IMG/VR virus record: IMGVR_UViG_3300049217_000071
Coordinates: 62,001 to 126,000 of that record
Direction: 5' to 3' (one strand)
DNA: 64,000 nt
In this document: positions 1-64,000 of the stretch, piece after piece
Numbering within the stretch: the first letter of the stretch is position 1
Layout: the number at the start of each line of letters is the position of its first letter
Translations under genes and position numbers: made by a program
The notes under the pieces: model-generated
What the model saw: only the letters and a program-made list of their open reading frames with translations
The model's database searches: none
Told to the model about the DNA's origin: nothing

Positions 1-70
1 CAAACACAAACTGGGCGGCCTCACCAGGGGACCGACAGAAAATCATTTCGAGTGGCCGATTGGTCATTTC

Positions 71-397
71 GTGGTCAAGATCTATCCTAAGGAGATACAA
101 GACCCAAGTAGTTCACCTTATCTATACTTGCCACCTCCTACAGGCAGGACGGCTAAGCGGCCGGATTGTATCCTCCGATACGAACAGGTAGATGTTCACG
201 TGGAGGAATCTTCTCCCAATTCGCCACCATACTACGTCAACCTAAACACTGACAAACGTTTCAAGGACTTCACGCCTATCCAATATCATGTGGTTGGCGG
301 AATCAACCTCAGTGATGGCACTAAGATGCCTATCATTCATTTGTGTGAACTCATCCGATATCTTTATCGCCTATCTAACCTAACCGCGTTTCTGTAA
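71..397 (+). CDS. hypothetical protein
   Basis: 108-aa ORF in the dominant orientation; ends ...LSNLTAFL. Confidence 0.5.
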   Translation: MVKIYPKEIQDPSSSPYLYLPPPTGRTAKRPDCILRYEQVDVHVEESSPNSPPYYVNLNTDKRFKDFTPIQYHVVGGINLSDGTKMPIIHLCELIRYLYRLSNLTAFL

Positions 398-407
398 GAG
401 GTGTCCA

Positions 408-599
408 ATGAACAGCCAAGATAAACTGGCACTCGCACTTATAGTGAAGGACTATCCTATCATTGAGGTGCTTGATGCTTTGCAAGAAGCAATTGAAAAC
501 CAGATCGATGAGTTGGTGGATTTGGAATCTGGTCATTCGGGTATGACCAAGGAAATGTCGTTGGTAGCTCACCACTTGGGAATTTTTCCGAGGCAGTAA
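408..599 (+). CDS. hypothetical protein
   Basis: GAGGTG RBS upstream; TAATG overlap with next gene. Confidence 0.6.
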   Translation: MNSQDKLALALIVKDYPIIEVLDALQEAIENQIDELVDLESGHSGMTKEMSLVAHHLGIFPRQ

Positions 600-1120
600 T
601 GATTCAGCATACTAGTATGCTGTCTATTTTTCTTACCGCCTTTATTTCCTTCTTCATTTCCGGGTTTTTCGGCTACTCAATTCACCGTATGCTGCATCAG
701 CCTTGGTCTGGGCGCTTCAACAAATCCCATATGACTCATCACCTGATTCTGTATCCGCCCTCTGATTACCAGTCGGACACCTATAGGGAGCCGGGCAAAG
801 ACAACACCGTCAAGATCTTTTTCCTCTTTGCCCTGCCCCTTATCATCCTGCCCATCCTCTTGTGTTTGCTAAAGATTATCTCGGTGGCTATGATGATTAC
901 CGCCTTTCTGGTTATGGGGGTCATGAGCTACCTGCACGACTACCTGCACGATGCTTTTCACATCAAGAACCATTTCCTCACACGTATCCCAGGCTTTAGC
1001 GTTATATTCGCATACTGGGTGCACCTACATTATCTACATCACGTAGATATGAATACCAACTTTGGCATTTTCTTATTTCATTGGGATCGCATATTGAAAA
1101 CATTTTGGTCAGGTCCCTAA
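599..1120 (+). CDS. fatty-acid hydroxylase/sterol desaturase family membrane protein
   Basis: His boxes HRMLH, HMTHH, HDAFH, HYLHH plus NFGI..WDR motif and hydrophobic segments. Confidence 0.85.
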   Translation: MIQHTSMLSIFLTAFISFFISGFFGYSIHRMLHQPWSGRFNKSHMTHHLILYPPSDYQSDTYREPGKDNTVKIFFLFALPLIILPILLCLLKIISVAMMITAFLVMGVMSYLHDYLHDAFHIKNHFLTRIPGFSVIFAYWVHLHYLHHVDMNTNFGIFLFHWDRILKTFWSGP

Positions 1121-1150
1121 CCTCCGATCCTTTATCAAGGTAAGTTTATC

Positions 1151-1345
1151 ATGGAACACGTAAGCATTGAGAGATATCGAAACATTGGAATCATGGCGCA
1201 TATTGACGCTGGCAAGACCACTGTGTCCGAGAACATCCTCTATTACTCCGGTCGTATCCACATCATGGGCAAAGTCCACGATGGAGATACTGTCATGGAC
1301 CATGATCCCAGAGAGCGTGCCAGAGGCATTACTATCCTTGAATAA
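1151..1345 (+). pseudogene. fusA: elongation factor G N-terminal fragment
   Basis: [15 protein letters not shown] (G1) and ERARGITI (switch I); homology stops at ~1336 where the antisense HNH remnant begins. Confidence 0.9.
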
Positions 1346-1492
1346 AAAATATGATAGTCTGTGGGCACCATACTGCGTTTTGCCAATGCTGATAATTCCG
1401 TAGCCTGACTGATCTAAATTGCTTGACCACAGCCAGCATCCCGTGTTTGGCTCGGGCACATAAGAACTTTCGAGTCGATCAATGAGCCGCAT
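1337..1492 (-). pseudogene. HNH homing endonuclease N-terminal fragment
   Basis: PNTGCWLW...GYG.I.....AHRLSY typical of the region before the HNH motif; catalytic part missing; CGCGGTATATA motif just upstream of ATG. Confidence 0.8.
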
Positions 1493-1510
1493 ACTACTTA
1501 TATACCGCGT

Positions 1511-1858
1511 TCACTTCTCCTTTTTCTTCTTTCGTTTCTTAGACTTACCCCCCATTTTTTGATATACATCCATAACGACCGCCCATGGTTCGCTGTATTT
1601 TTTCCAATAAGGCTTGACAGCTTTCTTAGCGCGGTTCCAAGTTTTTTCACTAGCGACTGCACCCGGAGGATTATGGGACTTGTCGAAGGGGATGTATTCT
1701 TGGCTAGTTCCGTTTTCCTTGATCTCTTGGAATGTTTGTTCATCGATCCAACTAAGGTCTTCAGCCTTAACATCTTCAGGTTCTTTTCCTGCATAATGGG
1801 CCTCCGCTATTTTGATAGCAAATTCCTCTGCTAATTCGGCTAGTTTCTGTAAACTCAT
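1511..1858 (-). CDS. hypothetical basic phage protein (possible virion/internal protein)
   Basis: 115-aa ORF, Lys-rich tail, N-terminal KLAELAEEFAIKIA. Confidence 0.7.
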   Translation of the reverse strand: MSLQKLAELAEEFAIKIAEAHYAGKEPEDVKAEDLSWIDEQTFQEIKENGTSQEYIPFDKSHNPPGAVASEKTWNRAKKAVKPYWKKYSEPWAVVMDVYQKMGGKSKKRKKKKEK

Positions 1859-1880
1859 ACCCTAATACAAAGATAGTAAT

Positions 1881-2141
1881 ATGCAATTAGATTTCCAATT
1901 CCGAGGCGTCAGGTATATGCTCAACTTTGAGGATTATCTCTGTAAAGAATATGCGGAAAAGGGTGTCAAATCGGTAGAATTAAGAGTGTATTACACTCTA
2001 GCTCCCGAAAGTTTATATGCTTCTTCTATGAAGCTTATCAAGGATAATAAGATTGTCTGGGGTCAGTGGGACAATATGCATCTTCCTAAAGAAGCTCAAG
2101 ATCATTGTGATCGTATAATCAAACTGGCGGTTTTTGCATGA
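1881..2141 (+). CDS. hypothetical protein
   Basis: ATGA overlap with rnhB; ends IIKLAVFA. Confidence 0.6.
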   Translation: MQLDFQFRGVRYMLNFEDYLCKEYAEKGVKSVELRVYYTLAPESLYASSMKLIKDNKIVWGQWDNMHLPKEAQDHCDRIIKLAVFA

Positions 2142-2767
2142 TCGACAAACCATTTACTATTGGCTGTGATGATGTGGGTCACGGCAGTTTGGCTGGCCCC
2201 TTGGTTCTCGTGGGCGTCAGGGCGCCCAAGGATTGGGCCCTGGAGGGTCTCAACGATTCCAAGAAATTGTCCGCCAAGAAGCGTGAGGTCATGCGAGCTA
2301 AGCTGGGAAAACTGATCGAGGACAAGGTTATAACTTGGCACCTGGCCGAGCGCACCAATAACTTCATTGATCGATTTGGGGTAGGGGTAGCAATGAAAGA
2401 CGCCCTGGTGGAATGCTTTCACGCACTTTACCAGCCGGATTCATTGATAATTAGCGACGGAATTCTAAAATTTGACAACCTGGGAGTGGATGCTTACGAT
2501 ATAGAATCCGTTATCAAAGCGGATACTAAATTCCCAACCGTAATGGCGGCTAGCATTTTGGCCAAAACCTATCGTGATGAAAAGATGAAGACTTTTCATT
2601 TGCTTCATCCGATGTATGGCTGGGATCACAATGTGGGTTATGGATCCAAAGATCACCTGGAGGCTATTGCTAAGTATGGCCCTTGCCCTCTTCACCGATA
2701 CTCTTATGCTCCTATGAGACATATGACGATAGTGGATTCTAGCCAAACTTCATTCAAGGATTTCTAA
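2138..2767 (+). CDS. rnhB: ribonuclease HII
   Basis: GCDDVGHGSLAGP, LNDSKKLS, KAD...AASILAK..RD, GYG..H..A...G....HR. Confidence 0.95.
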   Translation: MIDKPFTIGCDDVGHGSLAGPLVLVGVRAPKDWALEGLNDSKKLSAKKREVMRAKLGKLIEDKVITWHLAERTNNFIDRFGVGVAMKDALVECFHALYQPDSLIISDGILKFDNLGVDAYDIESVIKADTKFPTVMAASILAKTYRDEKMKTFHLLHPMYGWDHNVGYGSKDHLEAIAKYGPCPLHRYSYAPMRHMTIVDSSQTSFKDF

Positions 2768-3013
2768 ATGTCAGAAGATAGTACCGAAACTAAAGACTCC
2801 GATAATTTACGCAGAATCAGAATGCTGGCCCGCAAAGTTTCTTTTTTGATGCAGCACCAGCATATTTTGCCGGATTTACAACATATGTTGGAGGAGATAT
2901 ATCCATCAGGCGTTGATGCTAGCGTCATCAACCGAGAGTCCCCAGAGTATTTATTGGGCGCTTATGAGGCCCTACTCAATCTAATTACAGACTTAGAAGA
3001 AAAAGGTCATTGA
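2768..3013 (+). CDS. hypothetical protein
   Basis: tightly packed ORF. Confidence 0.55.
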   Translation: MSEDSTETKDSDNLRRIRMLARKVSFLMQHQHILPDLQHMLEEIYPSGVDASVINRESPEYLLGAYEALLNLITDLEEKGH

Positions 3014-3303
3014 TGAAAACGGAATTTCCCAAGCTCCTCAAGGATATGCGTATCGCCCTGAACCCAGAGTTCAAGACTATTGTAAGCGACTCTACTCTGA
3101 CTGCCGATCAGTTTGACAAAGCCCTAATGGAAATTGAGGCCAAACAAGAGCAGATGGTCAAAGACCACGGATATACTCAGGAAGAGTTCTCTCAACTCAT
3201 CAAGGAACACTTCATTGATTTCTCCTCAACTAATCCTGACGAGTGGGTCATTAAGCTTGATACCGAGAATCCTCAGATCATTATTGGTTCCAAGACCAGC
3301 TAA
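3010..3303 (+). CDS. hypothetical protein
   Basis: tightly packed ORF. Confidence 0.6.
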   Translation: MMKTEFPKLLKDMRIALNPEFKTIVSDSTLTADQFDKALMEIEAKQEQMVKDHGYTQEEFSQLIKEHFIDFSSTNPDEWVIKLDTENPQIIIGSKTS

Positions 3304-3330
3304 TATCGTGATATATAGACTCAGCACCAT

Positions 3331-3405
3331 CGTGGTGTAGCATATTGGATGTGCGGCCGTCTCATAAGCGGTTATGAGTGGGTTCGATTCCCACCATCAC
3401 GACCA
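3331..3405 (+). tRNA. tRNA-Met/Ile2 (CAT)
   Basis: CGTGGTG/CATCACG acceptor, gccgt-ctCATaa-gcggt, GTTCGA T-loop, CCA; paired 1-72 so not an initiator. Confidence 0.9.
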
Positions 3406-3410
3406 TCTCT

Positions 3411-3851
3411 TTATTGTTTAGCAATTCCTGTGCCTGGTGTTGGTTGTTGTTGAGTACCTGGCTCATACTTCAACGACAAGGTAAGGTTGCTGTAGCTAAT
3501 GGTTTCGCCATTCTTTTGAGATGGAAATAGCTCAATATATTTTTCCAGGTAAGCCTTGACTTGTTCAGACAGTGGGGCGTATTTGCCCGTCAATTCAGGT
3601 GGATCTACACCCGGAGGAGAGACGGAAATAGTACTACCATCTCTTGTCACGTTGATAGCTAAGGCTGCTTGGTCAGTTGCCAGCATCTGCATAAACGGCA
3701 TAATCCCTAGTGATTTGACGCCAGAAGCGTGGGCCACTGAATCCTGAATATGCTGTTGAATCTCATCTTTGAGCGTGTTAGCATCAATACTGGCGTATTT
3801 CTTACGGAATTGCGAGGCAAGCTTGAAGAGGCGTAGTTCAGACTTTTTCAT
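3411..3851 (-). CDS. hypothetical protein
   Basis: 146-aa ORF; N-terminal LFKLASQFRKKYA. Confidence 0.7.
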   Translation of the reverse strand: MKKSELRLFKLASQFRKKYASIDANTLKDEIQQHIQDSVAHASGVKSLGIMPFMQMLATDQAALAINVTRDGSTISVSPPGVDPPELTGKYAPLSEQVKAYLEKYIELFPSQKNGETISYSNLTLSLKYEPGTQQQPTPGTGIAKQ

Positions 3852-3891
3852 ACTCGTATATCATTTTAGTGGTATATAGGATACCGACAAT

Positions 3892-3966
3892 GGGCGATTA
3901 ACTCAGCGGTAGAGTGCAACCCTTACAAGGTTGAAGTCGGGGGTTCGAATCCCTCATCGCCTACCA
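3892..3966 (+). tRNA. tRNA-Val (TAC)
   Basis: cloverleaf, caacc-ctTACaa-ggttg, CCA. Confidence 0.95.
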
Positions 3967-4072
3967 GATTTAGTGATAGTTAGGGGAGCCCCCTGTTGAT
4001 AGTTGCGATTCGACTAAGCTATCTGAACACGAAATCCTGTTGCCATGTCGAATAGGCGCAGGTCACTAGATT
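3967..4072 (+). ncRNA. candidate structured RNA (closing stem, two hairpins, 7-bp kissing loops)
   Basis: 3968-3977 pairs with 4062-4071; loop ATTCGAC (4008-4014) complementary to loop GTCGAAT (4047-4053). Confidence 0.55.
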
Positions 4073-4074
4073 AC

Positions 4075-4148
4075 GGGCGATTAGTTCAATGGCAGAATGC
4101 TTGCATGACTCGCAAGATACAGGGGTTCGATTCCCTTATTGCCTACCA
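4075..4148 (+). tRNA. tRNA-Val (GAC)
   Basis: cloverleaf, cttgc-atGACtc-gcaag, CCA; atypical anticodon loop. Confidence 0.9.
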
Positions 4149-4162
4149 CCAGGAGAAAGTAT

Positions 4163-4363
4163 ATGAGCGGCTCTGTGGAAGATTTTGATGGGTTGTGTGG
4201 TATCATCTACCTTCACGCTTGTTCGGATCAGCAAATTCGTTGCAAGTATGAATTTGGGCACGAAGGCCCTCACTCTTATGAGGGAACCTTAGCCACAGAT
4301 TGGTGTTTCCTGGGAGGTGTTGCCACTCATCCTGTTGAGAAATATACTCAGACAAAGAAGTAA
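4163..4363 (+). CDS. small protein with C-x4-GHxGxH possible metal-binding motif
   Basis: AGGAG RBS; CKYEFGHEGPH. Confidence 0.55.
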   Translation: MSGSVEDFDGLCGIIYLHACSDQQIRCKYEFGHEGPHSYEGTLATDWCFLGGVATHPVEKYTQTKK

Positions 4364-4368
4364 GACAT

Positions 4369-4443
4369 GCCCTGTTGGCGCAATGGTAGCGCGCTAGTTT
4401 CACACTCTAGAGGTTGTTGGTTCGATTCCAACACGGGGTACCA
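4369..4443 (+). tRNA. tRNA-Val (CAC)
   Basis: cloverleaf, ctagt-ttCACac-tctag, CCA. Confidence 0.9.
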
Positions 4444-4481
4444 GATTCGCAATTAACCATTTACATATCAAGGAAAGTCAA

Positions 4482-4706
4482 ATGAAGAAGTTCGTATCTG
4501 CCTTGTTTGCAGCTTTTGCTATCGTAGTTTTTACCGCTTCCACCTCTAACGCTGCTCCTCAGGTTCCTACCGAGAATGCCTGGTGTGGTGCCTGTTGCGG
4601 TATGATCAATGGAGCCCCGGTCGTTGGTTGCGGCTTGGTGAGTCCTTTGGTTTGTGGTTCATCCTGTTGGTGCACCAATGTGCCAGGCGTAGGCTTTGCT
4701 TGCTAA
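4482..4706 (+). CDS. small secreted Cys-rich protein
   Basis: signal-peptide-like N-terminus (MKK-hydrophobic-SNA) and 8 Cys in the last 40 aa. Confidence 0.75.
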   Translation: MKKFVSALFAAFAIVVFTASTSNAAPQVPTENAWCGACCGMINGAPVVGCGLVSPLVCGSSCWCTNVPGVGFAC

Positions 4707-5047
4707 TGACGCAAGAAGAATTCATAGAGCTGGTCAAACAATACTCTAGGGAGACGGGGATGCTGTCTTTCCTCAAACAGGATCACCCGGCTTACCTCAA
4801 GCTGATTCAAGCTGCACCTGAGATAATTCCTTGGGCTATGGAGAGGTTGAGGGCTACCATTGGCCGTGATCAAGGAGAGAGCTACGATCATGAAAATGAT
4901 CCCTGGCTTTTGATTCGCGTCATTGACCTTCAGGCTAAGGGTAGAGCTTTAGCGAACTATCCATACGAAGATTCAGGAAAGCTAGGCAAGTTGAGAGCTT
5001 ACTGTCTCAAGTGGGGCGAATCACAAGGACTGATCAAGCTCGATTAG
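4706..5047 (+). CDS. hypothetical protein
   Basis: TAATG coupling at 4706 (MTQEEF...). Confidence 0.6.
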   Translation: MTQEEFIELVKQYSRETGMLSFLKQDHPAYLKLIQAAPEIIPWAMERLRATIGRDQGESYDHENDPWLLIRVIDLQAKGRALANYPYEDSGKLGKLRAYCLKWGESQGLIKLD

Positions 5048-6027
5048 AGCTGGGTCCAGGTCTTGGTAGATCCGTTGAAGGACCAGGTGTCGTTAGCTGG
5101 GTAGTTAGCAGTAGCATAGACCCCACCGAACATAATGGTAGTGCCGCTCTGAGGATCAAAGGTCATTTGAGCATTGATACGACCGGCTGGGCCAGCGCCA
5201 TTAGCGACAGATGCTTGAGTCCAGGTAGTACCATCAAAGGTCCAAGTTTCTACCAAGTAGTTGTATTCGTTCTTACCGCCGAACATAACCCACAGGCTGT
5301 TGACAGTGTCATAAGCCATGCAGTGTCCGCTTCTGACAGAAGGGGAGGTAGCTGTGGAAAGTTGAGTCCAAGTGCCACCTGCCACAGCGGTGAACTTCCA
5401 AGTGTCATTGAACTGACTGTTGGTTCCTTGACCACCGAATAGAACGACTGATTGAACACCACCGATAGCGCCAGATCCTGCCATAGCGGCACCGATTCTT
5501 GCGGCTGGGCCTGCACCGTTAGCGACAGTAACCTGAGTCCAAGTGCTTGCAGTTCCGTCCCAAAGCCAAGTTTCGACTAGTTGAGAAAGAGTGGTTTCTC
5601 CACTGAACATTACCACACCACCAGCGGCCCCAACAGAAGCTAGGTAGCCGTCTACGGCATTGTATCGTCCAAATGGAACAGTAGCTGGGGCAGCTTGACT
5701 CCAGGTTTGACCAGAAGTGCTCCATACCCAGGTGTCTTCTAAGACGCCGGCAGCAGCAGAGGCTCCTTGACCACCATACAACATAACATTGACCCCGTCA
5801 AATTGCATGACGAAATTGACACGACCTGGAAGAGGTCCGTTAGCATTGACTAGGGTAGCACTGGTGTTAGACCAGTCGGTACCAGTGAACTCCCAAGTTT
5901 CATTGAGGAAATTTGAGAAGGATGGATAATTGCCAGTATCCATCAAAACAACTTTCTTGCCAGAAGCCGCAGTAGGATCGGTGGCCATAGCAGAGTTTGC
6001 GCAACGAAGTGGGGTGTGAGTGGTCAT
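5044..6027 (-). CDS. Kelch-repeat beta-propeller protein
   Basis: repeated (L/M)FGG...(D/E)TW...W...P.AR units. Confidence 0.9.
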   Translation of the reverse strand: MTTHTPLRCANSAMATDPTAASGKKVVLMDTGNYPSFSNFLNETWEFTGTDWSNTSATLVNANGPLPGRVNFVMQFDGVNVMLYGGQGASAAAGVLEDTWVWSTSGQTWSQAAPATVPFGRYNAVDGYLASVGAAGGVVMFSGETTLSQLVETWLWDGTASTWTQVTVANGAGPAARIGAAMAGSGAIGGVQSVVLFGGQGTNSQFNDTWKFTAVAGGTWTQLSTATSPSVRSGHCMAYDTVNSLWVMFGGKNEYNYLVETWTFDGTTWTQASVANGAGPAGRINAQMTFDPQSGTTIMFGGVYATANYPANDTWSFNGSTKTWTQL

Positions 6028-6163
6028 ATTATCCTCTTAGTAAGAATCAAAACTTTCAATATAGCTAAACATTATGGCAGAAAAGTCATAGAATATTTCG
6101 TGGGATTTTGCCCTATTATTTTCCTTTCAATATCAACGCATAAGGTGATATAAATAGTAGCAC

Positions 6164-6238
6164 GCGGGTATGGTATAGGGGTTGTGCCCAAGCCTTCCAA
6201 GCTTGAGAGGACCGGTTCGATTCCGGCTACCCGCTCCA
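6164..6238 (+). tRNA. tRNA-Gly (TCC)
   Basis: caagc-ctTCCaa-gcttg; U73; CCA. Confidence 0.95.
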
Positions 6239-6252
6239 AGTAGTTTCAGTAA

Positions 6253-6327
6253 GCGGATATAATTCAGTGGTAGAATGTATGCTTGCCAAGCATAATGTCG
6301 TCGGTTCGAGCCCGACTATCCGCTCCA
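6253..6327 (+). tRNA. tRNA-Gly (GCC)
   Basis: tatgc-ttGCCaa-gcata; U73; CCA. Confidence 0.95.
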
Positions 6328-6339
6328 CGAGAAAGATAC

Positions 6340-6446
6340 ATGTCAGACTATTCTCTAATTCTAGATACGCTTAATGGCGATCCCAATATTGCTTATTATA
6401 TTCTTGGAGTGTTTATAACTGACGGATCAGTTAGACATAAAATTGA
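6340..6446 (+). pseudogene. LAGLIDADG endonuclease N-terminal remnant
   Basis: IAYYILGVFITDGSV resembles a LAGLIDADG helix; AT-rich, directly after tRNA-Gly; rest absent. Confidence 0.55.
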
Positions 6447-6475
6447 AACGTATTCTCGGAATCTGGTGAGTTGCT

Positions 6476-6731
6476 ATGAAAATAGAAATCGAAGCGGTAG
6501 AGCTAATGGACTTGTTGGCCCAGCAAGAGCGTCAGGTGCGAGCTAACATTCAGCTCGTCCAATCACAAGAGGCTATTCCTGAGGGGGCGTGAGTTGGCTA
6601 TCAAGATGAGCGAGATTGTTCGCTTCATTAGGTTTGGTGATAGGGTAGGGGCCATCAAAATGGTTCGCGATCTAACAGGCATCGGCCTGAAAGAGGCTTA
6701 CGATTTGGTTGATGGCAACCTTCTCTTCTGA
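6476..6731 (+). pseudogene. ribosomal protein L7/L12 C-terminal-domain-like gene, frameshifted at a G5 run (6583-6587)
   Basis: 6606-6731 reads ...RVGAIKMVRDLTGIGLKEAYDLVDG; the upstream part 6476-6592 is in another frame. Confidence 0.75.
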
Positions 6732-7496
6732 TTAGTGTTTGGTTACGACTGTAGTGTAGACACCTGGCAGAGATAGGGCCATTCTTCGACCGCCTCTGGC
6801 GAATTGAGCCTGCTTCATATCTCTTCTCCACTGTGGCATAGCTTCACCGAAGATTTGTTTCTCAGTGCCTGGTCCACCCGTTCTGACGATAGCATACCCG
6901 CCAGATAGAATAGTGTAGGGAGCTTGCACAGACTTGAGATAATTGAAGGGACCATTCTTACCAACAGTGGCTTGTGGGTTGAAGAAGTTAGGAAAGACGA
7001 AGTCACTGACAGAGACATTGACGCCATTGGCTACTACGCCATATCCGATTTGTTCTACGGGATCACATAGCTCTGCACACCAAGAGGTGTTGCCGTTATC
7101 ACAGTAGCAGTTGGTGAATCGATCGCCTACCGTCTCGATAACTTCGTGAGACAGTGTGCCAGAGACGGTGTATTGTCCTGGGTTGGAGGGGTCAAACTTC
7201 ATCACAGTTCCGCCGTTGGACAAGATAGGATCACACATAATATAGCCGGTAATCTTGTCGCCCTCTTCTTGATGGAAGCCTAGGGCACCTGGGACTTGGG
7301 CATCGTTGTCAATGACAAAGATGGTCCAGGCGTGGCCGGGGACATTAGCTGGGTTGGCGTAGAACTTGATAGCCCCGCCTTTGAGGTTCCAAGCTGGGAA
7401 AACGTGTAGATTGAGTTGAGTTTGAATAGCCTGGCACATGGTGTTGACATCCGCGTTCGCCACCTTAGCGCTCTGATTTACGACAGCAATTTGCAT
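6732..7496 (-). CDS. putative zinc metallopeptidase (HExxE)
   Basis: GALGFH, TLSHEVIETVGD, ELCDPVE, VSDFV.P.FF. Confidence 0.7.
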   Translation of the reverse strand: MQIAVVNQSAKVANADVNTMCQAIQTQLNLHVFPAWNLKGGAIKFYANPANVPGHAWTIFVIDNDAQVPGALGFHQEEGDKITGYIMCDPILSNGGTVMKFDPSNPGQYTVSGTLSHEVIETVGDRFTNCYCDNGNTSWCAELCDPVEQIGYGVVANGVNVSVSDFVFPNFFNPQATVGKNGPFNYLKSVQAPYTILSGGYAIVRTGGPGTEKQIFGEAMPQWRRDMKQAQFARGGRRMALSLPGVYTTVVTKH

Positions 7497-7557
7497 ATAG
7501 CCTCCATATTATTGTCTCACCCCTATGGTAGATTATTACTCATATAGGGGAGGTCAT

Positions 7558-7734
7558 ATGGAAACGGTCATAGAGATTTTGCTTATGATGTTGTGGGATT
7601 TAGGGAAGACCGTATTGATCCAATGGTTATGGGTCAAGATCAAAGAAATGTATTCATCTCACAAGATGGGTAATCCCGCAATCGGCTTGAGACAATTATA
7701 TGGATTTGGGATCGACTTATTAGGGGCTAATTGA
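7558..7734 (+). CDS. small hypothetical protein
   Basis: GGAGG RBS before ATG 7558. Confidence 0.45.
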   Translation: METVIEILLMMLWDLGKTVLIQWLWVKIKEMYSSHKMGNPAIGLRQLYGFGIDLLGAN

Positions 7735-7752
7735 AAAAATAGCGCCGGCCCC

Positions 7753-7780
7753 TTGACTTGCATTTCGTAAGATATACATT
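7753..7780 (+). promoter_or_regulatory. sigma70-type promoter of tsf
   Basis: TTGACT-16nt-TACATT. Confidence 0.7.
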
Positions 7781-7799
7781 GACGGAAGAGGAAGATATT

Positions 7800-8699
7800 A
7801 TGAACAACGCTGAACTAATTAGGGAGCTTCGTGCTTTGACATCTGCTGGTATGAAAGACTGCCGTGATGCCTTGGAAGAGTCCGCCTGGGACTTGCAGAA
7901 AGCCGTCGACATTGTCAAGATCAAAGGCCTCAATATTGCTGATGGTCGCACTGGTCGTGTGGCCTCAGAAGGCAAAGTCGGCATTCTGTTCACATCCCCG
8001 ACTGAACCGGCTCACATTGTCGAGATCAATTGCCAGACTGACTTCGTAGCCAACAGCGATGGTTTCAAGAAGTTTGCTGCCATTACTCTAACTAAGTTGG
8101 GCGAGGTAGGACCTACCTTCACTGCTGCTATGGTAGAGGGTGACCGTAAAGAACTTGTCTCTACAACCAAGGAGAACATTGTGGTTCGTAGGTGGCAGAC
8201 CATTACTCCGGCCGCCTTCTCTCCTCTTACCAGAGTGTTCGGATATCAGCACTCCAATGCCAAGCTGGGCGTTTTGATGGTGCTACAAGCTTCCAATGAA
8301 GCTGTGGCCAATAGCCCCGAGCTACAGATTCTGGGCGAAGACCTGGCTATGCAAGCCTGTGCTATGAACCCTATAGCCGTCTCCCCGGAAAGCGTTCCCC
8401 AAGAAGAGAAGGATCGTCAAAAGGTTATCTTTGAAACTCAACTTCAAGAAGAGAAGAAGCCAGAGAAGATGTGGACCAAGATTTTGGAAGGTAAGTTCCG
8501 TAAGTGGAACTCCGAAGTCTGTCTGCTGGAGCAGGATTCGGTGGTTGTCGAGAAGACAGCCGTGAAGCAAGTAGTCAAGAATGTAGGAACCAAATTGGGC
8601 GGAGAGATTCAAGTGTTGAGTTTCGTTCGCTATCAAGCTGGTGAAGGAATCGAAAAGAAACAAGACAACCTCGCTGAGGAAGTCGCTAAAATGATGTAA
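7800..8699 (+). CDS. tsf: elongation factor Ts
   Basis: ELR..T.AGM.DC..AL, R.ASEG, EINCQTDFVA, AMQ..AM.P, CLLEQ. Confidence 0.95.
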   Translation: MNNAELIRELRALTSAGMKDCRDALEESAWDLQKAVDIVKIKGLNIADGRTGRVASEGKVGILFTSPTEPAHIVEINCQTDFVANSDGFKKFAAITLTKLGEVGPTFTAAMVEGDRKELVSTTKENIVVRRWQTITPAAFSPLTRVFGYQHSNAKLGVLMVLQASNEAVANSPELQILGEDLAMQACAMNPIAVSPESVPQEEKDRQKVIFETQLQEEKKPEKMWTKILEGKFRKWNSEVCLLEQDSVVVEKTAVKQVVKNVGTKLGGEIQVLSFVRYQAGEGIEKKQDNLAEEVAKMM

Positions 8700-8707
8700 G
8701 GTGTAAG

Positions 8708-9007
8708 ATGACCGATAATACGCAAGAATTGATCAACAAGTTGACGAACGCTATCTCCTTCAAGTTCAAGGAAGATGGCACCTCCCCAGGTCTAACTATC
8801 TCTCGCCTGAGAAATAGCTACTACTGTTCTGTGGTCCGCTACCCTAAGGGTTCGGCGCTCTCCACCAAGAACAAGGTCGTAGTGTGCAAGGCCGAAGCTG
8901 ATACTTTGGACTCGGCTCTCAAGACCGTGGCTAAGGAGTTTGTCAATTTGGCCAAGGTGCAACGCGATCCTCTGCAAGAGCTGAGCGATATCGTTCAGGG
9001 GGCCTAA
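8708..9007 (+). CDS. hypothetical protein
   Basis: operon packing. Confidence 0.65.
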   Translation: MTDNTQELINKLTNAISFKFKEDGTSPGLTISRLRNSYYCSVVRYPKGSALSTKNKVVVCKAEADTLDSALKTVAKEFVNLAKVQRDPLQELSDIVQGA

Positions 9008-9369
9008 TGAAGCGAGAAGAGCTATTAGCTGAGATGAAGGGGTGCATTGGCACTCAAGAACCCGTTGTCTTCTTTGAGAAGATGGTGGACGTTTTTGATA
9101 TGCTGTTTGATCGTATTGATGAGTTAGATGCCGAAGTGCATCGAGTCAAACTGCAATCGGCGTTGGCCATTCAATGGGAGCCCAAGATGGCCTCCGCCAT
9201 GTTGGCTGGCCAAATCAATTTTCTTCGTCAAGACAAAGACACTTACTTCAATGAGATTACAGAATTGAAGAAGGCTTTTGTGGAAGATTCGATCACGCAA
9301 AACTACAACGACTTCTGTGAGTTTTGGACAAGAACTCTTGGTTGGCACCCTTTCTTGGAATACAAATGA
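9007..9369 (+). CDS. hypothetical protein
   Basis: TAATG coupling. Confidence 0.65.
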   Translation: MKREELLAEMKGCIGTQEPVVFFEKMVDVFDMLFDRIDELDAEVHRVKLQSALAIQWEPKMASAMLAGQINFLRQDKDTYFNEITELKKAFVEDSITQNYNDFCEFWTRTLGWHPFLEYK

Positions 9370-9644
9370 CACCTCTCGAAGCCTTAGAACGAGCTATGTT
9401 TTTTATTTCGGGAGTCTGTTCCCAAAAGACATTGAATGTGCCAGGCGCGGTAGTGAGTCGTCTTTCTAAAGAAGCACGAGAAGCTTTGTGTGAATTAAAG
9501 TCGTCTGATGTAGACGGTAAGACTGCGCCAGTGGAACATATCCGTTATTGGATAGCCCCTCATCAGTATGAGCCTATGTATCGAAAGCCCGAGTATGTCC
9601 AAGATCGTTTGGACTTTGACAAGAAGATCCTCAAAAATGCTTGA
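9366..9644 (+). CDS. hypothetical protein
   Basis: ATGA coupling. Confidence 0.55.
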   Translation: MTPLEALERAMFFISGVCSQKTLNVPGAVVSRLSKEAREALCELKSSDVDGKTAPVEHIRYWIAPHQYEPMYRKPEYVQDRLDFDKKILKNA

Positions 9645-9864
9645 TAAGGATTTAGACGGGTTAAGTGCAGAGGAGTTAAAAATCGAGGTCAAAAAGCTTC
9701 GTGCCGGCATCAGGCAGCACCGCGATGCCACTGGTCATAATCTTTGCTGGTTTGTTCCTGAACTTTGGGACCTATTGCCAGAGAAGATTACGCCTGTTCC
9801 CCAGGTGCCATCCGAGGAGGAGTTCTTGTATAACTGTCGTCTGTATCGTCAAACCCTGAAATAA
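9637..9864 (+). CDS. hypothetical protein
   Basis: LRAGIRQHRDATGHNLCW..PELW.LLPE. Confidence 0.65.
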   Translation: MLDKDLDGLSAEELKIEVKKLRAGIRQHRDATGHNLCWFVPELWDLLPEKITPVPQVPSEEEFLYNCRLYRQTLK

Positions 9865-9899
9865 GGCTCTGGTAATACCGCGTTATATACGGTAGGTAT

Positions 9900-9974
9900 T
9901 CAGGGTTCGACTAATGGTCGGTCGCAAGCCTCCGAAGCTTTGAAATATGGGTTCGAATCCCATACCCTGAACCA
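9900..9974 (+). tRNA. tRNA-Arg (CCG)
   Basis: TCAGGGT/ACCCTGA acceptor, aagc-ctCCGaa-gctt, CCA. Confidence 0.9.
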
Positions 9975-10153
9975 TGAAAACTTTAGAACACAACCTTTAT
10001 ATTGAAGTGCAAGACACTCCTGATGGTCAAAAGATCCTGGATGAGCTAGTGGTTTGGCTCTGTGGATTGAAACACGAATATCCTAAAGCATATCTCAATG
10101 GTTGGATCGGCCCAGTCAAAGAGACTAAGAAGAAGTCCAAAAAATCAAAATGA
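9974..10153 (+). CDS. hypothetical protein (59 aa, below the ORF-track cutoff)
   Basis: MKTLEQHLY...KKSK*; stop overlaps the stub ATG at 10150. Confidence 0.6.
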   Translation: MKTLEHNLYIEVQDTPDGQKILDELVVWLCGLKHEYPKAYLNGWIGPVKETKKKSKKSK

Positions 10154-10194
10154 AATCCTTGGGCAAGCTGGTTTACTCACCACGCACCCACCTC
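10150..10194 (+). pseudogene. orphaned N-terminal stub of the 10939 gene
   Basis: MKSLGKLVYSPRTHL vs MKSIGKLVYNPRSHL at 10939. Confidence 0.9.
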
Positions 10195-10891
10195 AAGACA
10201 GATTCTGCAATGCAGAAATCTGTCCAACCTTCGCAAGAAAATTCTCTTGGGAGAGTGTTCCCTTCATTTTATTGCACGTGAAACAGCAGGATACGCAGTT
10301 GTCCAACTCATATCCTCGATCGTTATCGATTCGATCAATGCCGTTTCTAACCTCCCTGCCGACTTGTGTTTTGGTATGCGGCAGATCACCGCAATAAAAG
10401 CATCGAGCCGTGCATAGTTGTTTGAACTCATCAACAGTCATATCGAAATGAAGACTAGATTTTCTGTGCAGATCTGCCCTTCTAACGATGACCCTGGCGA
10501 CATAGGATCTGTATTCTGTGGGCCATGGGTCTTTTGAAATGGACTTTACCTTGTTATAGCAGCCACAAGATACCGTAGGAGATTTACCAGGTCCACTCTG
10601 TACTCTCAAGTTGCTAATCAATACCGTAGTGGTATTGCCACATTCACACCGGCACAATACAGTTGGGCATCCGTTTTTCCAAGTCCCTACTCTCGCTAAC
10701 ACCGTAAGCTTTCCAAACGTCTGTCCAACATACCTGTAAGGTCTTTCTGATAGGTGTGCACTCTCGATCAATCGTCTGACTGCATGTTCCGAAAGCTTCA
10801 ATCGTTTGGAAATGCTTTTTCGGCTATGACCGGCCGCCCACAGTTTGAATATCTCGTCCGTTTGAACCTGGCTAAAAACGATCCTTTTCAT
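10193..10891 (-). mobile_element. free-standing HNH endonuclease gene
   Basis: HTH, G.TFGKLTV, CRCECG, SCGC, CFYCG, NGIDRIDN..GY...NCVSCC..CN..K; GAGGTG RBS before ATG 10891. Confidence 0.9.
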
Positions 10892-10938
10892 CTTGCACCT
10901 CTCACCCATTATGCCCATATATAGCGAACAGATGCCAA

Positions 10939-11343
10939 ATGAAATCCATAGGGAAGCTAGTGTACAATCCTCGTAGTCATCTAGGATCGAGTGAAAAGTG
11001 GGCCATTTTGGCATGTGATGATGAGATTTCCAAATACTACAGGCATCTCTTCACCAAGGACTACCCGTATTTGAACGGAGAGCGAGTGGGCAAGCTGACC
11101 CGTCCGGTGTGGGGAACTCACATTTCTATCATTCGAGGGGAATATATTCCGAACTTCAAGCTATGGGGTCTGGACGCCAACAAGGTGATCGAGTTCACTT
11201 ACGAAGGTGGCGTTATAGACAACGGTGAATACTACTGGTTGAAAGTCAACTGTCCTTATATTGGAGATTTGCGCGAGAAGTATGGGTTGAAGAGGGAGCC
11301 GAAATTTGGTTTCCATTTGACTATCGGGAGAACCACAGAATGA
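10939..11343 (+). CDS. putative 2H phosphoesterase
   Basis: two Hx[ST] motifs: THISII and FHLTIG. Confidence 0.65.
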   Translation: MKSIGKLVYNPRSHLGSSEKWAILACDDEISKYYRHLFTKDYPYLNGERVGKLTRPVWGTHISIIRGEYIPNFKLWGLDANKVIEFTYEGGVIDNGEYYWLKVNCPYIGDLREKYGLKREPKFGFHLTIGRTTE

Positions 11344-11443
11344 ATAAGAACGAAATCAAGAAGATGGAAATCAAGAACGCAGAAATTGTCGCTTTGGTTC
11401 TTCTATTCGGCATCCTGATTTGGCTGATTTTCAGGAGATAATT

Positions 11444-11770
11444 ATGAGCCAAGTAACATCTACCTTCTATATGATGTGTTGGGGTTGCAATAGAACTTTG
11501 CCACGTCCCTATCTTGGTGAAGAAGATTATGCTCGTCAAATGCAAGAGCTAATGACAATGGGTTGGCAGCGAAGGGTTTTTGGACCAGGCGCTGATCCTT
11601 GGTTCTGTAGTGATGACTGCGCCCACAACTCAGCCAATGCCAAACGAGCGGAAGCTTGGTGGGCCAATAAAAAGAACAAAGAAGAAGTCTCCCTTTACCT
11701 AACCATTGCGGGAAGCGGAATGCTTCTCCTCGTTGGTTTGGCAGCTTTACTGGTGGCGGTGTTTCGATGA
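11444..11770 (+). CDS. Zn-finger protein with C-terminal TM helix
   Basis: CWGC...FCSDDC; hydrophobic C-terminus. Confidence 0.6.
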   Translation: MSQVTSTFYMMCWGCNRTLPRPYLGEEDYARQMQELMTMGWQRRVFGPGADPWFCSDDCAHNSANAKRAEAWWANKKNKEEVSLYLTIAGSGMLLLVGLAALLVAVFR

Positions 11771-12432
11771 TTCATCACAATGAGTTCTATCTCAGCCTAA
11801 TTAGGCACGGTCAGTCGGCCGTCAATATCCAACCGGATATGATGGGCCAAGCACCAGATACTCCCTTGACTGATAAGGGTATTTCTCAAGCAGCACTGCT
11901 GGGACAGCGTCTCAAGGGAGAGGATAAGAAGTTCGACTACGTCTTTACCTCTGACTATATTAGGGCCTACAACACCGCTAAGATTGCGATGGGAGAAGAT
12001 TATCCAATGATAGTCAGCTCCGCTCTCCGAGAATATAGTGCAGGCGATTGGGATGGGGCCTCCCGTAAAGAGATTCAGACAGAACGTCTGAAGCTAAGAA
12101 TGGCCGCTATGACCAATGCCTTCTGTCCGCCTAATGGCGAATCATTGCATATGGTGGAGCGCCGAGCCTCCCAATGGTTGGAGGATACCGTCCTCTACAA
12201 CGAAGGATTTATCAACGAAACGGCCGCTCGTCATGAGCTTGGCCTCAAGCCGATGGAGATAGCAGTTTTCTCCCACGGTATGACTATCAAGTGTCTACTA
12301 CATTACATTATGGGGTTTGATCAGAGCTTTACTTGGAAGCTCACCCTGGAAAACACATCTATCTCAAAACTACATTTTGGAATGGAAGGATGGCGATTGC
12401 TTACGATCAATGATCACGCACATTTACTATGA
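11767..12432 (+). CDS. histidine phosphatase family protein
   Basis: LIRHGQS, LRE..AG.W, P..GES, FSHG, N.SIS, ND.AHL. Confidence 0.93.
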   Translation: MIHHNEFYLSLIRHGQSAVNIQPDMMGQAPDTPLTDKGISQAALLGQRLKGEDKKFDYVFTSDYIRAYNTAKIAMGEDYPMIVSSALREYSAGDWDGASRKEIQTERLKLRMAAMTNAFCPPNGESLHMVERRASQWLEDTVLYNEGFINETAARHELGLKPMEIAVFSHGMTIKCLLHYIMGFDQSFTWKLTLENTSISKLHFGMEGWRLLTINDHAHLL

Positions 12433-12962
12433 ATGAGGTCTCCATGGGAGTCCAAGAACGAAAACGACAAAAACGAATACGAGACTATGTTATTGACCGA
12501 GATGGAATGTTGTGCTGCTACTGCGACAAGGTGTTAGAGCCAGAGACTGTCACGATGGAACATATTGTTCCAGACAGTCGAAGAGGAACTTTCAATACGA
12601 CGAACCTGACCGTCTCCTGTGCAGAATGCAACAACAGACGAGGCAACAAGCCCTTCTTTGATTACTGTAAGAAGTTCAACTTCCCGGAAGATAAACTGAA
12701 TAAGTATAAGCAACTATACTTCAACAACTTACGAATCAAGGTATTGAATATCTCCAAAGAGGAATGTCTCAAAGATGATGAGGATATTCCGGCTGCGCTT
12801 ATCAAACGAGCTTGTCAGATTCTCAAGATCAAAAGCATGGACTTTGATGATTACGAGAAGGCTTATCCCTTTGAGATAAAATTCAGTGAGCCTTGCGACC
12901 GCAGAAAGATCAAGTTTTGTTTCGAGCAATTGATCAGGATTATCGAAGAAGACAGCAAGTGA
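12429..12962 (+). CDS. HNH nuclease
   Basis: RDG..CCYC, TMEHIVP.S..G, NL..SC..CN..RG. Confidence 0.9.
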   Translation: MNEVSMGVQERKRQKRIRDYVIDRDGMLCCYCDKVLEPETVTMEHIVPDSRRGTFNTTNLTVSCAECNNRRGNKPFFDYCKKFNFPEDKLNKYKQLYFNNLRIKVLNISKEECLKDDEDIPAALIKRACQILKIKSMDFDDYEKAYPFEIKFSEPCDRRKIKFCFEQLIRIIEEDSK

Positions 12963-12991
12963 GGCGATATATTTGGCATAGGAGATAAACT

Positions 12992-13282
12992 ATGCTAAAG
13001 CCACTCAGAGATTTCATCGTTGTATCGGTTGCCAAGAAGACGGAAGAGAAGACCCCCAGCGGATTACTGCATCTTCCCGGCAACATTGAAGAGAAGGTCG
13101 TCACTGGCCAAGTTGTTGCTGTAGGTTCCGGCTACTTGACAGACAGCGGAACCGTGGTTCCCTTGGAAGTCAAAGCCGGCGACAGTATCTTGTTCAACAA
13201 GCAGATGTCGGTAGAAGTCAAGCACGCAGGGGAAACAATGTTCCTTCTTCGTGAAGAGCACATTCTCAGCGTCATCAGCTAA
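12992..13282 (+). CDS. groES: co-chaperonin GroES
   Basis: LKPL.D, T.SGL.LP, G.VVAVG.G, PL.VK.GD, LRE..IL. Confidence 0.95.
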   Translation: MLKPLRDFIVVSVAKKTEEKTPSGLLHLPGNIEEKVVTGQVVAVGSGYLTDSGTVVPLEVKAGDSILFNKQMSVEVKHAGETMFLLREEHILSVIS

Positions 13283-13341
13283 TCAAATCATTTTCCAACT
13301 TTTGCCAAAGCCATTCTTGTTAGGATGGCTTTTGTGTTCCT

Positions 13342-13965
13342 ATGAAGACCAAACACAACTACGTTGAATGCCATAATTGCAAGTGGAGACTTGAGCACCA
13401 GCCAGATTTTGACTGGGCCAAAAATCCTTGCCGTAGATGTAATAACGTTCGAGAGATCATTGATCCCAAAGAAGTTCTCTGCAATATGTGTGGAGAGGGG
13501 ATGTGCCACAACATAGAAGTTCCATCTGGACTCTGTAGCACTGACGATCCGCACGGCCTGTATGACGCTAAAGTTCAGGGCGGATATGATTCGTATCACT
13601 TGTTGGATATGAATGAATACACTTTCAGCTTCTGTGAGAAATGTTTGAGGCAATTGTTCATTCAGTGCAAGATCAAACCAGATGTAGTCTATATTGCTGG
13701 CGGTCATGACGAATATGGTTGGAAGCAAGATCAAGAAGGTTATGAATATCGTGTCTGGTGTGATGCGGGCTACCATCATCAAGCCTATCTCGATCGCAAG
13801 TGTAATATCGTCAAGGACTGTCCCAACCGAGCGGAGTATACGCGATTGTGCAACGATCACTTCGATGAAGACTGCTGTTGTGAAGAGCACAAACCAGATT
13901 ATAGTGGGCGTGGTAGCTATTCACTCACCAAGTTTATCCCCAACGTATTGAAACCCTTCCTGTGA
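13342..13965 (+). CDS. Cys-rich hypothetical protein
   Basis: multiple CxxC. Confidence 0.7.
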   Translation: MKTKHNYVECHNCKWRLEHQPDFDWAKNPCRRCNNVREIIDPKEVLCNMCGEGMCHNIEVPSGLCSTDDPHGLYDAKVQGGYDSYHLLDMNEYTFSFCEKCLRQLFIQCKIKPDVVYIAGGHDEYGWKQDQEGYEYRVWCDAGYHHQAYLDRKCNIVKDCPNRAEYTRLCNDHFDEDCCCEEHKPDYSGRGSYSLTKFIPNVLKPFL

Positions 13966-13971
13966 TTTTCT

Positions 13972-14283
13972 ATGGAACAGCCTGAGATATGTCCGCGTTG
14001 CCATTTAGAATGGAGCTTTCAAGATAGGTGGACTATCTGCCTCCCGTGTAATGTTGTTCTTTTCAAACACATAAAAGAAGTGTGTTGGTATAGTCCGTTG
14101 AATTCCGATTATGTTATCATGTCCAACATAGAAAACACCGCGGGCCACCCATTTTTAGCTTGGCATTACTCCCACAATATTTGTTCCTATGGATTAGATG
14201 GTGGGGGCGATCCTATTACTTTGCCCTGGCTTCCCTTCGACATAACGTCAGATCGTTTGAAACTTTTGCTACTGTTCTCGTAA
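13972..14283 (+). CDS. CxxC protein with C-terminal RLKLLLLFS
   Basis: see finding on shared C-terminus. Confidence 0.65.
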   Translation: MEQPEICPRCHLEWSFQDRWTICLPCNVVLFKHIKEVCWYSPLNSDYVIMSNIENTAGHPFLAWHYSHNICSYGLDGGGDPITLPWLPFDITSDRLKLLLLFS

Positions 14284-14287
14284 ACCT

Positions 14288-14359
14288 ATGAAACACTATC
14301 CTACTATCACCAAAGAGATTAGGCACGACCTATCAATACTTCCCTATAGTAGTATCTAA
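14288..14359 (+). pseudogene. orphaned N-terminal stub of the RNA-ligase-like gene
   Basis: MKHYPTITKEIRHDLSI vs MKLYPSIPRMQRNDIPSI at 15409. Confidence 0.75.
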
Positions 14360-14378
14360 CCAACATGGGGGTGTAGTC

Positions 14379-15449
14379 ATGGGCAAAATAGTGGGAAAGT
14401 GTATCGAATGTGGCAGAGAAAACAGACTAACACGAGGGTACTGTTCAACCTCTTGTTATTCGAGGTTGTTGCGATCTGGAAAACTGGATAGACTTCCTAT
14501 CATCCCACTTCCAAACGTTATGACTGGTCGTCAATCCGAAATGCTTACTGGACTAATGTTGGGAGATGGATGTCTATTCAAGTTCTCCGACAATGCTTTT
14601 CCGGTTCTATCGGTTGTCCGACAAAGAGGAGATGTAGGCTATTTGGATGATCGGTATCAAGAGTTCAAGTCGTTTTGTTTGAGTGGCATTCGTTTATATG
14701 AGGTCTTTGATGATCGAACGAACAAGACATATGAGGGGTGTAAGTTTACCACCAGAGGTTGCTCCGTTTTCACCCCCTTTTACGATGCGTGGTACGGTGG
14801 TGGAACAAAAACAGTACCAAGAGAGGTACGACTCTCGCCATTTGTGTGCTCTATATGGTTCTGTGATGATGGATGCGTTTTTGCAGACGATAGAAAGCGT
14901 CTCCATTTGAAACTGGCTACTCACGGTTTTCCGAATGAAGATACGGTATGGTTAGCTAAACGGCTGTCATCAAAGTTAGGAGAGCATTTCTATGTTGGAC
15001 ACGATCAGGGCCATGCATTCATTATGGCATCTGATGCGGCCACCAAGTCTTTCATTGGGTACATACAGGACATCATTCCATCCAGTATGGCTCGAAAGAT
15101 TACGTGGACAGACGAGCATTTTTTGATGGCCCGCTCTCGCCCACAGCTCAAAAACAGGCGCGTAGAGGATCTAAACGACAAGGAGTTTTCGTTGATGTCG
15201 TTTTTGTCCAGGTGCAAGTTGCCCCAATCATCCCTTGAGATGTGTACCAAAGTAGGTTGGATGGGCAAAACCGGTAGGACGCCATCAGCCTACAATAGGT
15301 ACCTGAAAAGGTTCTTGAGTGCGGGATGGATGAAGCCGACCAAGCTGGTCATACATGGTAAGAGCAACACCAAATACATGATCACTAACAAGGGAAGAGG
15401 AGTCTTACGTGAAGCTGTATCCTTCAATACCAAGAATGCAAAGGAATGA
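14379..15449 (+). mobile_element. free-standing double-motif LAGLIDADG endonuclease gene
   Basis: LTGLMLGDGC and SIWFCDDGC; C-terminal winged-helix-like tail. Confidence 0.9.
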
Positions 15450-16026
15450 TATTCCAAGCATCTACTTGTACTTGTTTGCGAAGGTCGACGGATCTAATAT
15501 CCGTGCGGAATGGAATAACAAACGAGGCTTCTACAAGTTTGGCACCCGCAATCAATTGACGGATGAGAAGACGATGCCTTTTGGCCGCTCTATCCCTTTG
15601 CTGCGAGATAAGTATGAAGCTGACCTGGCCAAGGTGTTCAAGGAGCAGGGTTGGAAGGACGCTATCTGTTTCTTCGAGTATTGGGGTGCCGAGTCTTTTG
15701 CCGGCAACCATAACTTTGAGGCCACGATGGATATTACCCTGATTGATGTCAACCCTTATAAAAAAGGAATACTGGTGCCGGTCGATTTCATCGAACTCTT
15801 CGGGCACCTTGATATACCAAGAGTTTGCTACCAAGGCCACGTCTCGACCGAGCTGTTTGACGGAGTCAAGCAATCCACTTTTCCTGGAATGACTTTCGAG
15901 GGTGTGGTGTGTAAGGGTGAGGAAGATGGTCGCATTGTGATGTTCAAGATCAAATCGCAGGCTTGGTTGGATAAATTGAGAACCTTTTGTAAAGGTGATG
16001 AAGGTTTGTTTGAGAGACTATCGTAA
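15409..16026 (+). CDS. RNA-ligase-like nucleotidyltransferase
   Basis: KVDGSN (motif I), FFEYWG, LIDV, FEGVVCK, FKIK. Confidence 0.75.
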   Translation: MKLYPSIPRMQRNDIPSIYLYLFAKVDGSNIRAEWNNKRGFYKFGTRNQLTDEKTMPFGRSIPLLRDKYEADLAKVFKEQGWKDAICFFEYWGAESFAGNHNFEATMDITLIDVNPYKKGILVPVDFIELFGHLDIPRVCYQGHVSTELFDGVKQSTFPGMTFEGVVCKGEEDGRIVMFKIKSQAWLDKLRTFCKGDEGLFERLS

Positions 16027-16034
16027 GGAATAAG

Positions 16035-17231
16035 ATGAGTAAACATAGCCCGGAAACTTGGAACGACTCCCATTTGTGGGACAGAATGACGCTCGCTCCT
16101 TCTATGGACAGCAAGAGTGAGATTAGCGCCAATTCAATCGGTATTATGCCGCTGATGAAGAAAATGTTGGAGTCTAAGGTAGGCCACCTAACTGAGTTTT
16201 ACGCAGAGGGCCATGTCAAAAAAGAAGAGCTTCAGCTGCCACAAGACAAAGAATTGCTGGCCAAACAAGACCACGGTAAGAAGTATTTGGACTGGCTTCA
16301 TGAATTGGGTGGCCGCTTGATCTACAAACACATCAGTGATGGTCAAGGCAGTACAGTCGCCATCTTTCTGTGGCAAGATTCCATAGTAGAATTCAATGTT
16401 GCTGGCACTTGGATGAGCTTCAGCGGCTTTTCTCATCAAGAAAGCTTTGTTCGAGGGATGTTGAAATCCCTCGAATCGCAATGGAAACCAACCACTGTAG
16501 CGGGTACTGTCTATGCCATCATGAGCCAGAACAGCCGTCTGAGTATGGGTTCCATAGGAAATGCCGGCATCCCGGTAGTAGAGGGCAACTACCATCCTGA
16601 GGTGATGAAAGGCTATAAATTCATTGTCAAAGACCTACAATCCTCGGCACCCTCCGGTCGCATTGTGGTAATGAAGGGTAAGCCGGGCACTGGCAAGACC
16701 CATTTGATCCGAGCTATGACTTTGGAAGTGCCAGACGCTATGTTCGTCTTGGTGTCTCCTGAGATGGTTCCCAGCCTGAGTGGTCCAGAACTATTGCCTC
16801 TCTTGTTGCAATATAAGAGTGGCGAAGGTCCTATCGTTTTGCTCTTGGAAGATGCTGACAAGTGTTTGGTAGCCAGAGACACAGACAACATCAATTCTAT
16901 CCAAGCTCTGCTGAACTTGAGCGATGGTATCTTGGGTTCCCTTTTGGACTTGCGTATTGTGGCCACTACTAATGCCGATGAGTTGGAGATGGAGCCGGCT
17001 ATGATGCGTCCAGGTCGTTTGAGTAAGATGCTAGATGTGGGGCCACTAGATGCTGAAACGGCTTGGAATATTTTCAAGCGATTGCTGCCAGATAATGATC
17101 CACCAGGTGAGTTGGCTCAAGAAGTCGCAATAACTTTGGCGGAAGTATACGCTTTGGCTCGCAAATATGGTTGGGAGCCCGAGGTTAGAAAAGTTGAAGA
17201 GAAAACCCCTGATCCGAACGAAGACTATTGA
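16035..17231 (+). CDS. AAA+ ATPase
   Basis: GKPGTGKT, LLLEDAD, LLN.SDG, TTN, RPGR. Confidence 0.92.
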   Translation: MSKHSPETWNDSHLWDRMTLAPSMDSKSEISANSIGIMPLMKKMLESKVGHLTEFYAEGHVKKEELQLPQDKELLAKQDHGKKYLDWLHELGGRLIYKHISDGQGSTVAIFLWQDSIVEFNVAGTWMSFSGFSHQESFVRGMLKSLESQWKPTTVAGTVYAIMSQNSRLSMGSIGNAGIPVVEGNYHPEVMKGYKFIVKDLQSSAPSGRIVVMKGKPGTGKTHLIRAMTLEVPDAMFVLVSPEMVPSLSGPELLPLLLQYKSGEGPIVLLLEDADKCLVARDTDNINSIQALLNLSDGILGSLLDLRIVATTNADELEMEPAMMRPGRLSKMLDVGPLDAETAWNIFKRLLPDNDPPGELAQEVAITLAEVYALARKYGWEPEVRKVEEKTPDPNEDY

Positions 17232-17286
17232 TCAGATTTGGGCATAAAATGGCCTTGATGTAGGACATCGTCCACAAGGAGATTTT

Positions 17287-17529
17287 ATGCAACAAGGCGA
17301 ACTTATCATAACGGGGAAGAGCAGAATTAGCATTCCGCTACACGGTTTCCCTAGCGAAGTCCGTGCCCACTTCAAGGATGAATTGGAATTGAACCCTTGC
17401 AACCCTCATCATTTTGATGAGTTAGAATACGAAGTTCAGGTCAGTAATACTGTTAGAGGTGGATTCATCTTGCTTATTACTTGGAACGTTTCGAGTGTCC
17501 GCGAAATCAAGTGGCACGTAGCTTACTGA
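17287..17529 (+). CDS. hypothetical protein
   Basis: AAGGAG RBS. Confidence 0.65.
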   Translation: MQQGELIITGKSRISIPLHGFPSEVRAHFKDELELNPCNPHHFDELEYEVQVSNTVRGGFILLITWNVSSVREIKWHVAY

Positions 17530-17538
17530 GAAAACACA

Positions 17539-18516
17539 ATGAAAGTTCTCGTCTATGGTTGGTATTACAAGGGTAATATCGGGGATAACTTGTTTGTTCA
17601 CGCTTTCAAACGACTGTTTCCTAATCTTCAGTTAGTTTTTACTGATACCATTAGCGAGAAGAGATTAGAGGATGTAGGTGCCGTTTTCTTCGGAGGCGGC
17701 TCTTTTCTTTTGGATCCTCCCTCTATCACGGGGCCTTTTGATAAGACGTGGGGCCTATTGAAGGCCAAGAAAATATTCTATCTGGGCGTAGGAGTGGAAT
17801 TAGAAATCCATCCTTTGCATCAAGAGCTGATGGCTCAAGCCGGTCTCATTGCCATCCGCTCTGCTGATCAAGTGGAACGTGTCAAGGCTATCAACCCGAA
17901 CACACGTTTCGTGCCGGATTTAGTATACGCTTTACAGGCAGATGTCAAGTCTGCTTATCGTAAAGAAGAGAAGTCTATCTTTGTGATGCCGAATATCACT
18001 GTAGTTCCGCAAGCTACCGATCCTTATTGGAAACATGCGGCCTGGTCTTATTTCAAGTCGGAGTTCGCTCAGTTCTTGGACTGGACAGTAGAGGAGGGCT
18101 ACAAACCACAGCTTTTCTCTATGTGTCGTAATCGAGATATGAGCGATGAGTGGGCAGCCACCGAAATCCTCAGTCATATGAAGAATCGCAATAGTGGGTT
18201 CATTCAGGAAGATCGTCCCCTGGAAATAGGTTTTATGTCCGAGGTGATGTCTAAACACGATTTGGTTATCACGCAGAGGTTTCACGGAATTGTTTTGGCC
18301 GAGATGACCAGGCTCCCGTATATTGCTATTCACCATCACGATAAGCTAAAGTTTTCTTCTCCTAATGATGGTGCTTTTCTTTCCTATTATAATTGTTCCA
18401 AACGACTGTTGATGGATACATTTGTGAGTGCTTTACAGATGAATTATCCTACTCTCCTACCAATAGAATCAAATATCTTTGAGACGCTCACTTCAGATGT
18501 GATGAGCCTCCTATGA
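17539..18516 (+). CDS. polysaccharide pyruvyl transferase family
   Basis: GWY..GNIGD, GGGS, PDLVY, RFHG. Confidence 0.88.
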   Translation: MKVLVYGWYYKGNIGDNLFVHAFKRLFPNLQLVFTDTISEKRLEDVGAVFFGGGSFLLDPPSITGPFDKTWGLLKAKKIFYLGVGVELEIHPLHQELMAQAGLIAIRSADQVERVKAINPNTRFVPDLVYALQADVKSAYRKEEKSIFVMPNITVVPQATDPYWKHAAWSYFKSEFAQFLDWTVEEGYKPQLFSMCRNRDMSDEWAATEILSHMKNRNSGFIQEDRPLEIGFMSEVMSKHDLVITQRFHGIVLAEMTRLPYIAIHHHDKLKFSSPNDGAFLSYYNCSKRLLMDTFVSALQMNYPTLLPIESNIFETLTSDVMSLL

Positions 18517-18528
18517 TATGGGTGATGG

Positions 18529-19830
18529 ATGGTGCGATTTGTCGGAGTCAAAGACAACTACATTTGTGTAGTCTCAGATAGTTCATTTACTGACGAAACT
18601 CTACAAGTGATAGAGGTTCCGGCCGAATTGTCGCACATTTCTCCTACTGACCTGATTACTAACTGTATTATAAAAAATGGTCAGATTAGATGTAAAAGCT
18701 CCCATAAGCCAACTAATCAACTAAAGGTAGCATTAGTAGGCAATTGGAAAATGAGATGTGGTATCGCTACCTATTCAGAACACCTCTGGCCCCAAGTCGT
18801 CAAGTATATTGGTGATTACAAACTCTTCATAGAGAAAAACGATTTGCCGACCGGCGACATTCACCAAATAGGTGATCAGATGATCCCTGATTCACAAGTA
18901 GTGGCTTGTTGGAAACGTGGCGAATCTCTCCGACCTTTGATCAAAGAGTTGAAAGAATATCACCCAGACATCGTTTGGATTCAGCACGAGTTTGGTTTGT
19001 GGCCCAACGCCAGTTATTGGTTGGCTATGATGAACCAGCTCTCTGATTATCGAGTCATCGTCACGATGCACTCCGTTTTCCATCACCGAGACAAGACCAT
19101 CATCGAGGCCTCAATGCCAGAGATTGTGGTGCACCTGGAGGGCGCCAAGAAACTTCTGCAAGAAGAAAAGGGCTTGAGTGCCAAGGTGTCTGTTATTCCT
19201 CACGGCTGCTACGATTATAACGGAGAGCGCCTGTGGAATACCTACAAGTCTCAAAAGACTTTCTTGCAGTTTGGGTTTGGGTTTCGCTACAAAGGATGGG
19301 AAAACGCCATTCGAGCTACTGCCCTTCTCAAAGAGAAGTATCCTGACATCTTTTTCACTGGTTTGTTTTCCGAATCTCCTTATGCCAAAACAGAGCACCA
19401 AATGTATTACAATGAGCTAATGCGTTTGGTAGACGAGTTGGGAGTGCGGGAAAATGTCTCCATCTTGCGAGGTTATCAGTCGGATGCCGCTTTGGACAGC
19501 TTCTTACGCACCAATCAGGCCACTATTTTCCCTTACATCTCTCATCCAGAACATGAAGTCTTTGGGGCTTCGGGAGCGGCTCGTATGGCTATGTCCAAAG
19601 GGCTGCCTGTCATCACCTCTTCCGTCAATCATTTCTCGGATTTACCTACTATCAAGGCCGATTCGCCAGAAGAGATTGCTCAAGCTTTGGAAAACCTTTT
19701 CACTGTCTCGGGTGCTAAGGAAAAGCAGATCCAAGCCCAAATAAGCTATATACAGGAAAACACTTGGGAAAAAGTTGGTTTACGCTACATCTCTCTCCTT
19801 GAAGATGAAATTGTTGATAAAAAACGATAA
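18529..19830 (+). CDS. GT4-like glycosyltransferase
   Basis: CGIATYS, IQHEFG, IPHG, FGF...YKG.E, GASGA...AM..G.PVI. Confidence 0.9.
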   Translation: MVRFVGVKDNYICVVSDSSFTDETLQVIEVPAELSHISPTDLITNCIIKNGQIRCKSSHKPTNQLKVALVGNWKMRCGIATYSEHLWPQVVKYIGDYKLFIEKNDLPTGDIHQIGDQMIPDSQVVACWKRGESLRPLIKELKEYHPDIVWIQHEFGLWPNASYWLAMMNQLSDYRVIVTMHSVFHHRDKTIIEASMPEIVVHLEGAKKLLQEEKGLSAKVSVIPHGCYDYNGERLWNTYKSQKTFLQFGFGFRYKGWENAIRATALLKEKYPDIFFTGLFSESPYAKTEHQMYYNELMRLVDELGVRENVSILRGYQSDAALDSFLRTNQATIFPYISHPEHEVFGASGAARMAMSKGLPVITSSVNHFSDLPTIKADSPEEIAQALENLFTVSGAKEKQIQAQISYIQENTWEKVGLRYISLLEDEIVDKKR

Positions 19831-19835
19831 GATCT

Positions 19836-20036
19836 ATGAAATTGTCGCTTGACGGCACTGACATCCTAACTGGTAAGCCAGCTGATACTCAAGTTTCCAA
19901 GGATATGTGGGTAGTCGATGGAATGAAATCCATTTCTCTCAAGGCTTGGCCTGAAGATAACAATGGTGGGGCCGCCTTCATCTTTACCAGCGCTAACAAT
20001 AGCGTAGCTGTTCATACTCACGGCGATTTGTCTTAA
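19836..20036 (+). pseudogene. probable fragment of a longer phage gene
   Basis: ends abruptly at the start of the HNH remnant. Confidence 0.4.
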
Positions 20037-20208
20037 CGGAATTGATAGAGTTGACAACGAGACGGGTTATATATTGGATAACTGTATTACGTGTTGTAAG
20101 ATATGCAATTACGCCAAATCTACGATGCCTTACGAAGATTTCATTACGTGGATCGATAATCTTGTCAAATATCGAGTATCACTAAATAATACGGAGAATG
20201 TCCTATGA
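20035..20208 (+). pseudogene. HNH endonuclease C-terminal remnant
   Basis: no start; NGIDRVDNETGYILDNCITCCKICNYAK, same family as the 10193 and 24278 HNHs; stop overlaps NAMPT ATG. Confidence 0.88.
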
Positions 20209-21602
20209 ATGAGAATTACCTGTTTGATACTGACAGCTATAAAGCAAGCCATTATCTTCAGTATCCCGAAAAAACCACGAGTATGTTTTCTTACGTCGAA
20301 AGCAGGGGCGGAGATTACAATGCAACCGTTTTCTTTGGGCTACAATACTTCCTCAAGGCTTATCTTACTTATCGCGTTACGCCCAAGGATGTGGAAGAAG
20401 CTAAAGAGTTCTATACTGCTCATGGCGTGCCATTCAATTATGATGGTTGGATGTATGTTGCTAAAGACCTAAAAGGTAGGTTGCCTGTCAGGATTAGGGC
20501 AGTGCCAGAGGGAACTATCGTTCCAACCCACAATATCTTGGTAAGCATCGAATCGACCGATCCTAAGGCCTTTTGGGTTGTTTCCTGGTTGGAGACAATG
20601 TTGCTACGATACGTGTGGTATGGAACTACCGTAGCCACCAGAAGTCGTAGAATTAGGCAGACAATCTTGGAAGCTTTGCGAAAGACTGCCGATGCTCCTG
20701 ATACAGAAATCAGCTTCAAACTTCATGACTTTGGTTCTCGTGGGGTGAGCAGCCAGGAAAGTGCTATGCTTGGAGGCGCAGCTCATCTCATCAATTTTAT
20801 GGGCAGCGATACCATCGCGGGCATCAGATGCGCTAACAAATACTACGACTGCCCGATGGCAGGTTTTAGTATTCCTGCTGCGGAACACTCTTCTATCACT
20901 TCGTGGGGTAAAGAACACGAGGTAGATGCGTATGCCAACATGCTAACACAGTTTGCCAAACCAGGAGCTTTGGTAGTTGTGGTAAGCGATAGCTATGATT
21001 TGTGGAATGCCTGTGAGCATCTCTGGGGCGAACAGCTCAAGCAGAAAGTTATAGATTCCGGTGCGACGGTTGTAATTCGTCCTGATAGTGGCCATCCTCC
21101 GGCCGTAGTGCTCAAGACCCTACAGATATTGGATAGTAAGTTTGGACACACAATCAATACTAAGGGGTATAAAGTCTTGAACAATGTTAGGGTTATCCAA
21201 GGTGATGGCATCAATGAGCACTCGATAAGAGACATTCTGAATGAGTTTATGTGGGATAAATACAGTGCCACCAATGTTGCCTTTGGTATGGGTGGTCAGC
21301 TATTGCAAGGTCTCAACCGAGACACTCTCAAGTTTGCTATGAAGTGTTCTTCCATTACTGTCAATGGTGAAGTGCGAGATGTCTTCAAGGATCCGATCAC
21401 CGATCACGGTAAAGTAAGCAAGGCAGGACGCTTGGATCTGGTCAAACGAGATGGTCATTTTGAGACGATTGAGATTAGCCGAGGAGACCAGGCTTCTCAC
21501 GACAACTTCAGTGAGATGCAAACTGTCTATGAGAACGGTCAGATTTTGATTGACGATACGTTCGAGAATATCCGTGCTCGTGCTAAAGGAGAAATGGTAT
21601 AA
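20205..21602 (+). CDS. nadV: nicotinamide phosphoribosyltransferase (NAMPT)
   Basis: TDSYKASH, HDFGSRG, SIPAAEHS, VSDSYD, IRPDSG, IQGDG, FGMGG.LLQ, RDT..FA.K. Confidence 0.95.
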   Translation: MNENYLFDTDSYKASHYLQYPEKTTSMFSYVESRGGDYNATVFFGLQYFLKAYLTYRVTPKDVEEAKEFYTAHGVPFNYDGWMYVAKDLKGRLPVRIRAVPEGTIVPTHNILVSIESTDPKAFWVVSWLETMLLRYVWYGTTVATRSRRIRQTILEALRKTADAPDTEISFKLHDFGSRGVSSQESAMLGGAAHLINFMGSDTIAGIRCANKYYDCPMAGFSIPAAEHSSITSWGKEHEVDAYANMLTQFAKPGALVVVVSDSYDLWNACEHLWGEQLKQKVIDSGATVVIRPDSGHPPAVVLKTLQILDSKFGHTINTKGYKVLNNVRVIQGDGINEHSIRDILNEFMWDKYSATNVAFGMGGQLLQGLNRDTLKFAMKCSSITVNGEVRDVFKDPITDHGKVSKAGRLDLVKRDGHFETIEISRGDQASHDNFSEMQTVYENGQILIDDTFENIRARAKGEMV

Positions 21603-21622
21603 ATTGTTTGAGATATTAAAAA

Positions 21623-22189
21623 ATGATATACGCCATCAGTTTCAAGCATAAGATTCCTGAGGGCGTCCTGTCTATGGATGTGACGTCCAGGTCAGGCACC
21701 TGGGGTAGGCACTTTAGCCCTTTCAATCTGGGGCCGGTCGATCTATATGACGGCTATGTGTCCCGCAACATCGAGAATGCCTTTCAGTATTCCAAGGTGT
21801 ATGCGGAATATTCTACCGTCTATGAACTGCCGGCTCCCCATTATTGGGAGTGGGCCAAAGCTGGTTGGGATAATCCTAAACCCAACAAGTATCCTATGGG
21901 TGCTTGGAACAAACACTTGTATCATTGGTGGGATAATAAGAAGCTGACCAACCTGGAAGCTCAAAACCAAATCTTCTTACCTCTCTACAAGAAGGCGGTG
22001 ATTGATACGCCAGCTTTCAAGAAACTGAAGGACAATTATCTGCATTCCGACAAGGATATTTATTTGATTGACTTCGAGGGGTATAATCATCGATTTTTGG
22101 AAAAGACCTGGGATCAGGTTATAAATGATCCCGACCGACCTGTGGGGCAAGCTTTTGCCCTGTGTATGTTGTTAGAAGGATACTTATGA
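21623..22189 (+). CDS. uncharacterised protein, paralog 1 (DUF6939-like, possibly NADAR-related)
   Basis: DVTSRS, FSPF, IENAFQYSKVY, YPMG, DFEGY. Confidence 0.7.
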   Translation: MIYAISFKHKIPEGVLSMDVTSRSGTWGRHFSPFNLGPVDLYDGYVSRNIENAFQYSKVYAEYSTVYELPAPHYWEWAKAGWDNPKPNKYPMGAWNKHLYHWWDNKKLTNLEAQNQIFLPLYKKAVIDTPAFKKLKDNYLHSDKDIYLIDFEGYNHRFLEKTWDQVINDPDRPVGQAFALCMLLEGYL

Positions 22190-22749
22190 TTCATGTCATT
22201 GGGCCTAATGATAAAGCTCCTGAAGGGGCTGCCATCATCAATACTACTTCCAGATCGAATACCTGGAGTCATTCACTGAGCCACTTTTTCTGTGGCCCCG
22301 TGGATTTATATGGTGGCTACAAATCTCTCAATGTGGAGAATGCTTGGCAGTTTTCCAAAGTGTATGAATACTACTTGGAAGCGGATGGTTCTGTAGGAGA
22401 ACGATACTTCAAGTGGGCCCAAGACGGATGGAACGATAAGTATGCTCATCGATATCCAATGGGTAAAGGAGTGGCCCCTCTGTTTTCCTATTGGGACGGA
22501 TATAGCCTGACATATGTAGAGGCTCGTAAAAAGATTTACATTCCTCTGTATTCTAAGGCGGTGCAAGAAACTTTCGCCTTTGAGAAATTGAAAAAGATGC
22601 ATCAGGAAGGCGCCGACCTTTACTTGTGGGATTTCGATGGTTATGATCATAAGATGTGCAATTTGTCTTATGAGCAGGTCATCAATAATCCTGACAGGAA
22701 GATGGGACACGCTTTTGTCATTGCAATGTTGTTAGAAGGCCACTTATGA
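22186..22749 (+). CDS. uncharacterised protein, paralog 2
   Basis: TTSRS, VENAWQFSKVY, YPMG, ARKKIYIPLY, DFDGY, GHAF. Confidence 0.75.
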   Translation: MIHVIGPNDKAPEGAAIINTTSRSNTWSHSLSHFFCGPVDLYGGYKSLNVENAWQFSKVYEYYLEADGSVGERYFKWAQDGWNDKYAHRYPMGKGVAPLFSYWDGYSLTYVEARKKIYIPLYSKAVQETFAFEKLKKMHQEGADLYLWDFDGYDHKMCNLSYEQVINNPDRKMGHAFVIAMLLEGHL

Positions 22750-23042
22750 TGACTATCGAAGAAGAGATTCAACATCTCATTACGTTTTTACGACACCCTG
22801 GTGGATTCGATGTAGATATGAGTGGGATCTTATGTATTCGTCCTATTGATGAGGGCTCTCCTCCTACTTCCTGGGAAGTTGATTGGGAAGAGATAGATGA
22901 CGGTATCATCCTCAATTTCTCAAAAGAATTTCCCAACCTTGAAGAGGCGGCTCAGTTCTTCGTGGAGAAAAGGCACTACCTGTGTGAAGGTGCGGATTTT
23001 CAATTGATAAGAATGAAAGAAGCGGGATTGATCAATGAGTAA
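22746..23042 (+). CDS. hypothetical protein
   Basis: ATGA coupling. Confidence 0.6.
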   Translation: MMTIEEEIQHLITFLRHPGGFDVDMSGILCIRPIDEGSPPTSWEVDWEEIDDGIILNFSKEFPNLEEAAQFFVEKRHYLCEGADFQLIRMKEAGLINE

Positions 23043-23949
23043 TGTCATACTGGGAACGGCAGTAGCGGATGCTTTGGGAATGCCCTTCGAGAAGAAGCTG
23101 TCTAACGACCCGCTTTTGTTGGCTTGGGACGGTAAGACCTTTTTAGGCAGCGAGCATCATAAGCTGAAGCCGGGTCAATGGACAGACGATTCGCAATTCT
23201 CTCAGGCGGTTGCCCAATCTCTGATTCAGAATAATGGATTCAATCCACAGGATTTGGCCGATCGTTATGTGGATCTGTTTACTTCGGAAACCATTCGAGG
23301 TTATGGAAGAACTACTTTGTTGGCCGTGACCAACCTCTTGGAAGGGAAGCACTGGAGTGAATCTGGCGTAGCCGGTTCCTATGGTAATGGCACGGCAATG
23401 AGAGCCGCCCCCTTCGGTATTTACTTCCGCAATGACTTGAAGATGTTGGTAGAGGCTTGCAAGATTGATAGCGCCATCACTCATGCTTCCGAAGAAGCCG
23501 AGGCCGGTTCTATCGCCATTGCTTTGGCCACAGCCTATGCGGTCAATAATGATCTGGAAGATGTATTGGAGCGCCTGCATGAGAAACTGCCTGACAGTAA
23601 GGTCAAGACACTGGTGTATAGTTTGAGTGCCTTGCTGGATACCAAGCACATTGCTCCTTCAACGGCTCTGCGTGTTCTGGGCACCAAGGCTGATGTGAGA
23701 GAGACAGTGCCTTCTGCCCTATATTGCTTCCTCAAGTTCAAGAAGTATGGGGACGCTGTTATTGCGGCTATTCGAGCCGGGGGAGATACTGATACTACAG
23801 GCGCCATTGTTGGCGCGATGTTTGGAGCTAAGCTGGGGATGAACGGAATGGATCGTGCCATCTATCAGCAGGTAGAAGATTTCGATAAGCTGGTGGAATT
23901 AGATAGCCAGCTTTACAATCGATCCAACGACAACTTTCTAAGGAACTAA
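23035..23949 (+). CDS. ADP-ribosylglycohydrolase (DraG/ARH family)
   Basis: G.AVADALG, WTDD, GNG.AMR, ITH, GGDTDT.GA. Confidence 0.95.
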   Translation: MSNVILGTAVADALGMPFEKKLSNDPLLLAWDGKTFLGSEHHKLKPGQWTDDSQFSQAVAQSLIQNNGFNPQDLADRYVDLFTSETIRGYGRTTLLAVTNLLEGKHWSESGVAGSYGNGTAMRAAPFGIYFRNDLKMLVEACKIDSAITHASEEAEAGSIAIALATAYAVNNDLEDVLERLHEKLPDSKVKTLVYSLSALLDTKHIAPSTALRVLGTKADVRETVPSALYCFLKFKKYGDAVIAAIRAGGDTDTTGAIVGAMFGAKLGMNGMDRAIYQQVEDFDKLVELDSQLYNRSNDNFLRN

Positions 23950-23953
23950 GATC

Positions 23954-24223
23954 GTGAAAAAGAAAAATGTCAAACCCAAAGAAACTACTATTCAGATAAA
24001 GTTCGCCAATGAAGCTGCTGCGCATCATTTTGCACTCTGGCTGTGTGAGGGCGGTGAGCAAGATTATTGGAATTGGATGGAGTATCGTGAACGAGAAGAA
24101 AAGGGCGATATTACTGTTGTCATTTTTGATTATCACGGCCCCGAAGATAAGCCAGAACTTTGTGGTGAGTTTATGCACGATAACACAATTAGAACCACTG
24201 TAGGTCGATTAGATAAAGATTAG
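23954..24223 (+). CDS. hypothetical protein
   Basis: WLCEGGEQDY..WM. Confidence 0.65.
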   Translation: MKKKNVKPKETTIQIKFANEAAAHHFALWLCEGGEQDYWNWMEYREREEKGDITVVIFDYHGPEDKPELCGEFMHDNTIRTTVGRLDKD

Positions 24224-24228
24224 CTCTC

Positions 24229-24273
24229 TGCTCCTACTATGTCAATATCGCGGTATATATGATAGTAGGAGCA
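24229..24273 (+). promoter_or_regulatory. 12-bp hairpin occluding the HNH RBS, with promoter motif in the loop
   Basis: TGCTCCTACTAT / ATAGTAGGAGCA; loop contains CGCGGTATATA. Confidence 0.75.
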
Positions 24274-24277
24274 AACG

Positions 24278-24853
24278 ATGAAAAACGCTGATTATGTGGG
24301 CATCGAGATCAATGGGCTGAAAATTGTAGGATATCGATGCACCAAAGGTGCCAGTCGCCGAACATATTTTACCTGCATTTGTCTTTGTGGTAAAGAGTTT
24401 GAGTCGCGTGCTGAAGCTATTAAAAATGGTATGGCCAGAAGCTGTGGGTGTAAGACTTCTGAATTGATGTCTGCGGCCCATACTTTAGATGGTGATTTTG
24501 CCGCCATAAATATAGTCTATAGACGTTACAAATACACGGCAAAAAGAAAAAGCATACCGTTTTTACTATCATCAGATCAATTCAAGCAATTTATTTTTCA
24601 GGATTGCAGTTATTGTGGAGCTAAACCAAAATTGTCTATTATGAAAATTGGTGGTAATGCAGGCCGAAAAACTGTCAAACAACTGACATATAACGGAATT
24701 GATCGTGTAGATAATAACATTGGCTATACAGTTAGTAATTGTATTACGTGTTGCTCATTTTGTAATGGTGCCAAGTCTGATTTTTCGTTGGAAGAATTTC
24801 GGATTTGGATCAAACAACTCGTCTCATTTATGAATGGTAGGAATAATGCCTGA
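24278..24853 (+). mobile_element. free-standing HNH endonuclease gene
   Basis: CICLCG, SCGC, CSYCG, NGIDRVDN..GY...NCITCC..CN.AK. Confidence 0.9.
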
Positions 24854-26354
24854 TAAAAAATGGAGTAAGTTCCCGCCCAAGAAGCCGGATAATTCGCACA
24901 TTATTTTGCCGCGATTGAAGCTAAATTGGTCGGAGTTTCAGAAAGATGTGTTTCGCAATATTGCTAAAGCTGATGAAGGGCACTTGATCGTAGAGGCTTA
25001 TGCTGGAGCGTCCAAGACCACTACTATCATTGAAAGTTTCCGATACATACCAAAAGGTAAAAAATCTATCGCTTTGGCTTTCAACAAAAAGATACAAGAG
25101 GAATTGCAGGCGCGTGCACCGTCCTATATTGAAACCTTTACTTTTCACTCTTTAGGTTATCGTGCTATCAGGCAAAGATTTGGTAATGTAGAGCTGGATG
25201 ATAACAAGGTTTTTACTCTAATCAAAAACCAGTTAGATAAAGACACGGATTACGAATTGATTATCGCTCTTTGCGAAACTGTGGCGTTTTGTAAATATGG
25301 ATTGCTGGACACTTTCAATCAAATCTCTAATTTGATCGATCATTTCGGTATCGATTTATGTGAGATGGATCGTAAAGTATTTATTGGTATAGTTACCAAA
25401 ACTCTTGGTTATGATAAGGCACAGACAGACAAGATCGACTTCAACGATATGTGTTGGCTCCCGTTTGTCTATAACTTACCGTTAGGTCAATATGACTATG
25501 TCTATATAGACGAGCGACAAGATCTCAATAAATCTCAGTTAGTTATGGTCAAGAAAGCGTGTCGTGCCAATACTGGACGTATAATTGCAGTTGGTGATGA
25601 AAATCAGGCATTATACTCTTGGCGTCTTGCTGACACCTCAATCATTGATGAGATCAAAAGTTTGCCCACTACAAAAACACTACCACTCCCAATCTCTTAT
25701 CGTTGTCCTAAAGTGATTATTGACCTGGCGAAGAACTGGGTATCAGATATTAGTTGCCCGCCAACCGCCATTGACGGGGAGATTAGAGACATTTCTCTGA
25801 ACGAACTTTATAAGTTGGTGAAGCCGGGGTGCTTCATCCTGTCGCGCACCAACGCGCCAATGGTTAAAATTTGTATGGCCCTCATAAGAAATGGCACCAA
25901 GGCCAACATCCGAGGCCGTGATGTCGGCCGACAGCTTCAGTCCCTGATCAAGAAGTCCAAGAAGAAGAGCATCGCTCTCTTTCTCAAATGGTTGGAGGAC
26001 TGGAAAAAGGAAGAAGTGGCCAGATTGAGGGAAAAGAATCTCAATCCGGAGAACGTTTTGGATCGAGTGGAATGTCTGACCAATCTCTGTGATGAATGCA
26101 CTACCCTATCAGAAGTTTCCGATAAGATAGGTGAGTTGTTCGATGATTCCGATGAGAACAACATTGTCATCCTGAGCACGGTGCATAGGGCCAAAGGCTT
26201 GGAAAGGGATGACGTTTTCCTACTCCGCTGGACCTTCCGAGTTTGGTTCGACCAGATGGAAGACATTGAAAAGCCCAATGAAGAAGCCAACATTGCTTAT
26301 GTAGCGGCCACTCGTGCCAAAAAGCGTTTGTTTATCGTGCAAAGAGCTATCTGA
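24846..26354 (+). CDS. UvrD/Rep-family SF1 helicase
   Basis: AYAGASKTT, TFHSLG, IDERQD, VGD..QALY, SYRCP, LSRTN, STVHRAKGLE, YVA.TRAK. Confidence 0.93.
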   Translation: MPDKKWSKFPPKKPDNSHIILPRLKLNWSEFQKDVFRNIAKADEGHLIVEAYAGASKTTTIIESFRYIPKGKKSIALAFNKKIQEELQARAPSYIETFTFHSLGYRAIRQRFGNVELDDNKVFTLIKNQLDKDTDYELIIALCETVAFCKYGLLDTFNQISNLIDHFGIDLCEMDRKVFIGIVTKTLGYDKAQTDKIDFNDMCWLPFVYNLPLGQYDYVYIDERQDLNKSQLVMVKKACRANTGRIIAVGDENQALYSWRLADTSIIDEIKSLPTTKTLPLPISYRCPKVIIDLAKNWVSDISCPPTAIDGEIRDISLNELYKLVKPGCFILSRTNAPMVKICMALIRNGTKANIRGRDVGRQLQSLIKKSKKKSIALFLKWLEDWKKEEVARLREKNLNPENVLDRVECLTNLCDECTTLSEVSDKIGELFDDSDENNIVILSTVHRAKGLERDDVFLLRWTFRVWFDQMEDIEKPNEEANIAYVAATRAKKRLFIVQRAI

Positions 26355-26369
26355 ATAACTCAGCATTTA

Positions 26370-27608
26370 GTGGAGATGCTCCGCTTTAGAATGCTTGCCA
26401 GGGATGTCAATTCCATTCCCACACAATACCGAACTTGGGTTGTTCCCAATACACCAGATTATACGGGTCAGTTCTATACTGGTCTCAAATCTGGACCGGC
26501 CCCTTTTGTGGATGTTTTAGCTTTCGCTATCACTGACGATTCGGTCATTGCGGATTTCAACCTACCCTTACCAGCAGATTGGAATGCCGGCGCCCCAATT
26601 GTGCCTGTCGCTTTTCCTATCCAACTGAACCTACCTTTTCCGGTAGAAGATTCCCAACTGGCCATCATTGACGGTTATGCCTATATGTTTGGTGGCAAGC
26701 TGACTGACAAGATTTTTAGAGCTGACATCAATAATCCGGCCAATTGGTTTGATACTGGCGCCACTTTACCTACACCACTGTATGGTAGCTCCTTGGCCAT
26801 TGTCAGTGATACTATCTATCTATTTGGTGGGGATGATGGTTATGGAGCAGGCGAGGGGCCTCTGGGTGCTATTTACTCTGCACCTGTCAGCAATCCATTA
26901 GATTGGACTAATACCGGGCACACTTTACCAGAGCCTCTACTTTATTCCAGCTTGGGAATGTTTAGTGGAAAGCTGTATCTATTTGGTGGATTGACTCCTG
27001 CCGGAGCCACCGATGTTATCTATAGTGCTGCTACATCCAGTCCATTGAATTGGATTGCTGATGGCTATATACCGGTGCCAGTTTATGGTTCCAGTGTGGC
27101 GCAGTTGGATGGATATTGGTTCTTATATGGTGGGCAGCTAACCCCCGATGCAGCTACCGGCGCTATTTGGACGGCCTCGACTTCCGATCCTACTTTCTGG
27201 TATCCAGATGGATATTTGCCTTGGCCATGTTCTTTCGGACAGTTTGTTACGGCCGGCAATGATGGCTACTTGTTTGGACCGATGCCAGGTTCCGCACCTA
27301 TGGGATATACGCACATTGTGCAATCCCATATATCTGCTCCTGAAACTTGGATAGACATCAAGCGATTCATTCCGGCTAATATTTCTCACTCACAAGTGGC
27401 TATCATCTATGATCGAATATGGTTCTTTGGAGGTAGTGGGGAGACTGGTATTTTTGCTTGCAACCAGAATGTCAAGTATCCGCTGTATAGTCCGGTAGTA
27501 GAAGGTTATGGTCAGGCTACCCGCGTTCTTTTTCCAATGACGAACAATGTGGCTAATCCGTTCTTGGCATTAGGTTTTCCATATTGGAAAACCGATTATT
27601 CGATGTAA
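26370..27608 (+). CDS. Kelch-like repeat protein (possible virion protein)
   Basis: repeated YLFGG...IY.A....P..W...G.LP. Confidence 0.8.
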   Translation: MEMLRFRMLARDVNSIPTQYRTWVVPNTPDYTGQFYTGLKSGPAPFVDVLAFAITDDSVIADFNLPLPADWNAGAPIVPVAFPIQLNLPFPVEDSQLAIIDGYAYMFGGKLTDKIFRADINNPANWFDTGATLPTPLYGSSLAIVSDTIYLFGGDDGYGAGEGPLGAIYSAPVSNPLDWTNTGHTLPEPLLYSSLGMFSGKLYLFGGLTPAGATDVIYSAATSSPLNWIADGYIPVPVYGSSVAQLDGYWFLYGGQLTPDAATGAIWTASTSDPTFWYPDGYLPWPCSFGQFVTAGNDGYLFGPMPGSAPMGYTHIVQSHISAPETWIDIKRFIPANISHSQVAIIYDRIWFFGGSGETGIFACNQNVKYPLYSPVVEGYGQATRVLFPMTNNVANPFLALGFPYWKTDYSM

Positions 27609-27627
27609 TTTTTCACGATGGCGGGGC

Positions 27628-27655
27628 TTGACAGCTCTTCCTCAATGATTAGGTT
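27628..27655 (+). promoter_or_regulatory. sigma70-type promoter
   Basis: TTGACA-16nt-TAGGTT. Confidence 0.6.
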
Positions 27656-27661
27656 TTTGCT

Positions 27662-28156
27662 ATGGAAGACTATAATTCTCCCGAGGCCGTCAAAGCACGA
27701 GCCGACCAAGAAGATCCTATTGTGATGTATCTCATCTACCACGAAGGTATTGGGATGGGTACGGGTAAGGCTTGAGCTCAATCAGGGCATGCGGCCGTGA
27801 TGGTGACGCTGGATTACTTCAAGCTGAAAGAAGAGTCCGTCAAACTACAGAGAGTGATACGAGATAATATGTCGTATCACGGTGAGTCCCCCGCTCCCGA
27901 ACTCTTGAAGTATAAAGAGATGGCCCCTTTACTTTCTATCTTTGGCGAGTGGCTCAATACTTCCTACCGCAAAGTGACATTGACCGCCAATGATAAAGAG
28001 TGGGCCAAGATCAAAGCTGAACCGATGTATAAAGCTATGGTGATAGATGCCGGTCTGACGCAGATACCGGCCGGTAGCGAAACGTTCATCGGTCTCTGGC
28101 CGATGCGTAAGAGTCAGCGTCCCAAGTGTATCAAACGTTTGCAAGCCTTGGAATAA
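27662..28156 (+). pseudogene. peptidyl-tRNA hydrolase Pth2-type gene with one in-frame TGA (27773-27775)
   Basis: MYLI...MGTGKA*AQSGHA, RKVTL, DAGLTQI..GS.T..GLWP. Confidence 0.85.
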
Positions 28157-28160
28157 AACG

Positions 28161-28814
28161 ATGAAGCTTGATTTCAAGATCAAAGAAGTTAGACCGAAGG
28201 TCTTCTTGTTCGAGTTCAAGGACACATACGATATGTGTATGCACTTCTTGCGTTATCAGGAATACTACGAGTCCGCCTCTTCTAAATACAGGGGCCATAA
28301 GTTTACCATCTTCGACTTTATGCGATGGTATTCCAAAACCTACGGCCACGGTGCTTTTACCTATTGCACTGATTGGGATGGTTTCAATATTCCTGGCTCT
28401 GTTATTAGGGAGATAGCAACCCGGGGCATTTTAGATTACAACAAGTATGATCGAGCTATGTGGGAAGGTTATTGCCACGGTGTCAATAAAGCTGGCAACA
28501 AAATCTATATCATTGGCGCTGTCAATGGTAGCAACGCCCTCAAGCACGAAGTGGCTCACGCCTTCTTTTACCTGCATCCAAAGTATAAGAAGGAGATGAC
28601 CAAGCTGGTCAAAGCTTTACCGGCTACTATCACAGATAAGATGAAGCATCATCTCAAAAGAGTAGGTTATACACCCAAGGTTTATGTAGATGAAATGCAA
28701 GCATACTTATCTACTGGACTAACGGAATTGTTTGGACACGATACTACTAAGTGGAAAACAGAACGTGAGCCATTTGAGAAAGCGTTCAACGAGTTTTACG
28801 GAGAATCAAAATGA
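28161..28814 (+). CDS. HExxH putative metallopeptidase
   Basis: FLRYQEYYES; LKHEVAHA; DEMQAY. Confidence 0.7.
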   Translation: MKLDFKIKEVRPKVFLFEFKDTYDMCMHFLRYQEYYESASSKYRGHKFTIFDFMRWYSKTYGHGAFTYCTDWDGFNIPGSVIREIATRGILDYNKYDRAMWEGYCHGVNKAGNKIYIIGAVNGSNALKHEVAHAFFYLHPKYKKEMTKLVKALPATITDKMKHHLKRVGYTPKVYVDEMQAYLSTGLTELFGHDTTKWKTEREPFEKAFNEFYGESK

Positions 28815-29641
28815 GTAGCAAGGATAGTTTAGGCGATCGTATGAAGTCTTATGAGGACTCTTATCGATTTAGTTTGCCAGTCAGATTGCCAGTGATTGTA
28901 AGGGTTGACGGGAAAGCCTTTCATACTTACACCAAGAATTGTAAGCGTCCCGTAGATCCGGGCCTGGTGGAATGTATGAACTTGACCGCTATGGAGCTGT
29001 GCAAGACGATGCAGGGCTGTCAATTGGCCTACGTGCAGTCAGATGAGATCTCTCTCTTGCTAACCAATTTCCAAACGGTGGATACTCAGTCGTGGTTTGA
29101 GAACAACCTACAAAAGATGGTCAGCGTAGCTGCCTCTATTGCGGGCGTCACCTTCACTACCAACTCAGAGGAGATTTGGGGATATGGCGGTGATATGGGA
29201 GACTTCCCTATTCAGAAGCCCGCTTACTTCGATGCTCGTGCTTTCGTCCTTCCCAAGGAGGAAGTATGCAACTACTTCTTGTGGAGACAGTTAGATGCTA
29301 CCCGCAACTCGGTGCAGATGTTGGCTCGTAGTATCTATTCTCACAAGCAACTGGAGGGAAAGAACAACTACGAATTGCAAGAGATGATTTTCAATGCCGG
29401 TACCAACTGGGATAAATGCCCTATCCCTCAGAAGAGGGGTCGCTGTATTGTCAAGACCAAGATAGAGAAAGAAGCTTTCAACCCCAAGACCAAGCAGACT
29501 GTCAAGGCTTTGCGTTCTGAGTGGATAGTGGATAATGAAATCCCTATTTTCTCTCAAGACCGCCGATACATCGATAAGTTCTTGTTTCCCAAGGAAGTCT
29601 TGGAATCTTGGGACTTGACTGCGAATGAGTTGACCCCGTAA
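28811..29641 (+). CDS. tRNA(His) guanylyltransferase-like protein (Thg1/TLP)
   Basis: RMK.YE, RVDGKAFH, YVQSDEISL, FDAR, YFLWRQ.DA.RNS. Confidence 0.95.
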   Translation: MSSKDSLGDRMKSYEDSYRFSLPVRLPVIVRVDGKAFHTYTKNCKRPVDPGLVECMNLTAMELCKTMQGCQLAYVQSDEISLLLTNFQTVDTQSWFENNLQKMVSVAASIAGVTFTTNSEEIWGYGGDMGDFPIQKPAYFDARAFVLPKEEVCNYFLWRQLDATRNSVQMLARSIYSHKQLEGKNNYELQEMIFNAGTNWDKCPIPQKRGRCIVKTKIEKEAFNPKTKQTVKALRSEWIVDNEIPIFSQDRRYIDKFLFPKEVLESWDLTANELTP

Positions 29642-29651
29642 AGGAAATACT

Positions 29652-30719
29652 ATGAGCAATATTACTCCCAGCATCGAGAGCAAAATCGGGCGCGGTCTCT
29701 ACAAGATTGCGGAGCACCCGTTGTGCATTGTCAAGGAGAAAGTGTTTGAGTATTTCGATGATATGGCCCGTATCGAGATAGATACCCCATATGTTTCTGT
29801 GATCGATAATTTCGATAGACTACGTGTGCCTCCCGATCATCCTTCCAGGCAAGCGACCGATACCTACTACAAAGATGATAGCACCTGTCTCCGCACTCAC
29901 ATGACTTGCTACCTATATCCATTAGGACAGTCTAAAAGTGGAGAGAGTCAGCTTCGCTACATCACTTGTGGAGATGTGTATCGTAAAGATGCCATTGATG
30001 CCACTCACTATCCCGTCTTCCATCAAATGGATGCCTTCTATATTGTGGATGATGAGGTGGATGTCAAGAAGCACTTGCGAAAGAAGTTGACCGGCTTGGT
30101 CAAGCATCTCTTCGGCACCAAAGTAGACTTCCAATTCCTGGAAGACTCAGAACACAAAGATGTCTACTTCCCCTTCACGGTAGATTCTTTGGAAGTTAGT
30201 GTCTCGCTCAAGGATGAAAACGGTCAGATTCAGCAGTTGGAAATTTTGGGGGCAGGCACCGTCCATCCTGAAATTATGACCGCTTTGGGCCTGCCTAATA
30301 AAAGAGCTTGGGCCTTCGGTTTGGGTCTGGAACGTCTGGCTATGGTGATGTTTGACATTCCTGACATTCGATTGTTCTGGTCTACCGATAAGCGTTTCAC
30401 CAGCCAGTTCACATCAGGTCAGATTACCAAGTTCGTCCCCTTCTCTAAGTATGAAGTTTGCTACAAGGACATATCTTTCTACTTGAGCAACGGGTTCTCT
30501 TACAACGATTTGTGTTCTATTGCCCGAGATGAGGATGCCGACAACTTGATCGAATCTATTGCGTTAGTGGATGCTTTCGAGCACAAAGGGCGAGCCTCGC
30601 ATTGTTATAGGATCACATACCGTTCGATGGATAGCACGCTCCGTAATGCAGACGTCAACAAAATCCAAAAGGGTATTCGAGAAAGAGTAGCTTCGGAATT
30701 AGGAGTAGAGATTAGATGA
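29652..30719 (+). CDS. single-chain (mitochondrial-type) phenylalanyl-tRNA synthetase
   Basis: HP.R...DTYY, LRTHMT, YRKD.IDATHYPVFHQM, YFPFT, LEILGAG, WAFGLGLERLAM, DIR.FW, C-terminal FDX-ACB (KDISF...CYRITYRS). Confidence 0.93.
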   Translation: MSNITPSIESKIGRGLYKIAEHPLCIVKEKVFEYFDDMARIEIDTPYVSVIDNFDRLRVPPDHPSRQATDTYYKDDSTCLRTHMTCYLYPLGQSKSGESQLRYITCGDVYRKDAIDATHYPVFHQMDAFYIVDDEVDVKKHLRKKLTGLVKHLFGTKVDFQFLEDSEHKDVYFPFTVDSLEVSVSLKDENGQIQQLEILGAGTVHPEIMTALGLPNKRAWAFGLGLERLAMVMFDIPDIRLFWSTDKRFTSQFTSGQITKFVPFSKYEVCYKDISFYLSNGFSYNDLCSIARDEDADNLIESIALVDAFEHKGRASHCYRITYRSMDSTLRNADVNKIQKGIRERVASELGVEIR

Positions 30720-31039
30720 GCTGTTTTCTGTGTTCCAAAGATTTCGTTAGGCCTCCTAATGGGGACTGGTCTAGTGATCGCGAGATATGCGATCTATGTG
30801 AGCGAGAGTTCTGTTTTGATTGTGGCGAATTGGAAGCTTACGAATTCACTTTTCCAAATTGTTGTCCTGGTGTTTATTGGTGTGTTATCTGTAAAACCAG
30901 GTATTTAGAAGAGGCCAAGGGACATTTATTCGTTATAGCTAATCACGACAACCACCCCGACCTATTGACGTATTGCAGCATTGATACCACTAATGGCGCT
31001 TTTGCCGACCGATGCAACAAATGTGGTATGTGGGCTTAG
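30716..31039 (+). CDS. Cys-rich Zn-finger protein
   Basis: five CxxC. Confidence 0.6.
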   Translation: MSCFLCSKDFVRPPNGDWSSDREICDLCEREFCFDCGELEAYEFTFPNCCPGVYWCVICKTRYLEEAKGHLFVIANHDNHPDLLTYCSIDTTNGAFADRCNKCGMWA

Positions 31040-31352
31040 CAAGGTTCCCAAAGAGGGATATACTGAGCGTCTGCAAAACTGTCCCAATTGGAAAGTTGGG
31101 GCTATCAAAATGTGCGACCGATTGGATAATTTGCGCTCTTTGATGATACCGGGTAATACTTTGGAGTTTCAGAAAAAGCAGATCAAAGAAACAAAAGAAA
31201 AATACTTCCCAATTTTTGATAAAACGGCCGACACTCTCTGTCCTCCTGAATATGCTCATCATGTCAGGGCGGTTCGAGATGAAATAAAAAGATTAGTTGA
31301 GCGTTATAGTACCATTATCGAGTTGCAGCAAAACGCGACAACTAACTGTTAG
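31032..31352 (+). pseudogene. C-terminal half of a Mesh1/SpoT-type HD (p)ppGpp hydrolase
   Basis: LSK....Y..RL......IK.CDRLDNLRS; N-terminal HD motif absent. Confidence 0.65.
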
Positions 31353-31361
31353 GAGGTCAAT

Positions 31362-31946
31362 TTGACCTGTATAGTCGGATTAGTAGATAAGGGCGATGTA
31401 TACATTGGTGGTGATAGTGCTGGAGTAGCTGGATTATCTCTCTCTATTAGGGCAGATGAGAAGGTCTTTGGTAATGGTCCGTTTTTGATGGGCTTCACAA
31501 CTTCTTTTCGTATGGGTCAGTTGCTCCGATATAAGTTTGATCCTCCCGCCCAAACAGTGGGACAAGAGGATATGCGGTATATGGTGACCAGCTTTATCGA
31601 TGCTGCCCGCCAATGTTTTTCCCAGAATGGTTTCGGTGATAAAGAGGCCACTCAGGGAGGTTCTTTCTTGGTAGGGTATAAGAGCAAGCTCTACTCTATT
31701 GAATCTGACTACCAGGTAGGTATTCCCGCCACCCCGTTTGATGCAGTGGGTTGTGGTTCTGATTTGGCTCTGGGAGCCTTATATGCCACTGCCGGCCTCA
31801 AACCAGAATTGCGTGTTCGCACCGCTTTGGAAGCTGCCAGTTCTTTTAGTGCCGGAGTAGCTCCTCCATTTACTATTCTCAAGTTGTCTGGGGCCCCACC
31901 CAAGAAGGTCAAGCCTAAGAAGAATGCCGCTAAGCCAGTCAAGTAA
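31362..31946 (+). CDS. Ntn-hydrolase, HslV/proteasome-beta-like peptidase
   Basis: MTCIVGL..GGDS, KVF, AVGCGSDLALGAL. Confidence 0.8.
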   Translation: MTCIVGLVDKGDVYIGGDSAGVAGLSLSIRADEKVFGNGPFLMGFTTSFRMGQLLRYKFDPPAQTVGQEDMRYMVTSFIDAARQCFSQNGFGDKEATQGGSFLVGYKSKLYSIESDYQVGIPATPFDAVGCGSDLALGALYATAGLKPELRVRTALEAASSFSAGVAPPFTILKLSGAPPKKVKPKKNAAKPVK

Positions 31947-31964
31947 TCATTTGGAGATAATGCG

Positions 31965-32984
31965 ATGTCAAAGTTAGAGTATGTTTGGTTAGATGGCTGT
32001 AAACCTATGCAGAGTTTACGTAGTAAAACCAAAATCTTCAATAGGGTAAACTTACTAGACAGTTTTCGATTAGATCAATGCCCCATGTGGGGGTTTGACG
32101 GCAGCTCTACGGAACAGGCTACCGGAGACAAATCAGATTGTGTATTACAGCCAGTCTTTATGACCAGAGATCCTCAACGTAAAGGTGATTGTTATTTGGT
32201 AATGTGTGAGGTGCTCAATGCAGATGGCACACCTCATGCCTCTAATACCCGAGCCACCATTGAAGACGATAGTGAGGATTATTGGTTTGGTTTTGAGCAG
32301 GAGTATTTCCTATGGAATCCTGAGACCAATAAACCATTAGGTTTTCACGAAGTGCATACCACTCGTCCTCAAGGCCCTTATTATTGTTCAGTAGGTGCCA
32401 GCAATGCCTTTGGTCGAGAAATTGTGGAAGAGCACCTGGATGTATGTCTCGAAGCTGGCCTCAAGATCGAGGGCATCAATGCTGAGGTGGCCCCGGGCCA
32501 ATGGGAGTTTCAGGTTTTCGCCAAGGGAGCTAAGTTAGCAGGAGACCAATTATGGTTGGCCCGCTATCTATTGGAACGAATTGGCGAGAAACACGGAGTA
32601 GCTATCAATTGGCATTGTAAGCCCCTTGGTGATACAGACTGGAATGGCAGTGGAATGCATACCAACTTCTCTAATTCTCTATTGAGAACCTGTGGTAAAT
32701 CAGAAGTCTATGCCAAGGTATGTCAGGCTTTCAAGCCCGTGGTCAAAGAACATATGGATGTCTATGGCCCCCATAATGAAATGCGCTTGACAGGTAAACA
32801 CGAAACGGCTGCCATTGACCAGTTCTCCTACGGGATATCTGACCGAGGAGCCTCTATTCGTATCCCGATGGCTACCGTCAATAACGATTGGAAGGGCTGG
32901 TTAGAGGATAGGCGACCAAACAGTGCCGCTGACCCTTATCTGGTAGCTTCTAGAATTATCAAGACTCTCAAGACCGTTGGCTGA
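31965..32984 (+). CDS. glnII: glutamine synthetase type II
   Basis: EYVWLDG, LRSKT, FDGSST.QA, GFEQEY, QGPYYC, NAEV..GQWEFQ, WNGSGMH.NFS, RLTG.HET, RGASIRIP, EDRRP. Confidence 0.95.
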   Translation: MSKLEYVWLDGCKPMQSLRSKTKIFNRVNLLDSFRLDQCPMWGFDGSSTEQATGDKSDCVLQPVFMTRDPQRKGDCYLVMCEVLNADGTPHASNTRATIEDDSEDYWFGFEQEYFLWNPETNKPLGFHEVHTTRPQGPYYCSVGASNAFGREIVEEHLDVCLEAGLKIEGINAEVAPGQWEFQVFAKGAKLAGDQLWLARYLLERIGEKHGVAINWHCKPLGDTDWNGSGMHTNFSNSLLRTCGKSEVYAKVCQAFKPVVKEHMDVYGPHNEMRLTGKHETAAIDQFSYGISDRGASIRIPMATVNNDWKGWLEDRRPNSAADPYLVASRIIKTLKTVG

Positions 32985-33021
32985 GCAAAAGAGCCAGGCA
33001 AAGTAATAAATTGCCCTGCGC

Positions 33022-33049
33022 TTGACACGCCCCGTCTAAGCCTTACATT
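33022..33049 (+). promoter_or_regulatory. sigma70-type promoter of ligA
   Basis: TTGACA-16nt-TACATT. Confidence 0.7.
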
Positions 33050-33130
33050 GAGGGTGGCTGTTGGGAGAGGTGTATCCGCCCTCCGATTTTTAACTGGCCC
33101 GCACTTACCCAACCCTAAAAAGGTGAAAGA

Positions 33131-35002
33131 ATGTCATCAAATCGCATTACCGAGCTGGCTGATAAGATTACCCAGGCTCGATTGGACTATTACAATGGTC
33201 AGCCAACCGTTTCTGACAAGATTTTCGATGCTTGGGCCGATGAGCTTCGCACCCTGGACGCTAATCACATAGCTTTGACGGCTGTAGGTGCTCCTGTCGG
33301 CCCTTCCGAATGGAAGAAAGCTAAGCACCAGATCCCGATGGGATCTCTCAACAAAGTCAATCAACCTGCCGAAATGTTGGACTGGGCCAGTGATAAGAAC
33401 TGCAAGTCCTGGTTTATGACGGAAAAGCTGGACGGACTCTCTATAGAAGTGATCTATGAGGGTGGTAAGGTGGTACAAGCCATTACCCGAGGTGATGGTG
33501 AGACGGGCGAAGACATTACGGTCAACGTGATTCGTATGGGTGGAGTCAATCCCGATTTGAAAACTGACTTCAATGGTTCCCTTCGTGGTGAAATCATTAT
33601 GAAGAAGAGCATTCATCAGAAGTTCTTCGCTGATAAAGCCAATCCTCGCAATGCAGCTTCTGGTGTTTCCAAGCGTTTGGATGGTGTGGATGTGGATAAG
33701 CTCGACATTCTCTTCTACCAAGTTTTGGGTGATGTAGATTTCAAAACGGAAGAAGACCAGTTCAAGTGGTTGCAGAAGCATAAAGTCGGCACTCCCAACT
33801 ATTGGATCTGGAGTTCGGCTCTTGCCATCAATGTTATGTGGCGTGAATACCAAGACAAAGAGCGCGATAAGCTGGATTATGATATCGACGGACTGGTGGT
33901 TCGTATCAATGACATGGCCGATCAAATGGCTTGTGGTGATAAAGACCTCCGCCCCTTGGGTGCTATGGCCTTCAAGTTTGACAATGAGACCCGTGAGAGC
34001 ACTATCAAAGACATCATCTGGCAGGTGGGCAACAGTGGACGCCTAACTCCGGTGGCTGTGGTGGAGCCCGTTCTCCTGGTGGGAGCTATGGTTTCCCGAG
34101 CCAGCTTGTATAACATTGCCTACATTGAGGAATTGGGTTTGGATATCGGGGCCCGCGTCCTGGTGGCCCGAGCTAATGACGTGATTCCTCGCATTGAGGA
34201 GTTGGTCAAGGGTACCAAGACGGTAGCCAAGATGCCCAAGAAGTGTCCTGATTGTGGTGGAATAGTGGATATGCAGGGTGAGAACCTGATTTGCACCAAC
34301 ACGGAGAACTGCCGATCCCAGATCATTGGTCGCATCAAGAACTGGATCAAAGAACTCAACCTGTTGGAGTGGGGGGATTCTTTGGTGGAGAAGTTGGTGG
34401 ATGCTAAGAAGGTCAAGAACATTGCTGACCTCTATACTCTTCAAGTGGATGACATTTCCAAGTTGGATCGCTTGGGAGATAAGACGGCCAAGAAGTGTTT
34501 GGATATCTTGAACGCTAATAAGAATGTAGCTTTGGAAGTCTTTTTAGGCGCTTTATCCATTCCAACTATTGGGCAATCGACGATTAAATTAATAATGAAA
34601 GATGGTTGTGATACTTTAGAAAAGTTTGGTCAGTTAAGTAGCGTTCAATTTGAGCAGGTATCGGGAGTAGGTCCGGTCAAAGCGCGATTTTTAGCTGATG
34701 GACTCAAACATAATCAGCAACTAATCCTTGATTTGTTAAAAAATGGAGTGGAGATCAAAGAAATTGTTGATGGCAAATTGACTGGTAAAAGTTTTGCTAT
34801 TACTGGAACGCTCTCTATCAAGCGCGCTGAGGTTGAAAAATTGATTCAAGACAATGGCGGTGAAGTGAAAAGTAGCGTTGGAAAAGGATTGAACTACCTA
34901 ATTATTTCTGATCCACAATCTACCAGCAGTAAAGCACAAGCCGCCCGAAAGTTGGGTACCGTTCTTATTAACGAGGCACAATTTTTAGACTTGATTAGCT
35001 AA
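33131..35002 (+). CDS. ligA: NAD+-dependent DNA ligase
   Basis: EKLDG, TRGDG..GEDIT, NPRNAA, DGLVV, Zn finger, HhH, BRCT. Confidence 0.97.
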   Translation: MSSNRITELADKITQARLDYYNGQPTVSDKIFDAWADELRTLDANHIALTAVGAPVGPSEWKKAKHQIPMGSLNKVNQPAEMLDWASDKNCKSWFMTEKLDGLSIEVIYEGGKVVQAITRGDGETGEDITVNVIRMGGVNPDLKTDFNGSLRGEIIMKKSIHQKFFADKANPRNAASGVSKRLDGVDVDKLDILFYQVLGDVDFKTEEDQFKWLQKHKVGTPNYWIWSSALAINVMWREYQDKERDKLDYDIDGLVVRINDMADQMACGDKDLRPLGAMAFKFDNETRESTIKDIIWQVGNSGRLTPVAVVEPVLLVGAMVSRASLYNIAYIEELGLDIGARVLVARANDVIPRIEELVKGTKTVAKMPKKCPDCGGIVDMQGENLICTNTENCRSQIIGRIKNWIKELNLLEWGDSLVEKLVDAKKVKNIADLYTLQVDDISKLDRLGDKTAKKCLDILNANKNVALEVFLGALSIPTIGQSTIKLIMKDGCDTLEKFGQLSSVQFEQVSGVGPVKARFLADGLKHNQQLILDLLKNGVEIKEIVDGKLTGKSFAITGTLSIKRAEVEKLIQDNGGEVKSSVGKGLNYLIISDPQSTSSKAQAARKLGTVLINEAQFLDLIS

Positions 35003-35078
35003 AATCTATGCATATTATCACCTATCATTGGGATATTTATAGGATATATACGCCTATGAAGACTTAATGTGAGGAACG

Positions 35079-35669
35079 ATGAGGAAACGCAAAGTATATT
35101 TAGCTGATTCACCAGGACGCCCATCATCACGAGCAGTGTATTTCAATGGGGCTGTGTGGAAACCTGTCGATGACAAGACAAACTATTCGGTGGCTGATGT
35201 AGTTGAATGTTCGACTAATGGTAATCTTCTTTTGGTTGGTAATGAAACTTGGGAAGAAGTTTTTAGGAATAAAGGCGCTGTTAAGTGTAAAATACAAGAG
35301 TGTGAGAATGGGCCCCCTTTCATTAGGGGATTATGTAATACTCATTATCAACGAGCGCAGAGATGTGGTGATGAAAATTACATACCATATATGGCTCCCA
35401 AAGGAACTGGATTCACTCATAAATCAGGATATCGTATAGTTTCTGATGGCAATGGTGGTAAAATTAAAGAGCACCGTTTGGTAATGGAAAAGCATTTAGG
35501 TCGCAAACTTTTACCAGAAGAAAATGTTCACCACAAAAATGGAAACCGCTCTGATAATAGATTAGAAAATCTTGAATTGTGGAGTACAAAACAACCACAA
35601 GGTAAAAGAATAGAAGATTTAGTGGTGTATGCCAAGGAAATATTGAAGCTTTATGGAGATGAATTATGA
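35079..35669 (+). mobile_element. free-standing HNH endonuclease gene
   Basis: EHRLVME.HLGR.L...E.VHHKNG.R.DNR.ENLELW. Confidence 0.92.
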
Positions 35670-35830
35670 CTGTTTATAAAAAAGGTATATTAGATTGGTG
35701 TTCATCCGTGGAAGAAACTTTTCAGCCACGCGAGAATTTAACACGTGCAGAAGATGCTAAACAAATTCCAGAGCAATTTTTAGCAACAGCCATCCGATAT
35801 CTACGTGCTGTATGCAAGTAGCTTCCCGAT

Positions 35831-35866
35831 ATTTCTAAAGATGAGTTCTTGGAGTTGGTGAAATGA
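35831..35866 (+). pseudogene. probable orphaned C-terminus of ligA
   Basis: ISKDEFLELVK* vs INEAQFLDLIS*; stop overlaps the next ATG. Confidence 0.6.
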
Positions 35867-36264
35867 GTATCTTTGTAAGAATGGCTGACGCAATAATCAA
35901 TATCATTGGCCCGCCCGATGATATCAAGGCCGTCTATGTGCCTGCCAAGCGTGTAAGAGAAGATTTGGATGTCCCCAATATCTTTGTGGGCAAAATTATG
36001 GACGATGGAAACATCAAGTGTGAAGTTGTTGCCCATAATAACAAGAACAATATGCACGTCAAGATACTGGAGATCAAATGGGAACGTCTGGGAACCTATT
36101 TTGATGTAGGTAAAATCTATCCCGTGTTTATGCACTCTAACGGAATCTTGGGCGAAGGAATGCAGATTTGGGAGATTTCTTCCAAACGTATGAAGCGAGA
36201 TACTTCTCAGGTATTGTTGTGCTGGGAAAAAGATATTGGTTGGAGTTGGGACTTAGATTTTTGA
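35863..36264 (+). CDS. hypothetical protein
   Basis: 133-aa ORF. Confidence 0.65.
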   Translation: MSIFVRMADAIINIIGPPDDIKAVYVPAKRVREDLDVPNIFVGKIMDDGNIKCEVVAHNNKNNMHVKILEIKWERLGTYFDVGKIYPVFMHSNGILGEGMQIWEISSKRMKRDTSQVLLCWEKDIGWSWDLDF

Positions 36265-36273
36265 GGTGAGACG

Positions 36274-36495
36274 ATGAAGAAGGTCAAGATTGATAATGTG
36301 TGGCCACATGACATAATCAAAACAGAAAATGGTATCGGCCAAGTAGCCAGTGTTGAACAGGTATCGGATGGCGGGGCTCCCGCTAAGATTGAGTTTGCCT
36401 GGCATCAGGCCGGTTATCCATACACGGCTTATTTTTACTGGTCAACAGAAGTTGTTGTTCTTTCAGATGAAGATCTGCTACATCTTCGGAATTGA
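36274..36495 (+). CDS. hypothetical protein
   Basis: GAGGTG RBS. Confidence 0.6.
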   Translation: MKKVKIDNVWPHDIIKTENGIGQVASVEQVSDGGAPAKIEFAWHQAGYPYTAYFYWSTEVVVLSDEDLLHLRN

Positions 36496-36510
36496 GATAT
36501 AGGAGGTTCT

Positions 36511-36813
36511 ATGAAGAAGTTATTTACTGCCTTGGTTTTTTGTTTGGGTCTGATGGGTCTGACAAGCTGCACCGAGAGTGTGGCTTATGCTCAGCCAGTG
36601 GTTGTCAATCAACCTGTCCAAATCTGTGACCAATATGGTTGCCGTTATGTGGTAGCCCCATACTACTACAATACGCCTCGTGTATGGGTGACCTATCGTA
36701 GGCCCTATGGCGGTTATTACTACAACGCTCCTCGCTACTATTACCGTAGTGGTGTACGTTATTACTACCGTGGCGGATATCGCGGTGGATACCGTGGAGG
36801 CTGGCGTAGGTAA
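36511..36813 (+). CDS. putative lipoprotein with Tyr/Arg/Gly-rich tail
   Basis: lipobox LTSC; YYY and RGGY repeats. Confidence 0.75.
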   Translation: MKKLFTALVFCLGLMGLTSCTESVAYAQPVVVNQPVQICDQYGCRYVVAPYYYNTPRVWVTYRRPYGGYYYNAPRYYYRSGVRYYYRGGYRGGYRGGWRR

Positions 36814-37013
36814 TGTGCACCTGTGAGAATAGAATGTGCCCCAAATGTGATCCGGGCATTGAAGCTTTCTATCAGCAAAAGCTAAAAGAAGCTGGTTCGT
36901 TTGCAGACTATATTGATGCTAAGGATGTTTGGTATGAGTATTGCGCTCTCAAAGCCGAAGAAGCGGCTGATGATGCTGTGCAACCTAAAGATGAATCGGA
37001 ATGCACTTACTAA
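36813..37013 (+). CDS. hypothetical protein
   Basis: TAATG coupling. Confidence 0.5.
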   Translation: MCTCENRMCPKCDPGIEAFYQQKLKEAGSFADYIDAKDVWYEYCALKAEEAADDAVQPKDESECTY

Positions 37014-37297
37014 TTGCTCTCCTTGCCATTTTCGGTTTAGCCTTTGCTATCAAAGAGACCTCCGGTCCTTTTGATGTCTTGGATAAGCTGCGTGGTTTAC
37101 TGATGCGAAACAAATACGTGGGAGTTTTCTTCTACGGTTTGCTTTCCTGCTATTTCTGCGTGGGTTTCCACTGCGGGTGGATCGTTTATCTATTGAGCGA
37201 GGAAAATTACACGTGGCAATTTTTTATGCTTTATGGTTTGGCTGGCGGAACGGTTTGTTTAATCATTGATGCCTTGCTCTCGAAGCTCCATCAATAA
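37001..37297 (+). CDS. membrane protein (DUF1360-like)
   Basis: GPF....LR, LLSCYFCVGFH, TM helices. Confidence 0.7.
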   Translation: MHLLIALLAIFGLAFAIKETSGPFDVLDKLRGLLMRNKYVGVFFYGLLSCYFCVGFHCGWIVYLLSEENYTWQFFMLYGLAGGTVCLIIDALLSKLHQ

Positions 37298-37964
37298 CAT
37301 TTTGTTTGGCTGATAACGGTCGCAAATTATCTAATGCCCAACATTTTTGGAAGTTAGCATCATTCATAGAAGAATAAAGCAGAGTTGATTGAGGGACAAT
37401 ATGATCAATCTGCCAAGTCCAAGTGGATGAATCATTATCATCCCAAATTTTATGATTGTACGAGCCATGATTTTGCCAGGTCATCCACGGCTCAAAATGC
37501 TTTTCGAGATGCGATTTTAATTCTTGGAAAGAATACGGAAGATATTTAGTTATCGATCCGTTTTTGGATATGGCTTTCTGAACGCTTCTACTAATAATTT
37601 TTCTCAATCGAAAAGCGATATCGTTTTGTCTTCTCTTTCTATCTTGCTCTCTTCGTATTGCCTTATGTTCTGCACGATAATTTCTGTTGTACTCTGAGAT
37701 TTTATCTTTATTCTTTTTCTTGTATGCAGATTTTCTCTTCTTCACCACTTCTGCGTGGTTCAGTCGATATCTTTTTTCGTTTTCTCTACACCGTTCTTTG
37801 TTGTTTTGGTGCCACTCAGTAGTTTTGTTATTTTGACATTCTATACAATAGGGGGCCCAATAAATAGAGATGACACCCGATTTTTTTATGTATTTTCTTT
37901 GCTTAAAGTTGTCTACTGTTAGTTCCAAACTACGATTACAGCTAATACAAATCTTGTGTTTCAT
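37263..37964 (-). mobile_element. free-standing HNH-type endonuclease gene
   Basis: CISC, YCIEC, HLEKHF..WMTW.N.G, WQIDHIVP, CWAL.NLRPL....N. Confidence 0.88.
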
Positions 37965-37988
37965 ATATAGTTATATATCGGACCGAAT

Positions 37989-38069
37989 TTTTTTATTTTG
38001 TGGGGACTTGCGCTGCTCGTTATGAGCCTTATTATAGATGGAGTCTTGACACGTCTCCACCGTGAATAA
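37989..38069 (+). pseudogene. orphaned C-terminus of the 37001 membrane gene
   Basis: FFILWGLALLVMSLIIDGVLTRLHRE* vs FFMLYGLAGGTVCLIIDALLSKLHQ*. Confidence 0.85.
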
Positions 38070-38416
38070 TCCCGTATCGGATTTATGAGATACTGGTTGA
38101 TTATCACGACGTTGTTGCTGTCTGGATGTGGCGGTGAGTTATGGTTTACTCCTAACGGGCATCAATAGAAATACATAATATTCCTCTGTATCTTCCAAAG
38201 AATGATACTATTTTTGTTTTTACTACTGGTAATGAAATGACCGCAGCATTACAAAATGTGAATAAAAATAAAGTAAGACTAATTGATCGAAAGATTATTT
38301 CTGGTCTTGTTGATAATAATGAAAATTTTTGGTTGCAGGTTAATGCATTGCTATATGATACTTTTACTGATTAAATAAATGGATATATTATGGCTAAAGT
38401 AATTAAATAAGCAGAC

Positions 38417-39880
38417 ATGGGAAGCGTCAAAGTTGAAGAATCTATTAAACAATGGACTCTTAACTATACTGACATAATTTTGAATAGTAATAAATTCTAT
38501 TCACTTGAGGTAGTTAAAACTAATAAAGGCTATTTCTTATACACCCAATATGGCAGGGTCGGAGGCACCAAAGCCAAGGAATATCGCCAATGCTCCGATC
38601 AAGCTGATGCCGAATCTGAAGCTACCAAAATCGTCAAAGCTAAAACCAAGAAAGGATATGTAGAAGTATCTTTGGTCAAGTCGGATGTCGGAAGTGATGC
38701 TGCCCAAGCTAAAATAGAAAAAGTCTCAGCTACCACTGAACAACTAAAGAAAGCTGGTATTACCGTTAAAGAAGAGCCTGCCGTTGCCAGCAAACTTCAT
38801 ACAGAGGTTCAGGATTTAGTCAGAACATGGTTCGGCGTAACTCAAGAGTTCGTCGATCTTAACCTTGACACATCCAAATGTTCTTTAGGACAACTTTCAA
38901 TTCTACAGATTACCAAAGGCAAAGACCTATTGGATGAAGCTCGCAAAATTGTTCATATGACAAAACCAGATGAACAAGAGCTTAATAAGTTGACTAATTC
39001 TTACTATAGCAATATTCCTCACAATTTTGGTTATACCAGAATTGATGCCAACGCTTTGCGTTTGGACTCAGACGTTAAGATTGATAAGGCTTTTGATATG
39101 CTTGACGTTCTAAATCAAGCTAAAGATGTCGAAGCAGTTATCTCCAAGAAGAGTGCAGTCGATGCACAGTATGCTACTCTCAATGCCGACCTTGAGTTCA
39201 TTGAGCAGGGTACTCCCACGTTCAAGTGGATTGAGAAGATGGTTCTGGAAACCCGAGCCAGCAACCACAGCGGCTTAGGTAAACTGAAGGTTCACAAGGT
39301 CTTCCGTGTCACTCGTCACGATGAGGACAAGCGATTCATTGAGAATTGCCAAGTCATCGCCAAGGAGTGCGGTAAGTTCGTGCCCTCTGATGTGTATGCT
39401 GGTTTGGTCAAGAACCGTCCTGATGTTCCCAAGGCATTGGAAGACCTCTACCACAAAGCAAATGTCCTTCCTGGTTGGCACGGAACTCGTAGAGCCAATA
39501 TGATTGGTATTACCACCAAGGGACTTCTTATTCGTCCTTCTGGTGTTATTCACGCTGGTAGTATGTTTGGAGATGGCTGTTATTTTGCTTCATCTTCGTC
39601 AAAATCAATTAATTATTGTGATGTTAAGGGATCATATTGGGCACAAGGAAATAATAAAACAGGATATCTATTTCTGTGTGATGTAGCTTTTGGAAATCAA
39701 AAAATGGCTACTGGCTCACATTATTATAATTCAAATAACATCAAGCCATATCACAGCGTATGGGCTAAAGCTGGTCAAGGCGGAGTTATTAATGATGAAA
39801 TGATTACTTACCATGCTACGGGACCAAATCAGCAGCATGCTATAAAATATATAATCGAGTTTGAGACGCAGGTGAAGTAA
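38417..39880 (+). CDS. PARP-family ADP-ribosyltransferase (WGR + regulatory + catalytic)
   Basis: NKFY..E, QYGRVG, K.KKGY; LGQLS..QI; YYS.IPH; WHGT, G.MFG.G.YFA..SSKS.NY, NDE (H-Y-E). Confidence 0.93.
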   Translation: MGSVKVEESIKQWTLNYTDIILNSNKFYSLEVVKTNKGYFLYTQYGRVGGTKAKEYRQCSDQADAESEATKIVKAKTKKGYVEVSLVKSDVGSDAAQAKIEKVSATTEQLKKAGITVKEEPAVASKLHTEVQDLVRTWFGVTQEFVDLNLDTSKCSLGQLSILQITKGKDLLDEARKIVHMTKPDEQELNKLTNSYYSNIPHNFGYTRIDANALRLDSDVKIDKAFDMLDVLNQAKDVEAVISKKSAVDAQYATLNADLEFIEQGTPTFKWIEKMVLETRASNHSGLGKLKVHKVFRVTRHDEDKRFIENCQVIAKECGKFVPSDVYAGLVKNRPDVPKALEDLYHKANVLPGWHGTRRANMIGITTKGLLIRPSGVIHAGSMFGDGCYFASSSSKSINYCDVKGSYWAQGNNKTGYLFLCDVAFGNQKMATGSHYYNSNNIKPYHSVWAKAGQGGVINDEMITYHATGPNQQHAIKYIIEFETQVK

Positions 39881-40140
39881 TGAAAACAGATGACGCTCTC
39901 TATAAAGAGATACAAAAAGATATAGCTAATGGTGTAGCGGTAGTTCTTCGAGAAACTATCACATTCGATGGTATAATCAAACAGCAATATATCGTAAGAA
40001 TGTTTTTAGATGGAATCAATATTATGCTTTGGAAATACTCAGACATCACATCTAGGTGGGAATCCAAGTCAATGAGTTGGCTACAGTTGGACGCGCAAGA
40101 AATAAAGACGCTACAAACATTTCTACTCAAGTTCAACTAA
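39880..40140 (+). CDS. hypothetical protein
   Basis: TAATG coupling to PARP. Confidence 0.55.
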   Translation: MKTDDALYKEIQKDIANGVAVVLRETITFDGIIKQQYIVRMFLDGINIMLWKYSDITSRWESKSMSWLQLDAQEIKTLQTFLLKFN

Positions 40141-40806
40141 GTGGGGCCAAGTAATTCCTCTAATAGCTCGTGAGATAGCTGATTCACTAACATTTAACAT
40201 TTTGCTCAGTTGAACGAATGTCATCCCTTCTCGATGTAATTTTCGTGCTTGAAGAACGATTTCGTCGGTAAGTTTGGCAAAGCTATTGGCACTACCTAAG
40301 ATTTTTTTACCATAGAATGGATTATCGGCCCCAAAGAACTTTCTATTTGGATTTTGGCTCATTAGCTGTTTAGATTGTTGGCTGTGTTGTTTTCCGAAGA
40401 AACTGTTTCCGGCACCCTGTCTTTGTTCTGACATTGATTGTTTGGTTTCTTCTGAATGATGTTTTCCGAGCATACTTGGTGTTCGAGGTTTTATCACTAC
40501 CGTTTTGGTAGCTAACTGTCCGCCTCCCGTTAGGTTATAGCCAAACTCTTTTTTGTTAGACCGGAAAAATTGAACCCAAAATTGTTCAGCCTCATCTATT
40601 GTTTCTTTTGTGTGTTGCTCAATTTCTATAAACTCAAAATTATCTAAACCATATTTTCTGATGCTTCGATATATTGGCTTGTTGTTGAGCTTCGTGAAAG
40701 CTTCGTATTTATGGCGGCCCTGGCGCCTTTTCATATTGTTAGTTTGCCCTACATAAAGTTTTGAGTTTGTTTTGTTGCGGATAATATAGATAGAATACAT
40801 AGTCAT
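40123..40806 (-). mobile_element. GIY-YIG endonuclease gene (NUMOD3-like repeats)
   Basis: SIY.I.N..N.KLYVGQT, GYNLT.GG, GKHHSEETK, FFGKQHS. Confidence 0.92.
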
Positions 40807-40867
40807 ATTCCTATATCATCATATTGATAGGATGTGGCGGTGCAGGCCGAAATAAGTCGAGGAAATA

Positions 40868-41350
40868 TTGATCGAAATAATTACTGGCGACCTCTTGGCG
40901 TCTAAAGAAAAGTATCTGTTGCATCAGACTAACTGTATCTCTACCAAAGGTGCAGCCGGAGTTGCCAAATCTATTTTTGATAAGTATCCTTATGCTGATT
41001 GCTATGCTGATCGTATCGAAACGTCCAAGCCCGGAACAATCGATATTCGGGGTAATGATCAAGATCAGAGGTTGATAATCAATCTTCACGGTCAGTATTA
41101 TCCTGGTCGCTCCCGATATCCTCTTTCAAGTTTAGATGGTCTAGCTCCTCGTCAGAAATACTTTTACAATGGTTTATTGCGTGTAGCCAAGATCGAGAAC
41201 CTGAAAAGTATAGCATTGCCTTGGAGGGTTGGTTGTGGTCTTGGTGGCGGAGACTGGGAATGGTATTTGGGAACGCTGACTAACTTCGCTAACTATGTAG
41301 GTGAAAAGGGCGTCAGAGTTTGTGTTTACCGTAGAGAAGGAGACGAGTAA
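40868..41350 (+). CDS. macrodomain ADP-ribose hydrolase
   Basis: I.GDLL, HQTNC, GAAGVAK.I, SIALP..VGCGLGGG.W. Confidence 0.92.
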   Translation: MIEIITGDLLASKEKYLLHQTNCISTKGAAGVAKSIFDKYPYADCYADRIETSKPGTIDIRGNDQDQRLIINLHGQYYPGRSRYPLSSLDGLAPRQKYFYNGLLRVAKIENLKSIALPWRVGCGLGGGDWEWYLGTLTNFANYVGEKGVRVCVYRREGDE

Positions 41351-41781
41351 TGGCTATCAAATTCTATCGCACTAAAGATCCGCACGGGTATATGGGCAAC
41401 TTCTATCGAGCTAGAATGTTCATCTATGGCCGTTGGTGGAACTGGGTGGAGTCTCCTTATCAGGCAGAGAAGAGTTTAGATCGAGCGGAACAGGATATGA
41501 TCTGGCAGGCACAGAAGCCAATGGAGGCCAGAGACCTGGGACAGAAGGTCAAGATGCGAGAGGGCTGGGATCTCGTCAAGGATATGGTGATGTATGATTG
41601 CGTCATGGCCAAGTTCTTGCAACACAAGAACATCCGCGACCAATTGATCGCTACCGGAGACGAAGAGCTAATCGAAGATTCACCCGTCGATTGGTATTGG
41701 GGTTGCGGCAAAGATGGAACTGGACAGAATCATCTGGGCCAGATTCTTATGCGAGTTAGAAAAGAGTTGCAGGGCGAGTAA
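41350..41781 (+). CDS. NADAR (YbiA) family protein
   Basis: FY, NF, VE..YQA.K, W..VK..VM, AKF.QH, L..TG...L.E.SP.D.YWG, GQN.LG.ILM.VR. Confidence 0.95.
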   Translation: MAIKFYRTKDPHGYMGNFYRARMFIYGRWWNWVESPYQAEKSLDRAEQDMIWQAQKPMEARDLGQKVKMREGWDLVKDMVMYDCVMAKFLQHKNIRDQLIATGDEELIEDSPVDWYWGCGKDGTGQNHLGQILMRVRKELQGE

Positions 41782-41795
41782 ATTATCGCTGGCCC

Positions 41796-41823
41796 TTGAC
41801 ACGGTATTTACAGGATTTAGGTT
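41796..41823 (+). promoter_or_regulatory. sigma70-type promoter
   Basis: TTGACA-16nt-TAGGTT. Confidence 0.6.
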
Positions 41824-41849
41824 CATCAAACATTTCAGGAGAAAACAAA

Positions 41850-42344
41850 ATGGCTACTTTAGAAGATACGGTTCGTTCGGTTGTGCAGGATTTCATCAAC
41901 AATGCCACGCTCTTTACAGCGTTGGATGTCAGCAATGCGGTCAAGCAGTCGCTCCCCAATGCTCGCCACCGTGAGGTGAGGGACGTGGTGCGCAATATGT
42001 TCTGCTCTGACATCGAGTCGCAGGGTTGGGCTCGTAAGGGTATTACGGTCAATCTGGAGGACGGCACTACGGCCGAGGCTCTTCTGTATCATCCCGCCAG
42101 CGATGCCTGGGACTTGGATACCAAGTATGATGATCAGAAGCGTGCTCAAACTTCCTTCCGCCCCGTGGTGGCAGCACAAGCCGCTTTGGCTCAGGCAGTT
42201 GCTTTGGCTCCGGTTGTTGCTACGTCCGGTCCCGCTTCAACCCCAGCTCCTGCTGCTATGGCTTCGACTCCTATGCCGAATGCCAGAACCATGTGGGACG
42301 ATATGTTCAAGACGCAGCCCTCTCTTTTCCCGGTGAAGTCGTGA
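41850..42344 (+). CDS. hypothetical protein
   Basis: AGGAG RBS; Ala/Pro-rich tail. Confidence 0.7.
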   Translation: MATLEDTVRSVVQDFINNATLFTALDVSNAVKQSLPNARHREVRDVVRNMFCSDIESQGWARKGITVNLEDGTTAEALLYHPASDAWDLDTKYDDQKRAQTSFRPVVAAQAALAQAVALAPVVATSGPASTPAPAAMASTPMPNARTMWDDMFKTQPSLFPVKS

Positions 42345-42571
42345 AAGTCAAGTTGCAAGGCCGCGCCACCAACATCAAACGTGGTGATGAGTTTACGGAG
42401 GTAACCTTGGCTTTTCAAGGCAAGGTGCTGAACACCAGGTTCATCGTAGCCAAAGAAACTACGATGCAAGTGGAGTTGAAGATCAAGTCAGTCATTGCTG
42501 ATGAAATCAAGTTCGGCTCTCTCTTCACGGTTACCTTGGATGACGAGACGCACGAAGAACGCCTGGACTAA
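42341..42571 (+). CDS. hypothetical protein
   Basis: GTGA coupling. Confidence 0.6.
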   Translation: MKVKLQGRATNIKRGDEFTEVTLAFQGKVLNTRFIVAKETTMQVELKIKSVIADEIKFGSLFTVTLDDETHEERLD

Positions 42572-42573
42572 CG

Positions 42574-43383
42574 ATGTATCGGCAAACCAATGTCATCTAC
42601 TATCGTGGAATAGAGTTTGAGCGAGAAGAGTTAGTTCACGCCCAAAAACTTTTTACCTGCACTAACCGATTGCCAGAGATCCATAAAGGAGATTTGGTGA
42701 TCGGTAGGTATTCTCTGTATCCATTCTATGCGGATCAAGAGAAAGATATCGAGTATCTGGGCGCTACACTCATCAATTCTTATCAGCAGCACCGCTACAT
42801 TGCGGACTTGCAAAACTATGTGTATGACTTGCAAGATCTAACTCCCAAGACTTGGGATGATCTGCAAAGCATTCCTGAGGTAGGTCCTTTTGTCATCAAG
42901 GGAGAAACCAACTCTCGTAAGTCTAACTGGCTACGAGATATGTATGCTCCCGACAAGAAGGCGGCCATTGATATCTGTAATCGATTGGGTAATGATGGGC
43001 TGATGCAACAGCAGAAGCTTTACATCCGACAGTATGTGCCTTTGGCCAAGTTGTTGGACGGTGTCAATGGCATGCCTGTCACGATGGAGTTTCGCTTCTT
43101 TGTCGCCTGTCAAAAACTATTGTGCGGCGGCTACTATTGGCAAAACTATGTGGATGATTTACCGGCCAAACCCAGTGAGACGCAAGTTCCACTTGATTTC
43201 CTCAACAAAGTCATTACTCGTGTGGGAGATAAGTCTAACTTCTACGTCATTGACGTGGGGCTGACACAAAGTGGTGAGTGGATTGTTATTGAGCTGAATG
43301 ATGGCCAGCAATCTGGTCTCTCTTGTATTGATCCGGCCGAACTATACCAGAAGTTGGGTTTGGTCATTGAGGGATTGATCTAA
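42574..43383 (+). CDS. ATP-grasp protein (R2K/DUF4343-like)
   Basis: FVIKG, EFRFF, FYVIDVG, WIVIELNDGQ.SGL. Confidence 0.85.
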   Translation: MYRQTNVIYYRGIEFEREELVHAQKLFTCTNRLPEIHKGDLVIGRYSLYPFYADQEKDIEYLGATLINSYQQHRYIADLQNYVYDLQDLTPKTWDDLQSIPEVGPFVIKGETNSRKSNWLRDMYAPDKKAAIDICNRLGNDGLMQQQKLYIRQYVPLAKLLDGVNGMPVTMEFRFFVACQKLLCGGYYWQNYVDDLPAKPSETQVPLDFLNKVITRVGDKSNFYVIDVGLTQSGEWIVIELNDGQQSGLSCIDPAELYQKLGLVIEGLI

Positions 43384-44043
43384 TCAGCGATTCTTAGCGG
43401 ATGGAACGGCCGGGTAAGTAATTGGTTCATTACCAGCCGAAGGTAATGTATCATCAAATGATTCTGGTGGAATGATGCTGGTTCCCTGAGGGCTCGTCGG
43501 TTGCCGTTGTGCCGGTGGTGGTGCTGGTGGTCTCACAGTATCACGCAATTGAATCAGTGGGTTGTCTTTCAGATAAGATTGAAGAACGTTGCCCAAAGAC
43601 TTTAGCTTACGAATCCCTAAGTTTTTAGGATGCACCACACGTGCACCCGTTTGGAAATCTTCGTTGGTACCTTGCAGGTGTTTACTAGTAGTTTCGATGA
43701 GATGGTCAATGACTTCTTTATCGGGGCTGGTTGAAGTAAACTGCACCACTTTTTCTGCCACTTTCTGAGCCTCACGAGGATGAATTTTTACCTCGTTATA
43801 TAGGCGCATAAGCTCTCGGTGCACCTTCATAATGTGTCGCAAAATTTGAGGGTCCATCTTGCGTTCCCACAAGACTCGGAGATCGCCTTCAATTTCATTT
43901 GCAATACCAAAGAGTTTGGACTCCAGGGTTCGGCCCAAACGCTCTAATCTGGCTTGTTCAGCCTCAAAAGGAGTCTGTGCCACTAAATCAGCGATTTTGG
44001 CAAGCATTTGATTGGCGAGTTGGATAACTTCTTGATGAGACAT
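43384..44043 (-). CDS. hypothetical protein
   Basis: 219-aa ORF; N-terminal QLANQMLAKIA. Confidence 0.7.
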   Translation of the reverse strand: MSHQEVIQLANQMLAKIADLVAQTPFEAEQARLERLGRTLESKLFGIANEIEGDLRVLWERKMDPQILRHIMKVHRELMRLYNEVKIHPREAQKVAEKVVQFTSTSPDKEVIDHLIETTSKHLQGTNEDFQTGARVVHPKNLGIRKLKSLGNVLQSYLKDNPLIQLRDTVRPPAPPPAQRQPTSPQGTSIIPPESFDDTLPSAGNEPITYPAVPSAKNR

Positions 44044-44051
44044 ATAGGTAT

Positions 44052-44678
44052 ATGAAATTATTCAATACTGTTCAAGAGCTATGGTCGTATTGCGCCTTTT
44101 GTCCCCTCTGCGAGGATATTTGCCGTGACGTCATTGTAGATGTAGCGATGGACTCCGATTTCAATATTGAGACCTCTTTCGAGAAGAAGGATCAATTCCT
44201 TCACATAACTTGTGAGAGGCGTTTGTGGAGAAGCCGCCCCATCGATAAGAAAAAGAACAGGACGCACGAAACTGTTTGTAAGTATGTGATTGATTGCACG
44301 AAAAACACTTTCACGCTGTTATCTCAACCCGATACGCCAGAACAGGCATCCTGTTATATACAGAGTATGTGTGAGTCATGCGCTAACACTTTTACTTACG
44401 GTGCAGATATGGAACTGTATGCACATAGTCAAAAGGTTTTCAATATTGGGTTGGAGCGGGAGTCAATTGAATTGTCTGATGACACCCACAGATATGAACT
44501 CAACTACTATTACAGCAATGACACGCCACCAGGCGTAGGTATGTTTGTTTACCGCAGTCTTTTAGATGCGGAAGGCGATCCCGACAATTTGGGCATCAAA
44601 CTTCCTCTCATGGAATTAGATTTCTACGACCCTAAGAAAGTCATCAACAAACTCAAGACACTTATTCTTTTCAGCTAA
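44052..44678 (+). CDS. CxxC protein with C-terminal KLKTLILFS
   Basis: shared C-terminus. Confidence 0.7.
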   Translation: MKLFNTVQELWSYCAFCPLCEDICRDVIVDVAMDSDFNIETSFEKKDQFLHITCERRLWRSRPIDKKKNRTHETVCKYVIDCTKNTFTLLSQPDTPEQASCYIQSMCESCANTFTYGADMELYAHSQKVFNIGLERESIELSDDTHRYELNYYYSNDTPPGVGMFVYRSLLDAEGDPDNLGIKLPLMELDFYDPKKVINKLKTLILFS

Positions 44679-44687
44679 GGAGTTCCT

Positions 44688-44891
44688 ATGTCTACCTTCC
44701 ACGAAGCCAATCAAGTCCGTCTGGCACTCAAGATGAAACTTTCTCAACACGCTTGGTATAACAGCAGCGTTGTCCTGTCTTCCGAAGATGGATATAGCAT
44801 TCTGGTCCGGGTCAAGCAGGTCGACAATAAAGTCCGTAAGATTATCGCACCCGTCATAGACGGTGTTAGTATAAAGGTAGAAGGCGAATGA
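44688..44891 (+). CDS. hypothetical protein
   Basis: AAGGAG RBS. Confidence 0.65.
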   Translation: MSTFHEANQVRLALKMKLSQHAWYNSSVVLSSEDGYSILVRVKQVDNKVRKIIAPVIDGVSIKVEGE

Positions 44892-45541
44892 CACTCAAGA
44901 TAGTAGCAATAAGTGATACGCACTCTCATCACCGCAAGCTGAGCTTGCCCGATGGGGATGTTCTCATTCATGCCGGAGATATCTCCTGGCGTGGCGAGCT
45001 TCCTATCATCGAGGACTTTGCTGCCTGGTTGAAAGAGCAGCCGCACAAGAAGAAGATTGTTATCTTCGGTAATCACGAGATCGGTTTTCAGCACGGCTAT
45101 AAGAGGCCGATGGCTATCAAATTGATCCAAGACGCCGGTGCCATCTATTTGGAGAACAGTGGCGTGGAGATTGACGGCGTCAATTTCTATGGTTCCCCAG
45201 TGCAGCCGTGGTTCCACGATTGGGAGTGGAACTATCAGCGAGGTCCCGAGATTGCAGCAATTTGGGCCCAGATTCCTACAAATACCAACGTGCTCATCAC
45301 CCACGGCCCGCCCTATCTAATTATGGACGAAGCTCCTCGGGGAGTCTTTGATCACGAGAATGTAGGTTGTAAAGACTTGATGAACAGACTGGGAGATTTG
45401 CCCGATCTGAAAGCTCATGTCTTTGGTCATATCCACGCAGGCTATGGCACCCGACAGATCGGTCCTTGCCTCTTTGTCAATGCCGCTTCCTGCACGGAAC
45501 AATATGCGGCCACTAACCCACCCATTGTATTCGAGGTGTAA
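44888..45541 (+). CDS. calcineurin-like metallophosphoesterase
   Basis: SDTH, HAGD, GNHE, THGPP, FGHIH. Confidence 0.93.
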   Translation: MTLKIVAISDTHSHHRKLSLPDGDVLIHAGDISWRGELPIIEDFAAWLKEQPHKKKIVIFGNHEIGFQHGYKRPMAIKLIQDAGAIYLENSGVEIDGVNFYGSPVQPWFHDWEWNYQRGPEIAAIWAQIPTNTNVLITHGPPYLIMDEAPRGVFDHENVGCKDLMNRLGDLPDLKAHVFGHIHAGYGTRQIGPCLFVNAASCTEQYAATNPPIVFEV

Positions 45542-45542
45542 G

Positions 45543-45974
45543 ATGAAAGTCAAGCCTAAAGAAATTATGGTAGTGCTACCGGCTGCTCATCTCTTCCAGT
45601 CCGAGGATGAGATGGCCAGCTTTGCTTCCGCTATCAATACCATCATTCACGGCAAGGTCAAGATCAAATACGAAGTGCTGGGCCAATTGGGCGGCCAGTA
45701 TGTCGGGCTCTTCTACATTCAGAGGAACAACGAGTCGCAGGAAATTCACGATGAGTTTGTTCGTCTGATTGAACAGGAAGAGATTAGAGATCATTTTTCG
45801 GGGGAAGAATTGCCGGAAGATGATGAGATGCAAGTTTCAGATGCCGGCGCCACCATATTTCATCGAATCTGTCCTGACTGTGATGCATTGAGTATGCTAC
45901 ACCAAAAAGGTCTTCAGCACTGTGAGTGTGGTGAAGATTGGGTGAATGGCCGATGTGAATCTCGAAGGGAATAA
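45543..45974 (+). CDS. hypothetical protein with C-terminal Zn ribbon
   Basis: CPDC...CECG. Confidence 0.6.
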   Translation: MKVKPKEIMVVLPAAHLFQSEDEMASFASAINTIIHGKVKIKYEVLGQLGGQYVGLFYIQRNNESQEIHDEFVRLIEQEEIRDHFSGEELPEDDEMQVSDAGATIFHRICPDCDALSMLHQKGLQHCECGEDWVNGRCESRRE

Positions 45975-45980
45975 ATCAAA

Positions 45981-46025
45981 ATGATTGTTGCATTCACGGG
46001 TCATCGACCTGACAAGCTGGCGTAA
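45981..46025 (+). pseudogene. orphaned N-terminal stub of the SLOG/YspA gene
   Basis: MIVAFTGHRPDKLA* vs MIVAFTGHRPEKIGG. Confidence 0.93.
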
Positions 46026-46045
46026 GCCGCGATATATACCTTTGT

Positions 46046-46750
46046 ATGAAGGCAACCGTAGAAAAAGTCATCCAAACTTATCTTGAAGTAAAAAGTATCC
46101 GTAAAGCCGCCGAATTGACAGGCTATTCAAAATCTGGTGTTCAGCATTTGTTGACGACCAATAATGTCGCCTTGTTTCCACGCAGCAGGGGTGGGGCCGA
46201 AAATTCTTCTCGCAAAGCCATTTTGGATTTGGACGCTTCTAATCCAAGAAGGTTAGTTCGTAATACCGGCTATATGACGGATTTATACATTGACAAGAAG
46301 ATGTCAGTCCCTGAAATTGCTCTCCAATTAGGAATAAGTACCGCAACAGTTTTTACTGGTTTAGAACGGTGTGGCATTGCATCAAGAACAATAGAAGAAG
46401 CATTGACCGGTAAGCCAAGGCCAGCCTCACAAGGATCCAAAAACCATAACTGGAAAGGTGGACTATCTGGCTGGAGGAAACTGGCCCGTGGTAGGCTCAA
46501 CGAACATTTTGTTCGCCCAATAATGAAACGAGATAACTTCTCCTGTCAGTGGTGTGGCTCGAAGAAGAATATCGTAGTTCATCACCACAAACGCTCGTTT
46601 ATGGAGATTGTCAATCTAGTCAGACAACAGTGTGATGAAAAAGATATAGACCAGTTTGTCAAACTCATAATTAGCGAACATTCATTAGATGACGGAATTA
46701 CGCTTTGCAAGAAGTGCCACGACAATCACCATAAGGAACACGGGAAATGA
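46046..46750 (+). mobile_element. free-standing HNH endonuclease gene
   Basis: two HTH, NHNWKGG, RDNF.CQWCG, VHH, GITLCKKCH...H. Confidence 0.9.
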
Positions 46751-47220
46751 TAGTAGCTTTTACGGGTCATAGGCCAGAAAAAATCGGAGGATACAGACTC
46801 CCTAACCCCACTTACATTCACGTCTGTCAAGAGATCGAAAAGACTCTGACGGAACTCCGGCCCTATATGGTCATCACGGGAATGGCTTTGGGTGTCGACC
46901 AATGGGCAGCTAACATAGCCCGTAAGATGAAGATTCCTTATATCGCTGCCATTCCTTTCGAGGGCCAAGAGTCCAAATGGCCTAAGCGGAGTCAGCGGAC
47001 TTATCGCGCTCTCCGTAAGCTGGCTATGGGTGAAACCATTGTCAGCCCTGGAGAGTACTCGGTAGAGAAGATGCAGATCCGTAATCAGTGGATGGTAGAT
47101 AACGCGGATGCCGTCATTGCCGTGTGGGATGGAACTCGGGGTGGAACCAAGAACTGTATTGAGTATGCTAAATCTCAGAACAAGCAAATTTATTACATTG
47201 ACCCGCGCCTTGACAAGTGA
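46747..47220 (+). CDS. SLOG superfamily YspA/DUF1273 protein
   Basis: FTGHRP, GMALGVDQWAA, PF.GQ...W, RN.WMVD, VWDG..GGT.NC..YA. Confidence 0.9.
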   Translation: MIVAFTGHRPEKIGGYRLPNPTYIHVCQEIEKTLTELRPYMVITGMALGVDQWAANIARKMKIPYIAAIPFEGQESKWPKRSQRTYRALRKLAMGETIVSPGEYSVEKMQIRNQWMVDNADAVIAVWDGTRGGTKNCIEYAKSQNKQIYYIDPRLDK

Positions 47221-47429
47221 ATTGGTGGTAATTATGCTCTTACAACCGTGCCACGAATTATCCGACTTTCCAGTGAAGCTTTGGTGGCCTGATACTGTTG
47301 TAGGTGCACTGATATGCACTGTGATATGTCTGGTGATTATTACGGTGATTTGGGCACTGGCCGCTCTCTATATAAAGATTTTCGATCTCTAAGGTTGGCA
47401 ATATCGAGATATATTAGAGACACAGGAAT

Positions 47430-47513
47430 GCCTATGTGGCGGAATGGCAGACGCGCTCGTCTCAAACACGAGTCCCGAAAGGGGTGTGGGTTCGACTCCC
47501 ACCATCGGTACCA
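47430..47513 (+). tRNA. tRNA-Leu (CAA)
   Basis: ctcgt-ctCAAac-acgag, long variable arm, CCA. Confidence 0.93.
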
Positions 47514-47514
47514 A

Positions 47515-47775
47515 TCATTTCAGGTTCTTGTAAGTCTTGATTCCCCTTCGTAGCAGTATTCTTCCCAATGTAGAATTGGTGATTTCGTTCTCAAAGAACT
47601 CTTCGTTGATATTATTGATGTCTTCTAAATCTGAAGCACTTACTCTAATGTTGAGCTGATAGGTATAAGTGTATCCATCATTGGCGGGAAAGCCAGGATG
47701 TCCTGGAAATCGTTTTCCATAACCATCACTGTAGCCGTCATTATCAACATTGTATATGTGTTTGTTTTTAGGCAT
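47515..47775 (-). CDS. possible ribbon-helix-helix DNA-binding protein
   Basis: AAGGAGG RBS; LNIRVS..D...I.......STLGR.LL..G. Confidence 0.5.
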   Translation of the reverse strand: MPKNKHIYNVDNDGYSDGYGKRFPGHPGFPANDGYTYTYQLNIRVSASDLEDINNINEEFFENEITNSTLGRILLRRGIKTYKNLK

Positions 47776-47850
47776 TTAGCCTCCTTGTTAGTTTCGTTAG
47801 GCTCGTTAGCTTTCCTACTCATAACTCTTTATTGATAGATCCGGTGCAAA

Positions 47851-48238
47851 ATGGGTGATGTGCAAGTTTATAAGCTGGTGCTCCAGGTGAGCCCAAGTTC
47901 TCGGATGACTTCGAGGTGGTCAAGAAAGCTGTTCTGCAAGTAACGGATATCAAGACTAACCGCAACAAATACTACGCTATTGAGCTGCACTCCAACAAAG
48001 ACAAGTACCGTGTCTTCACTCATTATGGCCGCACGGATGATTTGGATAGCAATCCTAATGCAGGTGCCCGAGAGGGAAGATGAAAAACTACTCCAATATT
48101 ACTTATGGGCTGAAAGAGCCGCCGGCCGGATATGATAGTTGCCACGGAGTTAGAGGAACGCAGTTCGCAGATGATGAGTTTGTTATCTATTCTCATGACC
48201 AGCAAAAGCTGGAATATTTGGCGGAATGCACTTATTGA
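47851..48238 (+). pseudogene. second PARP gene, frameshifted and internally deleted
   Basis: WGR part: TDIKTNRNKYYAIELH...VFTHYGRT; 48080-48238: GYDSCHG...DDEFVIY...QQKLEYLAE (PARP catalytic end). Confidence 0.8.
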
Positions 48239-48254
48239 GGAAAATTAGCTGGGC

Positions 48255-48283
48255 TTGACCATTCAACCGCCCATCGTTATATT
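48255..48283 (+). promoter_or_regulatory. sigma70-type promoter
   Basis: TTGACC-17nt-TATATT. Confidence 0.65.
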
Positions 48284-48299
48284 AGGTCGAGAGGTTATA

Positions 48300-48911
48300 A
48301 TGTTCAAGAAAATTGCTTTGGTTTGTGCTTTAGTATTGGCTGGTTGTGCTTCGCCTACTGCGGTTGCAGTGCAGCCGGTTGTTCCAGTCAAAGCAGAACC
48401 CCCAGCTTGGGTAGTTCTCAAGACCGCTAATTACTCTATCTCAGTCCCACCTGATTTCATCAATGTCAAGGACTCTAAAGAAAACCTTTTGGACTTTGTC
48501 TATAAGTCTCCCGACAGTATGTTGGTGCTAACTTTGACAACCGATCAAACTACGGATGATCTGGATACTTATGCCAGCGCTTTCGTGCAAGCAATGATCA
48601 ATGATGGGGCCGACCTCTTGCAAGCTAAAGAGGGAATGATGGGTGGGCTCCGAACCGCACTTCTTGTGATGGGGATGAACCGTAGATTTATTACTCTGCA
48701 CTTCTTGGCCCAAGACAACAGGATAATGGCCGGTGGGGCAGCCAGAGGCCCGAACTCTCCTAAAGTTGCTACCAAGGTGTATTACGTCAGTTGTGCCATC
48801 AATCCCTTGATGCTCAAAGATAAAGCCGCTACTTGCTTGGAAATCACCAAGAGTTTTACTCCTGCACCGATAGGAGACGATGCCGTTCACATCAGGAAGC
48901 TCCCTGAATGA
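48300..48911 (+). CDS. putative lipoprotein
   Basis: lipobox LAGC; YSISVPPDF (PsbP/DcrB-like). Confidence 0.75.
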   Translation: MFKKIALVCALVLAGCASPTAVAVQPVVPVKAEPPAWVVLKTANYSISVPPDFINVKDSKENLLDFVYKSPDSMLVLTLTTDQTTDDLDTYASAFVQAMINDGADLLQAKEGMMGGLRTALLVMGMNRRFITLHFLAQDNRIMAGGAARGPNSPKVATKVYYVSCAINPLMLKDKAATCLEITKSFTPAPIGDDAVHIRKLPE

Positions 48912-49026
48912 GTTTTTGGATGCACCTGTTGCTGGCGGTGAGTTTGACGCTGACTTTTAGCCTCTTGGCTTATCAGTTATTTTTCGATGAATAACATAGC
49001 AATAACGAGATATATACATACCAAAT

Positions 49027-49112
49027 GTCACTGTGGTGTAATGGTAGCCACGAAAGTTTTAGAAGCTTTTGCTCGAAAGGGCGTGTAGGTTCGAGTCCTA
49101 TCAGTGACACCA
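49027..49112 (+). tRNA. tRNA-Leu (TAG)
   Basis: aaagt-ttTAGaa-gcttt, long arm, CCA. Confidence 0.93.
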
Positions 49113-49115
49113 AAT

Positions 49116-49201
49116 GCGGTTGTGTTGTAATGGTAGCCAAGGCAGAATGAGAGTCTGTTGGGGGAAACCCCGTGTAGGTTCAAGTCCTATCAACCGCACC
49201 A
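49116..49201 (+). tRNA. tRNA-Leu (GAG)
   Basis: gcaga-atGAGag-tctgt, long arm, CCA. Confidence 0.9.
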
Positions 49202-49207
49202 AATAAT

Positions 49208-49293
49208 GCTCACGTGGCGGAATGGTATACGCGAATGTCTCAGAAGCATTTGGGAGAAATCCCTTGGAGGTTCAAGTCCTCTCGTGAGCACCA
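49208..49293 (+). tRNA. tRNA-Leu (CAG)
   Basis: aatgt-ctCAGaa-gcatt, long arm, CCA. Confidence 0.93.
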
Positions 49294-49301
49294 ATTATTG
49301 A

Positions 49302-49667
49302 TTAGCTATACTTTTTGACTAACCTATCGACAATCGTAGCGATATTAGTTGAAGCAACAGGTGGGGTTGGCTTATTGATTTCTTTGATCCACCACATCAG
49401 TCTGTTGTAAGTTTCCAAACTTTGCTTGGCTAAAATCTTGCCTTGAGTGCTGACATCGGATTGAATGGTAGGTAGCACTTGACTTTGCAAGTCAAAAGCC
49501 ATCTGACTCAACTGTGTATAGAGTGGTCGTTTATCAGCAGGTAATGTGTTGGAATGCTGTTGTTGTTGAAGTTAGGTGATAAAAGCTTCAGCCTGTTCAA
49601 TAGCTTCACCAGCGGCTTCTAAATTAGCAGCCTGTCCATACCTCTTGAAGAGTTGTTCTAAAGACAT
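49302..49667 (-). pseudogene. paralog of the C-terminal domain of the upstream gene, with in-frame TAA (49572-49574)
   Basis: MSLEQLFKRYGQAANLEAAGEAIEQAEAFIT*LQQ...LYTQLSQM vs MNAAGDVISKATAFLQAL...IYLQLQQM. Confidence 0.7.
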
Positions 49668-50782
49668 TAGGATTGTCCATACTTAGCAATTAGCTTATCA
49701 AGTGCGGAATCGGTAGCTGGAGCAGCCGGTCTTCTTTGTTGTGGTCTTCTGTTATGTTGTCCGGCTGTACGAGCTTGACCCGCTATTTGGGTGAGCCACT
49801 GTCCAATTTGCTGAGATACTTGTTGAGCTTGTCCCAACTGTTGTGGATTGAATTGTAAAGATGGTAAAGCGGCAGCAAGTTGTCCACCCATCTGTTGTAG
49901 TTGCAAATAAATCTGATTGAGGTTCTTAGGACGACCCATCTGGAATTGAGCTGGTAGTGCTTGTAGAAAAGCAGTAGCCTTGCTAATAACATCACCCGCC
50001 GCATTCATCTCAGGACTTTGACCACTGGATGCAGCAGGAGCATCACCCGCATATCCGCCAGGCGCTCTTCCTTCTGAAGCGGTATCTAAAACACGCTGCA
50101 TAGCGATAGCATCGGTTGCTTGCGGCATTCCGTATTCGGTTTTGTAGGACTGTAAAGCAAATTGAGTATTAGGGCCTATGACACCGTCAACGGCCAATGG
50201 TTTACCATCTTTACCAGTTAGCTTGTAAGTGAATCGTAGAATGGTTTGTAGCTGTCTCACCTTAGGATCGGAAGCGGCTTTTTGAGGTTCTGCCGGTTGT
50301 CTAATACCAGTTCCACTCATATCTGGCTGTCCAGCAGCGGGCTCGCCCCAAAGACCACTTTGGGTTCCAGGAGCACTCCAAGGAGTGGTTTGAGCATACT
50401 TGTTCAATAGCTCTTCACTCACATCTAAAGATGAATTCTTTTTCTTATCAGACTTCCCAATGCTAGGATATTTAGAATGCACCTTGCCACTAACCAAAGA
50501 CTGTAAGCTTTTTAGGGAGCCGCCATACCAAGATGGCACAGAGCTGTATTGATGAACTCTGGCCAGAGCATTTCTGGCTTGGCCCTCATCATTGATTGGG
50601 AAATGATCCTTCTTATCCTTGGCACTGGAAGCTGGGACACAAACAGTTCCACGATTACGAACCTTGGCCTTAGGATCTAGCTTTTTCTTTTCCTTTTTCT
50701 TAGCCTCGATAATTAGAGAGGTGATCCCTATTTTTTCGTAATTACAGGTTATTTTTAGTAATTTGTTTGCATCGCGGGACAT
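49667..50782 (-). CDS. Gln-rich protein with peptidoglycan-binding domain
   Basis: VRQLQTIL...LAVDGVIGPNT..AL..Y; HFPI.....ARNALAR. Confidence 0.8.
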   Translation of the reverse strand: MSRDANKLLKITCNYEKIGITSLIIEAKKKEKKKLDPKAKVRNRGTVCVPASSAKDKKDHFPINDEGQARNALARVHQYSSVPSWYGGSLKSLQSLVSGKVHSKYPSIGKSDKKKNSSLDVSEELLNKYAQTTPWSAPGTQSGLWGEPAAGQPDMSGTGIRQPAEPQKAASDPKVRQLQTILRFTYKLTGKDGKPLAVDGVIGPNTQFALQSYKTEYGMPQATDAIAMQRVLDTASEGRAPGGYAGDAPAASSGQSPEMNAAGDVISKATAFLQALPAQFQMGRPKNLNQIYLQLQQMGGQLAAALPSLQFNPQQLGQAQQVSQQIGQWLTQIAGQARTAGQHNRRPQQRRPAAPATDSALDKLIAKYGQS

Positions 50783-50846
50783 TGAAACCTCTTTCGACAG
50801 GTGGTATAGAAGAGACATACTAATAATTACGGGATTATTGCCATAG

Positions 50847-51323
50847 ATGGTCGAGTTTAGTAATAGGGAAAGTTTGCTGGCTTGGGCGGCAGGTTTGTTC
50901 GATGGTGAAGGAACAATCTATATTTCCAAGGCTAGAATTAGAGCTTCCGTTCATATGACAGATCTGGATATCTTGGAAACTTTTCGCTCTAACTTTGGTG
51001 GTTTCATCCATCCACAGAAGAAGCAAAAAGAACATCATAAAAAGTCGTGGAGATGGTCTTTGCAGGCTTCAGATAAGGCAATGTCTTTCTTGACGGATAT
51101 ATTACCGTTTTTACACGCCAGGAGATCAAAAAGGGTGGCAGAGGCAATTAGCTGCTATTCTCTGGCGATGCAGGAAAGAAAATCCAAGCAAAATAAGGTA
51201 AAGGAAGTAAGGGAGAAGATTAGAGAATTAGGAAAAACTGATATGACGCATAAAGACATATCAATATTATTCCATGTAGATAGAAGCTACGTTTCCCATG
51301 TGCTAAATGGGTCTTACGTATAA
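50847..51323 (+). mobile_element. single-motif LAGLIDADG endonuclease gene in tRNA region
   Basis: LAWAAGLFDGEGTIYI; FL..ILPFL; C-terminal HTH. Confidence 0.88.
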
Positions 51324-51326
51324 TAT

Positions 51327-51402
51327 GGTGTCGTTTGTCATCTAGTGATGATGGCTGACTGTGAATCAGCTAAGGCGAGTGCAATCCTCGTACGACACCC
51401 CA
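51327..51402 (+). tRNA. tRNA-His (GTG) with encoded G-1
   Basis: G-1:C73, gctga-ctGTGaa-tcagc; T-loop TGC rather than TTC. Confidence 0.9.
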
Positions 51403-51410
51403 AGCCAAAT

Positions 51411-51485
51411 GGCTCGTTCGTCTATCGGTTAGGACAAGAGGCTTTCAACCTCTGAAGAGGAGTTCGACTCTCCTACGGGTCACCA
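51411..51485 (+). tRNA. tRNA-Glu (TTC)
   Basis: agagg-ctTTCaa-cctct, CCA. Confidence 0.93.
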
Positions 51486-51503
51486 GCAGCACAAACCAGT
51501 AAT

Positions 51504-51578
51504 GGTCCCATCGTCTAGCGGCTAGGACGCGACCCTCTCAAGGTCAAAACACGGGTTCGATTCCCGTTGGGATCACCA
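51504..51578 (+). tRNA. tRNA-Glu (CTC)
   Basis: gacc-ctCTCaa-ggtc, CCA. Confidence 0.93.
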
Positions 51579-51610
51579 AAGCTATCAATAGCTTGATATA
51601 GTTAGAGTAT

Positions 51611-51685
51611 GCCTCTGTGGTCCAAGGGATGGGCAGCCGCCTTCTAAGTGGCCTTATGTAGGTTCGAATCCTACCAGAGGTGCCA
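51611..51685 (+). tRNA. tRNA-Arg (TCT)
   Basis: gccgc-ctTCTaa-gtggc, CCA. Confidence 0.92.
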
Positions 51686-51696
51686 GATAGTTAGAT

Positions 51697-51771
51697 GCGC
51701 TTATGGTCTAATGGAAGGGCAACAGCCTACGAAGCTGTCCTATGCAGGTTCGAGTCCTGCTAAGCGCGCCA
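51697..51771 (+). tRNA. tRNA-Arg (ACG)
   Basis: acagc-ctACGaa-gctgt, CCA. Confidence 0.93.
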
Positions 51772-51772
51772 A

Positions 51773-52210
51773 ATGAAAGTCTGCACAAAGTGCAAATTCG
51801 ATTATCCTGCACCATTGGAAGATCATTTCAATAGAAGAAGTTCAGCTAAAGACGGATTTCAATACCGTTGTAAAAAGTGTATGGTTGAAGTTCATAAAGA
51901 GCACTACCAAGAGAATGTGTCCTACTATAAAAAGAAGGCGCTAAAACACAACGCTAAATATAGACTAAGAAATCTTCAGTATATGGTTGATTATCTCAAA
52001 CAGCACCCATGCGTTGACTGTCCCGAAATAGATCCGGTAGTACTAGAATTTGATCATCGTGGTAATAAAGATTACAATGTCGGCGAGATGTCGAATTACA
52101 GTTTGAGCACTATAATAAAAGAGATTGCGAAGTGTGATATAAGGTGTGCCAATTGTCATAAACGAAAGACGGCCAAGCAATTCAACTACTATCAAGGTAT
52201 TACTTTGTAA
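51773..52210 (+). mobile_element. HNH endonuclease gene between tRNA-Arg genes
   Basis: CTKC, CKKC, PCVDC, LEFDH, EIAKC.IRCANCH. Confidence 0.88.
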
Positions 52211-52224
52211 GAATATGTCTCTAT

Positions 52225-52299
52225 GTCTCTATGGTCCAATGGAAGGGCAGCGGCCTTCGAAGCCGCCTTATGTAGGTTCGAGTCCTATTAGAGATACCA
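52225..52299 (+). tRNA. tRNA-Arg (TCG)
   Basis: gcggc-ctTCGaa-gccgc, CCA. Confidence 0.92.
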
Positions 52300-52302
52300 C
52301 AT

Positions 52303-52379
52303 ACGCCTGTAGCTCAGTTGGATAGAGCGCAACCCTGCGAAGGTTGAGGTCATCGGTTCGAATCCGATTAGGCGTGCCA
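52303..52379 (+). tRNA. tRNA-Arg (GCG)
   Basis: caacc-ctGCGaa-ggttg, A20, G73, CCA. Confidence 0.92.
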
Positions 52380-52381
52380 AA

Positions 52382-52403
52382 AGCTCCGCAAGGAGCTATT
52401 TTT
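52382..52403 (+). terminator. intrinsic terminator after tRNA cluster
   Basis: AGCTCC-gcaa-GGAGCT then ATTTTT. Confidence 0.7.
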
Positions 52404-52407
52404 ATTT

Positions 52408-52860
52408 GTGGAGCCTGAAATGAAAGCACATGAGCTGGCCACGATTACTCAGCAAGCTATTACCAAGCGAAACAACGAGAGACCTGCCCAACTCTACAAA
52501 GAGTTGATGGCATCGATGGAATCTATAGCTAAAACTGGATATGATCACATTGATTTTCTCTTCAGTGATCCACCTGAGGTGATAGCGGAAGTACTTGACT
52601 GTCTCCGAAAAGATGGTTATAGTCTCGGTAAGTTAGAGAAGGGTGTTGTTAGAATTACTTGGGGCAAGAATGTCCAATGCGAATTCGATATTGCTTGGGT
52701 AGGTCGTTGCAAAGAGCCAGCAGGTAAGACTGGGTTTTGTGTTGAGCACACATCTCGTAGATGCACTTGCGGTAGGCAAGCTGTCCGAGAATGTGAAGCT
52801 ACCATTGGCGCTTTTGTGTGTGGACATCTAACTTGTGGCAAATGCCGCCACCAACACTAA
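52408..52860 (+). CDS. hypothetical protein with Cys-rich C-terminus
   Basis: 150-aa ORF. Confidence 0.65.
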   Translation: MEPEMKAHELATITQQAITKRNNERPAQLYKELMASMESIAKTGYDHIDFLFSDPPEVIAEVLDCLRKDGYSLGKLEKGVVRITWGKNVQCEFDIAWVGRCKEPAGKTGFCVEHTSRRCTCGRQAVRECEATIGAFVCGHLTCGKCRHQH

Positions 52861-52861
52861 A

Positions 52862-53089
52862 ATGGATGACGATGATGATAAGCTGACTCTGCGTGATAAG
52901 TTGGCTGCTGCCGCTTTACCCGCACTGATGCAACGATACAATGATCACGTCTCCTCCAAGTGGACTATGATGAAGAATGGCAACACCATCACCACGGAAG
53001 CCTTTCGAGAAGATGCGGAGATCATTTCCGTTATGGCTTACAAGCTTGCCGATGCAATGCGCAAGGCCCGATTGAAGGCCTTTACCTAA
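52862..53089 (+). CDS. conserved phage protein (LRD..A..A...AY..ADAM..AR)
   Basis: motif common in small phage proteins. Confidence 0.7.
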   Translation: MDDDDDKLTLRDKLAAAALPALMQRYNDHVSSKWTMMKNGNTITTEAFREDAEIISVMAYKLADAMRKARLKAFT

Positions 53090-53103
53090 TAGAATGGAGC
53101 TAC

Positions 53104-53409
53104 ATGCCCCGACCAGAATTCGTAACGAATGAAGACCTACAACGATGGTCAGACAAGATAGATAACGATCCACTGATGTCGCCAGCCTTGGCGCAAAGCC
53201 CTCTAATAAGAGAAGTCTGTTTAGCAGGACGGTGGTTGAACGAGAAACTGATAGAGCTGGATTGTCCCGACCATATCATTGGCTGTATTATGTATACGGC
53301 CGGAGAGATTTGTTTTGGACGTTCCGATCCTTGGAAAGTGCATCAAGATATCCTGGATAGGTATGTCAATAACACGCTCGTGATTGATCCGCCAGATGAA
53401 TCCAACTGA
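53104..53409 (+). CDS. hypothetical protein
   Basis: GGAG RBS. Confidence 0.6.
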   Translation: MPRPEFVTNEDLQRWSDKIDNDPLMSPALAQSPLIREVCLAGRWLNEKLIELDCPDHIIGCIMYTAGEICFGRSDPWKVHQDILDRYVNNTLVIDPPDESN

Positions 53410-53818
53410 AACTAAACTCTCGGCTATGGAGAGCTTCGTCAAACTATTTGATGAAGAGCAGCCCACCTGTATCTATTGCAAAACTCTCTGTGGGATCAGT
53501 TCACGGACAGTAGCTAATGATGGTAAGATTTGGACTACCAATACCTACAGTTGTATAGAGTGTAAAGAAACTGTCAATACCTATGTAGTGGATGGTCTCC
53601 AGACTCTTTTTGATCCGCTTAGGAAGATGCCAGTTTGTTATGACTTCCGATTGTCTTGCAATGAGCTGGTTCTGTGGTATGGTGATAACCCAGAAAACTT
53701 CTTGGTTGGCAATAGGGTGATGAGCGTACATTGTGCGAAAATCCCCACTTTTGTCATGGATTTTTCCGACAAAAACAAACTGTATCGTAAGCTCAAGACT
53801 TACCTACTATTTTCCTGA
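53396..53818 (+). CDS. CxxC protein with C-terminal KLKTYLLFS
   Basis: shared C-terminus. Confidence 0.7.
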   Translation: MNPTETKLSAMESFVKLFDEEQPTCIYCKTLCGISSRTVANDGKIWTTNTYSCIECKETVNTYVVDGLQTLFDPLRKMPVCYDFRLSCNELVLWYGDNPENFLVGNRVMSVHCAKIPTFVMDFSDKNKLYRKLKTYLLFS

Positions 53819-53851
53819 ATAGCTGCTTCAATCTTTTTTCTTTGCATCACA

Positions 53852-53879
53852 TTGACAGTAATTGTATCGTGAGTATATT
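53852..53879 (+). promoter_or_regulatory. sigma70-type promoter
   Basis: TTGACA-16nt-TATATT. Confidence 0.7.
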
Positions 53880-53912
53880 GTAAGGGTATCTTTTGATTAG
53901 GGAAGGAATAAC

Positions 53913-55046
53913 ATGCCGAAGGATCTAACCGCACCGACTATGTCCTCTTCAGACTTCAATCTGGAGAAATTGAATACGAAAGACTTGTCCGAGCATTTGG
54001 GCGCCTCCATTCAGATGGGCGGCAATATTGCCGTCTTCGGTCGCAGAGGCACCGGTAAAACGGAAATCGCCAAATACGAAATCAAGAAAGCAGATTTTAC
54101 GGAAGTCTATATCAACCTCTCCGTTTTGGAACGAGTAGATATGGGCGGTTATCCCAACATTATGGCCGCTGGTCAACGGAAGAAGTTCGTTGACTTTTTG
54201 CTCCCCGAGTTCTATGAACAGATGATGGAAGGCAAGAAGCCAGTCGTTGCTCTGTTAGACGAAGTGGATAAGGCCGACCCCAGTTTATGGGCGCCACTCT
54301 TGGAGTTCACGCAATTCCGCAGCATCAACCATCGTCCCCTTCCTAAGTTGCATGCCATTATTATGACCGGCAACTTGATTTCAGAAGGCGGCTCTCGTCC
54401 CAGCTTGCCGCTGTTGGATAGAGCAGAAAAGTATTTAGTGGAAGCTGACGCCACCTCTTGGTTGGATTGGGCCGGTAAGTCAGGTCGCATTCATCCTTCC
54501 ATTACGGCCTATGTCAACGACCATCCTAAGGATTTGTTCGGGGCTGTTGACCCAGAAGAGCGTTATGCCGATCCTTCCCCTCGTGGTTGGGATAGAGCCT
54601 CTCAAATTCTCTTCAAGGGAGAAGAGCGCGGTTGGAGCACCTACCTGCTCAACAAGAAGGTGGCAGGATGCGTGGGCAAAGATGCCGGCATCAAGTACTC
54701 TAACTACTATGAGCACTATATGGAACTTCTACCGATGGTGGAAGACATCTATCAGGGCCGAGACGTTTCTGGCAAGTACGCCACCTTGGAGCCTACCAAG
54801 AAATTGGTAGCTTGTATGATCACCTGTGCCCGTTTGGCAACTCAGTTGGATCAAGTCAAGGAGTCTGATGAACTGCCGGTTTCTATCAAGCACGTCGGCA
54901 AGTTCCTGCACAAGGTCTCTTACGAAAACGTTTTGGTGGCTGTGAGAAGTCAAGTTCAGATTGAGCGTATGGTCAAATTCAATCTTGACGAACATCCTGA
55001 TTGGGCTAATGTATTGAGCAAGATCAACAAGCAGGTAGATCAATAA
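53913..55046 (+). CDS. MoxR-like AAA+ ATPase
   Basis: GRRGTGKT, LLDEVDKA, TGN, PL.DR, PSPRGW. Confidence 0.9.
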   Translation: MPKDLTAPTMSSSDFNLEKLNTKDLSEHLGASIQMGGNIAVFGRRGTGKTEIAKYEIKKADFTEVYINLSVLERVDMGGYPNIMAAGQRKKFVDFLLPEFYEQMMEGKKPVVALLDEVDKADPSLWAPLLEFTQFRSINHRPLPKLHAIIMTGNLISEGGSRPSLPLLDRAEKYLVEADATSWLDWAGKSGRIHPSITAYVNDHPKDLFGAVDPEERYADPSPRGWDRASQILFKGEERGWSTYLLNKKVAGCVGKDAGIKYSNYYEHYMELLPMVEDIYQGRDVSGKYATLEPTKKLVACMITCARLATQLDQVKESDELPVSIKHVGKFLHKVSYENVLVAVRSQVQIERMVKFNLDEHPDWANVLSKINKQVDQ

Positions 55047-55085
55047 GACCTATCCCCCAATTGATATATACTCAATGGAGTCTCA

Positions 55086-56780
<1,695 letters not shown>

Positions 56781-56782
56781 GA

Positions 56783-57262
56783 ATGAACAACCTCATCAAC
56801 ATTGAGTTCCTGGACAAGAAGGCTTTTCCTAAAGGGCCTTGGATGAGTGAGCCAGATATCTGTGCTTGGGAACATAAGATTCCTTGCTTGGCTCTGCGTG
56901 ATATGAGCTTGGGTATTTGGAGGGGTTTTGCGGCCCTAACAGAAGGTCATCCTTTCTATGGTAGGATTATGGAAGAGTTGATCAAGATTCCTCAAGCCAC
57001 TGAAATCTTCCTATCTACTTATGGCGGAATTAGTGGAGTGGGTCGTTTGCCTACCGAGTATGCCAGGTTTGACAAGAACTATTGGTGGGTTAGTGTCGCC
57101 ACCATTCACGGTGGAGATTTGGTACCACTCCTCAAGATGGAGGACGTGGACGCTAATATGGCCAAGATGATGTCTAACCAAACCTACAAGAACCTCAAGT
57201 TCATTAGAAGAGAAGTCAATAAGCTGGCAGAAAGTTTAGCCAGAATTACTTCAGTGGAGTAA
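56783..57262 (+). CDS. hypothetical phage protein
   Basis: GPW..EPD; HPFYG. Confidence 0.7.
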   Translation: MNNLINIEFLDKKAFPKGPWMSEPDICAWEHKIPCLALRDMSLGIWRGFAALTEGHPFYGRIMEELIKIPQATEIFLSTYGGISGVGRLPTEYARFDKNYWWVSVATIHGGDLVPLLKMEDVDANMAKMMSNQTYKNLKFIRREVNKLAESLARITSVE

Positions 57263-57267
57263 GTCAA

Positions 57268-57795
57268 ATGGTTTTTATGATCGCCTTGATGGGCGGACTC
57301 TTTGCAGTCCTGGCCTTCATTCATTTCTTTGTGGATTGGATCTTCCAAAGCCACGCTGAAGCTATGGTCAAGCACAACAATCCCTACATTCGAGCTAAAC
57401 ATTGCCTCATCTATACGCTGGGTTTTACTCCGCTCTTTTGGTTAGTAGGCTTTGGTCGTTTGGAATGGATGATTGGTCTCAACATTCTTTTCCTGTCTCA
57501 TTTCATTGAAGACACATATTGGCCAGTGTTCCTCTGGGCCAAATACATTCGCAGACCGCCCGAGATGACTCAACCTCGTAAGCAGGTGGGGTTTGATGGA
57601 TACGTTGCTGTTCTACCGCCCGATGCCAAGGCTGGGTTTATGGAGTTTGTGCAGACTCCGCTGGGCAAGATCCTGATGATTGCTATTGACCAAATCATTC
57701 ATCTGTTTTTCCTCTTCCCTATTGCTTGGATGATCCTGAGCCATATTACGGATGACTTTGGGATTACGCTCCTTTCTTTTATCCGCCCAATCTGA
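57268..57795 (+). CDS. DUF3307-like membrane protein
   Basis: HF.VDW.FQ, H..IY, SHFIED, DQI.H. Confidence 0.8.
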   Translation: MVFMIALMGGLFAVLAFIHFFVDWIFQSHAEAMVKHNNPYIRAKHCLIYTLGFTPLFWLVGFGRLEWMIGLNILFLSHFIEDTYWPVFLWAKYIRRPPEMTQPRKQVGFDGYVAVLPPDAKAGFMEFVQTPLGKILMIAIDQIIHLFFLFPIAWMILSHITDDFGITLLSFIRPI

Positions 57796-57811
57796 AAAAT
57801 TCGCGCCACCC

Positions 57812-57839
57812 TTGACGCCGCAATTTACGTGGATACGTT
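57812..57839 (+). promoter_or_regulatory. sigma70-type promoter of rIIA/rIIB
   Basis: TTGACG-16nt-TACGTT. Confidence 0.6.
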
Positions 57840-57884
57840 GGGGTCAGGTGTGCGAAGTGTTTTACCGGAGAGGTATACTGCGAA

Positions 57885-59996
57885 ATGAAACTGGATGGCG
57901 CTAAACCGTTTTTTGAGTCATCAGGAGATATGGAGGAGCAATTCTTCTCCGTAGAAGATCAGGGAATGATCTTCGACATCTTGCGCAACAAGATGTATTC
58001 CAATCCTATTCTGGCAATCTGTCGTGAGATTGCTTGCAACGCCCGAGATGCCCATCGTGAAGTGGGCAAGCCAGACGAGCCCATCCATATTCAGTTGCCA
58101 GTTGGCTTGCAGCCCGAATATCGAATCAAAGACTTTGGCCCCGGCATCAGCACAGATCGTATGCTCAATGTTTTCATCAAGTATACGGCCAGCACTAAAC
58201 GCCAAGACAATATGCAGACGGGTGGTTTTGGCCTGGGTGCTAAGACGCCTTTCTCCTATAGTGATCAGTTCCACATTACTACGGTAGTAGATGGTATCAA
58301 ATACAGCTATACTTGCGGTATCGACGAAACCAAGGTAGGTAAGCTGGTGCTCTTGGGCAAAGAACCGTCCGAGGAACCCAATAGCACGGAAATTGCCGTA
58401 CCTGTTAAGCCACAAGACTACAATTCCTTCCGTCAGTATACGGAACAAGCCTGTCGTCGTTGGACGGTTAGACCCAGTATTACTGGATCCAATATTGTCT
58501 GGTCAGAACACAAGAAGCTTCTGGAGGGCGCCAACTGGGTTATGGAAGAGTCAGATGGCGGCTATTATGGAGGTCAACATCCCAAGTTAGTGATTGATGG
58601 CATTGAGTATCCTTTGGAGTTAGAAGCCCTCAGAAAGTATGCAGATGCTAAACTGATCGCCTCTATCAAAGGTGATCTGGTTATGTATTTCGGAGTGGGC
58701 GAGCTAAGCTTGTCAGCTAACCGTGAGCAAGTTTATTTGGATAAGCCGACTCAGGATAAAATCGGCACTCGTTTAGAAGAGATCCAAAAAGAAATCAAGA
58801 TACGAGTGGAAACCAAGATTGAGACCTTCCTCAATTATTGGGATGCCAATCTTTACTACCGTAAAGAGATGAATGCATACTTCAACAACATAGACTTTTT
58901 GTTGCCTCTGTCCTGGCACGGTCATCAACTGACTAACAGGCAAGGCTCCGTCAACATCGGCTGTAATGTCTATTACTTCGAGCGAGGTAAGTATTCCCGT
59001 AAGTATGGACCTCAGCCCGACAAGCTGAGTCGTAGTATTATGCAGGTTCTTACTTTTGAGAATGATTATGAGTTGTATCTCAATGATCTCTCTATCAAAG
59101 AGCCCACCATCAAGCACGTCAAGAAAGCCTTTGACGATAACCCAGCTCTCAAACGCATCCAAGTTATCTGTCCGACAGATACTGTCACAGAAGACAGCTT
59201 GAACACCAAGTTTCATTTGGATCTGATGTTGCCTAAGAGGCTCTCTTCCATTACCAAGGCAAAGGGCCGTGCTTACACGCCCTCAGCATCCAGGCTGTTC
59301 ATCTTCAAGTTTGACCCCGTCCCTGGAGATTTTCGTCAGGTGAGTTATGATGCGATGGAGGAAGATCCTCACCCCACCAAGGTGCTGTGCCTACTGCATC
59401 GTCGTGATAATGATCGTATTCCGATCCTGATCAATCAGCCTACCCAACCTTTCGATCTTTTCCGAGCCCTCTTGGAAAAGAATTCAGACGTTTCTTTTTA
59501 TGGAGTGGATCAAAACACCGATAAGGATAGGTTGGAAGAAGAGTTCAGTGATTTCACCAAGGCAGATGATTTTATGGACACTGAAGTCTTCAATAACAAA
59601 GCTATCAACTTCTTGGAGATCAAATTCGCACAGGACAAAGATGATTATCGGAATCATCATATGATAGAAATTCTGGATCAGATAGAACCACTAATCCTAG
59701 ACAAGCAGAGTCTTTTTCTTACCAGGCTCTTCTTACTGCAAAAACTGGCGAAGCTCAAGGATACTAACAAAGCGTTGCTGTTCATTTATGAGCAGGTCAA
59801 AGGCGAGATTACTGACGTAGCCTTGGGAGATTTTGCCACGGACAATCCAGAGTGGGATATTGGGAAGATTGACAATCAATATGAGTCGAGATATCCTCTG
59901 CTGACGGCCTACGACATTTACACTAAGGCCTACGCTCGCATTGAAGACATCGCGCACTACGTAAATCTAATAGACAAAGAACTAGCAGGAGTATAA
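57885..59996 (+). CDS. rIIA: RIIA-like protein (GHKL ATPase domain)
   Basis: YSN...AICRE...NA.DAH, D.GPG, STK, GGFGLG.K.PF.Y; adjacent to rIIB. Confidence 0.88.
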   Translation: MKLDGAKPFFESSGDMEEQFFSVEDQGMIFDILRNKMYSNPILAICREIACNARDAHREVGKPDEPIHIQLPVGLQPEYRIKDFGPGISTDRMLNVFIKYTASTKRQDNMQTGGFGLGAKTPFSYSDQFHITTVVDGIKYSYTCGIDETKVGKLVLLGKEPSEEPNSTEIAVPVKPQDYNSFRQYTEQACRRWTVRPSITGSNIVWSEHKKLLEGANWVMEESDGGYYGGQHPKLVIDGIEYPLELEALRKYADAKLIASIKGDLVMYFGVGELSLSANREQVYLDKPTQDKIGTRLEEIQKEIKIRVETKIETFLNYWDANLYYRKEMNAYFNNIDFLLPLSWHGHQLTNRQGSVNIGCNVYYFERGKYSRKYGPQPDKLSRSIMQVLTFENDYELYLNDLSIKEPTIKHVKKAFDDNPALKRIQVICPTDTVTEDSLNTKFHLDLMLPKRLSSITKAKGRAYTPSASRLFIFKFDPVPGDFRQVSYDAMEEDPHPTKVLCLLHRRDNDRIPILINQPTQPFDLFRALLEKNSDVSFYGVDQNTDKDRLEEEFSDFTKADDFMDTEVFNNKAINFLEIKFAQDKDDYRNHHMIEILDQIEPLILDKQSLFLTRLFLLQKLAKLKDTNKALLFIYEQVKGEITDVALGDFATDNPEWDIGKIDNQYESRYPLLTAYDIYTKAYARIEDIAHYVNLIDKELAGV

Positions 59997-60000
59997 GATC

Positions 60001-60933
60001 ATGAGCAAAGAAGTAAGTTGGTTGGTCACGAACGAGAACGTAACCGTTAGGTGGGAAGGTCAGTCGCACATTGTTAGTCGAGGTACGCCCTTGGCAGATG
60101 ATCTGATTGCCGCCCTCAAAGATGGCAGGAAGGACGAGATACCTGAGCTTATCTCGGTGGCCTCCCGAATCAAGACCTTTTCCAAGGGAAATTTCGTGGT
60201 GGACAAAGGCCGTGTGCTCATCAATGGGGTGGAAGCTCCTCGTGTCTTGAGTGATAGAATTGTCCAGTTCTCTAATGAAGGACTACCTTTTCAGCCCTTG
60301 CTCAAGTTTGCCGAGAACTTGCAACAGAACCCGTCCTTCCGAGCGGTCAATGAACTGTTTCAGTTCTTGGAGAAGAACAATCATCCTCTAACGGAGAATG
60401 GCTGTTTCATTGCTTACAAGAAGGTTCGTTCTGACTTCAAGGACGCCTACACCGGCACCTTCGATAACTCGGTAGGTGAAACACCTTCTATGCCGCGCAA
60501 TCAGGTCAATGAAGACCCTACGCAAACTTGTAGCGATGGTTTGCACGTGGCTAACTGGCACTATGCGGCCAACGTCTACTCGGCAGAGACAGACGCTATT
60601 ATGATTGAGGTGGAAGTCAACCCAGCTGATGTGGTAGCCGTTCCAGTCGACTATGACCAGGCCAAGATGAGGTGCTGTAAGTATAAGGTTCTTTCGGTGG
60701 TAACTCAGCCCCACAATGACAACGTGGCTCTTCGAGTAACCAGTCCAAGTTATACGGAAGAAGAGGAAGAGCCTTGTTATTATTGTGGAGAGACCGATTG
60801 CACCTATTGTGATGAATGTGATAGTGAGTGTGGGAATAACTGTGATTGCGATCGTAGCGAAGCCTCTCTCGATGATGACGATGAGGAAGAGGAAGAAGAG
60901 TATCCTTACGAGGATGAGATTGAGGGCGAATGA
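60001..60933 (+). CDS. rIIB: RIIB-like protein with Cys/acidic tail
   Basis: NPS.RAV.EL..FL, G.F.AYK.V, MPR..V, CS.GLHV, V.P.DVV.VP.D...K.R.C.Y.V. Confidence 0.9.
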   Translation: MSKEVSWLVTNENVTVRWEGQSHIVSRGTPLADDLIAALKDGRKDEIPELISVASRIKTFSKGNFVVDKGRVLINGVEAPRVLSDRIVQFSNEGLPFQPLLKFAENLQQNPSFRAVNELFQFLEKNNHPLTENGCFIAYKKVRSDFKDAYTGTFDNSVGETPSMPRNQVNEDPTQTCSDGLHVANWHYAANVYSAETDAIMIEVEVNPADVVAVPVDYDQAKMRCCKYKVLSVVTQPHNDNVALRVTSPSYTEEEEEPCYYCGETDCTYCDECDSECGNNCDCDRSEASLDDDDEEEEEEYPYEDEIEGE

Positions 60934-61115
60934 TTTTTGAGGTGGGAGCCAGACTATGGATTTGTGATACCTGTGGTATAGAAGTATTATTACAAGTACG
61001 CAATTACTCTGCTGGCCCTCCAGAAGGCTGGACTATGAGAAGAGAGCGGCTTCATTGGTACTCTCTTCCAATCATCAAATGCTATTGTTCTGAATGCTCC
61101 AGCGTTTCCCATTAA
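60930..61115 (+). CDS. small Zn-finger protein
   Basis: CDTCG...PEGW...CSEC. Confidence 0.6.
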   Translation: MIFEVGARLWICDTCGIEVLLQVRNYSAGPPEGWTMRRERLHWYSLPIIKCYCSECSSVSH

Positions 61116-61689
61116 CAATGCGTGAAATTTGTGCGGCAGACAGGCTGAATATTCTACAAAGTTCAGCCTGTTTATATTTGCCTGTGGCAAACAGGTCGCA
61201 TATTTCTTTTACCTGCTCTTTGGTAATTTTTGCTCTTACTTTAAGTAAAGCTTCTTTTACATGAGACTTCATACTATTTCCATAGTTGCCATTAGCCTTA
61301 CCAAACAGTTGAACGCCATGCATTGGATTACCTTCGCCTGAATTCAATCTGCTCATACGCCGTTTACGCTCTTCAGTCCATTTAGTACCAGTCACCCCAT
61401 CGCCACCATCCGTTTCATTGTATACTTGATAAGAGTTTTCTTTTAGAAATTTGATCCATTCAGCTTCTCTATCATTAGCTTGCTCTTTGGTTTCTAATTC
61501 CTCAATTACTTTGAAGGCAAACTTATCGGCACCATATTTGTTTATGGCGCAATGAACCGCGTATCTCTTTTTAGATTTGGCATCTGATTTATGGCGCTTC
61601 CAACGCTCCCTGGGATTATTGGTAATTCCTACGTAAAGCTTGCCATTAATTGTATTGAATATCAGATATAAATAAAACATTACCTTCAT
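61075..61689 (-). mobile_element. GIY-YIG endonuclease gene
   Basis: YLY.I.N.INGKLYVGIT, YNETDGG, C-terminal HTH. Confidence 0.92.
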
Positions 61690-61737
61690 CTCCGTATGTG
61701 AGATATAGTTTTATTGATAGGATTTTACGGAGATATT

Positions 61738-62916
61738 ATGAATATTGCAATACTTGGGGCAGCTTGGGGTGATGAAGGTAAAGGACACATTACTCACCAC
61801 CTTTCCAAAGATTACGATTGGGTAGTTAGGTTTGGTGGTGGTGCCAATGCGGGCCACACTATTTACCGAGATGGTAAGAAGTATGTCCATAACCTGCTTC
61901 CTTCTGTTGACTTCCGAGTTCCTCAGGTCAAAGCCTATTTGGGCTCGGGAATGGTCATTGACATTGAAAAGCTGCGTGATGAAGTGTATGATGCCGATGA
62001 AGCTTTTCCGGGAGTGGGTAAGCGTATCTATGTTGACAAGAACGCCTTCATCGTAACCGACCATCACAAAGCAGAAGATAAAGCTAAGAACGGTCATCTG
62101 GGAACTACCTGTCGTGGTATTGGTCCCGCTTATAGAGATAAGATTGAGCGCACTGGCACACGCGTTGGAGATCTTCTCAAAGGTGGAGATCCATACTGGA
62201 ATGACTTTATGTATCAGTTGGTTGGTAAGGGTGTCCGATTCGTGGATCTCTTGCAAATGCGAGATGAGATGTCTCGTGGCAATATTCTTTACGAGGGAGC
62301 CCAAGGCGTTCTCTTGGACATCAATAACGGCATCTATCCTTACGTGAGTTGCAGTGATTGCACTGTAGGCGGCATCTATTCCAGCGGTTTTCATTTTGCA
62401 CCTCCTCAAAAGGTTTATGGAGTAGCTAAAGCTTACACTACTAAAGTAGGTGAAGGTCCTTTCCCTACCGAGCTATCTGGTGAAGAAGCAGAGGCCCTTC
62501 GTAAGAGAGGTAAAGAATATGGAGCCACTACAGGTCGTCCCAGGCGAGTAGGTTGGTTGGATTTGCCAGCCTTGGATTATGCTTGCAAAGTTTCTGGCAT
62601 TACCGATCTTATCCTGACCAAATTTGATGTCTTGGCTGGAATGGAGAAGGTTCCGGTTTGTGTCTTGTATGAAGAACAGCCTCGTAGTCCAACGGCGTTC
62701 TTTGATGCCAAGCCCCAGTATGTCAATCTAAAAGGTTGGGAGACTGTGGAAAGGCACGAACACGAAATTAGGGGGTCGGGTTTTAGAGGGGTCGATTTTG
62801 CTGGCGAGCTGTATGATTTCATTGACCAGGTCGAAAAGTCTACTGGTCATCGAGTCGGATACGTTTCTCTGGGGACCGAAGACAAAGATATAGTCAAGTG
62901 GCACTACTACGGTTGA
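61738..62916 (+). CDS. purA: adenylosuccinate synthetase
   Basis: G..WGDEGKG, GG.NAGHT, GIGPAY.DK, EGAQG, YPYV, GATTGRPRR.GW.D. Confidence 0.96.
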   Translation: MNIAILGAAWGDEGKGHITHHLSKDYDWVVRFGGGANAGHTIYRDGKKYVHNLLPSVDFRVPQVKAYLGSGMVIDIEKLRDEVYDADEAFPGVGKRIYVDKNAFIVTDHHKAEDKAKNGHLGTTCRGIGPAYRDKIERTGTRVGDLLKGGDPYWNDFMYQLVGKGVRFVDLLQMRDEMSRGNILYEGAQGVLLDINNGIYPYVSCSDCTVGGIYSSGFHFAPPQKVYGVAKAYTTKVGEGPFPTELSGEEAEALRKRGKEYGATTGRPRRVGWLDLPALDYACKVSGITDLILTKFDVLAGMEKVPVCVLYEEQPRSPTAFFDAKPQYVNLKGWETVERHEHEIRGSGFRGVDFAGELYDFIDQVEKSTGHRVGYVSLGTEDKDIVKWHYYG

Positions 62917-62932
62917 TGATATAGAACAGGGT

Positions 62933-63964
62933 ATGTTAGCTCTGGATAAGATTGATCCACAATTTAGAAAGCTGGTCGACCAACTATTTTTCACCGATAG
63001 AACCGATCTGGACACTTCTAATTTCTCAGCATTGCTGGGAAACAAAGACGAACACTTTGCCTACCTACATGATCGCTTTACTCGCAGTTTAGAGATCTTC
63101 TGGGATGAGGCTTTTTGGTTACATCGTTTTGATCTACTATTGTCTTTACATTCCAAAAGGGCCTCTATGGTTTTAGAGCCGCACCTGATTTCTCAGTTCC
63201 GTTCTTTGATCATTAGGAATTCGCAAGCTAATATCAACACTGATAATGCCTATATACAGTTCGTAGCTTGGTCGAAAGCCAAGAGCAGTAGGAAGGAAGA
63301 CGTTTCGGCTATTCGAGATTTCTTGTTGGGCCTTCCTCATATCATTCAGATCAATAGACTAACTGGTATAGTTTCTAACTTTGCCCCTCATATCTTCCAA
63401 AGCTGTGATGAATACATCGAGATTATCTCCAAGAAGATTGGGCAAGTAGCTCGCAACTTTGAGGTCTTGCAGCAATTAGAAAAGCAGGGACTCAAAATTG
63501 ATAAGGGCCCCGTCTTCAAGTTAGCTAAAGACCTGTTTCTCAAAAGAGTGCCTAATCGTAGTAATAAGCGCGCCCTGTTCATTATGATGGAAGATACGGC
63601 AGTGATGGGTCATTTGCAATCGGAATATCGTCCCCCCGTTCATCGATCCCGTTTGACCGATCTAATAGTATCCTGTGATTACAAGGAATTAGAACAGCAT
63701 CACTTGCGCAACATCAAGAACCTGCTTATCTTGGACGCCACCTTAGCGGATGAAATCTTATTCACCTATCTAGACAGTTTATACACATGTAGGGCTGGAT
63801 ATAAACGATCTAACATCAAGCGACTCATCCGTGTTTGCAAGACTTTCTCACAACTCTCTTCCAAAAAAGTATTGGCTTATCTGGCATCTACTAACAGAAT
63901 GTCTGACATCAAATATGTCTTGAAGGCATTCCCAGAGTTGAAACCCCTCGCCCCTTTTATATGA
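62933..63964 (+). CDS. hypothetical protein
   Basis: 343-aa ORF. Confidence 0.7.
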   Translation: MLALDKIDPQFRKLVDQLFFTDRTDLDTSNFSALLGNKDEHFAYLHDRFTRSLEIFWDEAFWLHRFDLLLSLHSKRASMVLEPHLISQFRSLIIRNSQANINTDNAYIQFVAWSKAKSSRKEDVSAIRDFLLGLPHIIQINRLTGIVSNFAPHIFQSCDEYIEIISKKIGQVARNFEVLQQLEKQGLKIDKGPVFKLAKDLFLKRVPNRSNKRALFIMMEDTAVMGHLQSEYRPPVHRSRLTDLIVSCDYKELEQHHLRNIKNLLILDATLADEILFTYLDSLYTCRAGYKRSNIKRLIRVCKTFSQLSSKKVLAYLASTNRMSDIKYVLKAFPELKPLAPFI

Positions 63965-63971
63965 GCCTATT

Positions 63972-64000
63972 ATGATGCACCTAACTGAAAAAGCCGCCAA
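63972..64000 (+). CDS. partial ORF, possibly HesB/IscA-like start
   Basis: MMHLTEKAA only; truncated by window. Confidence 0.3.

What the first reader, a model, noticed from the sequence alone, without database searches (positions are those of the whole stretch)
37220..38069. C-terminus replacement of a membrane protein by an antisense HNH
The gene ends FFMLYGLAGGTVCLIIDALLSKLHQ*, and its last 35 nt overlap the HNH 3' end on the other strand. Just beyond the HNH promoter lies a start-less FFILWGLALLVMSLIIDGVLTRLHRE* (37989-38069). Both copies begin at an AATTTTTT tract, a candidate crossover microhomology. This mirrors the N-terminal cases.
Basis: seen in the sequence. Interest (0 to 1): 0.8.

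Follow-up and report, generated by a model that had tools for sequence, protein, structure and literature searches.

The report
Phage homing cassette replacing gene's end
A mobile nuclease gene in a giant phage has inserted into the end of a small membrane-protein gene. It brings its own replacement ending and leaves the old ending behind as a dead fragment, a trick known from yeast and fungal mitochondria but here seen spreading among phages.

Summary

**What is there**
- Gene 37001-37297 (+) encodes a 98-aa membrane protein.
- Its last 35 nt overlap, tail to tail, an antisense 233-aa HNH-type nuclease gene (37263-37964).
- A start-less copy of the gene's last 26 codons lies at 37989-38069.

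**Evidence for mobility**
- The stretch 37214-38070 (new C-terminus, HNH and fragment) is 100% or near-100% identical in two other metagenome contigs, whose flanks are only about 60-85% identical.
- A sister pair gives a clean before/after picture. L077 has no HNH and L022 has one. Their flanks of 481 and 589 nt match without a single mismatch, and about 62 nt of the intact gene is replaced by an ~815-nt cassette.
- Both left junctions fall in the TGGCAATTTTT(T) tract.

- Both partial copies travel with the cassette.
- The new last ~10 codons are the reverse complement of the nuclease's own conserved tail.
- The HNH-free alleles carry a DNA-level constraint that the fragment keeps and the new coding copy has lost.

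It works like yeast WHO elements and fungal mitochondrial mobile ORFs. Nuclease activity and the cleavage site are inferred, not shown.

The parts
37001..37297 (+). Chimeric small membrane-protein gene (98 aa, intact reading frame)
   Evidence: ORF. It has 162 homologues of 96-105 aa. Residues 1-73 are 94.5% identical to P0001 and 72/73 identical to P0246. Residues 74-98 are closest (80%) to the C-termini of HNH-bearing alleles P0004, P0053 and P0090.
37214..37225 (.). Left junction: TGGCAATTTTTT (codons W-Q-F-F)
   Evidence: L029 and L030 differ from the window up to 37213 and are identical from 37214 onward. In the pair L022/L077 identity ends just after the same CAATTTTT.
37220..37270 (+). 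Copy A: cassette-borne, recoded copy of codons FF...LIID
   Evidence: It has 27 mismatches in 66 nt to the consensus of HNH-free alleles. The position-specific codons CTT GCG ... AGC CTT ATA are replaced by TTG GCT ... TGT TTA ATC, as in all HNH-bearing alleles.
37263..37297 (.). 35-nt dual-coding overlap. The + strand reads (I)IDALLSKLHQ*; the - strand reads ...VIDGASRARHQ*
   Evidence: The tail N-x-I-D-G-x-S-R-x-R-H is conserved across the whole HNH family, including paralogues at other sites. The membrane-like antisense reading occurs only in the clade at this site.
37263..37964 (-). Free-standing HNH-type (His-Me finger) endonuclease gene, 233 aa: N-terminal 4-Cys zinc ribbon, helical repeats, C-terminal nuclease domain
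   Evidence: phrog_1035 'endonuclease VII' at E 1e-9. Invariant C6 C9 C40 C43, D187-H188, N213 and N222. Pfam HNH_4 is matched below threshold in 7 of 26 relatives. Nearest Atlas clusters are named 'HNH endonuclease family protein'. GC is 35% against 45% in the flanks.
37965..37988 (.). Spacer between the HNH start codon and the fragment, with the conserved TTATATATC motif (37971-37979); no Shine-Dalgarno sequence for the HNH
   Evidence: The same motif sits at the same place in all cassette copies; coordinates.
37989..38012 (+). Copy B, block 1: 24 nt coding FFILWGLA, nearly invariant in all cassettes and equal to the sequence of HNH-free alleles
   Evidence: The pattern is found once in the window (0 expected by chance) and, with 0-1 mismatch, in every HNH-bearing locus. 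It is also found inside HNH-free genes such as L010 with 1 mismatch.
38013..38024 (+). Copy B, scrambled 12-nt core (CTGCTCGTTATG in place of GGC GGn nnn ATC)
   Evidence: The sequence differs in each cassette lineage. The length is 12 nt in six of the seven lineages and unclear in L025.
38025..38069 (+). Copy B, tail: SLIIDGVLTRLHRE*, the displaced native-type C-terminus
   Evidence: 14 of 14 residues are identical to P0001 and P0246, the closest HNH-free relatives. The corresponding tail in L022 is 100% identical in DNA to its HNH-free partner L077.
37214..38070 (.). Minimal tract shared at ~100% identity with contigs from other samples; this is the mobile unit as seen here
   Evidence: L030 differs at 2 positions over 37214-38070. 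L029 has 0 differences over 37214-38149. Flanks are 60-85% identical or unrelated. X4 and X5 contigs inside the HNH show 0-2 differences, while X5 flanks are 84-94% identical.
38085..38168 (+). Downstream small lipoprotein gene, truncated here at codon 27 of 74
   Evidence: L029 carries the full 74-aa gene with an identical start. Homologues follow the membrane gene in most HNH-free loci. Contigs from X3 and X5 break at 38163.

Best explanation
The region holds a free-standing homing-endonuclease cassette that targets the 3' end of a small phage membrane-protein gene and replaces that end when it moves.

**The mobile unit, about 0.8-0.86 kb, has four parts**
1. A recoded copy of codons FF...LIID of the target gene (copy A).
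2. The antisense HNH gene. The reverse complement of its own conserved C-terminal tail supplies the last ~10 codons and the stop of the membrane gene.
3. A short spacer.
4. A second, non-coding copy of the target segment (copy B). Its central 12 nt are scrambled, and it runs on into the old C-terminal codons.

**Inferred steps**
- In a mixed infection the HNH cuts the HNH-free allele inside the ~62-nt FF...LIIDG segment.
- The break is repaired from the cassette-bearing genome. The left arm is the 5' part of the gene, up to TGGCAATTTTT. The right arm is the old C-terminal codons and the downstream DNA.
- The product is a chimeric but intact gene (recipient 5' part, cassette 3' end), the HNH, and a displaced fragment.
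- Copy A (many synonymous changes) and copy B (scrambled core) are both presumed uncuttable, which protects the carrier.

**Shown:** the anatomy, presence/absence in otherwise identical DNA, identical cassettes in different backgrounds, discordant 5' and 3' ancestry, and decay of the fragment.

**Inferred:** that the HNH is active, where it cuts, and that repair is the route of transfer.
For: **Before/after pair**
- L022 (HNH present) and L077 (no HNH) come from runs with adjacent SRA accession numbers.
- They match with 0 mismatches over 481 nt on the left and 589 nt on the right.
- About 62 nt of the intact gene is replaced by an ~815-nt cassette.

**Same cassette in three backgrounds**
- The window, L029 and L030 are 100% or near-100% identical over 37214-38070/38149.
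- Their 5' gene parts differ from one another. L029's N-part is 86% identical to P0005, while the window's is 94.5% identical to P0001.
- In run X5 the HNH is at least 99% identical, while flanking genes are 84-94% identical.

**Same architecture elsewhere**
- It occurs in seven more cassette lineages or contigs: L004, L020, L021, L022/L023, L024, L025/L026 and L042.
- All end ...DALLSKL[HR]Q*, and all overlap the HNH tail.
- The HNH tree and the host-gene tree disagree. The window's HNH is closest to L004/L020 (76%), but its membrane gene is closest to L022 (91%).

**Fragments decay**
- L022 has a frameshift, and L025 and L027 have stops.

**HNH-free relatives**
- They carry a single gene and no fragment.

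**Nuclease assignment**
-.

**Mechanistic precedent**
- WHO elements (PMC7282813).
- Fungal mitochondrial mobile ORFs (PMC3630166).
- Intronless homing in T4 (PMC2988022).
Against: - No biochemical or genetic evidence exists for cleavage.
- The HNH domain is below Pfam thresholds. The predicted structure found no significant PDB match (pTM 0.37).
- The direction of transfer is unknown. L077 could in principle be a revertant.
- All comparisons rest on metagenome contigs. Reads were not available, so the frequency of the two forms in any population is unknown.
- The left boundary may reflect only where homology ends, not where the cut is.
- The strong conservation of the 24-nt block in copy B is not explained by the homing model alone.
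- L042 has a shorter fragment without that block, so the architecture is not uniform.
Confidence: 0.8

Rival explanations
1. The cassette is a passenger. The HNH is inactive or has another role, and the block spreads only by ordinary homologous recombination between co-infecting mosaic phages. The duplicated segment is a scar of one ancient illegitimate insertion.
For: - The nuclease domain is only weakly recognisable.
- These phages are highly mosaic: the flanks of the window and L022 are unrelated beyond the gene.
- Three other nuclease genes of this family elsewhere in related contigs show no such arrangement.
Against: - All catalytic-motif residues are invariant in 26 relatives at 43-76% identity, which indicates purifying selection on the nuclease.
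- The cassette is ~100% identical in backgrounds that are 60-85% identical, with a sharp common left boundary. That is the signature of a driven element rather than random exchange.
- Both target copies in carriers are altered exactly where HNH-free alleles are most conserved.
Confidence: 0.13
2. The segment at 37989-38069 is the end of a separate tandem paralogue, or a chance similarity, unrelated to the HNH.
For: None beyond the bare similarity; the fragment has no start codon.
Against: - The profile HMM gives E 3.4e-6, with the next best frame at 0.31.
- No HNH-free locus among 60 examined has a second copy or fragment.
- The fragment appears only next to the HNH and always on its 5' side.
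- In the L022/L077 pair the fragment's tail is the recipient's own C-terminus, base for base.
Confidence: 0.02
3. The HNH sits in a self-splicing intron or intein, and the fragment is the true second exon.
For: Endonuclease genes inside phage genes are often intron-borne (PMC2988022).
Against: - No Rfam family matches 36800-38500 at E up to 1.
- The HNH is antisense to the host gene.
- The host reading frame is closed by its own in-frame stop at 37295-37297.
- The would-be exon 2 has a scrambled core here (ALLVM for AGGxI) and is frameshifted or stopped in L022, L025 and L027.
Confidence: 0.01
4. Sub-question on why copy B persists. It may be kept because it carries a cis element: a rightward promoter for the downstream lipoprotein gene, and/or the promoter/operator of the HNH. 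On this reading it is not a neutral fossil or a mere homology arm.
For: **Position-specific codon use in HNH-free alleles**

| Codon at the constrained position | Share there | Share of that codon in other columns of the same amino acid |
|---|---|---|
| CTT | 69% and 85% | 8-23% |
| GCG | 57% | about 5% |
| ATA | 93% | 10-30% |

- Copy B keeps these blocks, and the 12-nt spacing between them is kept in most lineages, while the spacer sequence is free to vary. Copy A has lost them.
- L042 lacks block 1, but at the same place it has a near-consensus TTGACG-17-TATAAT pointing at the lipoprotein gene.
- The I-TevI precedent: an operator resembling the homing site overlaps that endonuclease's own promoter (PMC2988022).
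Against: - The consensus scan does not call a + strand promoter here. It calls only a - strand TGGAGA-17-TATAAT at 38059-38031, whose -35 is not conserved in other cassettes.
- No hairpin is supported.
- There are no expression data.
Confidence: 0.4

Closest known systems
WHO elements of Torulaspora/Lachancea yeasts, which home into FBA1 (Coughlan et al. 2020, PMC7282813)
   Same: - The endonuclease gene lies next to its target gene.
[quoted passage not shown]
- The recipient's old 3' end is pushed downstream as a non-coding fragment. That fragment serves as the homology arm and then decays.
- The 5' and 3' parts of the host gene have discordant histories.
   Different: - The host is a bacteriophage, not a yeast chromosome.
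- The nuclease is an HNH with a zinc ribbon, not an intein-derived LAGLIDADG/zinc-finger protein.
- The nuclease gene is antisense and overlaps the host gene by 35 nt, so its own tail encodes the host's last codons on the other strand.
- No tandem clusters of fragments were seen.
Mobile ORFs (mORFs) of fungal mitochondria with C-terminal duplication: Allomyces macrogynus atp6; Glomus atp6, atp9, cox2 and nad3 (PMC3630166)
   Same: - An endonuclease ORF is inserted in the 3' part of a gene together with a foreign C-terminal segment.
- The native C-terminus is left downstream.
- The native copy is closer to the relatives' gene than the inserted copy is.
   Different: - Those ORFs are LAGLIDADG or GIY-YIG, usually in the same orientation and often in frame with the host gene.
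- Here the family is HNH, the gene is antisense, the overlap is dual-coding, and the setting is a virus.
Free-standing homing endonucleases of T4-like phages (seg and mob genes; 'intronless homing'; PMC2988022)
   Same: - A phage-borne free-standing HNH or GIY-YIG gene shows presence/absence polymorphism between related phages.
- It spreads by double-strand-break repair with co-conversion of flanks.
- It often lacks a translation initiation region of its own.
   Different: - T4 seg and mob genes sit between genes, or split a gene (Aeh1 nrdA).
- In the review text searched, the term 'duplicat' has zero occurrences. That is a term search only; no replacement or duplication of the target gene's end turned up for them.
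I-TevI autorepression (operator resembling the homing site at the endonuclease's own promoter; PMC2988022)
   Same: A near-copy of the target sequence lies immediately upstream of the endonuclease ORF and lacks a cleavable core.
   Different: Binding and repression are untested here. I-TevI is intron-encoded and belongs to the GIY-YIG family.

Membership tests
Free-standing homing endonuclease gene (phage 'intronless homing' type) | Encodes a nuclease of a recognised homing-endonuclease family (here HNH / His-Me finger) | tested here: inconclusive
   - The motif D187-H188 ... N213 ... N222 is invariant in 26 relatives.
- phrog_1035 'endonuclease VII' matches at E 1e-9.
- Atlas neighbours are named HNH endonuclease.
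- Pfam HNH_4 matches only below threshold, and there is no significant PDB fold match.
Free-standing homing endonuclease gene (phage 'intronless homing' type) | Present or absent at the same site in otherwise near-identical genomes | tested here: met
   L022 against L077: 0 mismatches in the 481-nt and 589-nt flanks, with the cassette present in one only. Gene maps of P0001 and P0246 lack it.
Free-standing homing endonuclease gene (phage 'intronless homing' type) | Element more similar between genomes than its flanks (horizontal spread) | tested here: met
   37214-38070/38149 is ~100% identical in L029 and L030, with flanks at 60-85% identity or unrelated. Run X5 shows the same pattern.
Free-standing homing endonuclease gene (phage 'intronless homing' type) | Not inside a self-splicing intron or intein | tested here: met
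   No Rfam hit. The gene is antisense, and the host ORF is closed by its own stop.
Free-standing homing endonuclease gene (phage 'intronless homing' type) | Cuts the element-free allele at or near the insertion site; the carrier allele is resistant | not testable with these tools
   Only indirect evidence: copy A is recoded and the core of copy B is scrambled, exactly where HNH-free alleles are most conserved.
3'-end-replacing homing elements (WHO / fungal mORF kind) | Full-length host gene is a chimera of the recipient's 5' part and an element-borne 3' end | tested here: met
3'-end-replacing homing elements (WHO / fungal mORF kind) | A fragment of the host gene's 3' end lies beyond the endonuclease gene and is free to decay | tested here: met
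   The fragment is present in all nine cassette loci. It is frameshifted in L022 and stopped in L025 and L027.
3'-end-replacing homing elements (WHO / fungal mORF kind) | Homology of the endonuclease to WHO/HO (intein-like LAGLIDADG) or to mitochondrial LAGLIDADG/GIY-YIG ORFs | tested here: not met
   The protein is an HNH-type nuclease with a 4-Cys ribbon. It therefore works like these elements but is not their relative.
3'-end-replacing homing elements (WHO / fungal mORF kind) | Tandem build-up of several endonuclease genes and fragments by repeated homing | tested here: not met
   There is at most one extra fragment per locus.
DUF1360 (PF07098) membrane proteins, as identity of the target gene | Match to the Pfam model above its gathering score | tested here: not met
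   E 0.37-0.78 and 10-11 bits against a cut-off of 21. The target stays an unnamed family of ~98-aa membrane proteins with a conserved C-Y-F-C-x-G-x-H-C-G-W motif.

The most novel reading that the evidence does not exclude
The cassette and its target form a co-adapted three-layer overlap.

1. The HNH-free gene end is doubly constrained: it codes protein and it carries a DNA-level element, most likely a promoter for the adjacent lipoprotein gene. That constraint is why the nuclease can rely on it as a target.
2. After insertion the two functions are split between the two copies. Copy A keeps the coding function and copy B keeps the cis element. Copy B may also serve as an operator or promoter for the HNH, as in I-TevI.
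3. The host protein's last ten residues are encoded on the antisense strand of the nuclease's own conserved tail, so neither gene can change there without the other.

This would be a phage example of a selfish element that makes itself hard to lose by sharing codons with its host gene.
Probability: 0.3. Interest if true: 0.75.

Novelty: new variant of a known kind. Interest (0 to 1): 0.6.

Why it matters
**A mode of homing not previously tied to phages in what I read.** Replacement of a gene's 3' end, leaving a displaced fragment that serves as the homology arm, was worked out in yeast nuclei and fungal mitochondria. Here the same mode operates, apparently actively, among uncultured giant phages of soil, moss and freshwater, with an unrelated nuclease family. 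In the papers I searched I found no phage case described this way.

**Practical consequences**
- Short start-less gene ends next to phage nuclease genes can be read as footprints that reveal the target site and the direction of invasion.
- Gene callers dropped the overlapped host gene in the carrier contigs, so such chimeric genes are under-counted.
- The natural before/after pair, together with the recoded and scrambled copies, defines a ~62-nt candidate recognition region for a new HNH specificity that can be tested directly.

**A point for evolution.** The antisense sharing of codons between the parasite and its host gene is an unusual form of entanglement.

Tried and rejected
- **Phage GenBank collection:** blastn of 36500-38500 found no match.
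- **PDB:** neither a profile search nor a Foldseek search of the AlphaFold model of the HNH (pLDDT 85, pTM 0.37) gave a significant hit, so the fold was not confirmed structurally.
- **Hairpin in the scrambled core:** the scan flagged a terminator-like hairpin at 38015-38027. Folding the same region in seven cassette lineages and three HNH-free alleles gave z-scores between -0.9 and +0.9, so I rejected it.
- **Intron:** no Rfam hit.
- **Is the membrane-like antisense reading built into every member of the HNH family?** No. It is absent in paralogues L002, L003, L016, L046 and L064.
- **Paralogous HNH genes elsewhere in this genome (L002, L003):** they lie on the same strand as their neighbours, with no overlap and no duplicated gene ends.
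- **DNA of the window's nearest HNH-free relatives (contigs of P0001 and P0246):** it could not be fetched; only gene maps were available. The window's own junctions are therefore mapped through L029 and L030 and by analogy with L022/L077.
- **A + strand sigma-70 promoter in copy B:** the consensus scan does not call one. The idea is kept only as a hypothesis.

Full report
**Setting.** The window is bases 62001-126000 of a 268-kb IMG/VR virus record, estimated 62% complete. It was assembled from a moss metagenome. The neighbourhood is typical of a very large phage: an NAD-dependent DNA ligase (33131-35002), a PARP-like gene (38417-39880; WGR, PARP_reg and PARP domains), and NADAR and R2K genes further on.

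**The observation.**
- The 98-aa ORF 37001-37297 (+) and the 233-aa ORF 37263-37964 (-) overlap tail to tail by 35 nt.
- 37989-38069 encodes, without a start, 26 residues and a stop that resemble the end of the 98-aa protein.
- AATTTTTT begins both copies.
- A profile of 120 homologues was scored against every stop-to-stop frame of the window. It picks out the fragment as the only hit besides the gene (E 3.4e-6; next best 0.31).

**The target gene.**
- The 98-aa protein belongs to a large unnamed family of 96-105-aa membrane proteins found on contigs up to 506 kb.
- Pfam DUF1360 is matched only far below threshold.
- In most HNH-free loci examined, the gene is followed within 4-28 nt by a small lipoprotein gene.

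**The nuclease.**
- The 233-aa protein has four invariant cysteines at the N-terminus, then a long helical region, then a C-terminal block with invariant D-H ... N ... N.
- It matches phrog_1035 'endonuclease VII' at E 1e-9.
- Its relatives graze Pfam HNH_4 and HNH_5. Its nearest ESM Atlas clusters are viral 'HNH endonuclease family' proteins.
- Sequence and fold searches of the PDB were uninformative.
- I treat it as a probable His-Me-finger nuclease.
- The family has more than 460 members. Only a tight clade (P0122-P0129, 60-76% identity) and the more distant L042 protein sit at this site.

- The closest relatives are P0001 and P0246. P0246 is identical to the window's protein in 72 of the first 73 residues.
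- Both are 99 aa and end ...SLIIDGVLTRLHRE, exactly the tail of the window's fragment.
- Their contigs show the order 66 aa / 99 aa / 75 aa / PARP with no HNH. Their DNA could not be fetched.
- Among 44 distinct HNH-free coding sequences, none has a tandem paralogue or an extra fragment.

**A clean before/after pair.** L077 is an 18.6-kb contig without the HNH. L022 is a contig with it. The two runs have adjacent SRA accession numbers.
- They are identical without a single mismatch over 481 nt to the left and 589 nt to the right.
- Between those flanks, about 62 nt of L077 is replaced in L022 by an ~815-nt cassette. The replaced stretch runs from just after TGGCAATTTTT to just before GTGCTGG and codes F...LIIDG.
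- The cassette consists of:
  - a diverged copy of the replaced segment (15 mismatches in its 60 nt);
  - the codons ALLSKLRQ* lying on the antisense of the HNH tail;
  - the HNH;
  - a 21-nt spacer;
  - a second diverged copy of the segment.
- Only the last nine codons of the fragment are the recipient's own DNA.

**The same cassette in different phages.** The window's exact HNH protein is also encoded on L029 (soil) and L030 (a third sample).
- L029 is 100% identical to the window from 37214 to 38149.
- L030 is identical from 37214 to 38070 except at two positions.
- To the left of 37214 both differ from the window and from each other. Further out L029 is unrelated to the window.
- L029's membrane protein is a chimera. 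Its first 73 residues are 86% identical to P0005, and its last 25 are identical to the window's.
- Contigs of two more runs hold the HNH with 0-2 differences, while their flanking genes are 84-94% identical.
- The shared boundary sequence is only 12 nt long, and the boundaries on the right differ between contigs. Chimeric assembly is therefore an unlikely explanation, although reads were not available to exclude it.

**Other lineages.**
- The same architecture occurs in L004, L020, L021, L024, L025/L026 and L042, with HNH proteins 45-76% identical to the window's.
- The histories are discordant. The window's HNH is nearest to L004/L020, whereas its host gene is nearest to L022.
- Within the HNH, the N-terminal half of the window is 52% identical to L022 and the C-terminal half 83%.
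- 7 of 120 family members end in the cassette-type ...D[AS]LL[SL]KL[HR]Q. This is an undercount, because gene callers skipped the overlapped gene in L028 and L029.

1. *The new C-terminus is the nuclease's own tail read backwards.*
   - The HNH tail N-x-I-D-G-x-S-R-x-R-H is conserved throughout the family, including paralogues elsewhere.
   - The host's new last ten codons are the reverse complement of that tail.
   - Paralogues' tails do not give a membrane-like reading, so this dual coding is specific to the clade at this site.
2. *HNH-free alleles carry a DNA-level constraint in the target segment.* Codon use there is position-specific: CTT GCG GGC ... AGC CTT ATA, at 57-93%. Elsewhere in the gene the same amino acids use TTA, GCT and ATT.
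3. *The two cassette copies divide this inheritance.*
   - Copy A is recoded throughout (24-32 mismatches of 66).
   - Copy B keeps the 24-nt block coding FFILWGLA and the block AGCCTTAT almost unchanged in all lineages.
   - The 12 nt between those blocks are different in every lineage, and the 12-nt length is kept in six of the seven.

**Mechanism.** The simplest reading is homing, as worked out for yeast WHO elements and proposed for fungal mitochondrial mobile ORFs.
- The nuclease cuts the HNH-free segment.
- The gap is repaired from a carrier genome. The arms are the gene's 5' part and the old C-terminal codons plus downstream DNA.
- The carrier's two copies are immune.
- The T tract marks the left junction in both independent comparisons. 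It could equally be merely the last conserved bases before the recoded copy begins.
- Why copy B is so well conserved is open. It may hold a promoter for the now separated lipoprotein gene. L042 has a near-consensus TTGACG-17-TATAAT at that place. It may instead hold the HNH's promoter or operator, as for I-TevI. It may simply be renewed at each homing event.
- A hairpin was tested and rejected.

**Origin.** How the first cassette arose is unresolved. It could have been an antisense insertion at LIID|G followed by duplication, or capture of a neighbouring gene end from a donor followed by one illegitimate join at the T tract.
- L042 has a fragment that starts only at AGCCTTATA.
- L027 appears to sit at a different gene, with decayed pieces of the membrane gene on both sides of its HNH.
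- Together these show that the junctions have been remodelled more than once.

**Verdict.** The finding is real and correctly interpreted in outline. It is an actively spreading, 3'-end-replacing homing cassette in phages.
- It works like WHO elements and mitochondrial mobile ORFs but is unrelated to them.
- It differs from them in the antisense codon sharing with its host gene.
- Cleavage activity, the cut site and the role of the fragment remain to be tested.

Noticed in passing
window 35079-35669 (+): A second free-standing endonuclease gene (HNH_3, E 5e-12) lies just after the DNA ligase. It is absent at this place from the related contigs of P0001, P0246 and L077 and present in the contigs of P0123, so it too is a presence/absence polymorphism.
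   Followed up: partly
window 40123-40806 (-): A GIY-YIG/NUMOD3 endonuclease gene lies antisense between the PARP-adjacent genes. It is not in the gene maps of the P0001 and P0246 contigs. That makes three endonuclease genes of three families within 6 kb.
   Followed up: partly
window 38085-38416: The small lipoprotein gene downstream of the fragment stops at codon 27 of 74 (L029 has the full gene). From 38164 a 253-nt stretch of 26% GC replaces the rest. Contigs of two other runs also break at 38163, so this is a second, independent rearrangement junction.
   Followed up: partly
window 38417-39880 and 41350-41781: The phage encodes a full WGR / PARP_reg / PARP-catalytic protein (487 aa), with a NADAR-domain gene and R2K genes close by. 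This ADP-ribosylation gene set is conserved in the related giant-phage contigs.
   Followed up: no
L042:2501-3760 (JGI contig Ga0187810_10000063): A more distant HNH (255 aa, 45% identity) sits at the same site with the same overlap and the same host C-terminus. Its fragment begins only at AGCCTTATA and is preceded by a near-consensus sigma-70-like TTGACG-17-TATAAT on the + strand. This HNH has its own AGGA ribosome-binding site.
   Followed up: partly
L027:3800-4681 (Logan SRR28211853): An HNH 60% identical to the window's keeps the conserved upstream block. Beyond its 3' end the frame reads ...QFNILMLLV*TNVLFSVLHR*, attached to an unrelated upstream protein. This looks like a cassette carried to another site with decayed pieces of the membrane gene on both sides. 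The contig ends 94 nt further on.
   Followed up: partly
HNH-free alleles L005-L019, L031-L072 (codons for L-A-G ... S-L-I near the 3' end): There is strong position-specific codon use: CTT 69% and 85%, GCG 57%, AGC 74%, ATA 93%. It occurs in genes that otherwise prefer TTA, GCT and ATT, across alleles only 43-73% identical in protein. This points to a DNA-level element inside the coding sequence.
   Followed up: partly
L028, L029, and the contigs of P0123: Automatic gene calling omitted the membrane gene wherever it overlaps the HNH, leaving an apparent 250-265-nt gap. Protein databases therefore under-represent the chimeric alleles.
   Followed up: no
window 37263-37964 compared with L022 520-1221: The HNH itself is mosaic. 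Its C-terminal (nuclease) half is 83% identical between the window and L022, while its N-terminal (zinc ribbon and helical) half is 52% identical. The window's N-terminal half groups with L004/L020 instead (74%).
   Followed up: partly

Follow-up and report, generated by a model that had tools for sequence, protein, structure and literature searches.

The WGR and helical domains of PARP1-3 couple the activity of these enzymes to DNA breaks. In eukaryotes, PARP1-3 act together with PARG, TARG1 and ARH3 in reversible PAR/MAR signalling at such breaks, and bacterial PARP-PARG systems are described from Herpetosiphon, with PARG also from Deinococcus and Thermomonospora (PMC4245714). PARPs have been reported in phages as well, among them Xanthomonas phage XacN1 (BBA65562.1), Cellulophaga phage phi4:1 and the Klebsiella phages 05F01 and FBKp34 (PMC7824862, PMC9503650, PMC4245714; for 'NAD-jumbo phages', PMC11662467). 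Phage PARPs, macrodomains and NADARs are each known already when taken singly; the pairing of a phage PARP with a winged-helix protein, and the erasers nested between them, are absent from these papers.

In this work, we analysed a window of 64,000 nucleotides from an uncultured giant phage of a moss metagenome (IMG/VR record of 268 kb, CheckV completeness 62%). An initial annotation had placed in it a PARP followed by macrodomain and NADAR genes, together with ARH, NAMPT, SLOG and NAD+-dependent ligase genes; all of them were found where it had put them. Judging by which genes are present, by their intact catalytic residues, and by synteny and co-occurrence, the best explanation, with roughly even chances of being right, is that the locus is central to a eukaryote-like ADP-ribose metabolism that the phage encodes.

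The PARP gene (38417..39880, plus strand) encodes a PARP2/3-like ADP-ribosyltransferase of 487 aa, in which WGR (4.7e-16), helical regulatory (HD; PARP_reg, 6.7e-19) and catalytic ART (1.1e-24) domains lie in one chain, all Pfam matches being above the curated cut-offs. Its closest PDB chains are human PARP1 (1e-31) and PARP2, and the alignment equates H355, G356, Y389, K396, S397, Y400 and E461 with PARP1 H862, G863, Y896, K903, S904, Y907 and E988. Of these catalytic and nicotinamide-pocket residues, H355, G356, Y389, S397, Y400 and E461 are unchanged across 13 phage PARPs, some of them just 25-31% identical. The WGR-regulatory-catalytic enzyme announced by the initial annotation is thus borne out, with H355, Y389 and E461 of the H-Y-E triad intact; its WGR motif is spelled YGR, and a clade-specific insert of ~34 aa precedes H355. 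Activation by DNA breaks and poly(ADP-ribose) synthesis are putative functions, for which the intact PARG signature in this genome (see below) is indirect evidence, keeping in mind that an H-Y-E triad is no proof of polymer synthesis, since PARP3, for example, yields only mono-ADP-ribose. A 236-nt contig from a peat metatranscriptome is 99% identical to the PARP gene, which is weak evidence for its transcription as DNA carry-over is possible.

On the 5' side, an NAD+-dependent DNA ligase gene (33131..35002, plus strand; adenylation, OB, HhH and BRCT domains) is syntenic 3-8 kb from PARP in all clade loci, and a predicted 98-aa membrane protein with a CxxC..C motif (37001..37297, plus strand) is kept just upstream of PARP clade-wide and is not found in distant lineages. 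The ORF of 45 aa immediately 5' of PARP (38237..38374, plus strand; 100% aa identity by tblastn) lies in a block of DNA (blastn 38163-39870) that is 92.5% identical in L098, a related locus diverged outside it, and therefore belongs to an exchanged PARP cassette, which has moved between lineages independently of macrodomain and NADAR. On the 3' side, the reported order of PARP, small ORF and GIY-YIG is present, although the strand of the last gene had gone unstated: it is a free-standing GIY-YIG/NUMOD3/HTH homing endonuclease (40123..40806, minus strand) convergent with PARP, assigned by Pfam and PHROG from its nuclease and its NUMOD/HTH DNA-binding modules. The 86-aa ORF before it (39880..40140, plus strand), which begins within the stop codon of PARP (TAATG), matches no family, and none of the related loci has a homologue; it is thus probably part of a mobile insert or not a gene. 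The GIY-YIG gene is missing at this site in most relatives (L002, L006 and L010 have GIY-YIG-like matches), which hold LAGLIDADG endonucleases, a restriction-modification pair or other ORFs instead, and the PARP-macrodomain gap spans 0.06-2.9 kb among related loci. Both inserts are variable and mobile, and lie outside the system.

The macrodomain gene (40868..41350, plus strand, TTG start) encodes a protein of 160 aa without a second domain. Its Pfam Macro match falls under the family cut-off (E 0.045), and its assignment to the TARG1/ALC1-like class, SCO6735/Bt_1257 subclass, is due to the match to phrog_335 (9e-19), the family profile compared with PDB (Bt_1257 2e-5, M. tuberculosis DarG 1e-3) and the AlphaFold2 model (pLDDT 94.6). 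The VIA Z scores of this model are 17.7 for DarG, 17.6 for Bt_1257, 17.1 for TARG1 and 15.3 for SCO6735, with alphavirus and MacroD types below DarG, Bt_1257 and TARG1 (~14). Strand 69-76 (LIINLHGQ) is closed by Q76, which is profile-aligned with the Gln of Bt_1257 (..NMIGQ) and present in this protein and in all aligned clade orthologues; its equivalence to DarG K80 and TARG1 K84 comes from reading the strand (HIINFPTK) and from PMC9411070 rather than from a residue-level structural superposition. A basic loop (R81, R83) follows Q76, and the GGG phosphate loop (126-128) is present. The initial annotation had invoked DarG-type macrodomains, and in this point it has to be revised: Gln76 replaces the catalytic Lys of DarG and the DarT-binding domain is missing. 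A DarG antitoxin was rejected on these grounds, the protein being a single domain of 160 aa whose neighbours are PARP, homing endonuclease and NADAR genes rather than DarT. The SCO6735/Bt_1257 subclass is a better likeness, with the best profile match, Z of 15.3-17.6, the Gln, the long basic loop and a single domain of ~160 aa, but identity is only 22-24% and the protein is here phage-encoded and PARP-linked; the further active-site residues of SCO6735, Val25 and Asn27, and the loop length find no confident mapping onto it. In SCO6735 the Gln at the catalytic-Lys position, Gln85, is essential (PMC9411070). Since the class acts on thymine-ADP-ribosylated DNA and/or Glu/Asp-ADP-ribosylated protein (PMC9411070, PMC8501950), the phage macrodomain is predicted to be a mono-ADP-ribosyl hydrolase for thymine-linked and/or acidic-residue-linked ADP-ribose.

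The NADAR gene (41350..41781, plus strand) is of the YbiA family (Pfam 7e-34, E. coli YbiA 1.4e-24), and the proposed coupling to the macrodomain gene was seen directly, as its ATG and the stop codon of the macrodomain gene overlap (TAATG). Residues E34, K41, E109, D114 and W117 correspond to E43, K50, E125, D130 and W133 of P. nicotianae NADAR, whose catalytic roles are described in PMC11543638, and all of them, with E109 (Glu type) as the Glu of the last strand, are kept in every aligned clade sequence. As guanine-ADP-ribose is hydrolysed by all tested NADARs, YbiA and T4 gp30.3 included (PMC11125620), this protein is predicted to be a guanine-N2-ADP-ribose (N-glycosidic) hydrolase.

The next gene encodes a PARP-associated winged-helix protein (41850..42344, plus strand, from the conserved ATG at 41850; the ORF opens with TTG at 41796), in which a low-complexity linker joins an N-terminal winged helix (residues 1-100) to a conserved motif, W..LF..QPSLFP.K, at the C-terminal end. 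Proteins of this family are what phage PARPs have as their deeply conserved 3' neighbour, directly adjacent to PARP in distant lineages, and the distant members carry an AbrB/MazE-type DNA-binding domain. Only in the clade of this phage are macrodomain and NADAR nested between the two genes. The claim that PARP and erasers co-occur in relatives is upheld within the clade, where the order PARP-macrodomain-NADAR-winged-helix is found in ~21 of 28 informative related jumbo-phage loci despite frequent insertions, and finds no support at genome level among distant phages: macrodomain and NADAR each accompany 6 of 8 distant PARPs, not significantly more (P 0.24 and 0.12) than the 56% and 48% at which they occur in jumbo phages generally (PMC9503650). 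Moreover, single-clade synteny is partly shared ancestry. Closer to the gene, three distant lineages (L055, L048, L058) have a NADAR 1.5-7 kb 3' of PARP and on its strand, and the 4 erasers observed no more than 10 kb from PARP compare with 1.3 if placement were uniform (P ~0.04).

The components can also be lost one by one. NADAR is missing in L010 (remnant), L012, L036 and L038, the macrodomain in L098, and macrodomain, NADAR and PARG all in the complete genome behind L044, with PARP kept in each; conversely, L022 has lost the PARP catalytic half and kept both erasers. Thus there is no obligate unit, and a toxin-antitoxin-like pair was rejected because PARP persists without NADAR, without macrodomain or without both. 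The L022 macrodomain differs at positions that are conserved elsewhere (C123A, G128A), which fits relaxed constraint after PARP loss in this single case.

Outside the window, 73 kb upstream of the PARP locus, the phage encodes a bacterial-type PARG (G000:C1:28182-29018; PF10021 6.5e-49; T. curvata PARG 3sig 1.7e-57), in which the PARG_cat_microb signature GGG-X6-8-QEE is intact as GGG-X7-QEE (GGGFLAGALAQEE; NPGGGFLAGALAQEE). PARG was found in five further clade genomes, and most distant PARP phages are without it. Among 50,697 GenBank phage records PARG occurs in 20 and PARP in 16 (each ~0.03-0.04%), with one record in both lists; since both are this rare, their joint presence in the clade is far from chance. 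The ARH gene (23035..23949, plus strand; Pfam 8e-68) encodes an ADP-ribosylglycohydrolase for which MJ1187 and ARH3 rank ahead of DraG and ARH1 in PDB. NAMPT, a NadV-type nicotinamide phosphoribosyltransferase (20205..21602, plus strand; Pfam NAPRTase 6e-62, NAMPT_N 1e-29), supplies NAD+ via salvage, two CTP_transf_like genes and a Nudix gene lie elsewhere in the phage genome, and a YpsA-family SLOG domain protein (46747..47220, plus strand; PF06908 6.6e-19) is encoded downstream. The phage-run ADP-ribosylation cycle suggested before is favoured by the intact PARP, the clade co-occurrence and the PARG in the same genome, and weakened by the dispensability of its parts, by the separate exchange of the PARP cassette, by the many phages that have the macrodomain family and no PARP, by the distance of PARG and its rarity in distant PARP phages, and by the distant base-rate counts; with PARG, which lies outside the window, the cycle is likelier than the evidence of the initial annotation by itself permitted.

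According to these data, we infer enzymatic activities, activation at DNA breaks, substrates and the working of the erasers on PARP products as follows. The WGR break sensor, autoinhibitory helical domain and H-Y-E domain would have PARP activated by nicks, gaps or ends of phage or host DNA during replication, and PARP would then use NAD+ to place ADP-ribose on itself, on DNA-bound proteins and possibly on DNA, the winged-helix partner being one candidate target or recruiter. PARG and the ARH3-like hydrolase would trim the polymer, and in this clade the leftover mono-ADP-ribose would be cleared by the two enzymes placed between PARP and its partner, the macrodomain acting on acidic residues or thymine and the NADAR on guanine. 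The products of NAMPT, the two cytidylyltransferase-family genes (candidate NMNAT) and the Nudix gene could turn the compounds released back into NAD+, which would also serve the ligase. Such a cycle acting on DNA or DNA-bound proteins is, to judge from the genes, about an even bet. Writer and eraser pairs of this sort have been published: PARP1 and TARG1 work on DNA where Okazaki fragments are unligated (PMC11102865), PARP15 and TARG1 on RNA bases (bioRxiv 10.64898/2026.03.31.715305), and SCO6735 acts on thymine-ADP-ribose and on auto-modified PARP1 (PMC9411070). Host-defence marks of DarT2 type (thymine) and DarT1 type (guanine) could be stripped by the same macrodomain and NADAR; the two roles may coexist, not being mutually exclusive.

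The main alternative, less likely than the cycle, is that this second role is the only one, with macrodomain and NADAR as stand-alone counter-defence that strips thymine marks of DarT2-type and guanine marks of DarT1-, ScARP- or YarT-type toxins from phage DNA, in a region that gathers NAD/ADP-ribose accessory genes, and with PARP having a separate job. ALC1-like macrodomains, the Gln-type SCO6735 included, reverse DarT marks and protect cells (PMC9411070), and the tested NADARs have the guanine activity in common (PMC11125620). Moreover, 477 phage records contain the macrodomain family, in nearly every case with no PARP, as opposed to 16 that have PARP, macrodomains and NADARs are frequent in jumbo phages regardless of PARP (PMC9503650), and L022, L098 and L044 show that erasers and PARP can each remain without the other. 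However, this would not explain why both genes are nested in an otherwise adjacent PARP/winged-helix pair in most clade loci despite insertions, nor why NADAR lies 3' of PARP in three distant lineages; the L022 substitutions, a single case, also point to a link with PARP, and YbiA and phage NADARs gave no in vivo protection against DarT1 (PMC11125620).

Two further explanations are improbable. PARP might be a host-takeover effector like T4 Alt/ModA/ModB, targeting host proteins such as RNA polymerase or nucleoid proteins while the hydrolases adjust the modification or shield the proteins of the phage, as was proposed for phage PARPs in a jumbo-phage survey (PMC7824862); ADP-ribosyltransferases occur in >40% of jumbo phages (PMC9503650). 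The retained WGR and autoinhibitory helical domains, the conserved partner with DNA-binding distant members and the position just 3' of the DNA ligase gene argue against it, and no head-packaging genes near PARP or fusions to MuF-type delivery domains were found. The chance is similarly slim that macrodomain and NADAR act on small molecules within NAD+/ADP-ribose housekeeping, such as ADP-ribose-1''-phosphate or O-acetyl-ADP-ribose (RNA repair, sirtuins) or ADP-ribose-derived immune signals. Such roles have been proposed (PMC7824862, PMC9503650), the family is labelled 'phosphatase' in PHROG and GenBank, the ADP-ribose-1''-phosphate phosphatase Poa1p is structurally close (Z 16.6), the first activity described for YbiA was that of an N-glycosidase on riboflavin intermediates (PMC11125620), and the window is rich in tRNA/translation genes, a Thg1-like enzyme among them. 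Nevertheless, no KptA/Tpt1 was found in the incomplete 268-kb record, the best sequence relatives (Bt_1257, SCO6735, DarG) act on DNA (PMC9411070), and both genes are linked to PARP and a DNA-binding partner, not to RNA-repair genes.

A bolder version of the phage-run cycle, to which we give a small chance, is that PARP and its winged-helix partner are a phage sensor of DNA breaks or replication intermediates that ADP-ribosylates DNA bases or ends directly, to which this clade added thymine and guanine erasers, PARG and ARH3. If true, a virus would for the first time be seen to run a fully reversible ADP-ribosylation cycle on both nucleic acids and proteins, and the winged-helix protein would be a new class of PARP cofactor.

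Compared with DarTG2, DarT1-NADAR and YarT-YbiA, the locus likewise has an H-Y-E-clade transferase beside macrodomain and NADAR, which in those pairs reverse base-linked DNA ADP-ribosylation, but its writer is a regulated PARP instead of DarT or YarT, its macrodomain has neither the Lys nor the DarT-binding domain of DarTG2, and the single loss of erasers with PARP staying indicates no antitoxin-like dependence. The earlier phage PARPs belong to the same family (25-31% identity, same triad), and their genomes, too, are large and encode NAD+ synthesis and an NAD+ ligase; neither an adjoining macrodomain or NADAR nor a bacterial-type PARG was found in these phages. The bacterial PARP-PARG systems share a short WGR-HD-ART PARP and a GGG-X6-8-QEE PARG, whereas in the phage the two genes are 73 kb apart, not in one operon, and PARP adjoins a TARG1-class macrodomain, a NADAR and a winged-helix protein. 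The eukaryotic PARP1-3 system is matched in the WGR-HD-ART architecture with H-Y-E, in the joint presence of PARG, a TARG1-class macrodomain and an ARH3-like hydrolase, and in the NAD+-consuming ligase near PARP. It differs in that the phage PARP is without zinc fingers or BRCT and has the YGR motif, the PARG is of bacterial type and the macrodomain has Gln rather than Lys. For the winged-helix partner we know of no eukaryotic counterpart, and the phage, which encodes all of these proteins itself, adds a NADAR, an enzyme missing from vertebrates.

Our most probable reading of the locus, to which we give about an even chance, is that it takes part in an ADP-ribosylation cycle run by the phage. 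The PARP (38417-39880, plus strand, 487 aa) is followed by an unconserved ORF (39880-40140, plus strand, 86 aa), a GIY-YIG homing endonuclease (40123-40806, minus strand, 227 aa; Pfam GIY-YIG, NUMOD3 and a weak HTH; homing endonuclease in PHROGs), the macrodomain gene (40868-41350, plus strand, 160 aa, TTG start) and the NADAR gene (41350-41781, plus strand, 143 aa; Pfam NADAR 7e-34). PARP and the 86-aa ORF share a TAATG in which the stop of the first overlaps the start of the second, and the macrodomain and NADAR genes are joined in the same way. Promoter and terminator scans gave signals at or near shuffle levels and no operon boundaries. The NAMPT (20205-21602), ADP-ribosylglycohydrolase (23035-23949) and NAD+-ligase (33131-35002) named in the initial annotation are all real, as is its SLOG gene, which encodes a YpsA-type protein (46747-47220). 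Two tandem DUF6939 paralogues (21623-22189 and 22162-22749) lie between NAMPT and the ADP-ribosylglycohydrolase and may be members of the NAD/ADP-ribose gene set.

The window covers bases 62001-126000 of an IMG/VR record that has 268 kb and is 62% complete (CheckV). The DNA of the locus (37900-42500) is identical, with zero differences, in one moss metagenome contig and has partial matches in lake, soil, peat and freshwater metagenomes, with no near-identity match among GenBank phages. No cultured phage has a ligase more than 32.5% identical to that of this phage, which has no close cultured relative. The window also carries 17 tRNA genes (3331-9974 and 47430-52379), two Kelch-repeat proteins (5044-6027 and 26370-27608) and, at 2138-2767, 7758-8699, 28811-29641, 29652-30719 and 31965-32984 taken jointly, an RNase HII, an EF-Ts homologue, a Thg1-like tRNA-His guanylyltransferase, a PheRS alpha-like and a glutamine-synthetase-like protein.

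The sequence of the PARP suggests no inactivity of the enzyme. Its WGR, PARP_reg and catalytic domains all exceed the Pfam cut-offs, and the closest solved structures are those of human PARP1 (1e-31) and PARP2. We aligned it with 16 relatives from the clade, that is, related uncultured jumbo phages with the same PARP region, and separately in a 13-sequence set including five cultured-phage PARPs (28-31% identical). Invariant in the latter are H355, G356, Y389, K396, S397, Y400 and E461, corresponding to H862, G863, Y896, K903, S904, Y907 and E988 of PARP1; nearly all aligned phage PARPs show YGR at the WGR motif. Directly before H355, the PARPs of this clade carry an insert of about 34 residues (39335-39470, residues ~307-352, catalytic domain) that is conserved among them and missing from cultured-phage PARPs and PARP1. 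In a peat metatranscriptome, one 236-nt contig matches the PARP gene (38597-38832) with 2 differences, which hints at its transcription in nature; DNA carry-over is possible, and this single contig does not show co-transcription.

A large protein collection contains 543 PARP homologues at E <=0.001; the best 120 of these are 66-94% identical, many of them on contigs of 300-490 kb. About 30 clade loci were recovered from IMG/VR, with the common order ligase, small membrane protein, PARP, variable gap, macrodomain, variable gap, NADAR and a 160-180-aa protein. No clade locus contains a homologue of the 86-aa ORF, and GIY-YIG-like matches occur in only three (L002, L006 and L010). The co-occurrence in relatives on which the initial annotation had staked its proposal is observed, with PARP, macrodomain and NADAR all present in about 21 non-duplicate loci. 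The unit is not obligate: NADAR is absent from four loci (L010, which keeps a remnant, L012, L036 and L038), the macrodomain from one (L098) and both from another (L044), and in one more (L022) the PARP is reduced to its WGR domain with both erasers retained. Since some loci have lost erasers and kept the PARP, we rejected a toxin-antitoxin reading in which they would be an obligate antidote. In L022 (9929-10480 and 11985-12470) unrelated ORFs replace the remainder of the PARP, the macrodomain is substituted at two positions that are otherwise conserved (C123A and G128A), and a weak second PARP-like match is found at 18022-18252.

The closest relative by PARP (L098, 94% aa) matches the window with 92.5%-identical DNA only across 38163-39870 (L098:1445-3152), a block made up of the PARP and a 45-aa upstream ORF (38237-38374), whereas divergence is much greater in its flanking genes (73% aa for NADAR, 45% for the next gene). 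Thus, this cassette has been exchanged between lineages. Downstream of its PARP, L098 has a LAGLIDADG endonuclease; an N6/N4 DNA methyltransferase and an MvaI/BcnI-type restriction endonuclease (L098:4119-6132) then lie between PARP and NADAR in the absence of a macrodomain, followed by the C-terminal remnant of a different PARP allele (L098:6138-6434). Judged by these comparisons, the PARP 3' flank is an insertion hot spot, and with a homing endonuclease at the PARP 3' end in both, GIY-YIG in the window and LAGLIDADG in L098, the exchange of the cassette looks like an endonuclease-driven one. Homing-endonuclease-like genes (HNH, LAGLIDADG, EndoVII-like and GIY-YIG) are unusually dense over the whole window (12429-12962, 14379-15449, 24278-24853, 35079-35669, 37263-37964, 40123-40806 and 50847-51323), and several differ in presence or position in relatives.

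Local profiles run on distant loci identified the gene directly after NADAR (41850-42344) as the true conserved neighbour of PARP in phages. The winged-helix domain at its N-terminus is encoded immediately downstream of PARP in L048, L049, L055, L056 and L058 and 0.5-5 kb from it in L050, L054, L057 and L063; family members include L048:11363-11950, L058:11319-11909, L056:1517-2143, L049:6403-7455, L055:10380-11726, L054:10900-11586 and L106:5001-5903. A profile of the family matched 1609 clusters (50% identity) among 1.84 billion proteins, and a PARP gene lies directly upstream in four of the seven distant members with readable contigs. The domain model (residues 1-100, pLDDT about 90-96) has the topology helix-strand-helix-helix-hairpin, and all its top structural matches are winged helices, with modest Z (<=7.9). 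A PDB profile search gave only a non-significant match to a DnaJ C-terminal region, and a Protein Atlas feature search only sub-threshold leads. Distant members have an extra AbrB/MazE-like C-terminal domain; in its place, the proteins of the window's clade have a linker and end in a conserved W..LF..QPSLFP.K (42290-42344), which we take to be similar to bacterial sliding-clamp-binding motifs (QL[SD]LF). Among family representatives, 22/150 end in Q..LF. Searches of the incomplete genome turned up neither a beta-clamp nor, in a search that had no positive control, a T4 gp45-type clamp. A complex prediction for PARP and this protein, folded without alignments, scored 0.00, a value that speaks neither for nor against a complex. 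We regard the domain as a candidate target or cofactor of PARP. Downstream of this gene lies an R2K-clade ATP-grasp (peptide or amino-acid ligase; 42574-43383) whose position is kept in several clade members.

As the winged-helix gene is a conserved neighbour of PARP, the macrodomain and NADAR genes are nested within a PARP/partner pair. This nesting is the best contextual argument that the erasers may work with the PARP.

The macrodomain reaches only E 0.045 with Pfam Macro, and recognising it needed a profile and a structure model; PHROG 335, annotated as phosphatase, matches at 9e-19. A profile of 43 homologues matched Bt_1257 (2e-5), alphavirus nsP3 and M. tuberculosis DarG (1e-3) and SCO6735 (0.014). 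The AlphaFold2 model (pLDDT 94.6) gave Z of 17.7 with T. aquaticus DarG, 17.6 with Bt_1257, 17.1 with TARG1, 16.6 with Poa1p and 15.3 with SCO6735, versus about 14 with MacroD and alphavirus types. Profile matches and structural ranking together place it in the TARG1/ALC1-like class, whose catalytic position is a lysine in DarG and TARG1 and a glutamine in SCO6735 and Bt_1257 (PMC9411070). The corresponding residue, Q76, closes strand 69-76 and is kept in every aligned clade orthologue; its equivalence to DarG K80 is read from alignments and strand position, not from residue-level superposition. Since this conserved residue aligns with the Bt_1257 glutamine and a basic loop comes after it, the protein is SCO6735/Bt_1257-like rather than a DarG, whose second domain it also lacks. 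In SCO6735, Gln85 is essential and thymine-linked ADP-ribose is efficiently removed from DNA, an activity that the authors consider a unifying function of the class (PMC9411070).

The NADAR is closest to E. coli YbiA (1.4e-24), and the NADAR structure from P. nicotianae can be aligned with it as well. The subfamily-defining Glu is E109 and the other active-site residues, with roles as described (PMC11543638), are E34, K41, D114 and W117; all are conserved in every aligned clade sequence. Guanine-linked ADP-ribose is hydrolysed by every NADAR tested to date, but neither YbiA nor the T4 NADAR rescued cells from DarT1 (PMC11125620).

A whole-record search located a bacterial-type PARG 73 kb upstream of the PARP, beyond the window, on contig C1 of the record's own genome (G000:C1:28182-29018; L107:6183-7019; PF10021 6.5e-49). 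Its GGG-X7-QEE signature is intact (GGGFLAGALAQEE), and it matches T. curvata PARG at 1.7e-57. The gene is present in five other clade genomes and missing from the complete genome behind L044, which likewise has no macrodomain or NADAR beside PARP. Outside the clade it occurs in only one distant PARP genome and in 0/5 cultured PARP phages. Among 50,697 GenBank phage records, 20 have PARG and 16 PARP (each about 0.03-0.04%), with one in both lists, and a 2014 survey knew viral PARPs and PARGs only from separate viruses (PMC4245714). The joint presence of these rare genes across the clade is the strongest indirect sign that polymer may be synthesized and its reversal run by the phage. Moreover, the phage ADP-ribosylglycohydrolase (ARH) is nearer ARH3 than DraG, and the same genome encodes one Nudix protein and two cytidylyltransferase-family genes that may be NMNAT; KptA/Tpt1 was not found in this incomplete genome.

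In the five cultured phages with PARP, neither a macrodomain nor a NADAR lies next to it; the Klebsiella phages among them encode a homologous macrodomain 2.4-5 kb upstream. In eight distant viral genomes with PARP, each at least 90% complete, NADAR and a Pfam macrodomain are each found in six, not above the jumbo-phage rates of 48% and 56% (PMC9503650; P 0.12 and 0.24, respectively), and we dropped this genome-level co-occurrence as evidence. NADAR lies 1.5-7 kb downstream of PARP on the same strand in three distant lineages. Proximity is mildly enriched, with four erasers within 10 kb of a PARP versus 1.3 expected (P about 0.04) under uniform placement, a generous null given the tendency of phage accessory genes to cluster. 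Pfam and hhalign identified no hidden macrodomain or NADAR among the candidates near distant PARPs (Cellulophaga gp030, FBKp34 gene 112, XacN1 ORF412/413 and, in L044 and L048, the ORFs that separate PARP from the winged-helix gene).

In the proposed cycle, a break-activated PARP would modify itself, DNA-bound proteins such as the winged-helix partner and perhaps DNA. PARG and the ARH3-like enzyme would remove the chains, the macrodomain and NADAR the residual or base-linked mono-ADP-ribose, and salvage would restore NAD+. Precedents exist in PARP1/TARG1 on DNA at unligated Okazaki fragments (PMC11102865), PARP15/TARG1 on RNA bases (bioRxiv 10.64898/2026.03.31.715305) and the action of SCO6735 on auto-modified PARP1 (PMC9411070). 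The main rival, which we consider possible and less probable, is that the macrodomain and NADAR are independent anti-DarT enzymes. The thymine and guanine activities of their relatives would suit such a role, and the distant genomes do not tie these genes to PARP beyond base rates; the nesting inside the PARP/partner pair speaks for the phage-run cycle. The two roles can coexist.

If the cycle is real, the whole enzyme set, together with NAD+ salvage, would be encoded by jumbo phages of about 450-500 kb that are widespread in the environment, with representatives in moss, peat, lake and soil metagenomes, and these would offer a compact system for PARP signalling without chromatin. The winged-helix domain of some 100 residues, beside PARP in many unrelated phage lineages, would be a candidate PARP target or cofactor. 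The presence of a PARP with thymine-type and guanine-type DNA de-ADP-ribosylases would make base-linked DNA marking by PARPs directly testable, and both erasers would be candidate anti-DarTG counter-defence genes. In a limited literature search we found no description of the nested PARP-macrodomain-NADAR-partner arrangement, of the widespread PARP/winged-helix pairing or of PARP and PARG together in a phage clade. Phage PARPs, macrodomains, NADARs and NAD+ salvage have already been described, including PARP in 'NAD-jumbo phages' (PMC7824862, PMC9503650, PMC11662467). Reversible poly- and mono-ADP-ribosylation by PARP, PARG, TARG1 and ARH3 counts as an essentially eukaryotic process, with the full set in only a handful of bacteria (PMC4245714).

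Follow-up and report, generated by a model that had tools for sequence, protein, structure and literature searches.

How does the start of a conserved phage gene come to be present twice, on either side of an endonuclease gene, and how does the gene remain intact? This question is raised by a locus in a 64,000-nucleotide stretch of the 268 kb IMG/VR virus record IMGVR_UViG_3300049217_000071 (hereafter, the window), where a 13-codon stub (45981-46019, + strand; MIVAFTGHRPDKL, followed by GCG TAA at 46020-46025) lies 766 nt upstream of an intact jumbo-phage YspA/YoqJ SLOG gene (46747-47220, + strand; 157 aa) that starts with MIVAFTGHRPEKI. Between the two lies a gene encoding a 234-aa protein that combines helix-turn-helix (HTH) modules with an HNH nuclease (46046-46750, + strand), and the TGA stop of this gene (46748-46750) overlaps the ATG of YspA as ATGA. 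A megablast search of region 44800-47500 against GenBank phages gave no match.

The duplication is real. The stub and the new N-terminus share 11 of 13 residues, 4 of 13 codons (ATG, ACG, GGT, CAT) and 28 of 39 nt, with 7 codons differing synonymously and 2 non-synonymously. The match exceeds chance expectation: a tblastn search of the whole window with YspA finds the stub as the only other hit (E = 0.002), and an unbiased scan of all ORF ends in the window identifies only this case and one other. The original prediction, that a YspA N-terminus is duplicated around an HNH gene, with a dead upstream copy, a working downstream start overlapping the HNH stop, a break after the TGHRP...KL codons and no intron, is supported in each element, with three refinements. 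First, the stub is the native copy and the working N-terminus is the imported one. Second, the apparent recoding is no greater than ordinary divergence between YspA lineages that are about 70% identical (for example, two of the compared loci, L002 and L003, also share only 4 of 13 codons), and looks like foreign origin plus changes clustered at the junction rather than a special recoding of every codon. Third, the ATGA overlap, from which translational coupling to the endonuclease had been proposed, is common for whatever gene precedes YspA in these genomes and so is not peculiar to the endonuclease.

The native left flank is marked by a conserved neighbor gene (45543-45974, + strand; about 143 aa from Met43 of ORF 45417-45974), homologs of which, at 50-61% identity, lie in the same order in L002-L010 and L020, with the relatives starting at MKVKPKE or MNIKPKE. 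The stub starts 7 nt after the stop of this gene and is still preceded by its own Shine-Dalgarno-like AAGGG. It equals the family consensus MIVAFTGHRPDKL, and 58 of 120 homologs have exactly MIVAFTGHRPDKLGGYKL. The stub is followed by a 26-nt leader (46020-46045, + strand), the first two codons of which terminate the stub reading frame; the leader contains a GATATATA motif but no Shine-Dalgarno sequence before the HNH ATG, and its left boundary is ambiguous by 1 nt because G46020 could be native. A scan of 45300-47600 for promoters and terminators found nothing in the leader and no terminators, so that no independent transcription unit can be claimed.

The assignment of the 234-aa protein to the HNH endonucleases rests on sequence profiles and motif. 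The protein matches phrog_8446 (E = 4.8e-19) and 9 further HNH PHROGs and contains a CxxC..HH..CxxCH motif (46544-46720); although it does not itself reach the Pfam HNH threshold, PF01844 is hit by 8 of 48 family members (best E = 8e-6), and residues C167, C170, H180, C221, C224 and H225 are invariant. Two HTH modules occupy residues 7-52 and 81-108, with HTH_38 detected in 35 of 48 and NUMOD1 in 3 of 48 family members. The AlphaFold model (pLDDT 87) is helical at the N-terminus, but a whole-chain Foldseek search against PDB returned only weak HTH matches (best E = 0.1) and a PDB sequence search with the family profile gave only marginal HTH hits, so no structural homolog of the nuclease is claimed. 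The dN/dS of about 0.1 between family members, together with the invariant catalytic and zinc residues, points to a functional HNH. No HNH paralogs were found in the window by tblastn or motif, and a profile search of genome contigs yielded only relatives at 38% identity or less in MAGs, so no host was identified.

A Shine-Dalgarno-like AAGGAA (46733-46738, + strand) is embedded in the last HNH codons (..HKEHGK*), 8 nt before the YspA ATG, and the HKExGK C-terminus is nearly invariant in the family. The replacement N-terminus (hereafter N'; 46747-46785, + strand) comprises 13 codons, MIVAFTGHRPEKI, in which the substitutions GAC AAG CTG to GAA AAA ATC lie right at the former target; EKI is rare in the family. 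The native body follows (46786-47220, + strand; codons 14-157 and stop), and together with N' forms the 157-aa ORF, which matches PF06908 over residues 3-152 (E = 6.6e-19, 69 bits against a cut-off of 27.7) and has 1893 homologs at E <= 1e-20, many named 'phage-like protein YoqJ'.

Is the stub the first exon of an intron-containing gene? Joining 46019 to 46786 would restore an in-frame consensus gene (MIVAFTGHRPDKL|GGY..), and HNH genes are common in phage group I introns (PMC2988022). However, an Rfam scan of 45000-48000 finds only the tRNA and no group I or II intron at E <= 10; only 26 nt lie outside the HNH ORF, with none on the 3' side, leaving no room for a ribozyme core; and a complete, Shine-Dalgarno-preceded replacement N-terminus makes splicing unnecessary. 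Furthermore, the stub is frameshifted, deleted or mutated in L036, L037, L040, L064, L065, L112, L113, L116 and L117, while N' is always intact, which would be impossible for an exon. The intron explanation is thus very unlikely and close to refuted. An intein is not supported either, given that the stub frame stops at 46023-46025, the HNH is in another frame and there is no Hint/intein Pfam hit.

Comparison with other loci shows that the arrangement is site-specific. About 18 distinct metagenomic loci carry this HNH family, with HNH identity down to 49% (49-81%), and in every one with downstream sequence, the HNH lies directly upstream of YspA. Stub remnants occur in 15 of the 18 loci and in 0 of 16 endonuclease-free YspA loci (Fisher p = 4e-7). 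The 12 stubs compared in one alignment all end after the codon-13 Leu and are followed by a collinear leader of 21-26 nt, whereas the deep-clade stubs end at the same place but have different leaders (L043/L068 after Leu13; L066 after the equivalent ..KCG). As a negative control, 63 loci holding distant HNH relatives were scanned for a duplicated head of the downstream gene, and none was found; an apparent decayed stub in L147/L148 is a chance hit inside an EF-Ts-like gene.

Which of the two copies is native is indicated by L035, the locus with the closest YspA (91-93% aa). Stub codons 8-13 match L035 at 16 of 18 nt and N' at only 9 of 18, whereas the 23 nt after the junction match at 23 of 23, with about 88% nt and 93% aa identity downstream of the junction. 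L035 contains the uninterrupted target CCTGACAAGCTG|GGAGGATACAGACTCCCT, which equals the 3' end of the window's stub joined to the window's gene body. For this locus alone, however, divergence of N' in place after insertion, rather than import, cannot be excluded, and because synonymous sites are saturated between all lineages, N' could not be traced to a donor.

Several lines of evidence suggest that the cassette is mobile. For L114 versus L115, pS is 0.40 in the HNH and 0.85 (saturated) in the YspA body, and for L037 versus L064 the values are 0.57 and 0.85, indicating that in these two pairs the cassette is younger than its host gene, although higher HNH conservation could partly reflect stronger protein constraint. 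The identity profile steps from about 87% in leader, HNH and N' to about 70% in the body, and the high-identity block in L114/L115 starts at the leader. The L114 and L115 stubs differ at 7 codons, all synonymously, as expected if each was captured from a working gene. The HNH is absent from L002-L020, and the window and L035 YspA form a 99% supported pair, the only grouping used from an otherwise poorly resolved tree (3 of 27 branches strongly supported), yet carry different endonuclease families.

These observations bear on the possibility of a single ancient insertion, or an in-place partial duplication, inherited vertically with a now domesticated or immobile HNH, such that the stub is a fossil and the copies diverged in place. 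Compatible with this view, HNH and YspA pairwise identities are correlated (r = 0.88), so that much of the history could be vertical or between close kin; the association with YspA is deep; the purifying selection on the HNH would also fit domestication; and for the window's own HNH, both genes are saturated at synonymous sites against all loci with DNA. Nevertheless, a neutral 39-nt fossil could not stay 13 of 13 consensus over that depth, yet intact stubs occur in several divergent lineages (the window, L114, L115, L043/L068 and L066). In addition, the pS of the L114 and L115 stubs resembles that of the host gene rather than the HNH, and the nearest YspA relatives of the window lack the HNH, with L035 carrying a LAGLIDADG gene and L002, L003 and L020 having none. 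We consider this scenario unlikely.

The phenomenon extends beyond one locus and one endonuclease family. The LAGLIDADG gene of L035 belongs to a LAGLIDADG_2 family, unrelated to the HNH, that shows the same architecture at the same gene, with stubs ending after codon 7 and a similar terminal AAAGGAAA; a search of IMG/VR with the LAGLIDADG protein found nothing, and its relatives came from the protein database. The second case found in the window is also a stub/HNH-like/replacement arrangement, at a different gene.

Taken together, these results are best explained by an intron-less, intein-less homing cassette (46020/21-46785; 766 nt), inserted between codons 13 and 14 of YspA and consisting of the leader, the HTH+HNH gene, the embedded ribosome-binding site and N'. 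We regard this explanation as likely, with the reservation that there are no cleavage, expression or homing data, every locus is a metagenomic contig, and no cassette-free allele of this very phage was seen. Under the proposed cycle, in a mixed infection, the HNH protein is inferred to recognize the conserved DNA encoding ..TGHRPDKL|GGY.. in a YspA allele lacking the cassette, and to cut or nick it near codon 13/14. The break would then be repaired from the cassette-bearing genome, with the stub and upstream DNA as the left homology arm and the YspA body as the right arm, copying in leader, HNH and N'; the boundaries are evident from the sequence, whereas the repair process is inferred. The recipient's own first 13 codons remain upstream as a stub that runs into a stop two codons into the leader and is then free to decay, as is seen across loci. 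The YspA ORF is intact without any splicing, and its translation from the cassette's own Shine-Dalgarno sequence and ATG, predicted to yield MIVAFTGHRPEK rather than ..PDK.., is inferred. The invaded allele is also inferred to be immune because the old site is split and the N'|body junction is altered (D11E/L13I here, a 4-codon PNKET insertion in one clade and GRPSM in another, compared with the DKLGGY consensus in 100 or more free alleles).

An alternative is that an ordinary free-standing HNH gene normally resides upstream of YspA and cuts inside its 5' end, the stub being a one-off scar of an illegitimate (non-homologous) left-hand join during break repair, because the DNA upstream of YspA is not homologous between phages; the cassette would then not be an evolved unit with a 'designed' replacement end. 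Indeed, the region between the upstream neighbor and YspA is hypervariable among relatives, and free-standing endonucleases cutting in a neighboring gene are the norm in T4 (PMC2988022). Three deep-clade loci (L042, L067 and L069) have the HNH upstream of YspA without a visible stub, and in L042 the HNH start overlaps the preceding gene, so that the ancestral state may have been a plain free-standing gene. Moreover, L066, and probably L043, carry two or three tandem stub remnants, which suggests repeated imprecise joins. Against this view, the same left junction and a collinear leader recur in 12 loci, and the high-identity block begins at the leader. Once formed, the stub provides the left homology arm, so this doubtful alternative describes the likely origin of the cassette rather than an alternative to its present behavior.

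It is also conceivable, although only as a tentative and secondary possibility compatible with the main explanation, that the stub is retained as a short upstream ORF that delivers ribosomes to the Shine-Dalgarno-less HNH start 20 nt downstream (reinitiation) and so sets endonuclease dosage. The stub keeps the original Shine-Dalgarno sequence and ATG of YspA, and in several loci a short upstream ORF ends 3-20 nt before the HNH ATG. However, many loci have stubs without a start codon or with the frame broken (L040, L113, L116, L117).

Homing endonuclease genes are thought to enter essential or conserved coding DNA in only a few ways: they ride in a self-splicing intron or intein or, rarely, split the gene into two working pieces, and otherwise stay intergenic. 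The locus described here and its roughly 20 relatives suggest a simpler, DNA-level solution in phages, namely, carrying a replacement for the few displaced codons plus a ribosome-binding site, which would explain how an endonuclease can target the most conserved, and therefore most reliably present, stretch of a gene without any catalytic RNA or protein. The system offers a natural series of fresh to decayed stubs that date invasions, shows two endonuclease families competing for overlapping sites, predicts a well-defined target (…CTG|GGA…) for a new HTH-HNH enzyme, and flags short 'orphan' ORFs next to nuclease genes as displaced gene heads and the start of the working gene as imported. More broadly, and with only slightly better than even likelihood, such 'gene-head replacement' cassettes could be a third general way, besides introns and inteins, for phage homing endonucleases to live inside conserved coding sequence. 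On this reading, the cassettes are active, site-specific and turn over quickly, with unrelated HNH and LAGLIDADG families competing for the same 40 bp of one gene and the same design recurring at other genes, even with the endonuclease on the opposite strand; they would be an unrecognized source of mosaic gene starts and mis-annotated short ORFs in large phage genomes.

Among known systems, intron- or intein-borne homing endonucleases, such as I-HmuI in SPO1 and I-TevIII in T4 nrdB, share a precise, conserved insertion site inside a highly conserved coding stretch, targeting of the uninterrupted allele (inferred here) and preservation of host gene function. Here, there is no RNA or protein splicing element, and preservation is achieved at the DNA level, by duplicating the displaced codons. 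In intron-less homing by the free-standing endonucleases of T4-like phages (SegA-G, MobA-E; PMC2988022), as in the present case, a free-standing gene lies between or next to conserved genes, is patchily distributed among relatives and spreads by break repair with co-conversion of flanks, with immunity coming from sequence differences at the target (spread by break repair and immunity being inferred in the present case). However, the T4 elements sit in intergenic DNA, with cleavage sites often hundreds of bp away, or split the gene into two working polypeptides (Aeh1 nrdA/mobE, T4 gene 60/mobA), whereas here the insertion point is discrete and inside the ORF, and the gene is neither split nor spliced but re-headed by a replacement 5' segment.

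The closest analogs, rather than relatives, are the mobile ORF elements of fungal mitochondria that carry a duplicated gene end, as in Allomyces macrogynus atp6 (Paquin et al. 1994, as cited in PMC3630166) and Glomus atp6, atp9, cox2 and nad3 (Beaudet et al. 2013, PMC3630166); searches of open-access papers found no description of this arrangement in phages. In the mitochondrial elements, too, an endonuclease ORF inserts inside a protein-coding gene without an intron or intein and brings a divergent copy of the displaced gene end, which becomes the working one, while the native end is left beside it as a remnant that matches close relatives better than the inserted copy does (91-98% versus 64-81% in Glomus; 16/18 versus 9/18 nt here). 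The present case is the mirror image, in that the 5' end rather than the 3' end is replaced, and it is found in dsDNA jumbo phages rather than organelles. The endonuclease is an HNH (plus a separate LAGLIDADG_2 family) rather than a LAGLIDADG/GIY-YIG fused in phase with the host gene, and is a separate ORF whose last codons supply the ribosome-binding site of the host gene and whose stop overlaps its start, with a duplicated piece of only 7-13 codons.

The window derives from a 268-kb jumbo-phage contig (IMGVR_UViG_3300049217_000071) and is rich in tRNA genes, 17 of which were detected in the window. Inspection of the sequence confirmed the original prediction that the N-terminus of a SLOG/YspA gene is duplicated around an HNH gene. 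On the + strand, a conserved small gene ending at 45974 is followed by a 13-codon ORF head at 45981-46019 (MIVAFTGHRPDKL), hereafter the stub, which runs into GCG TAA, then by 20 further non-coding bases, a 234-aa ORF at 46046-46750, and a 157-aa ORF at 46747-47220 that begins MIVAFTGHRPEKIGGY and whose ATG overlaps the preceding stop as ATGA. The 157-aa protein is a YspA/YoqJ SLOG protein (PF06908, 69 bits), whereas the 234-aa protein contains two helix-turn-helix (HTH) modules and a zinc-type HNH nuclease, as indicated by a match to phrog_8446 (E = 4.8e-19), the presence of the nuclease motif, and PF01844 hits in 8 of 48 family members. The two N-terminal copies share 11 of 13 residues, 4 of 13 codons and 28 of 39 nucleotides, and the stub is the only other YspA-like hit in the window (E = 0.002). 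The overlapping HNH/YspA start was evidently missed by the gene caller; the public gene call for the source contig gives only a 117-aa YspA product starting at Met41 (P0064), an annotation consequence of this architecture.

The arrangement is not that of an intron or an intein. An Rfam scan in permissive mode detected only the downstream tRNA-Leu, only 26 bases lie outside the HNH ORF, so that there is no room for a ribozyme, and the stub frame ends in a stop, with the HNH located in another frame. The strongest argument is comparative: in related loci, the stub is frameshifted, internally deleted or lacks a start codon, while the downstream copy is always intact (an exon could not decay in this manner).

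The arrangement is a trait of the HNH family, with a fixed insertion point. The HNH has about 50 homologues of almost the same length, at 49-81% identity, and DNA was recovered for about 18 distinct loci. In every locus with downstream sequence, the next gene is YspA, and the HNH stop overlaps the YspA start in all but one locus, where the two are separated by a single base. Fifteen loci retain a recognizable remnant of the first codons of YspA just upstream of the HNH. In the 12 loci that were aligned across this region, the remnant ends after the codon-13 leucine and is followed by a collinear 21-26-nt leader before the HNH ATG, whereas the stubs of the deep-clade loci L043/L068 and L066 end at the same place but have different leaders. 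By contrast, no stub was found in 16 distinct YspA loci without an endonuclease (Fisher p = 4e-7) or in 63 loci around more distant HNH relatives. In another locus, L017, a 167-aa ORF (3501-4004) directly upstream of YspA and overlapping its start shows a sequence pattern reminiscent of HNH_3/AP2-type phage endonucleases (..SYSAHRLAWLY..); no stub was seen, but this ORF may represent a third endonuclease type at this site.

We next asked which of the two copies is native. The N-terminus of the YspA family is strongly conserved as MIVAFTGHRPDKLGGYKL; the stub is this consensus, whereas E11 and I13 of the working copy are rare. The closest YspA is P0057, encoded at locus L035, with 91% protein identity and about 88% nucleotide identity downstream of the junction. 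Codons 8-13 of the stub match this sequence at 16 of 18 nt, those of the working copy at only 9 of 18 nt, and the 23 nt immediately after codon 13 at 23 of 23. L035 therefore shows the uninterrupted target, which equals the stub end of the window joined to the gene body of the window, and the right end of the cassette is sharp at 46785|46786. The stub is the recipient's own gene head, and the working head probably came with the HNH, although divergence in place after insertion cannot be excluded for this locus alone. The synonymous 'recoding' is no more than normal divergence between lineages. What is special is the concentration of changes at the junction, namely, GAC AAG CTG to GAA AAA ATC in the window, a four-codon insertion (DKL-PNKET-GY) in six loci with a related PDKIT form in a seventh, and GRPSM in two loci. 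These changes are located where a site-specific nuclease would need to stop recognizing its own allele.

Several lines of evidence point to mobility of the cassette. In two pairs of loci, the cassette is younger than the host gene: the HNH genes of L114 and L115 show pS of 0.40, while the YspA bodies are saturated (pS 0.85), and L037 and L064 show 0.57 against 0.85. The nucleotide identity between L114 and L115 is about 87% across leader, HNH and replacement head and about 70% in the gene body, and the sequences are unalignable further out. The stubs of these two loci differ at 7 of 14 codons, all synonymously, as expected if each stub was part of a working gene until it was displaced by a separate invasion. 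Furthermore, the YspA of the window pairs with that of L035 at 99% support, yet L035 carries a different endonuclease. Against a purely horizontal picture, HNH and YspA divergences are correlated (r = 0.88), and among the relatives with retrievable DNA none was close enough for a synonymous-site test of the window's own HNH. The dN/dS of the HNH is about 0.1, so the enzyme is kept functional.

The same layout is found with an unrelated endonuclease family. L035 carries a 240-aa LAGLIDADG_2 gene (3242-4004) in the same place, again with the ATGA overlap, and upstream of it lies a 7-codon stub (MIVSFTG, followed by unrelated codons). This family includes 20 homologues, and three further members (57-69% identity; L118:1950-2708, L119 and L120) have the same layout, with stubs ending after codon 7 (..FTG|N..), one of which is decayed. 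Two endonuclease families thus appear to target sites 18 nt apart in the same gene head, and both end in codons that spell an AAGGA-type ribosome-binding site for YspA. An unbiased scan of the window identified one more case of this design at a different gene. A 16-codon stub, MKSLGKLVYSPRTHLK (ATG at 10150), lies upstream of the working gene at 10939-11343, which starts MKSIGKLVYNPRSHLG and is 2H-SAK phosphoesterase-like (PF22547, E = 6e-5); the two heads share 12 of 16 residues and 5 of 16 codons. Between them, on the minus strand, is an HTH + HNH-like ORF (10193 to about 10900). Here too, the stub matches the family consensus (..SPRTHL..) whereas the working head deviates (NPRSHL), and none of 23 IMG/VR relatives has a stub.

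The genomic neighborhood of YspA is itself conserved. In the window (44052-47513) and in loci L002-L010, L020, L035-L037 and L113-L120, it includes a 208-aa protein, a 67-aa protein, a calcineurin-like phosphoesterase, a small protein, YspA, a small membrane protein and tRNA-Leu, with NADAR, PARP and acetyltransferase genes located nearby in relatives. This looks like an NAD/ADP-ribose-related module of jumbo phages. The stretch just upstream of YspA is hypervariable and holds different small genes in each phage. Downstream of YspA, the window contains a remnant of a PARP-like gene (47916-48238), in which a 55-aa WGR-domain head (PF05406, E = 1e-7) is directly followed by a 52-aa piece matching the last 40 positions of the PARP catalytic domain (PF00644, E = 0.002). 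The closest relative, L035, has an intact 468-aa WGR-PARP_reg-PARP gene at the same place, and the window therefore carries an internal deletion of roughly 1.1 kb.

Taken together, these observations support and extend the original interpretation. The architecture, the insertion site and the comparative evidence are strong, whereas nuclease activity and homing are inferred from the homing paradigm (PMC2988022) rather than demonstrated. Under this inferred scenario, the empty site is cleaved near codon 13/14 and repaired from a cassette-bearing genome, with the stub and upstream DNA and the gene body serving as homology arms; the altered junction confers immunity; and YspA is translated from the start supplied by the cassette. 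The likely origin is a plain free-standing HNH upstream of YspA, as still seen in the deep-clade locus L042. The first transfers of such a gene into genomes with unrelated upstream DNA would have been sealed illegitimately on the left, stranding the recipient's gene head. Two or three tandem stub remnants lie upstream of the HNH in L066 (2672-2772) and probably L043 (2895-2970); in L066, MRVMVTGHRPQKCG is followed by LTGHHPPKL and then GHQPPKV, and L043 has a possible second remnant after its intact stub. These remnants fit repeated imprecise events and may record successive invasions or local slippage.

Full-text literature searches, limited to open-access papers and hence providing only absence of evidence, yielded no phage report of this design. 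It differs from T4 intron-less homing, which is intergenic or splits the gene (PMC2988022), and from intron or intein carriage. The nearest described system is the mobile ORF element of fungal mitochondria, which inserts in atp6, atp9, cox2 or nad3 with a foreign duplicate of the 3' end of the gene and leaves the native end as a remnant (PMC3630166). The phage case is the mirror image of this element at the 5' end, with different nuclease families, a separate and translationally linked ORF, and a very short duplicated piece.
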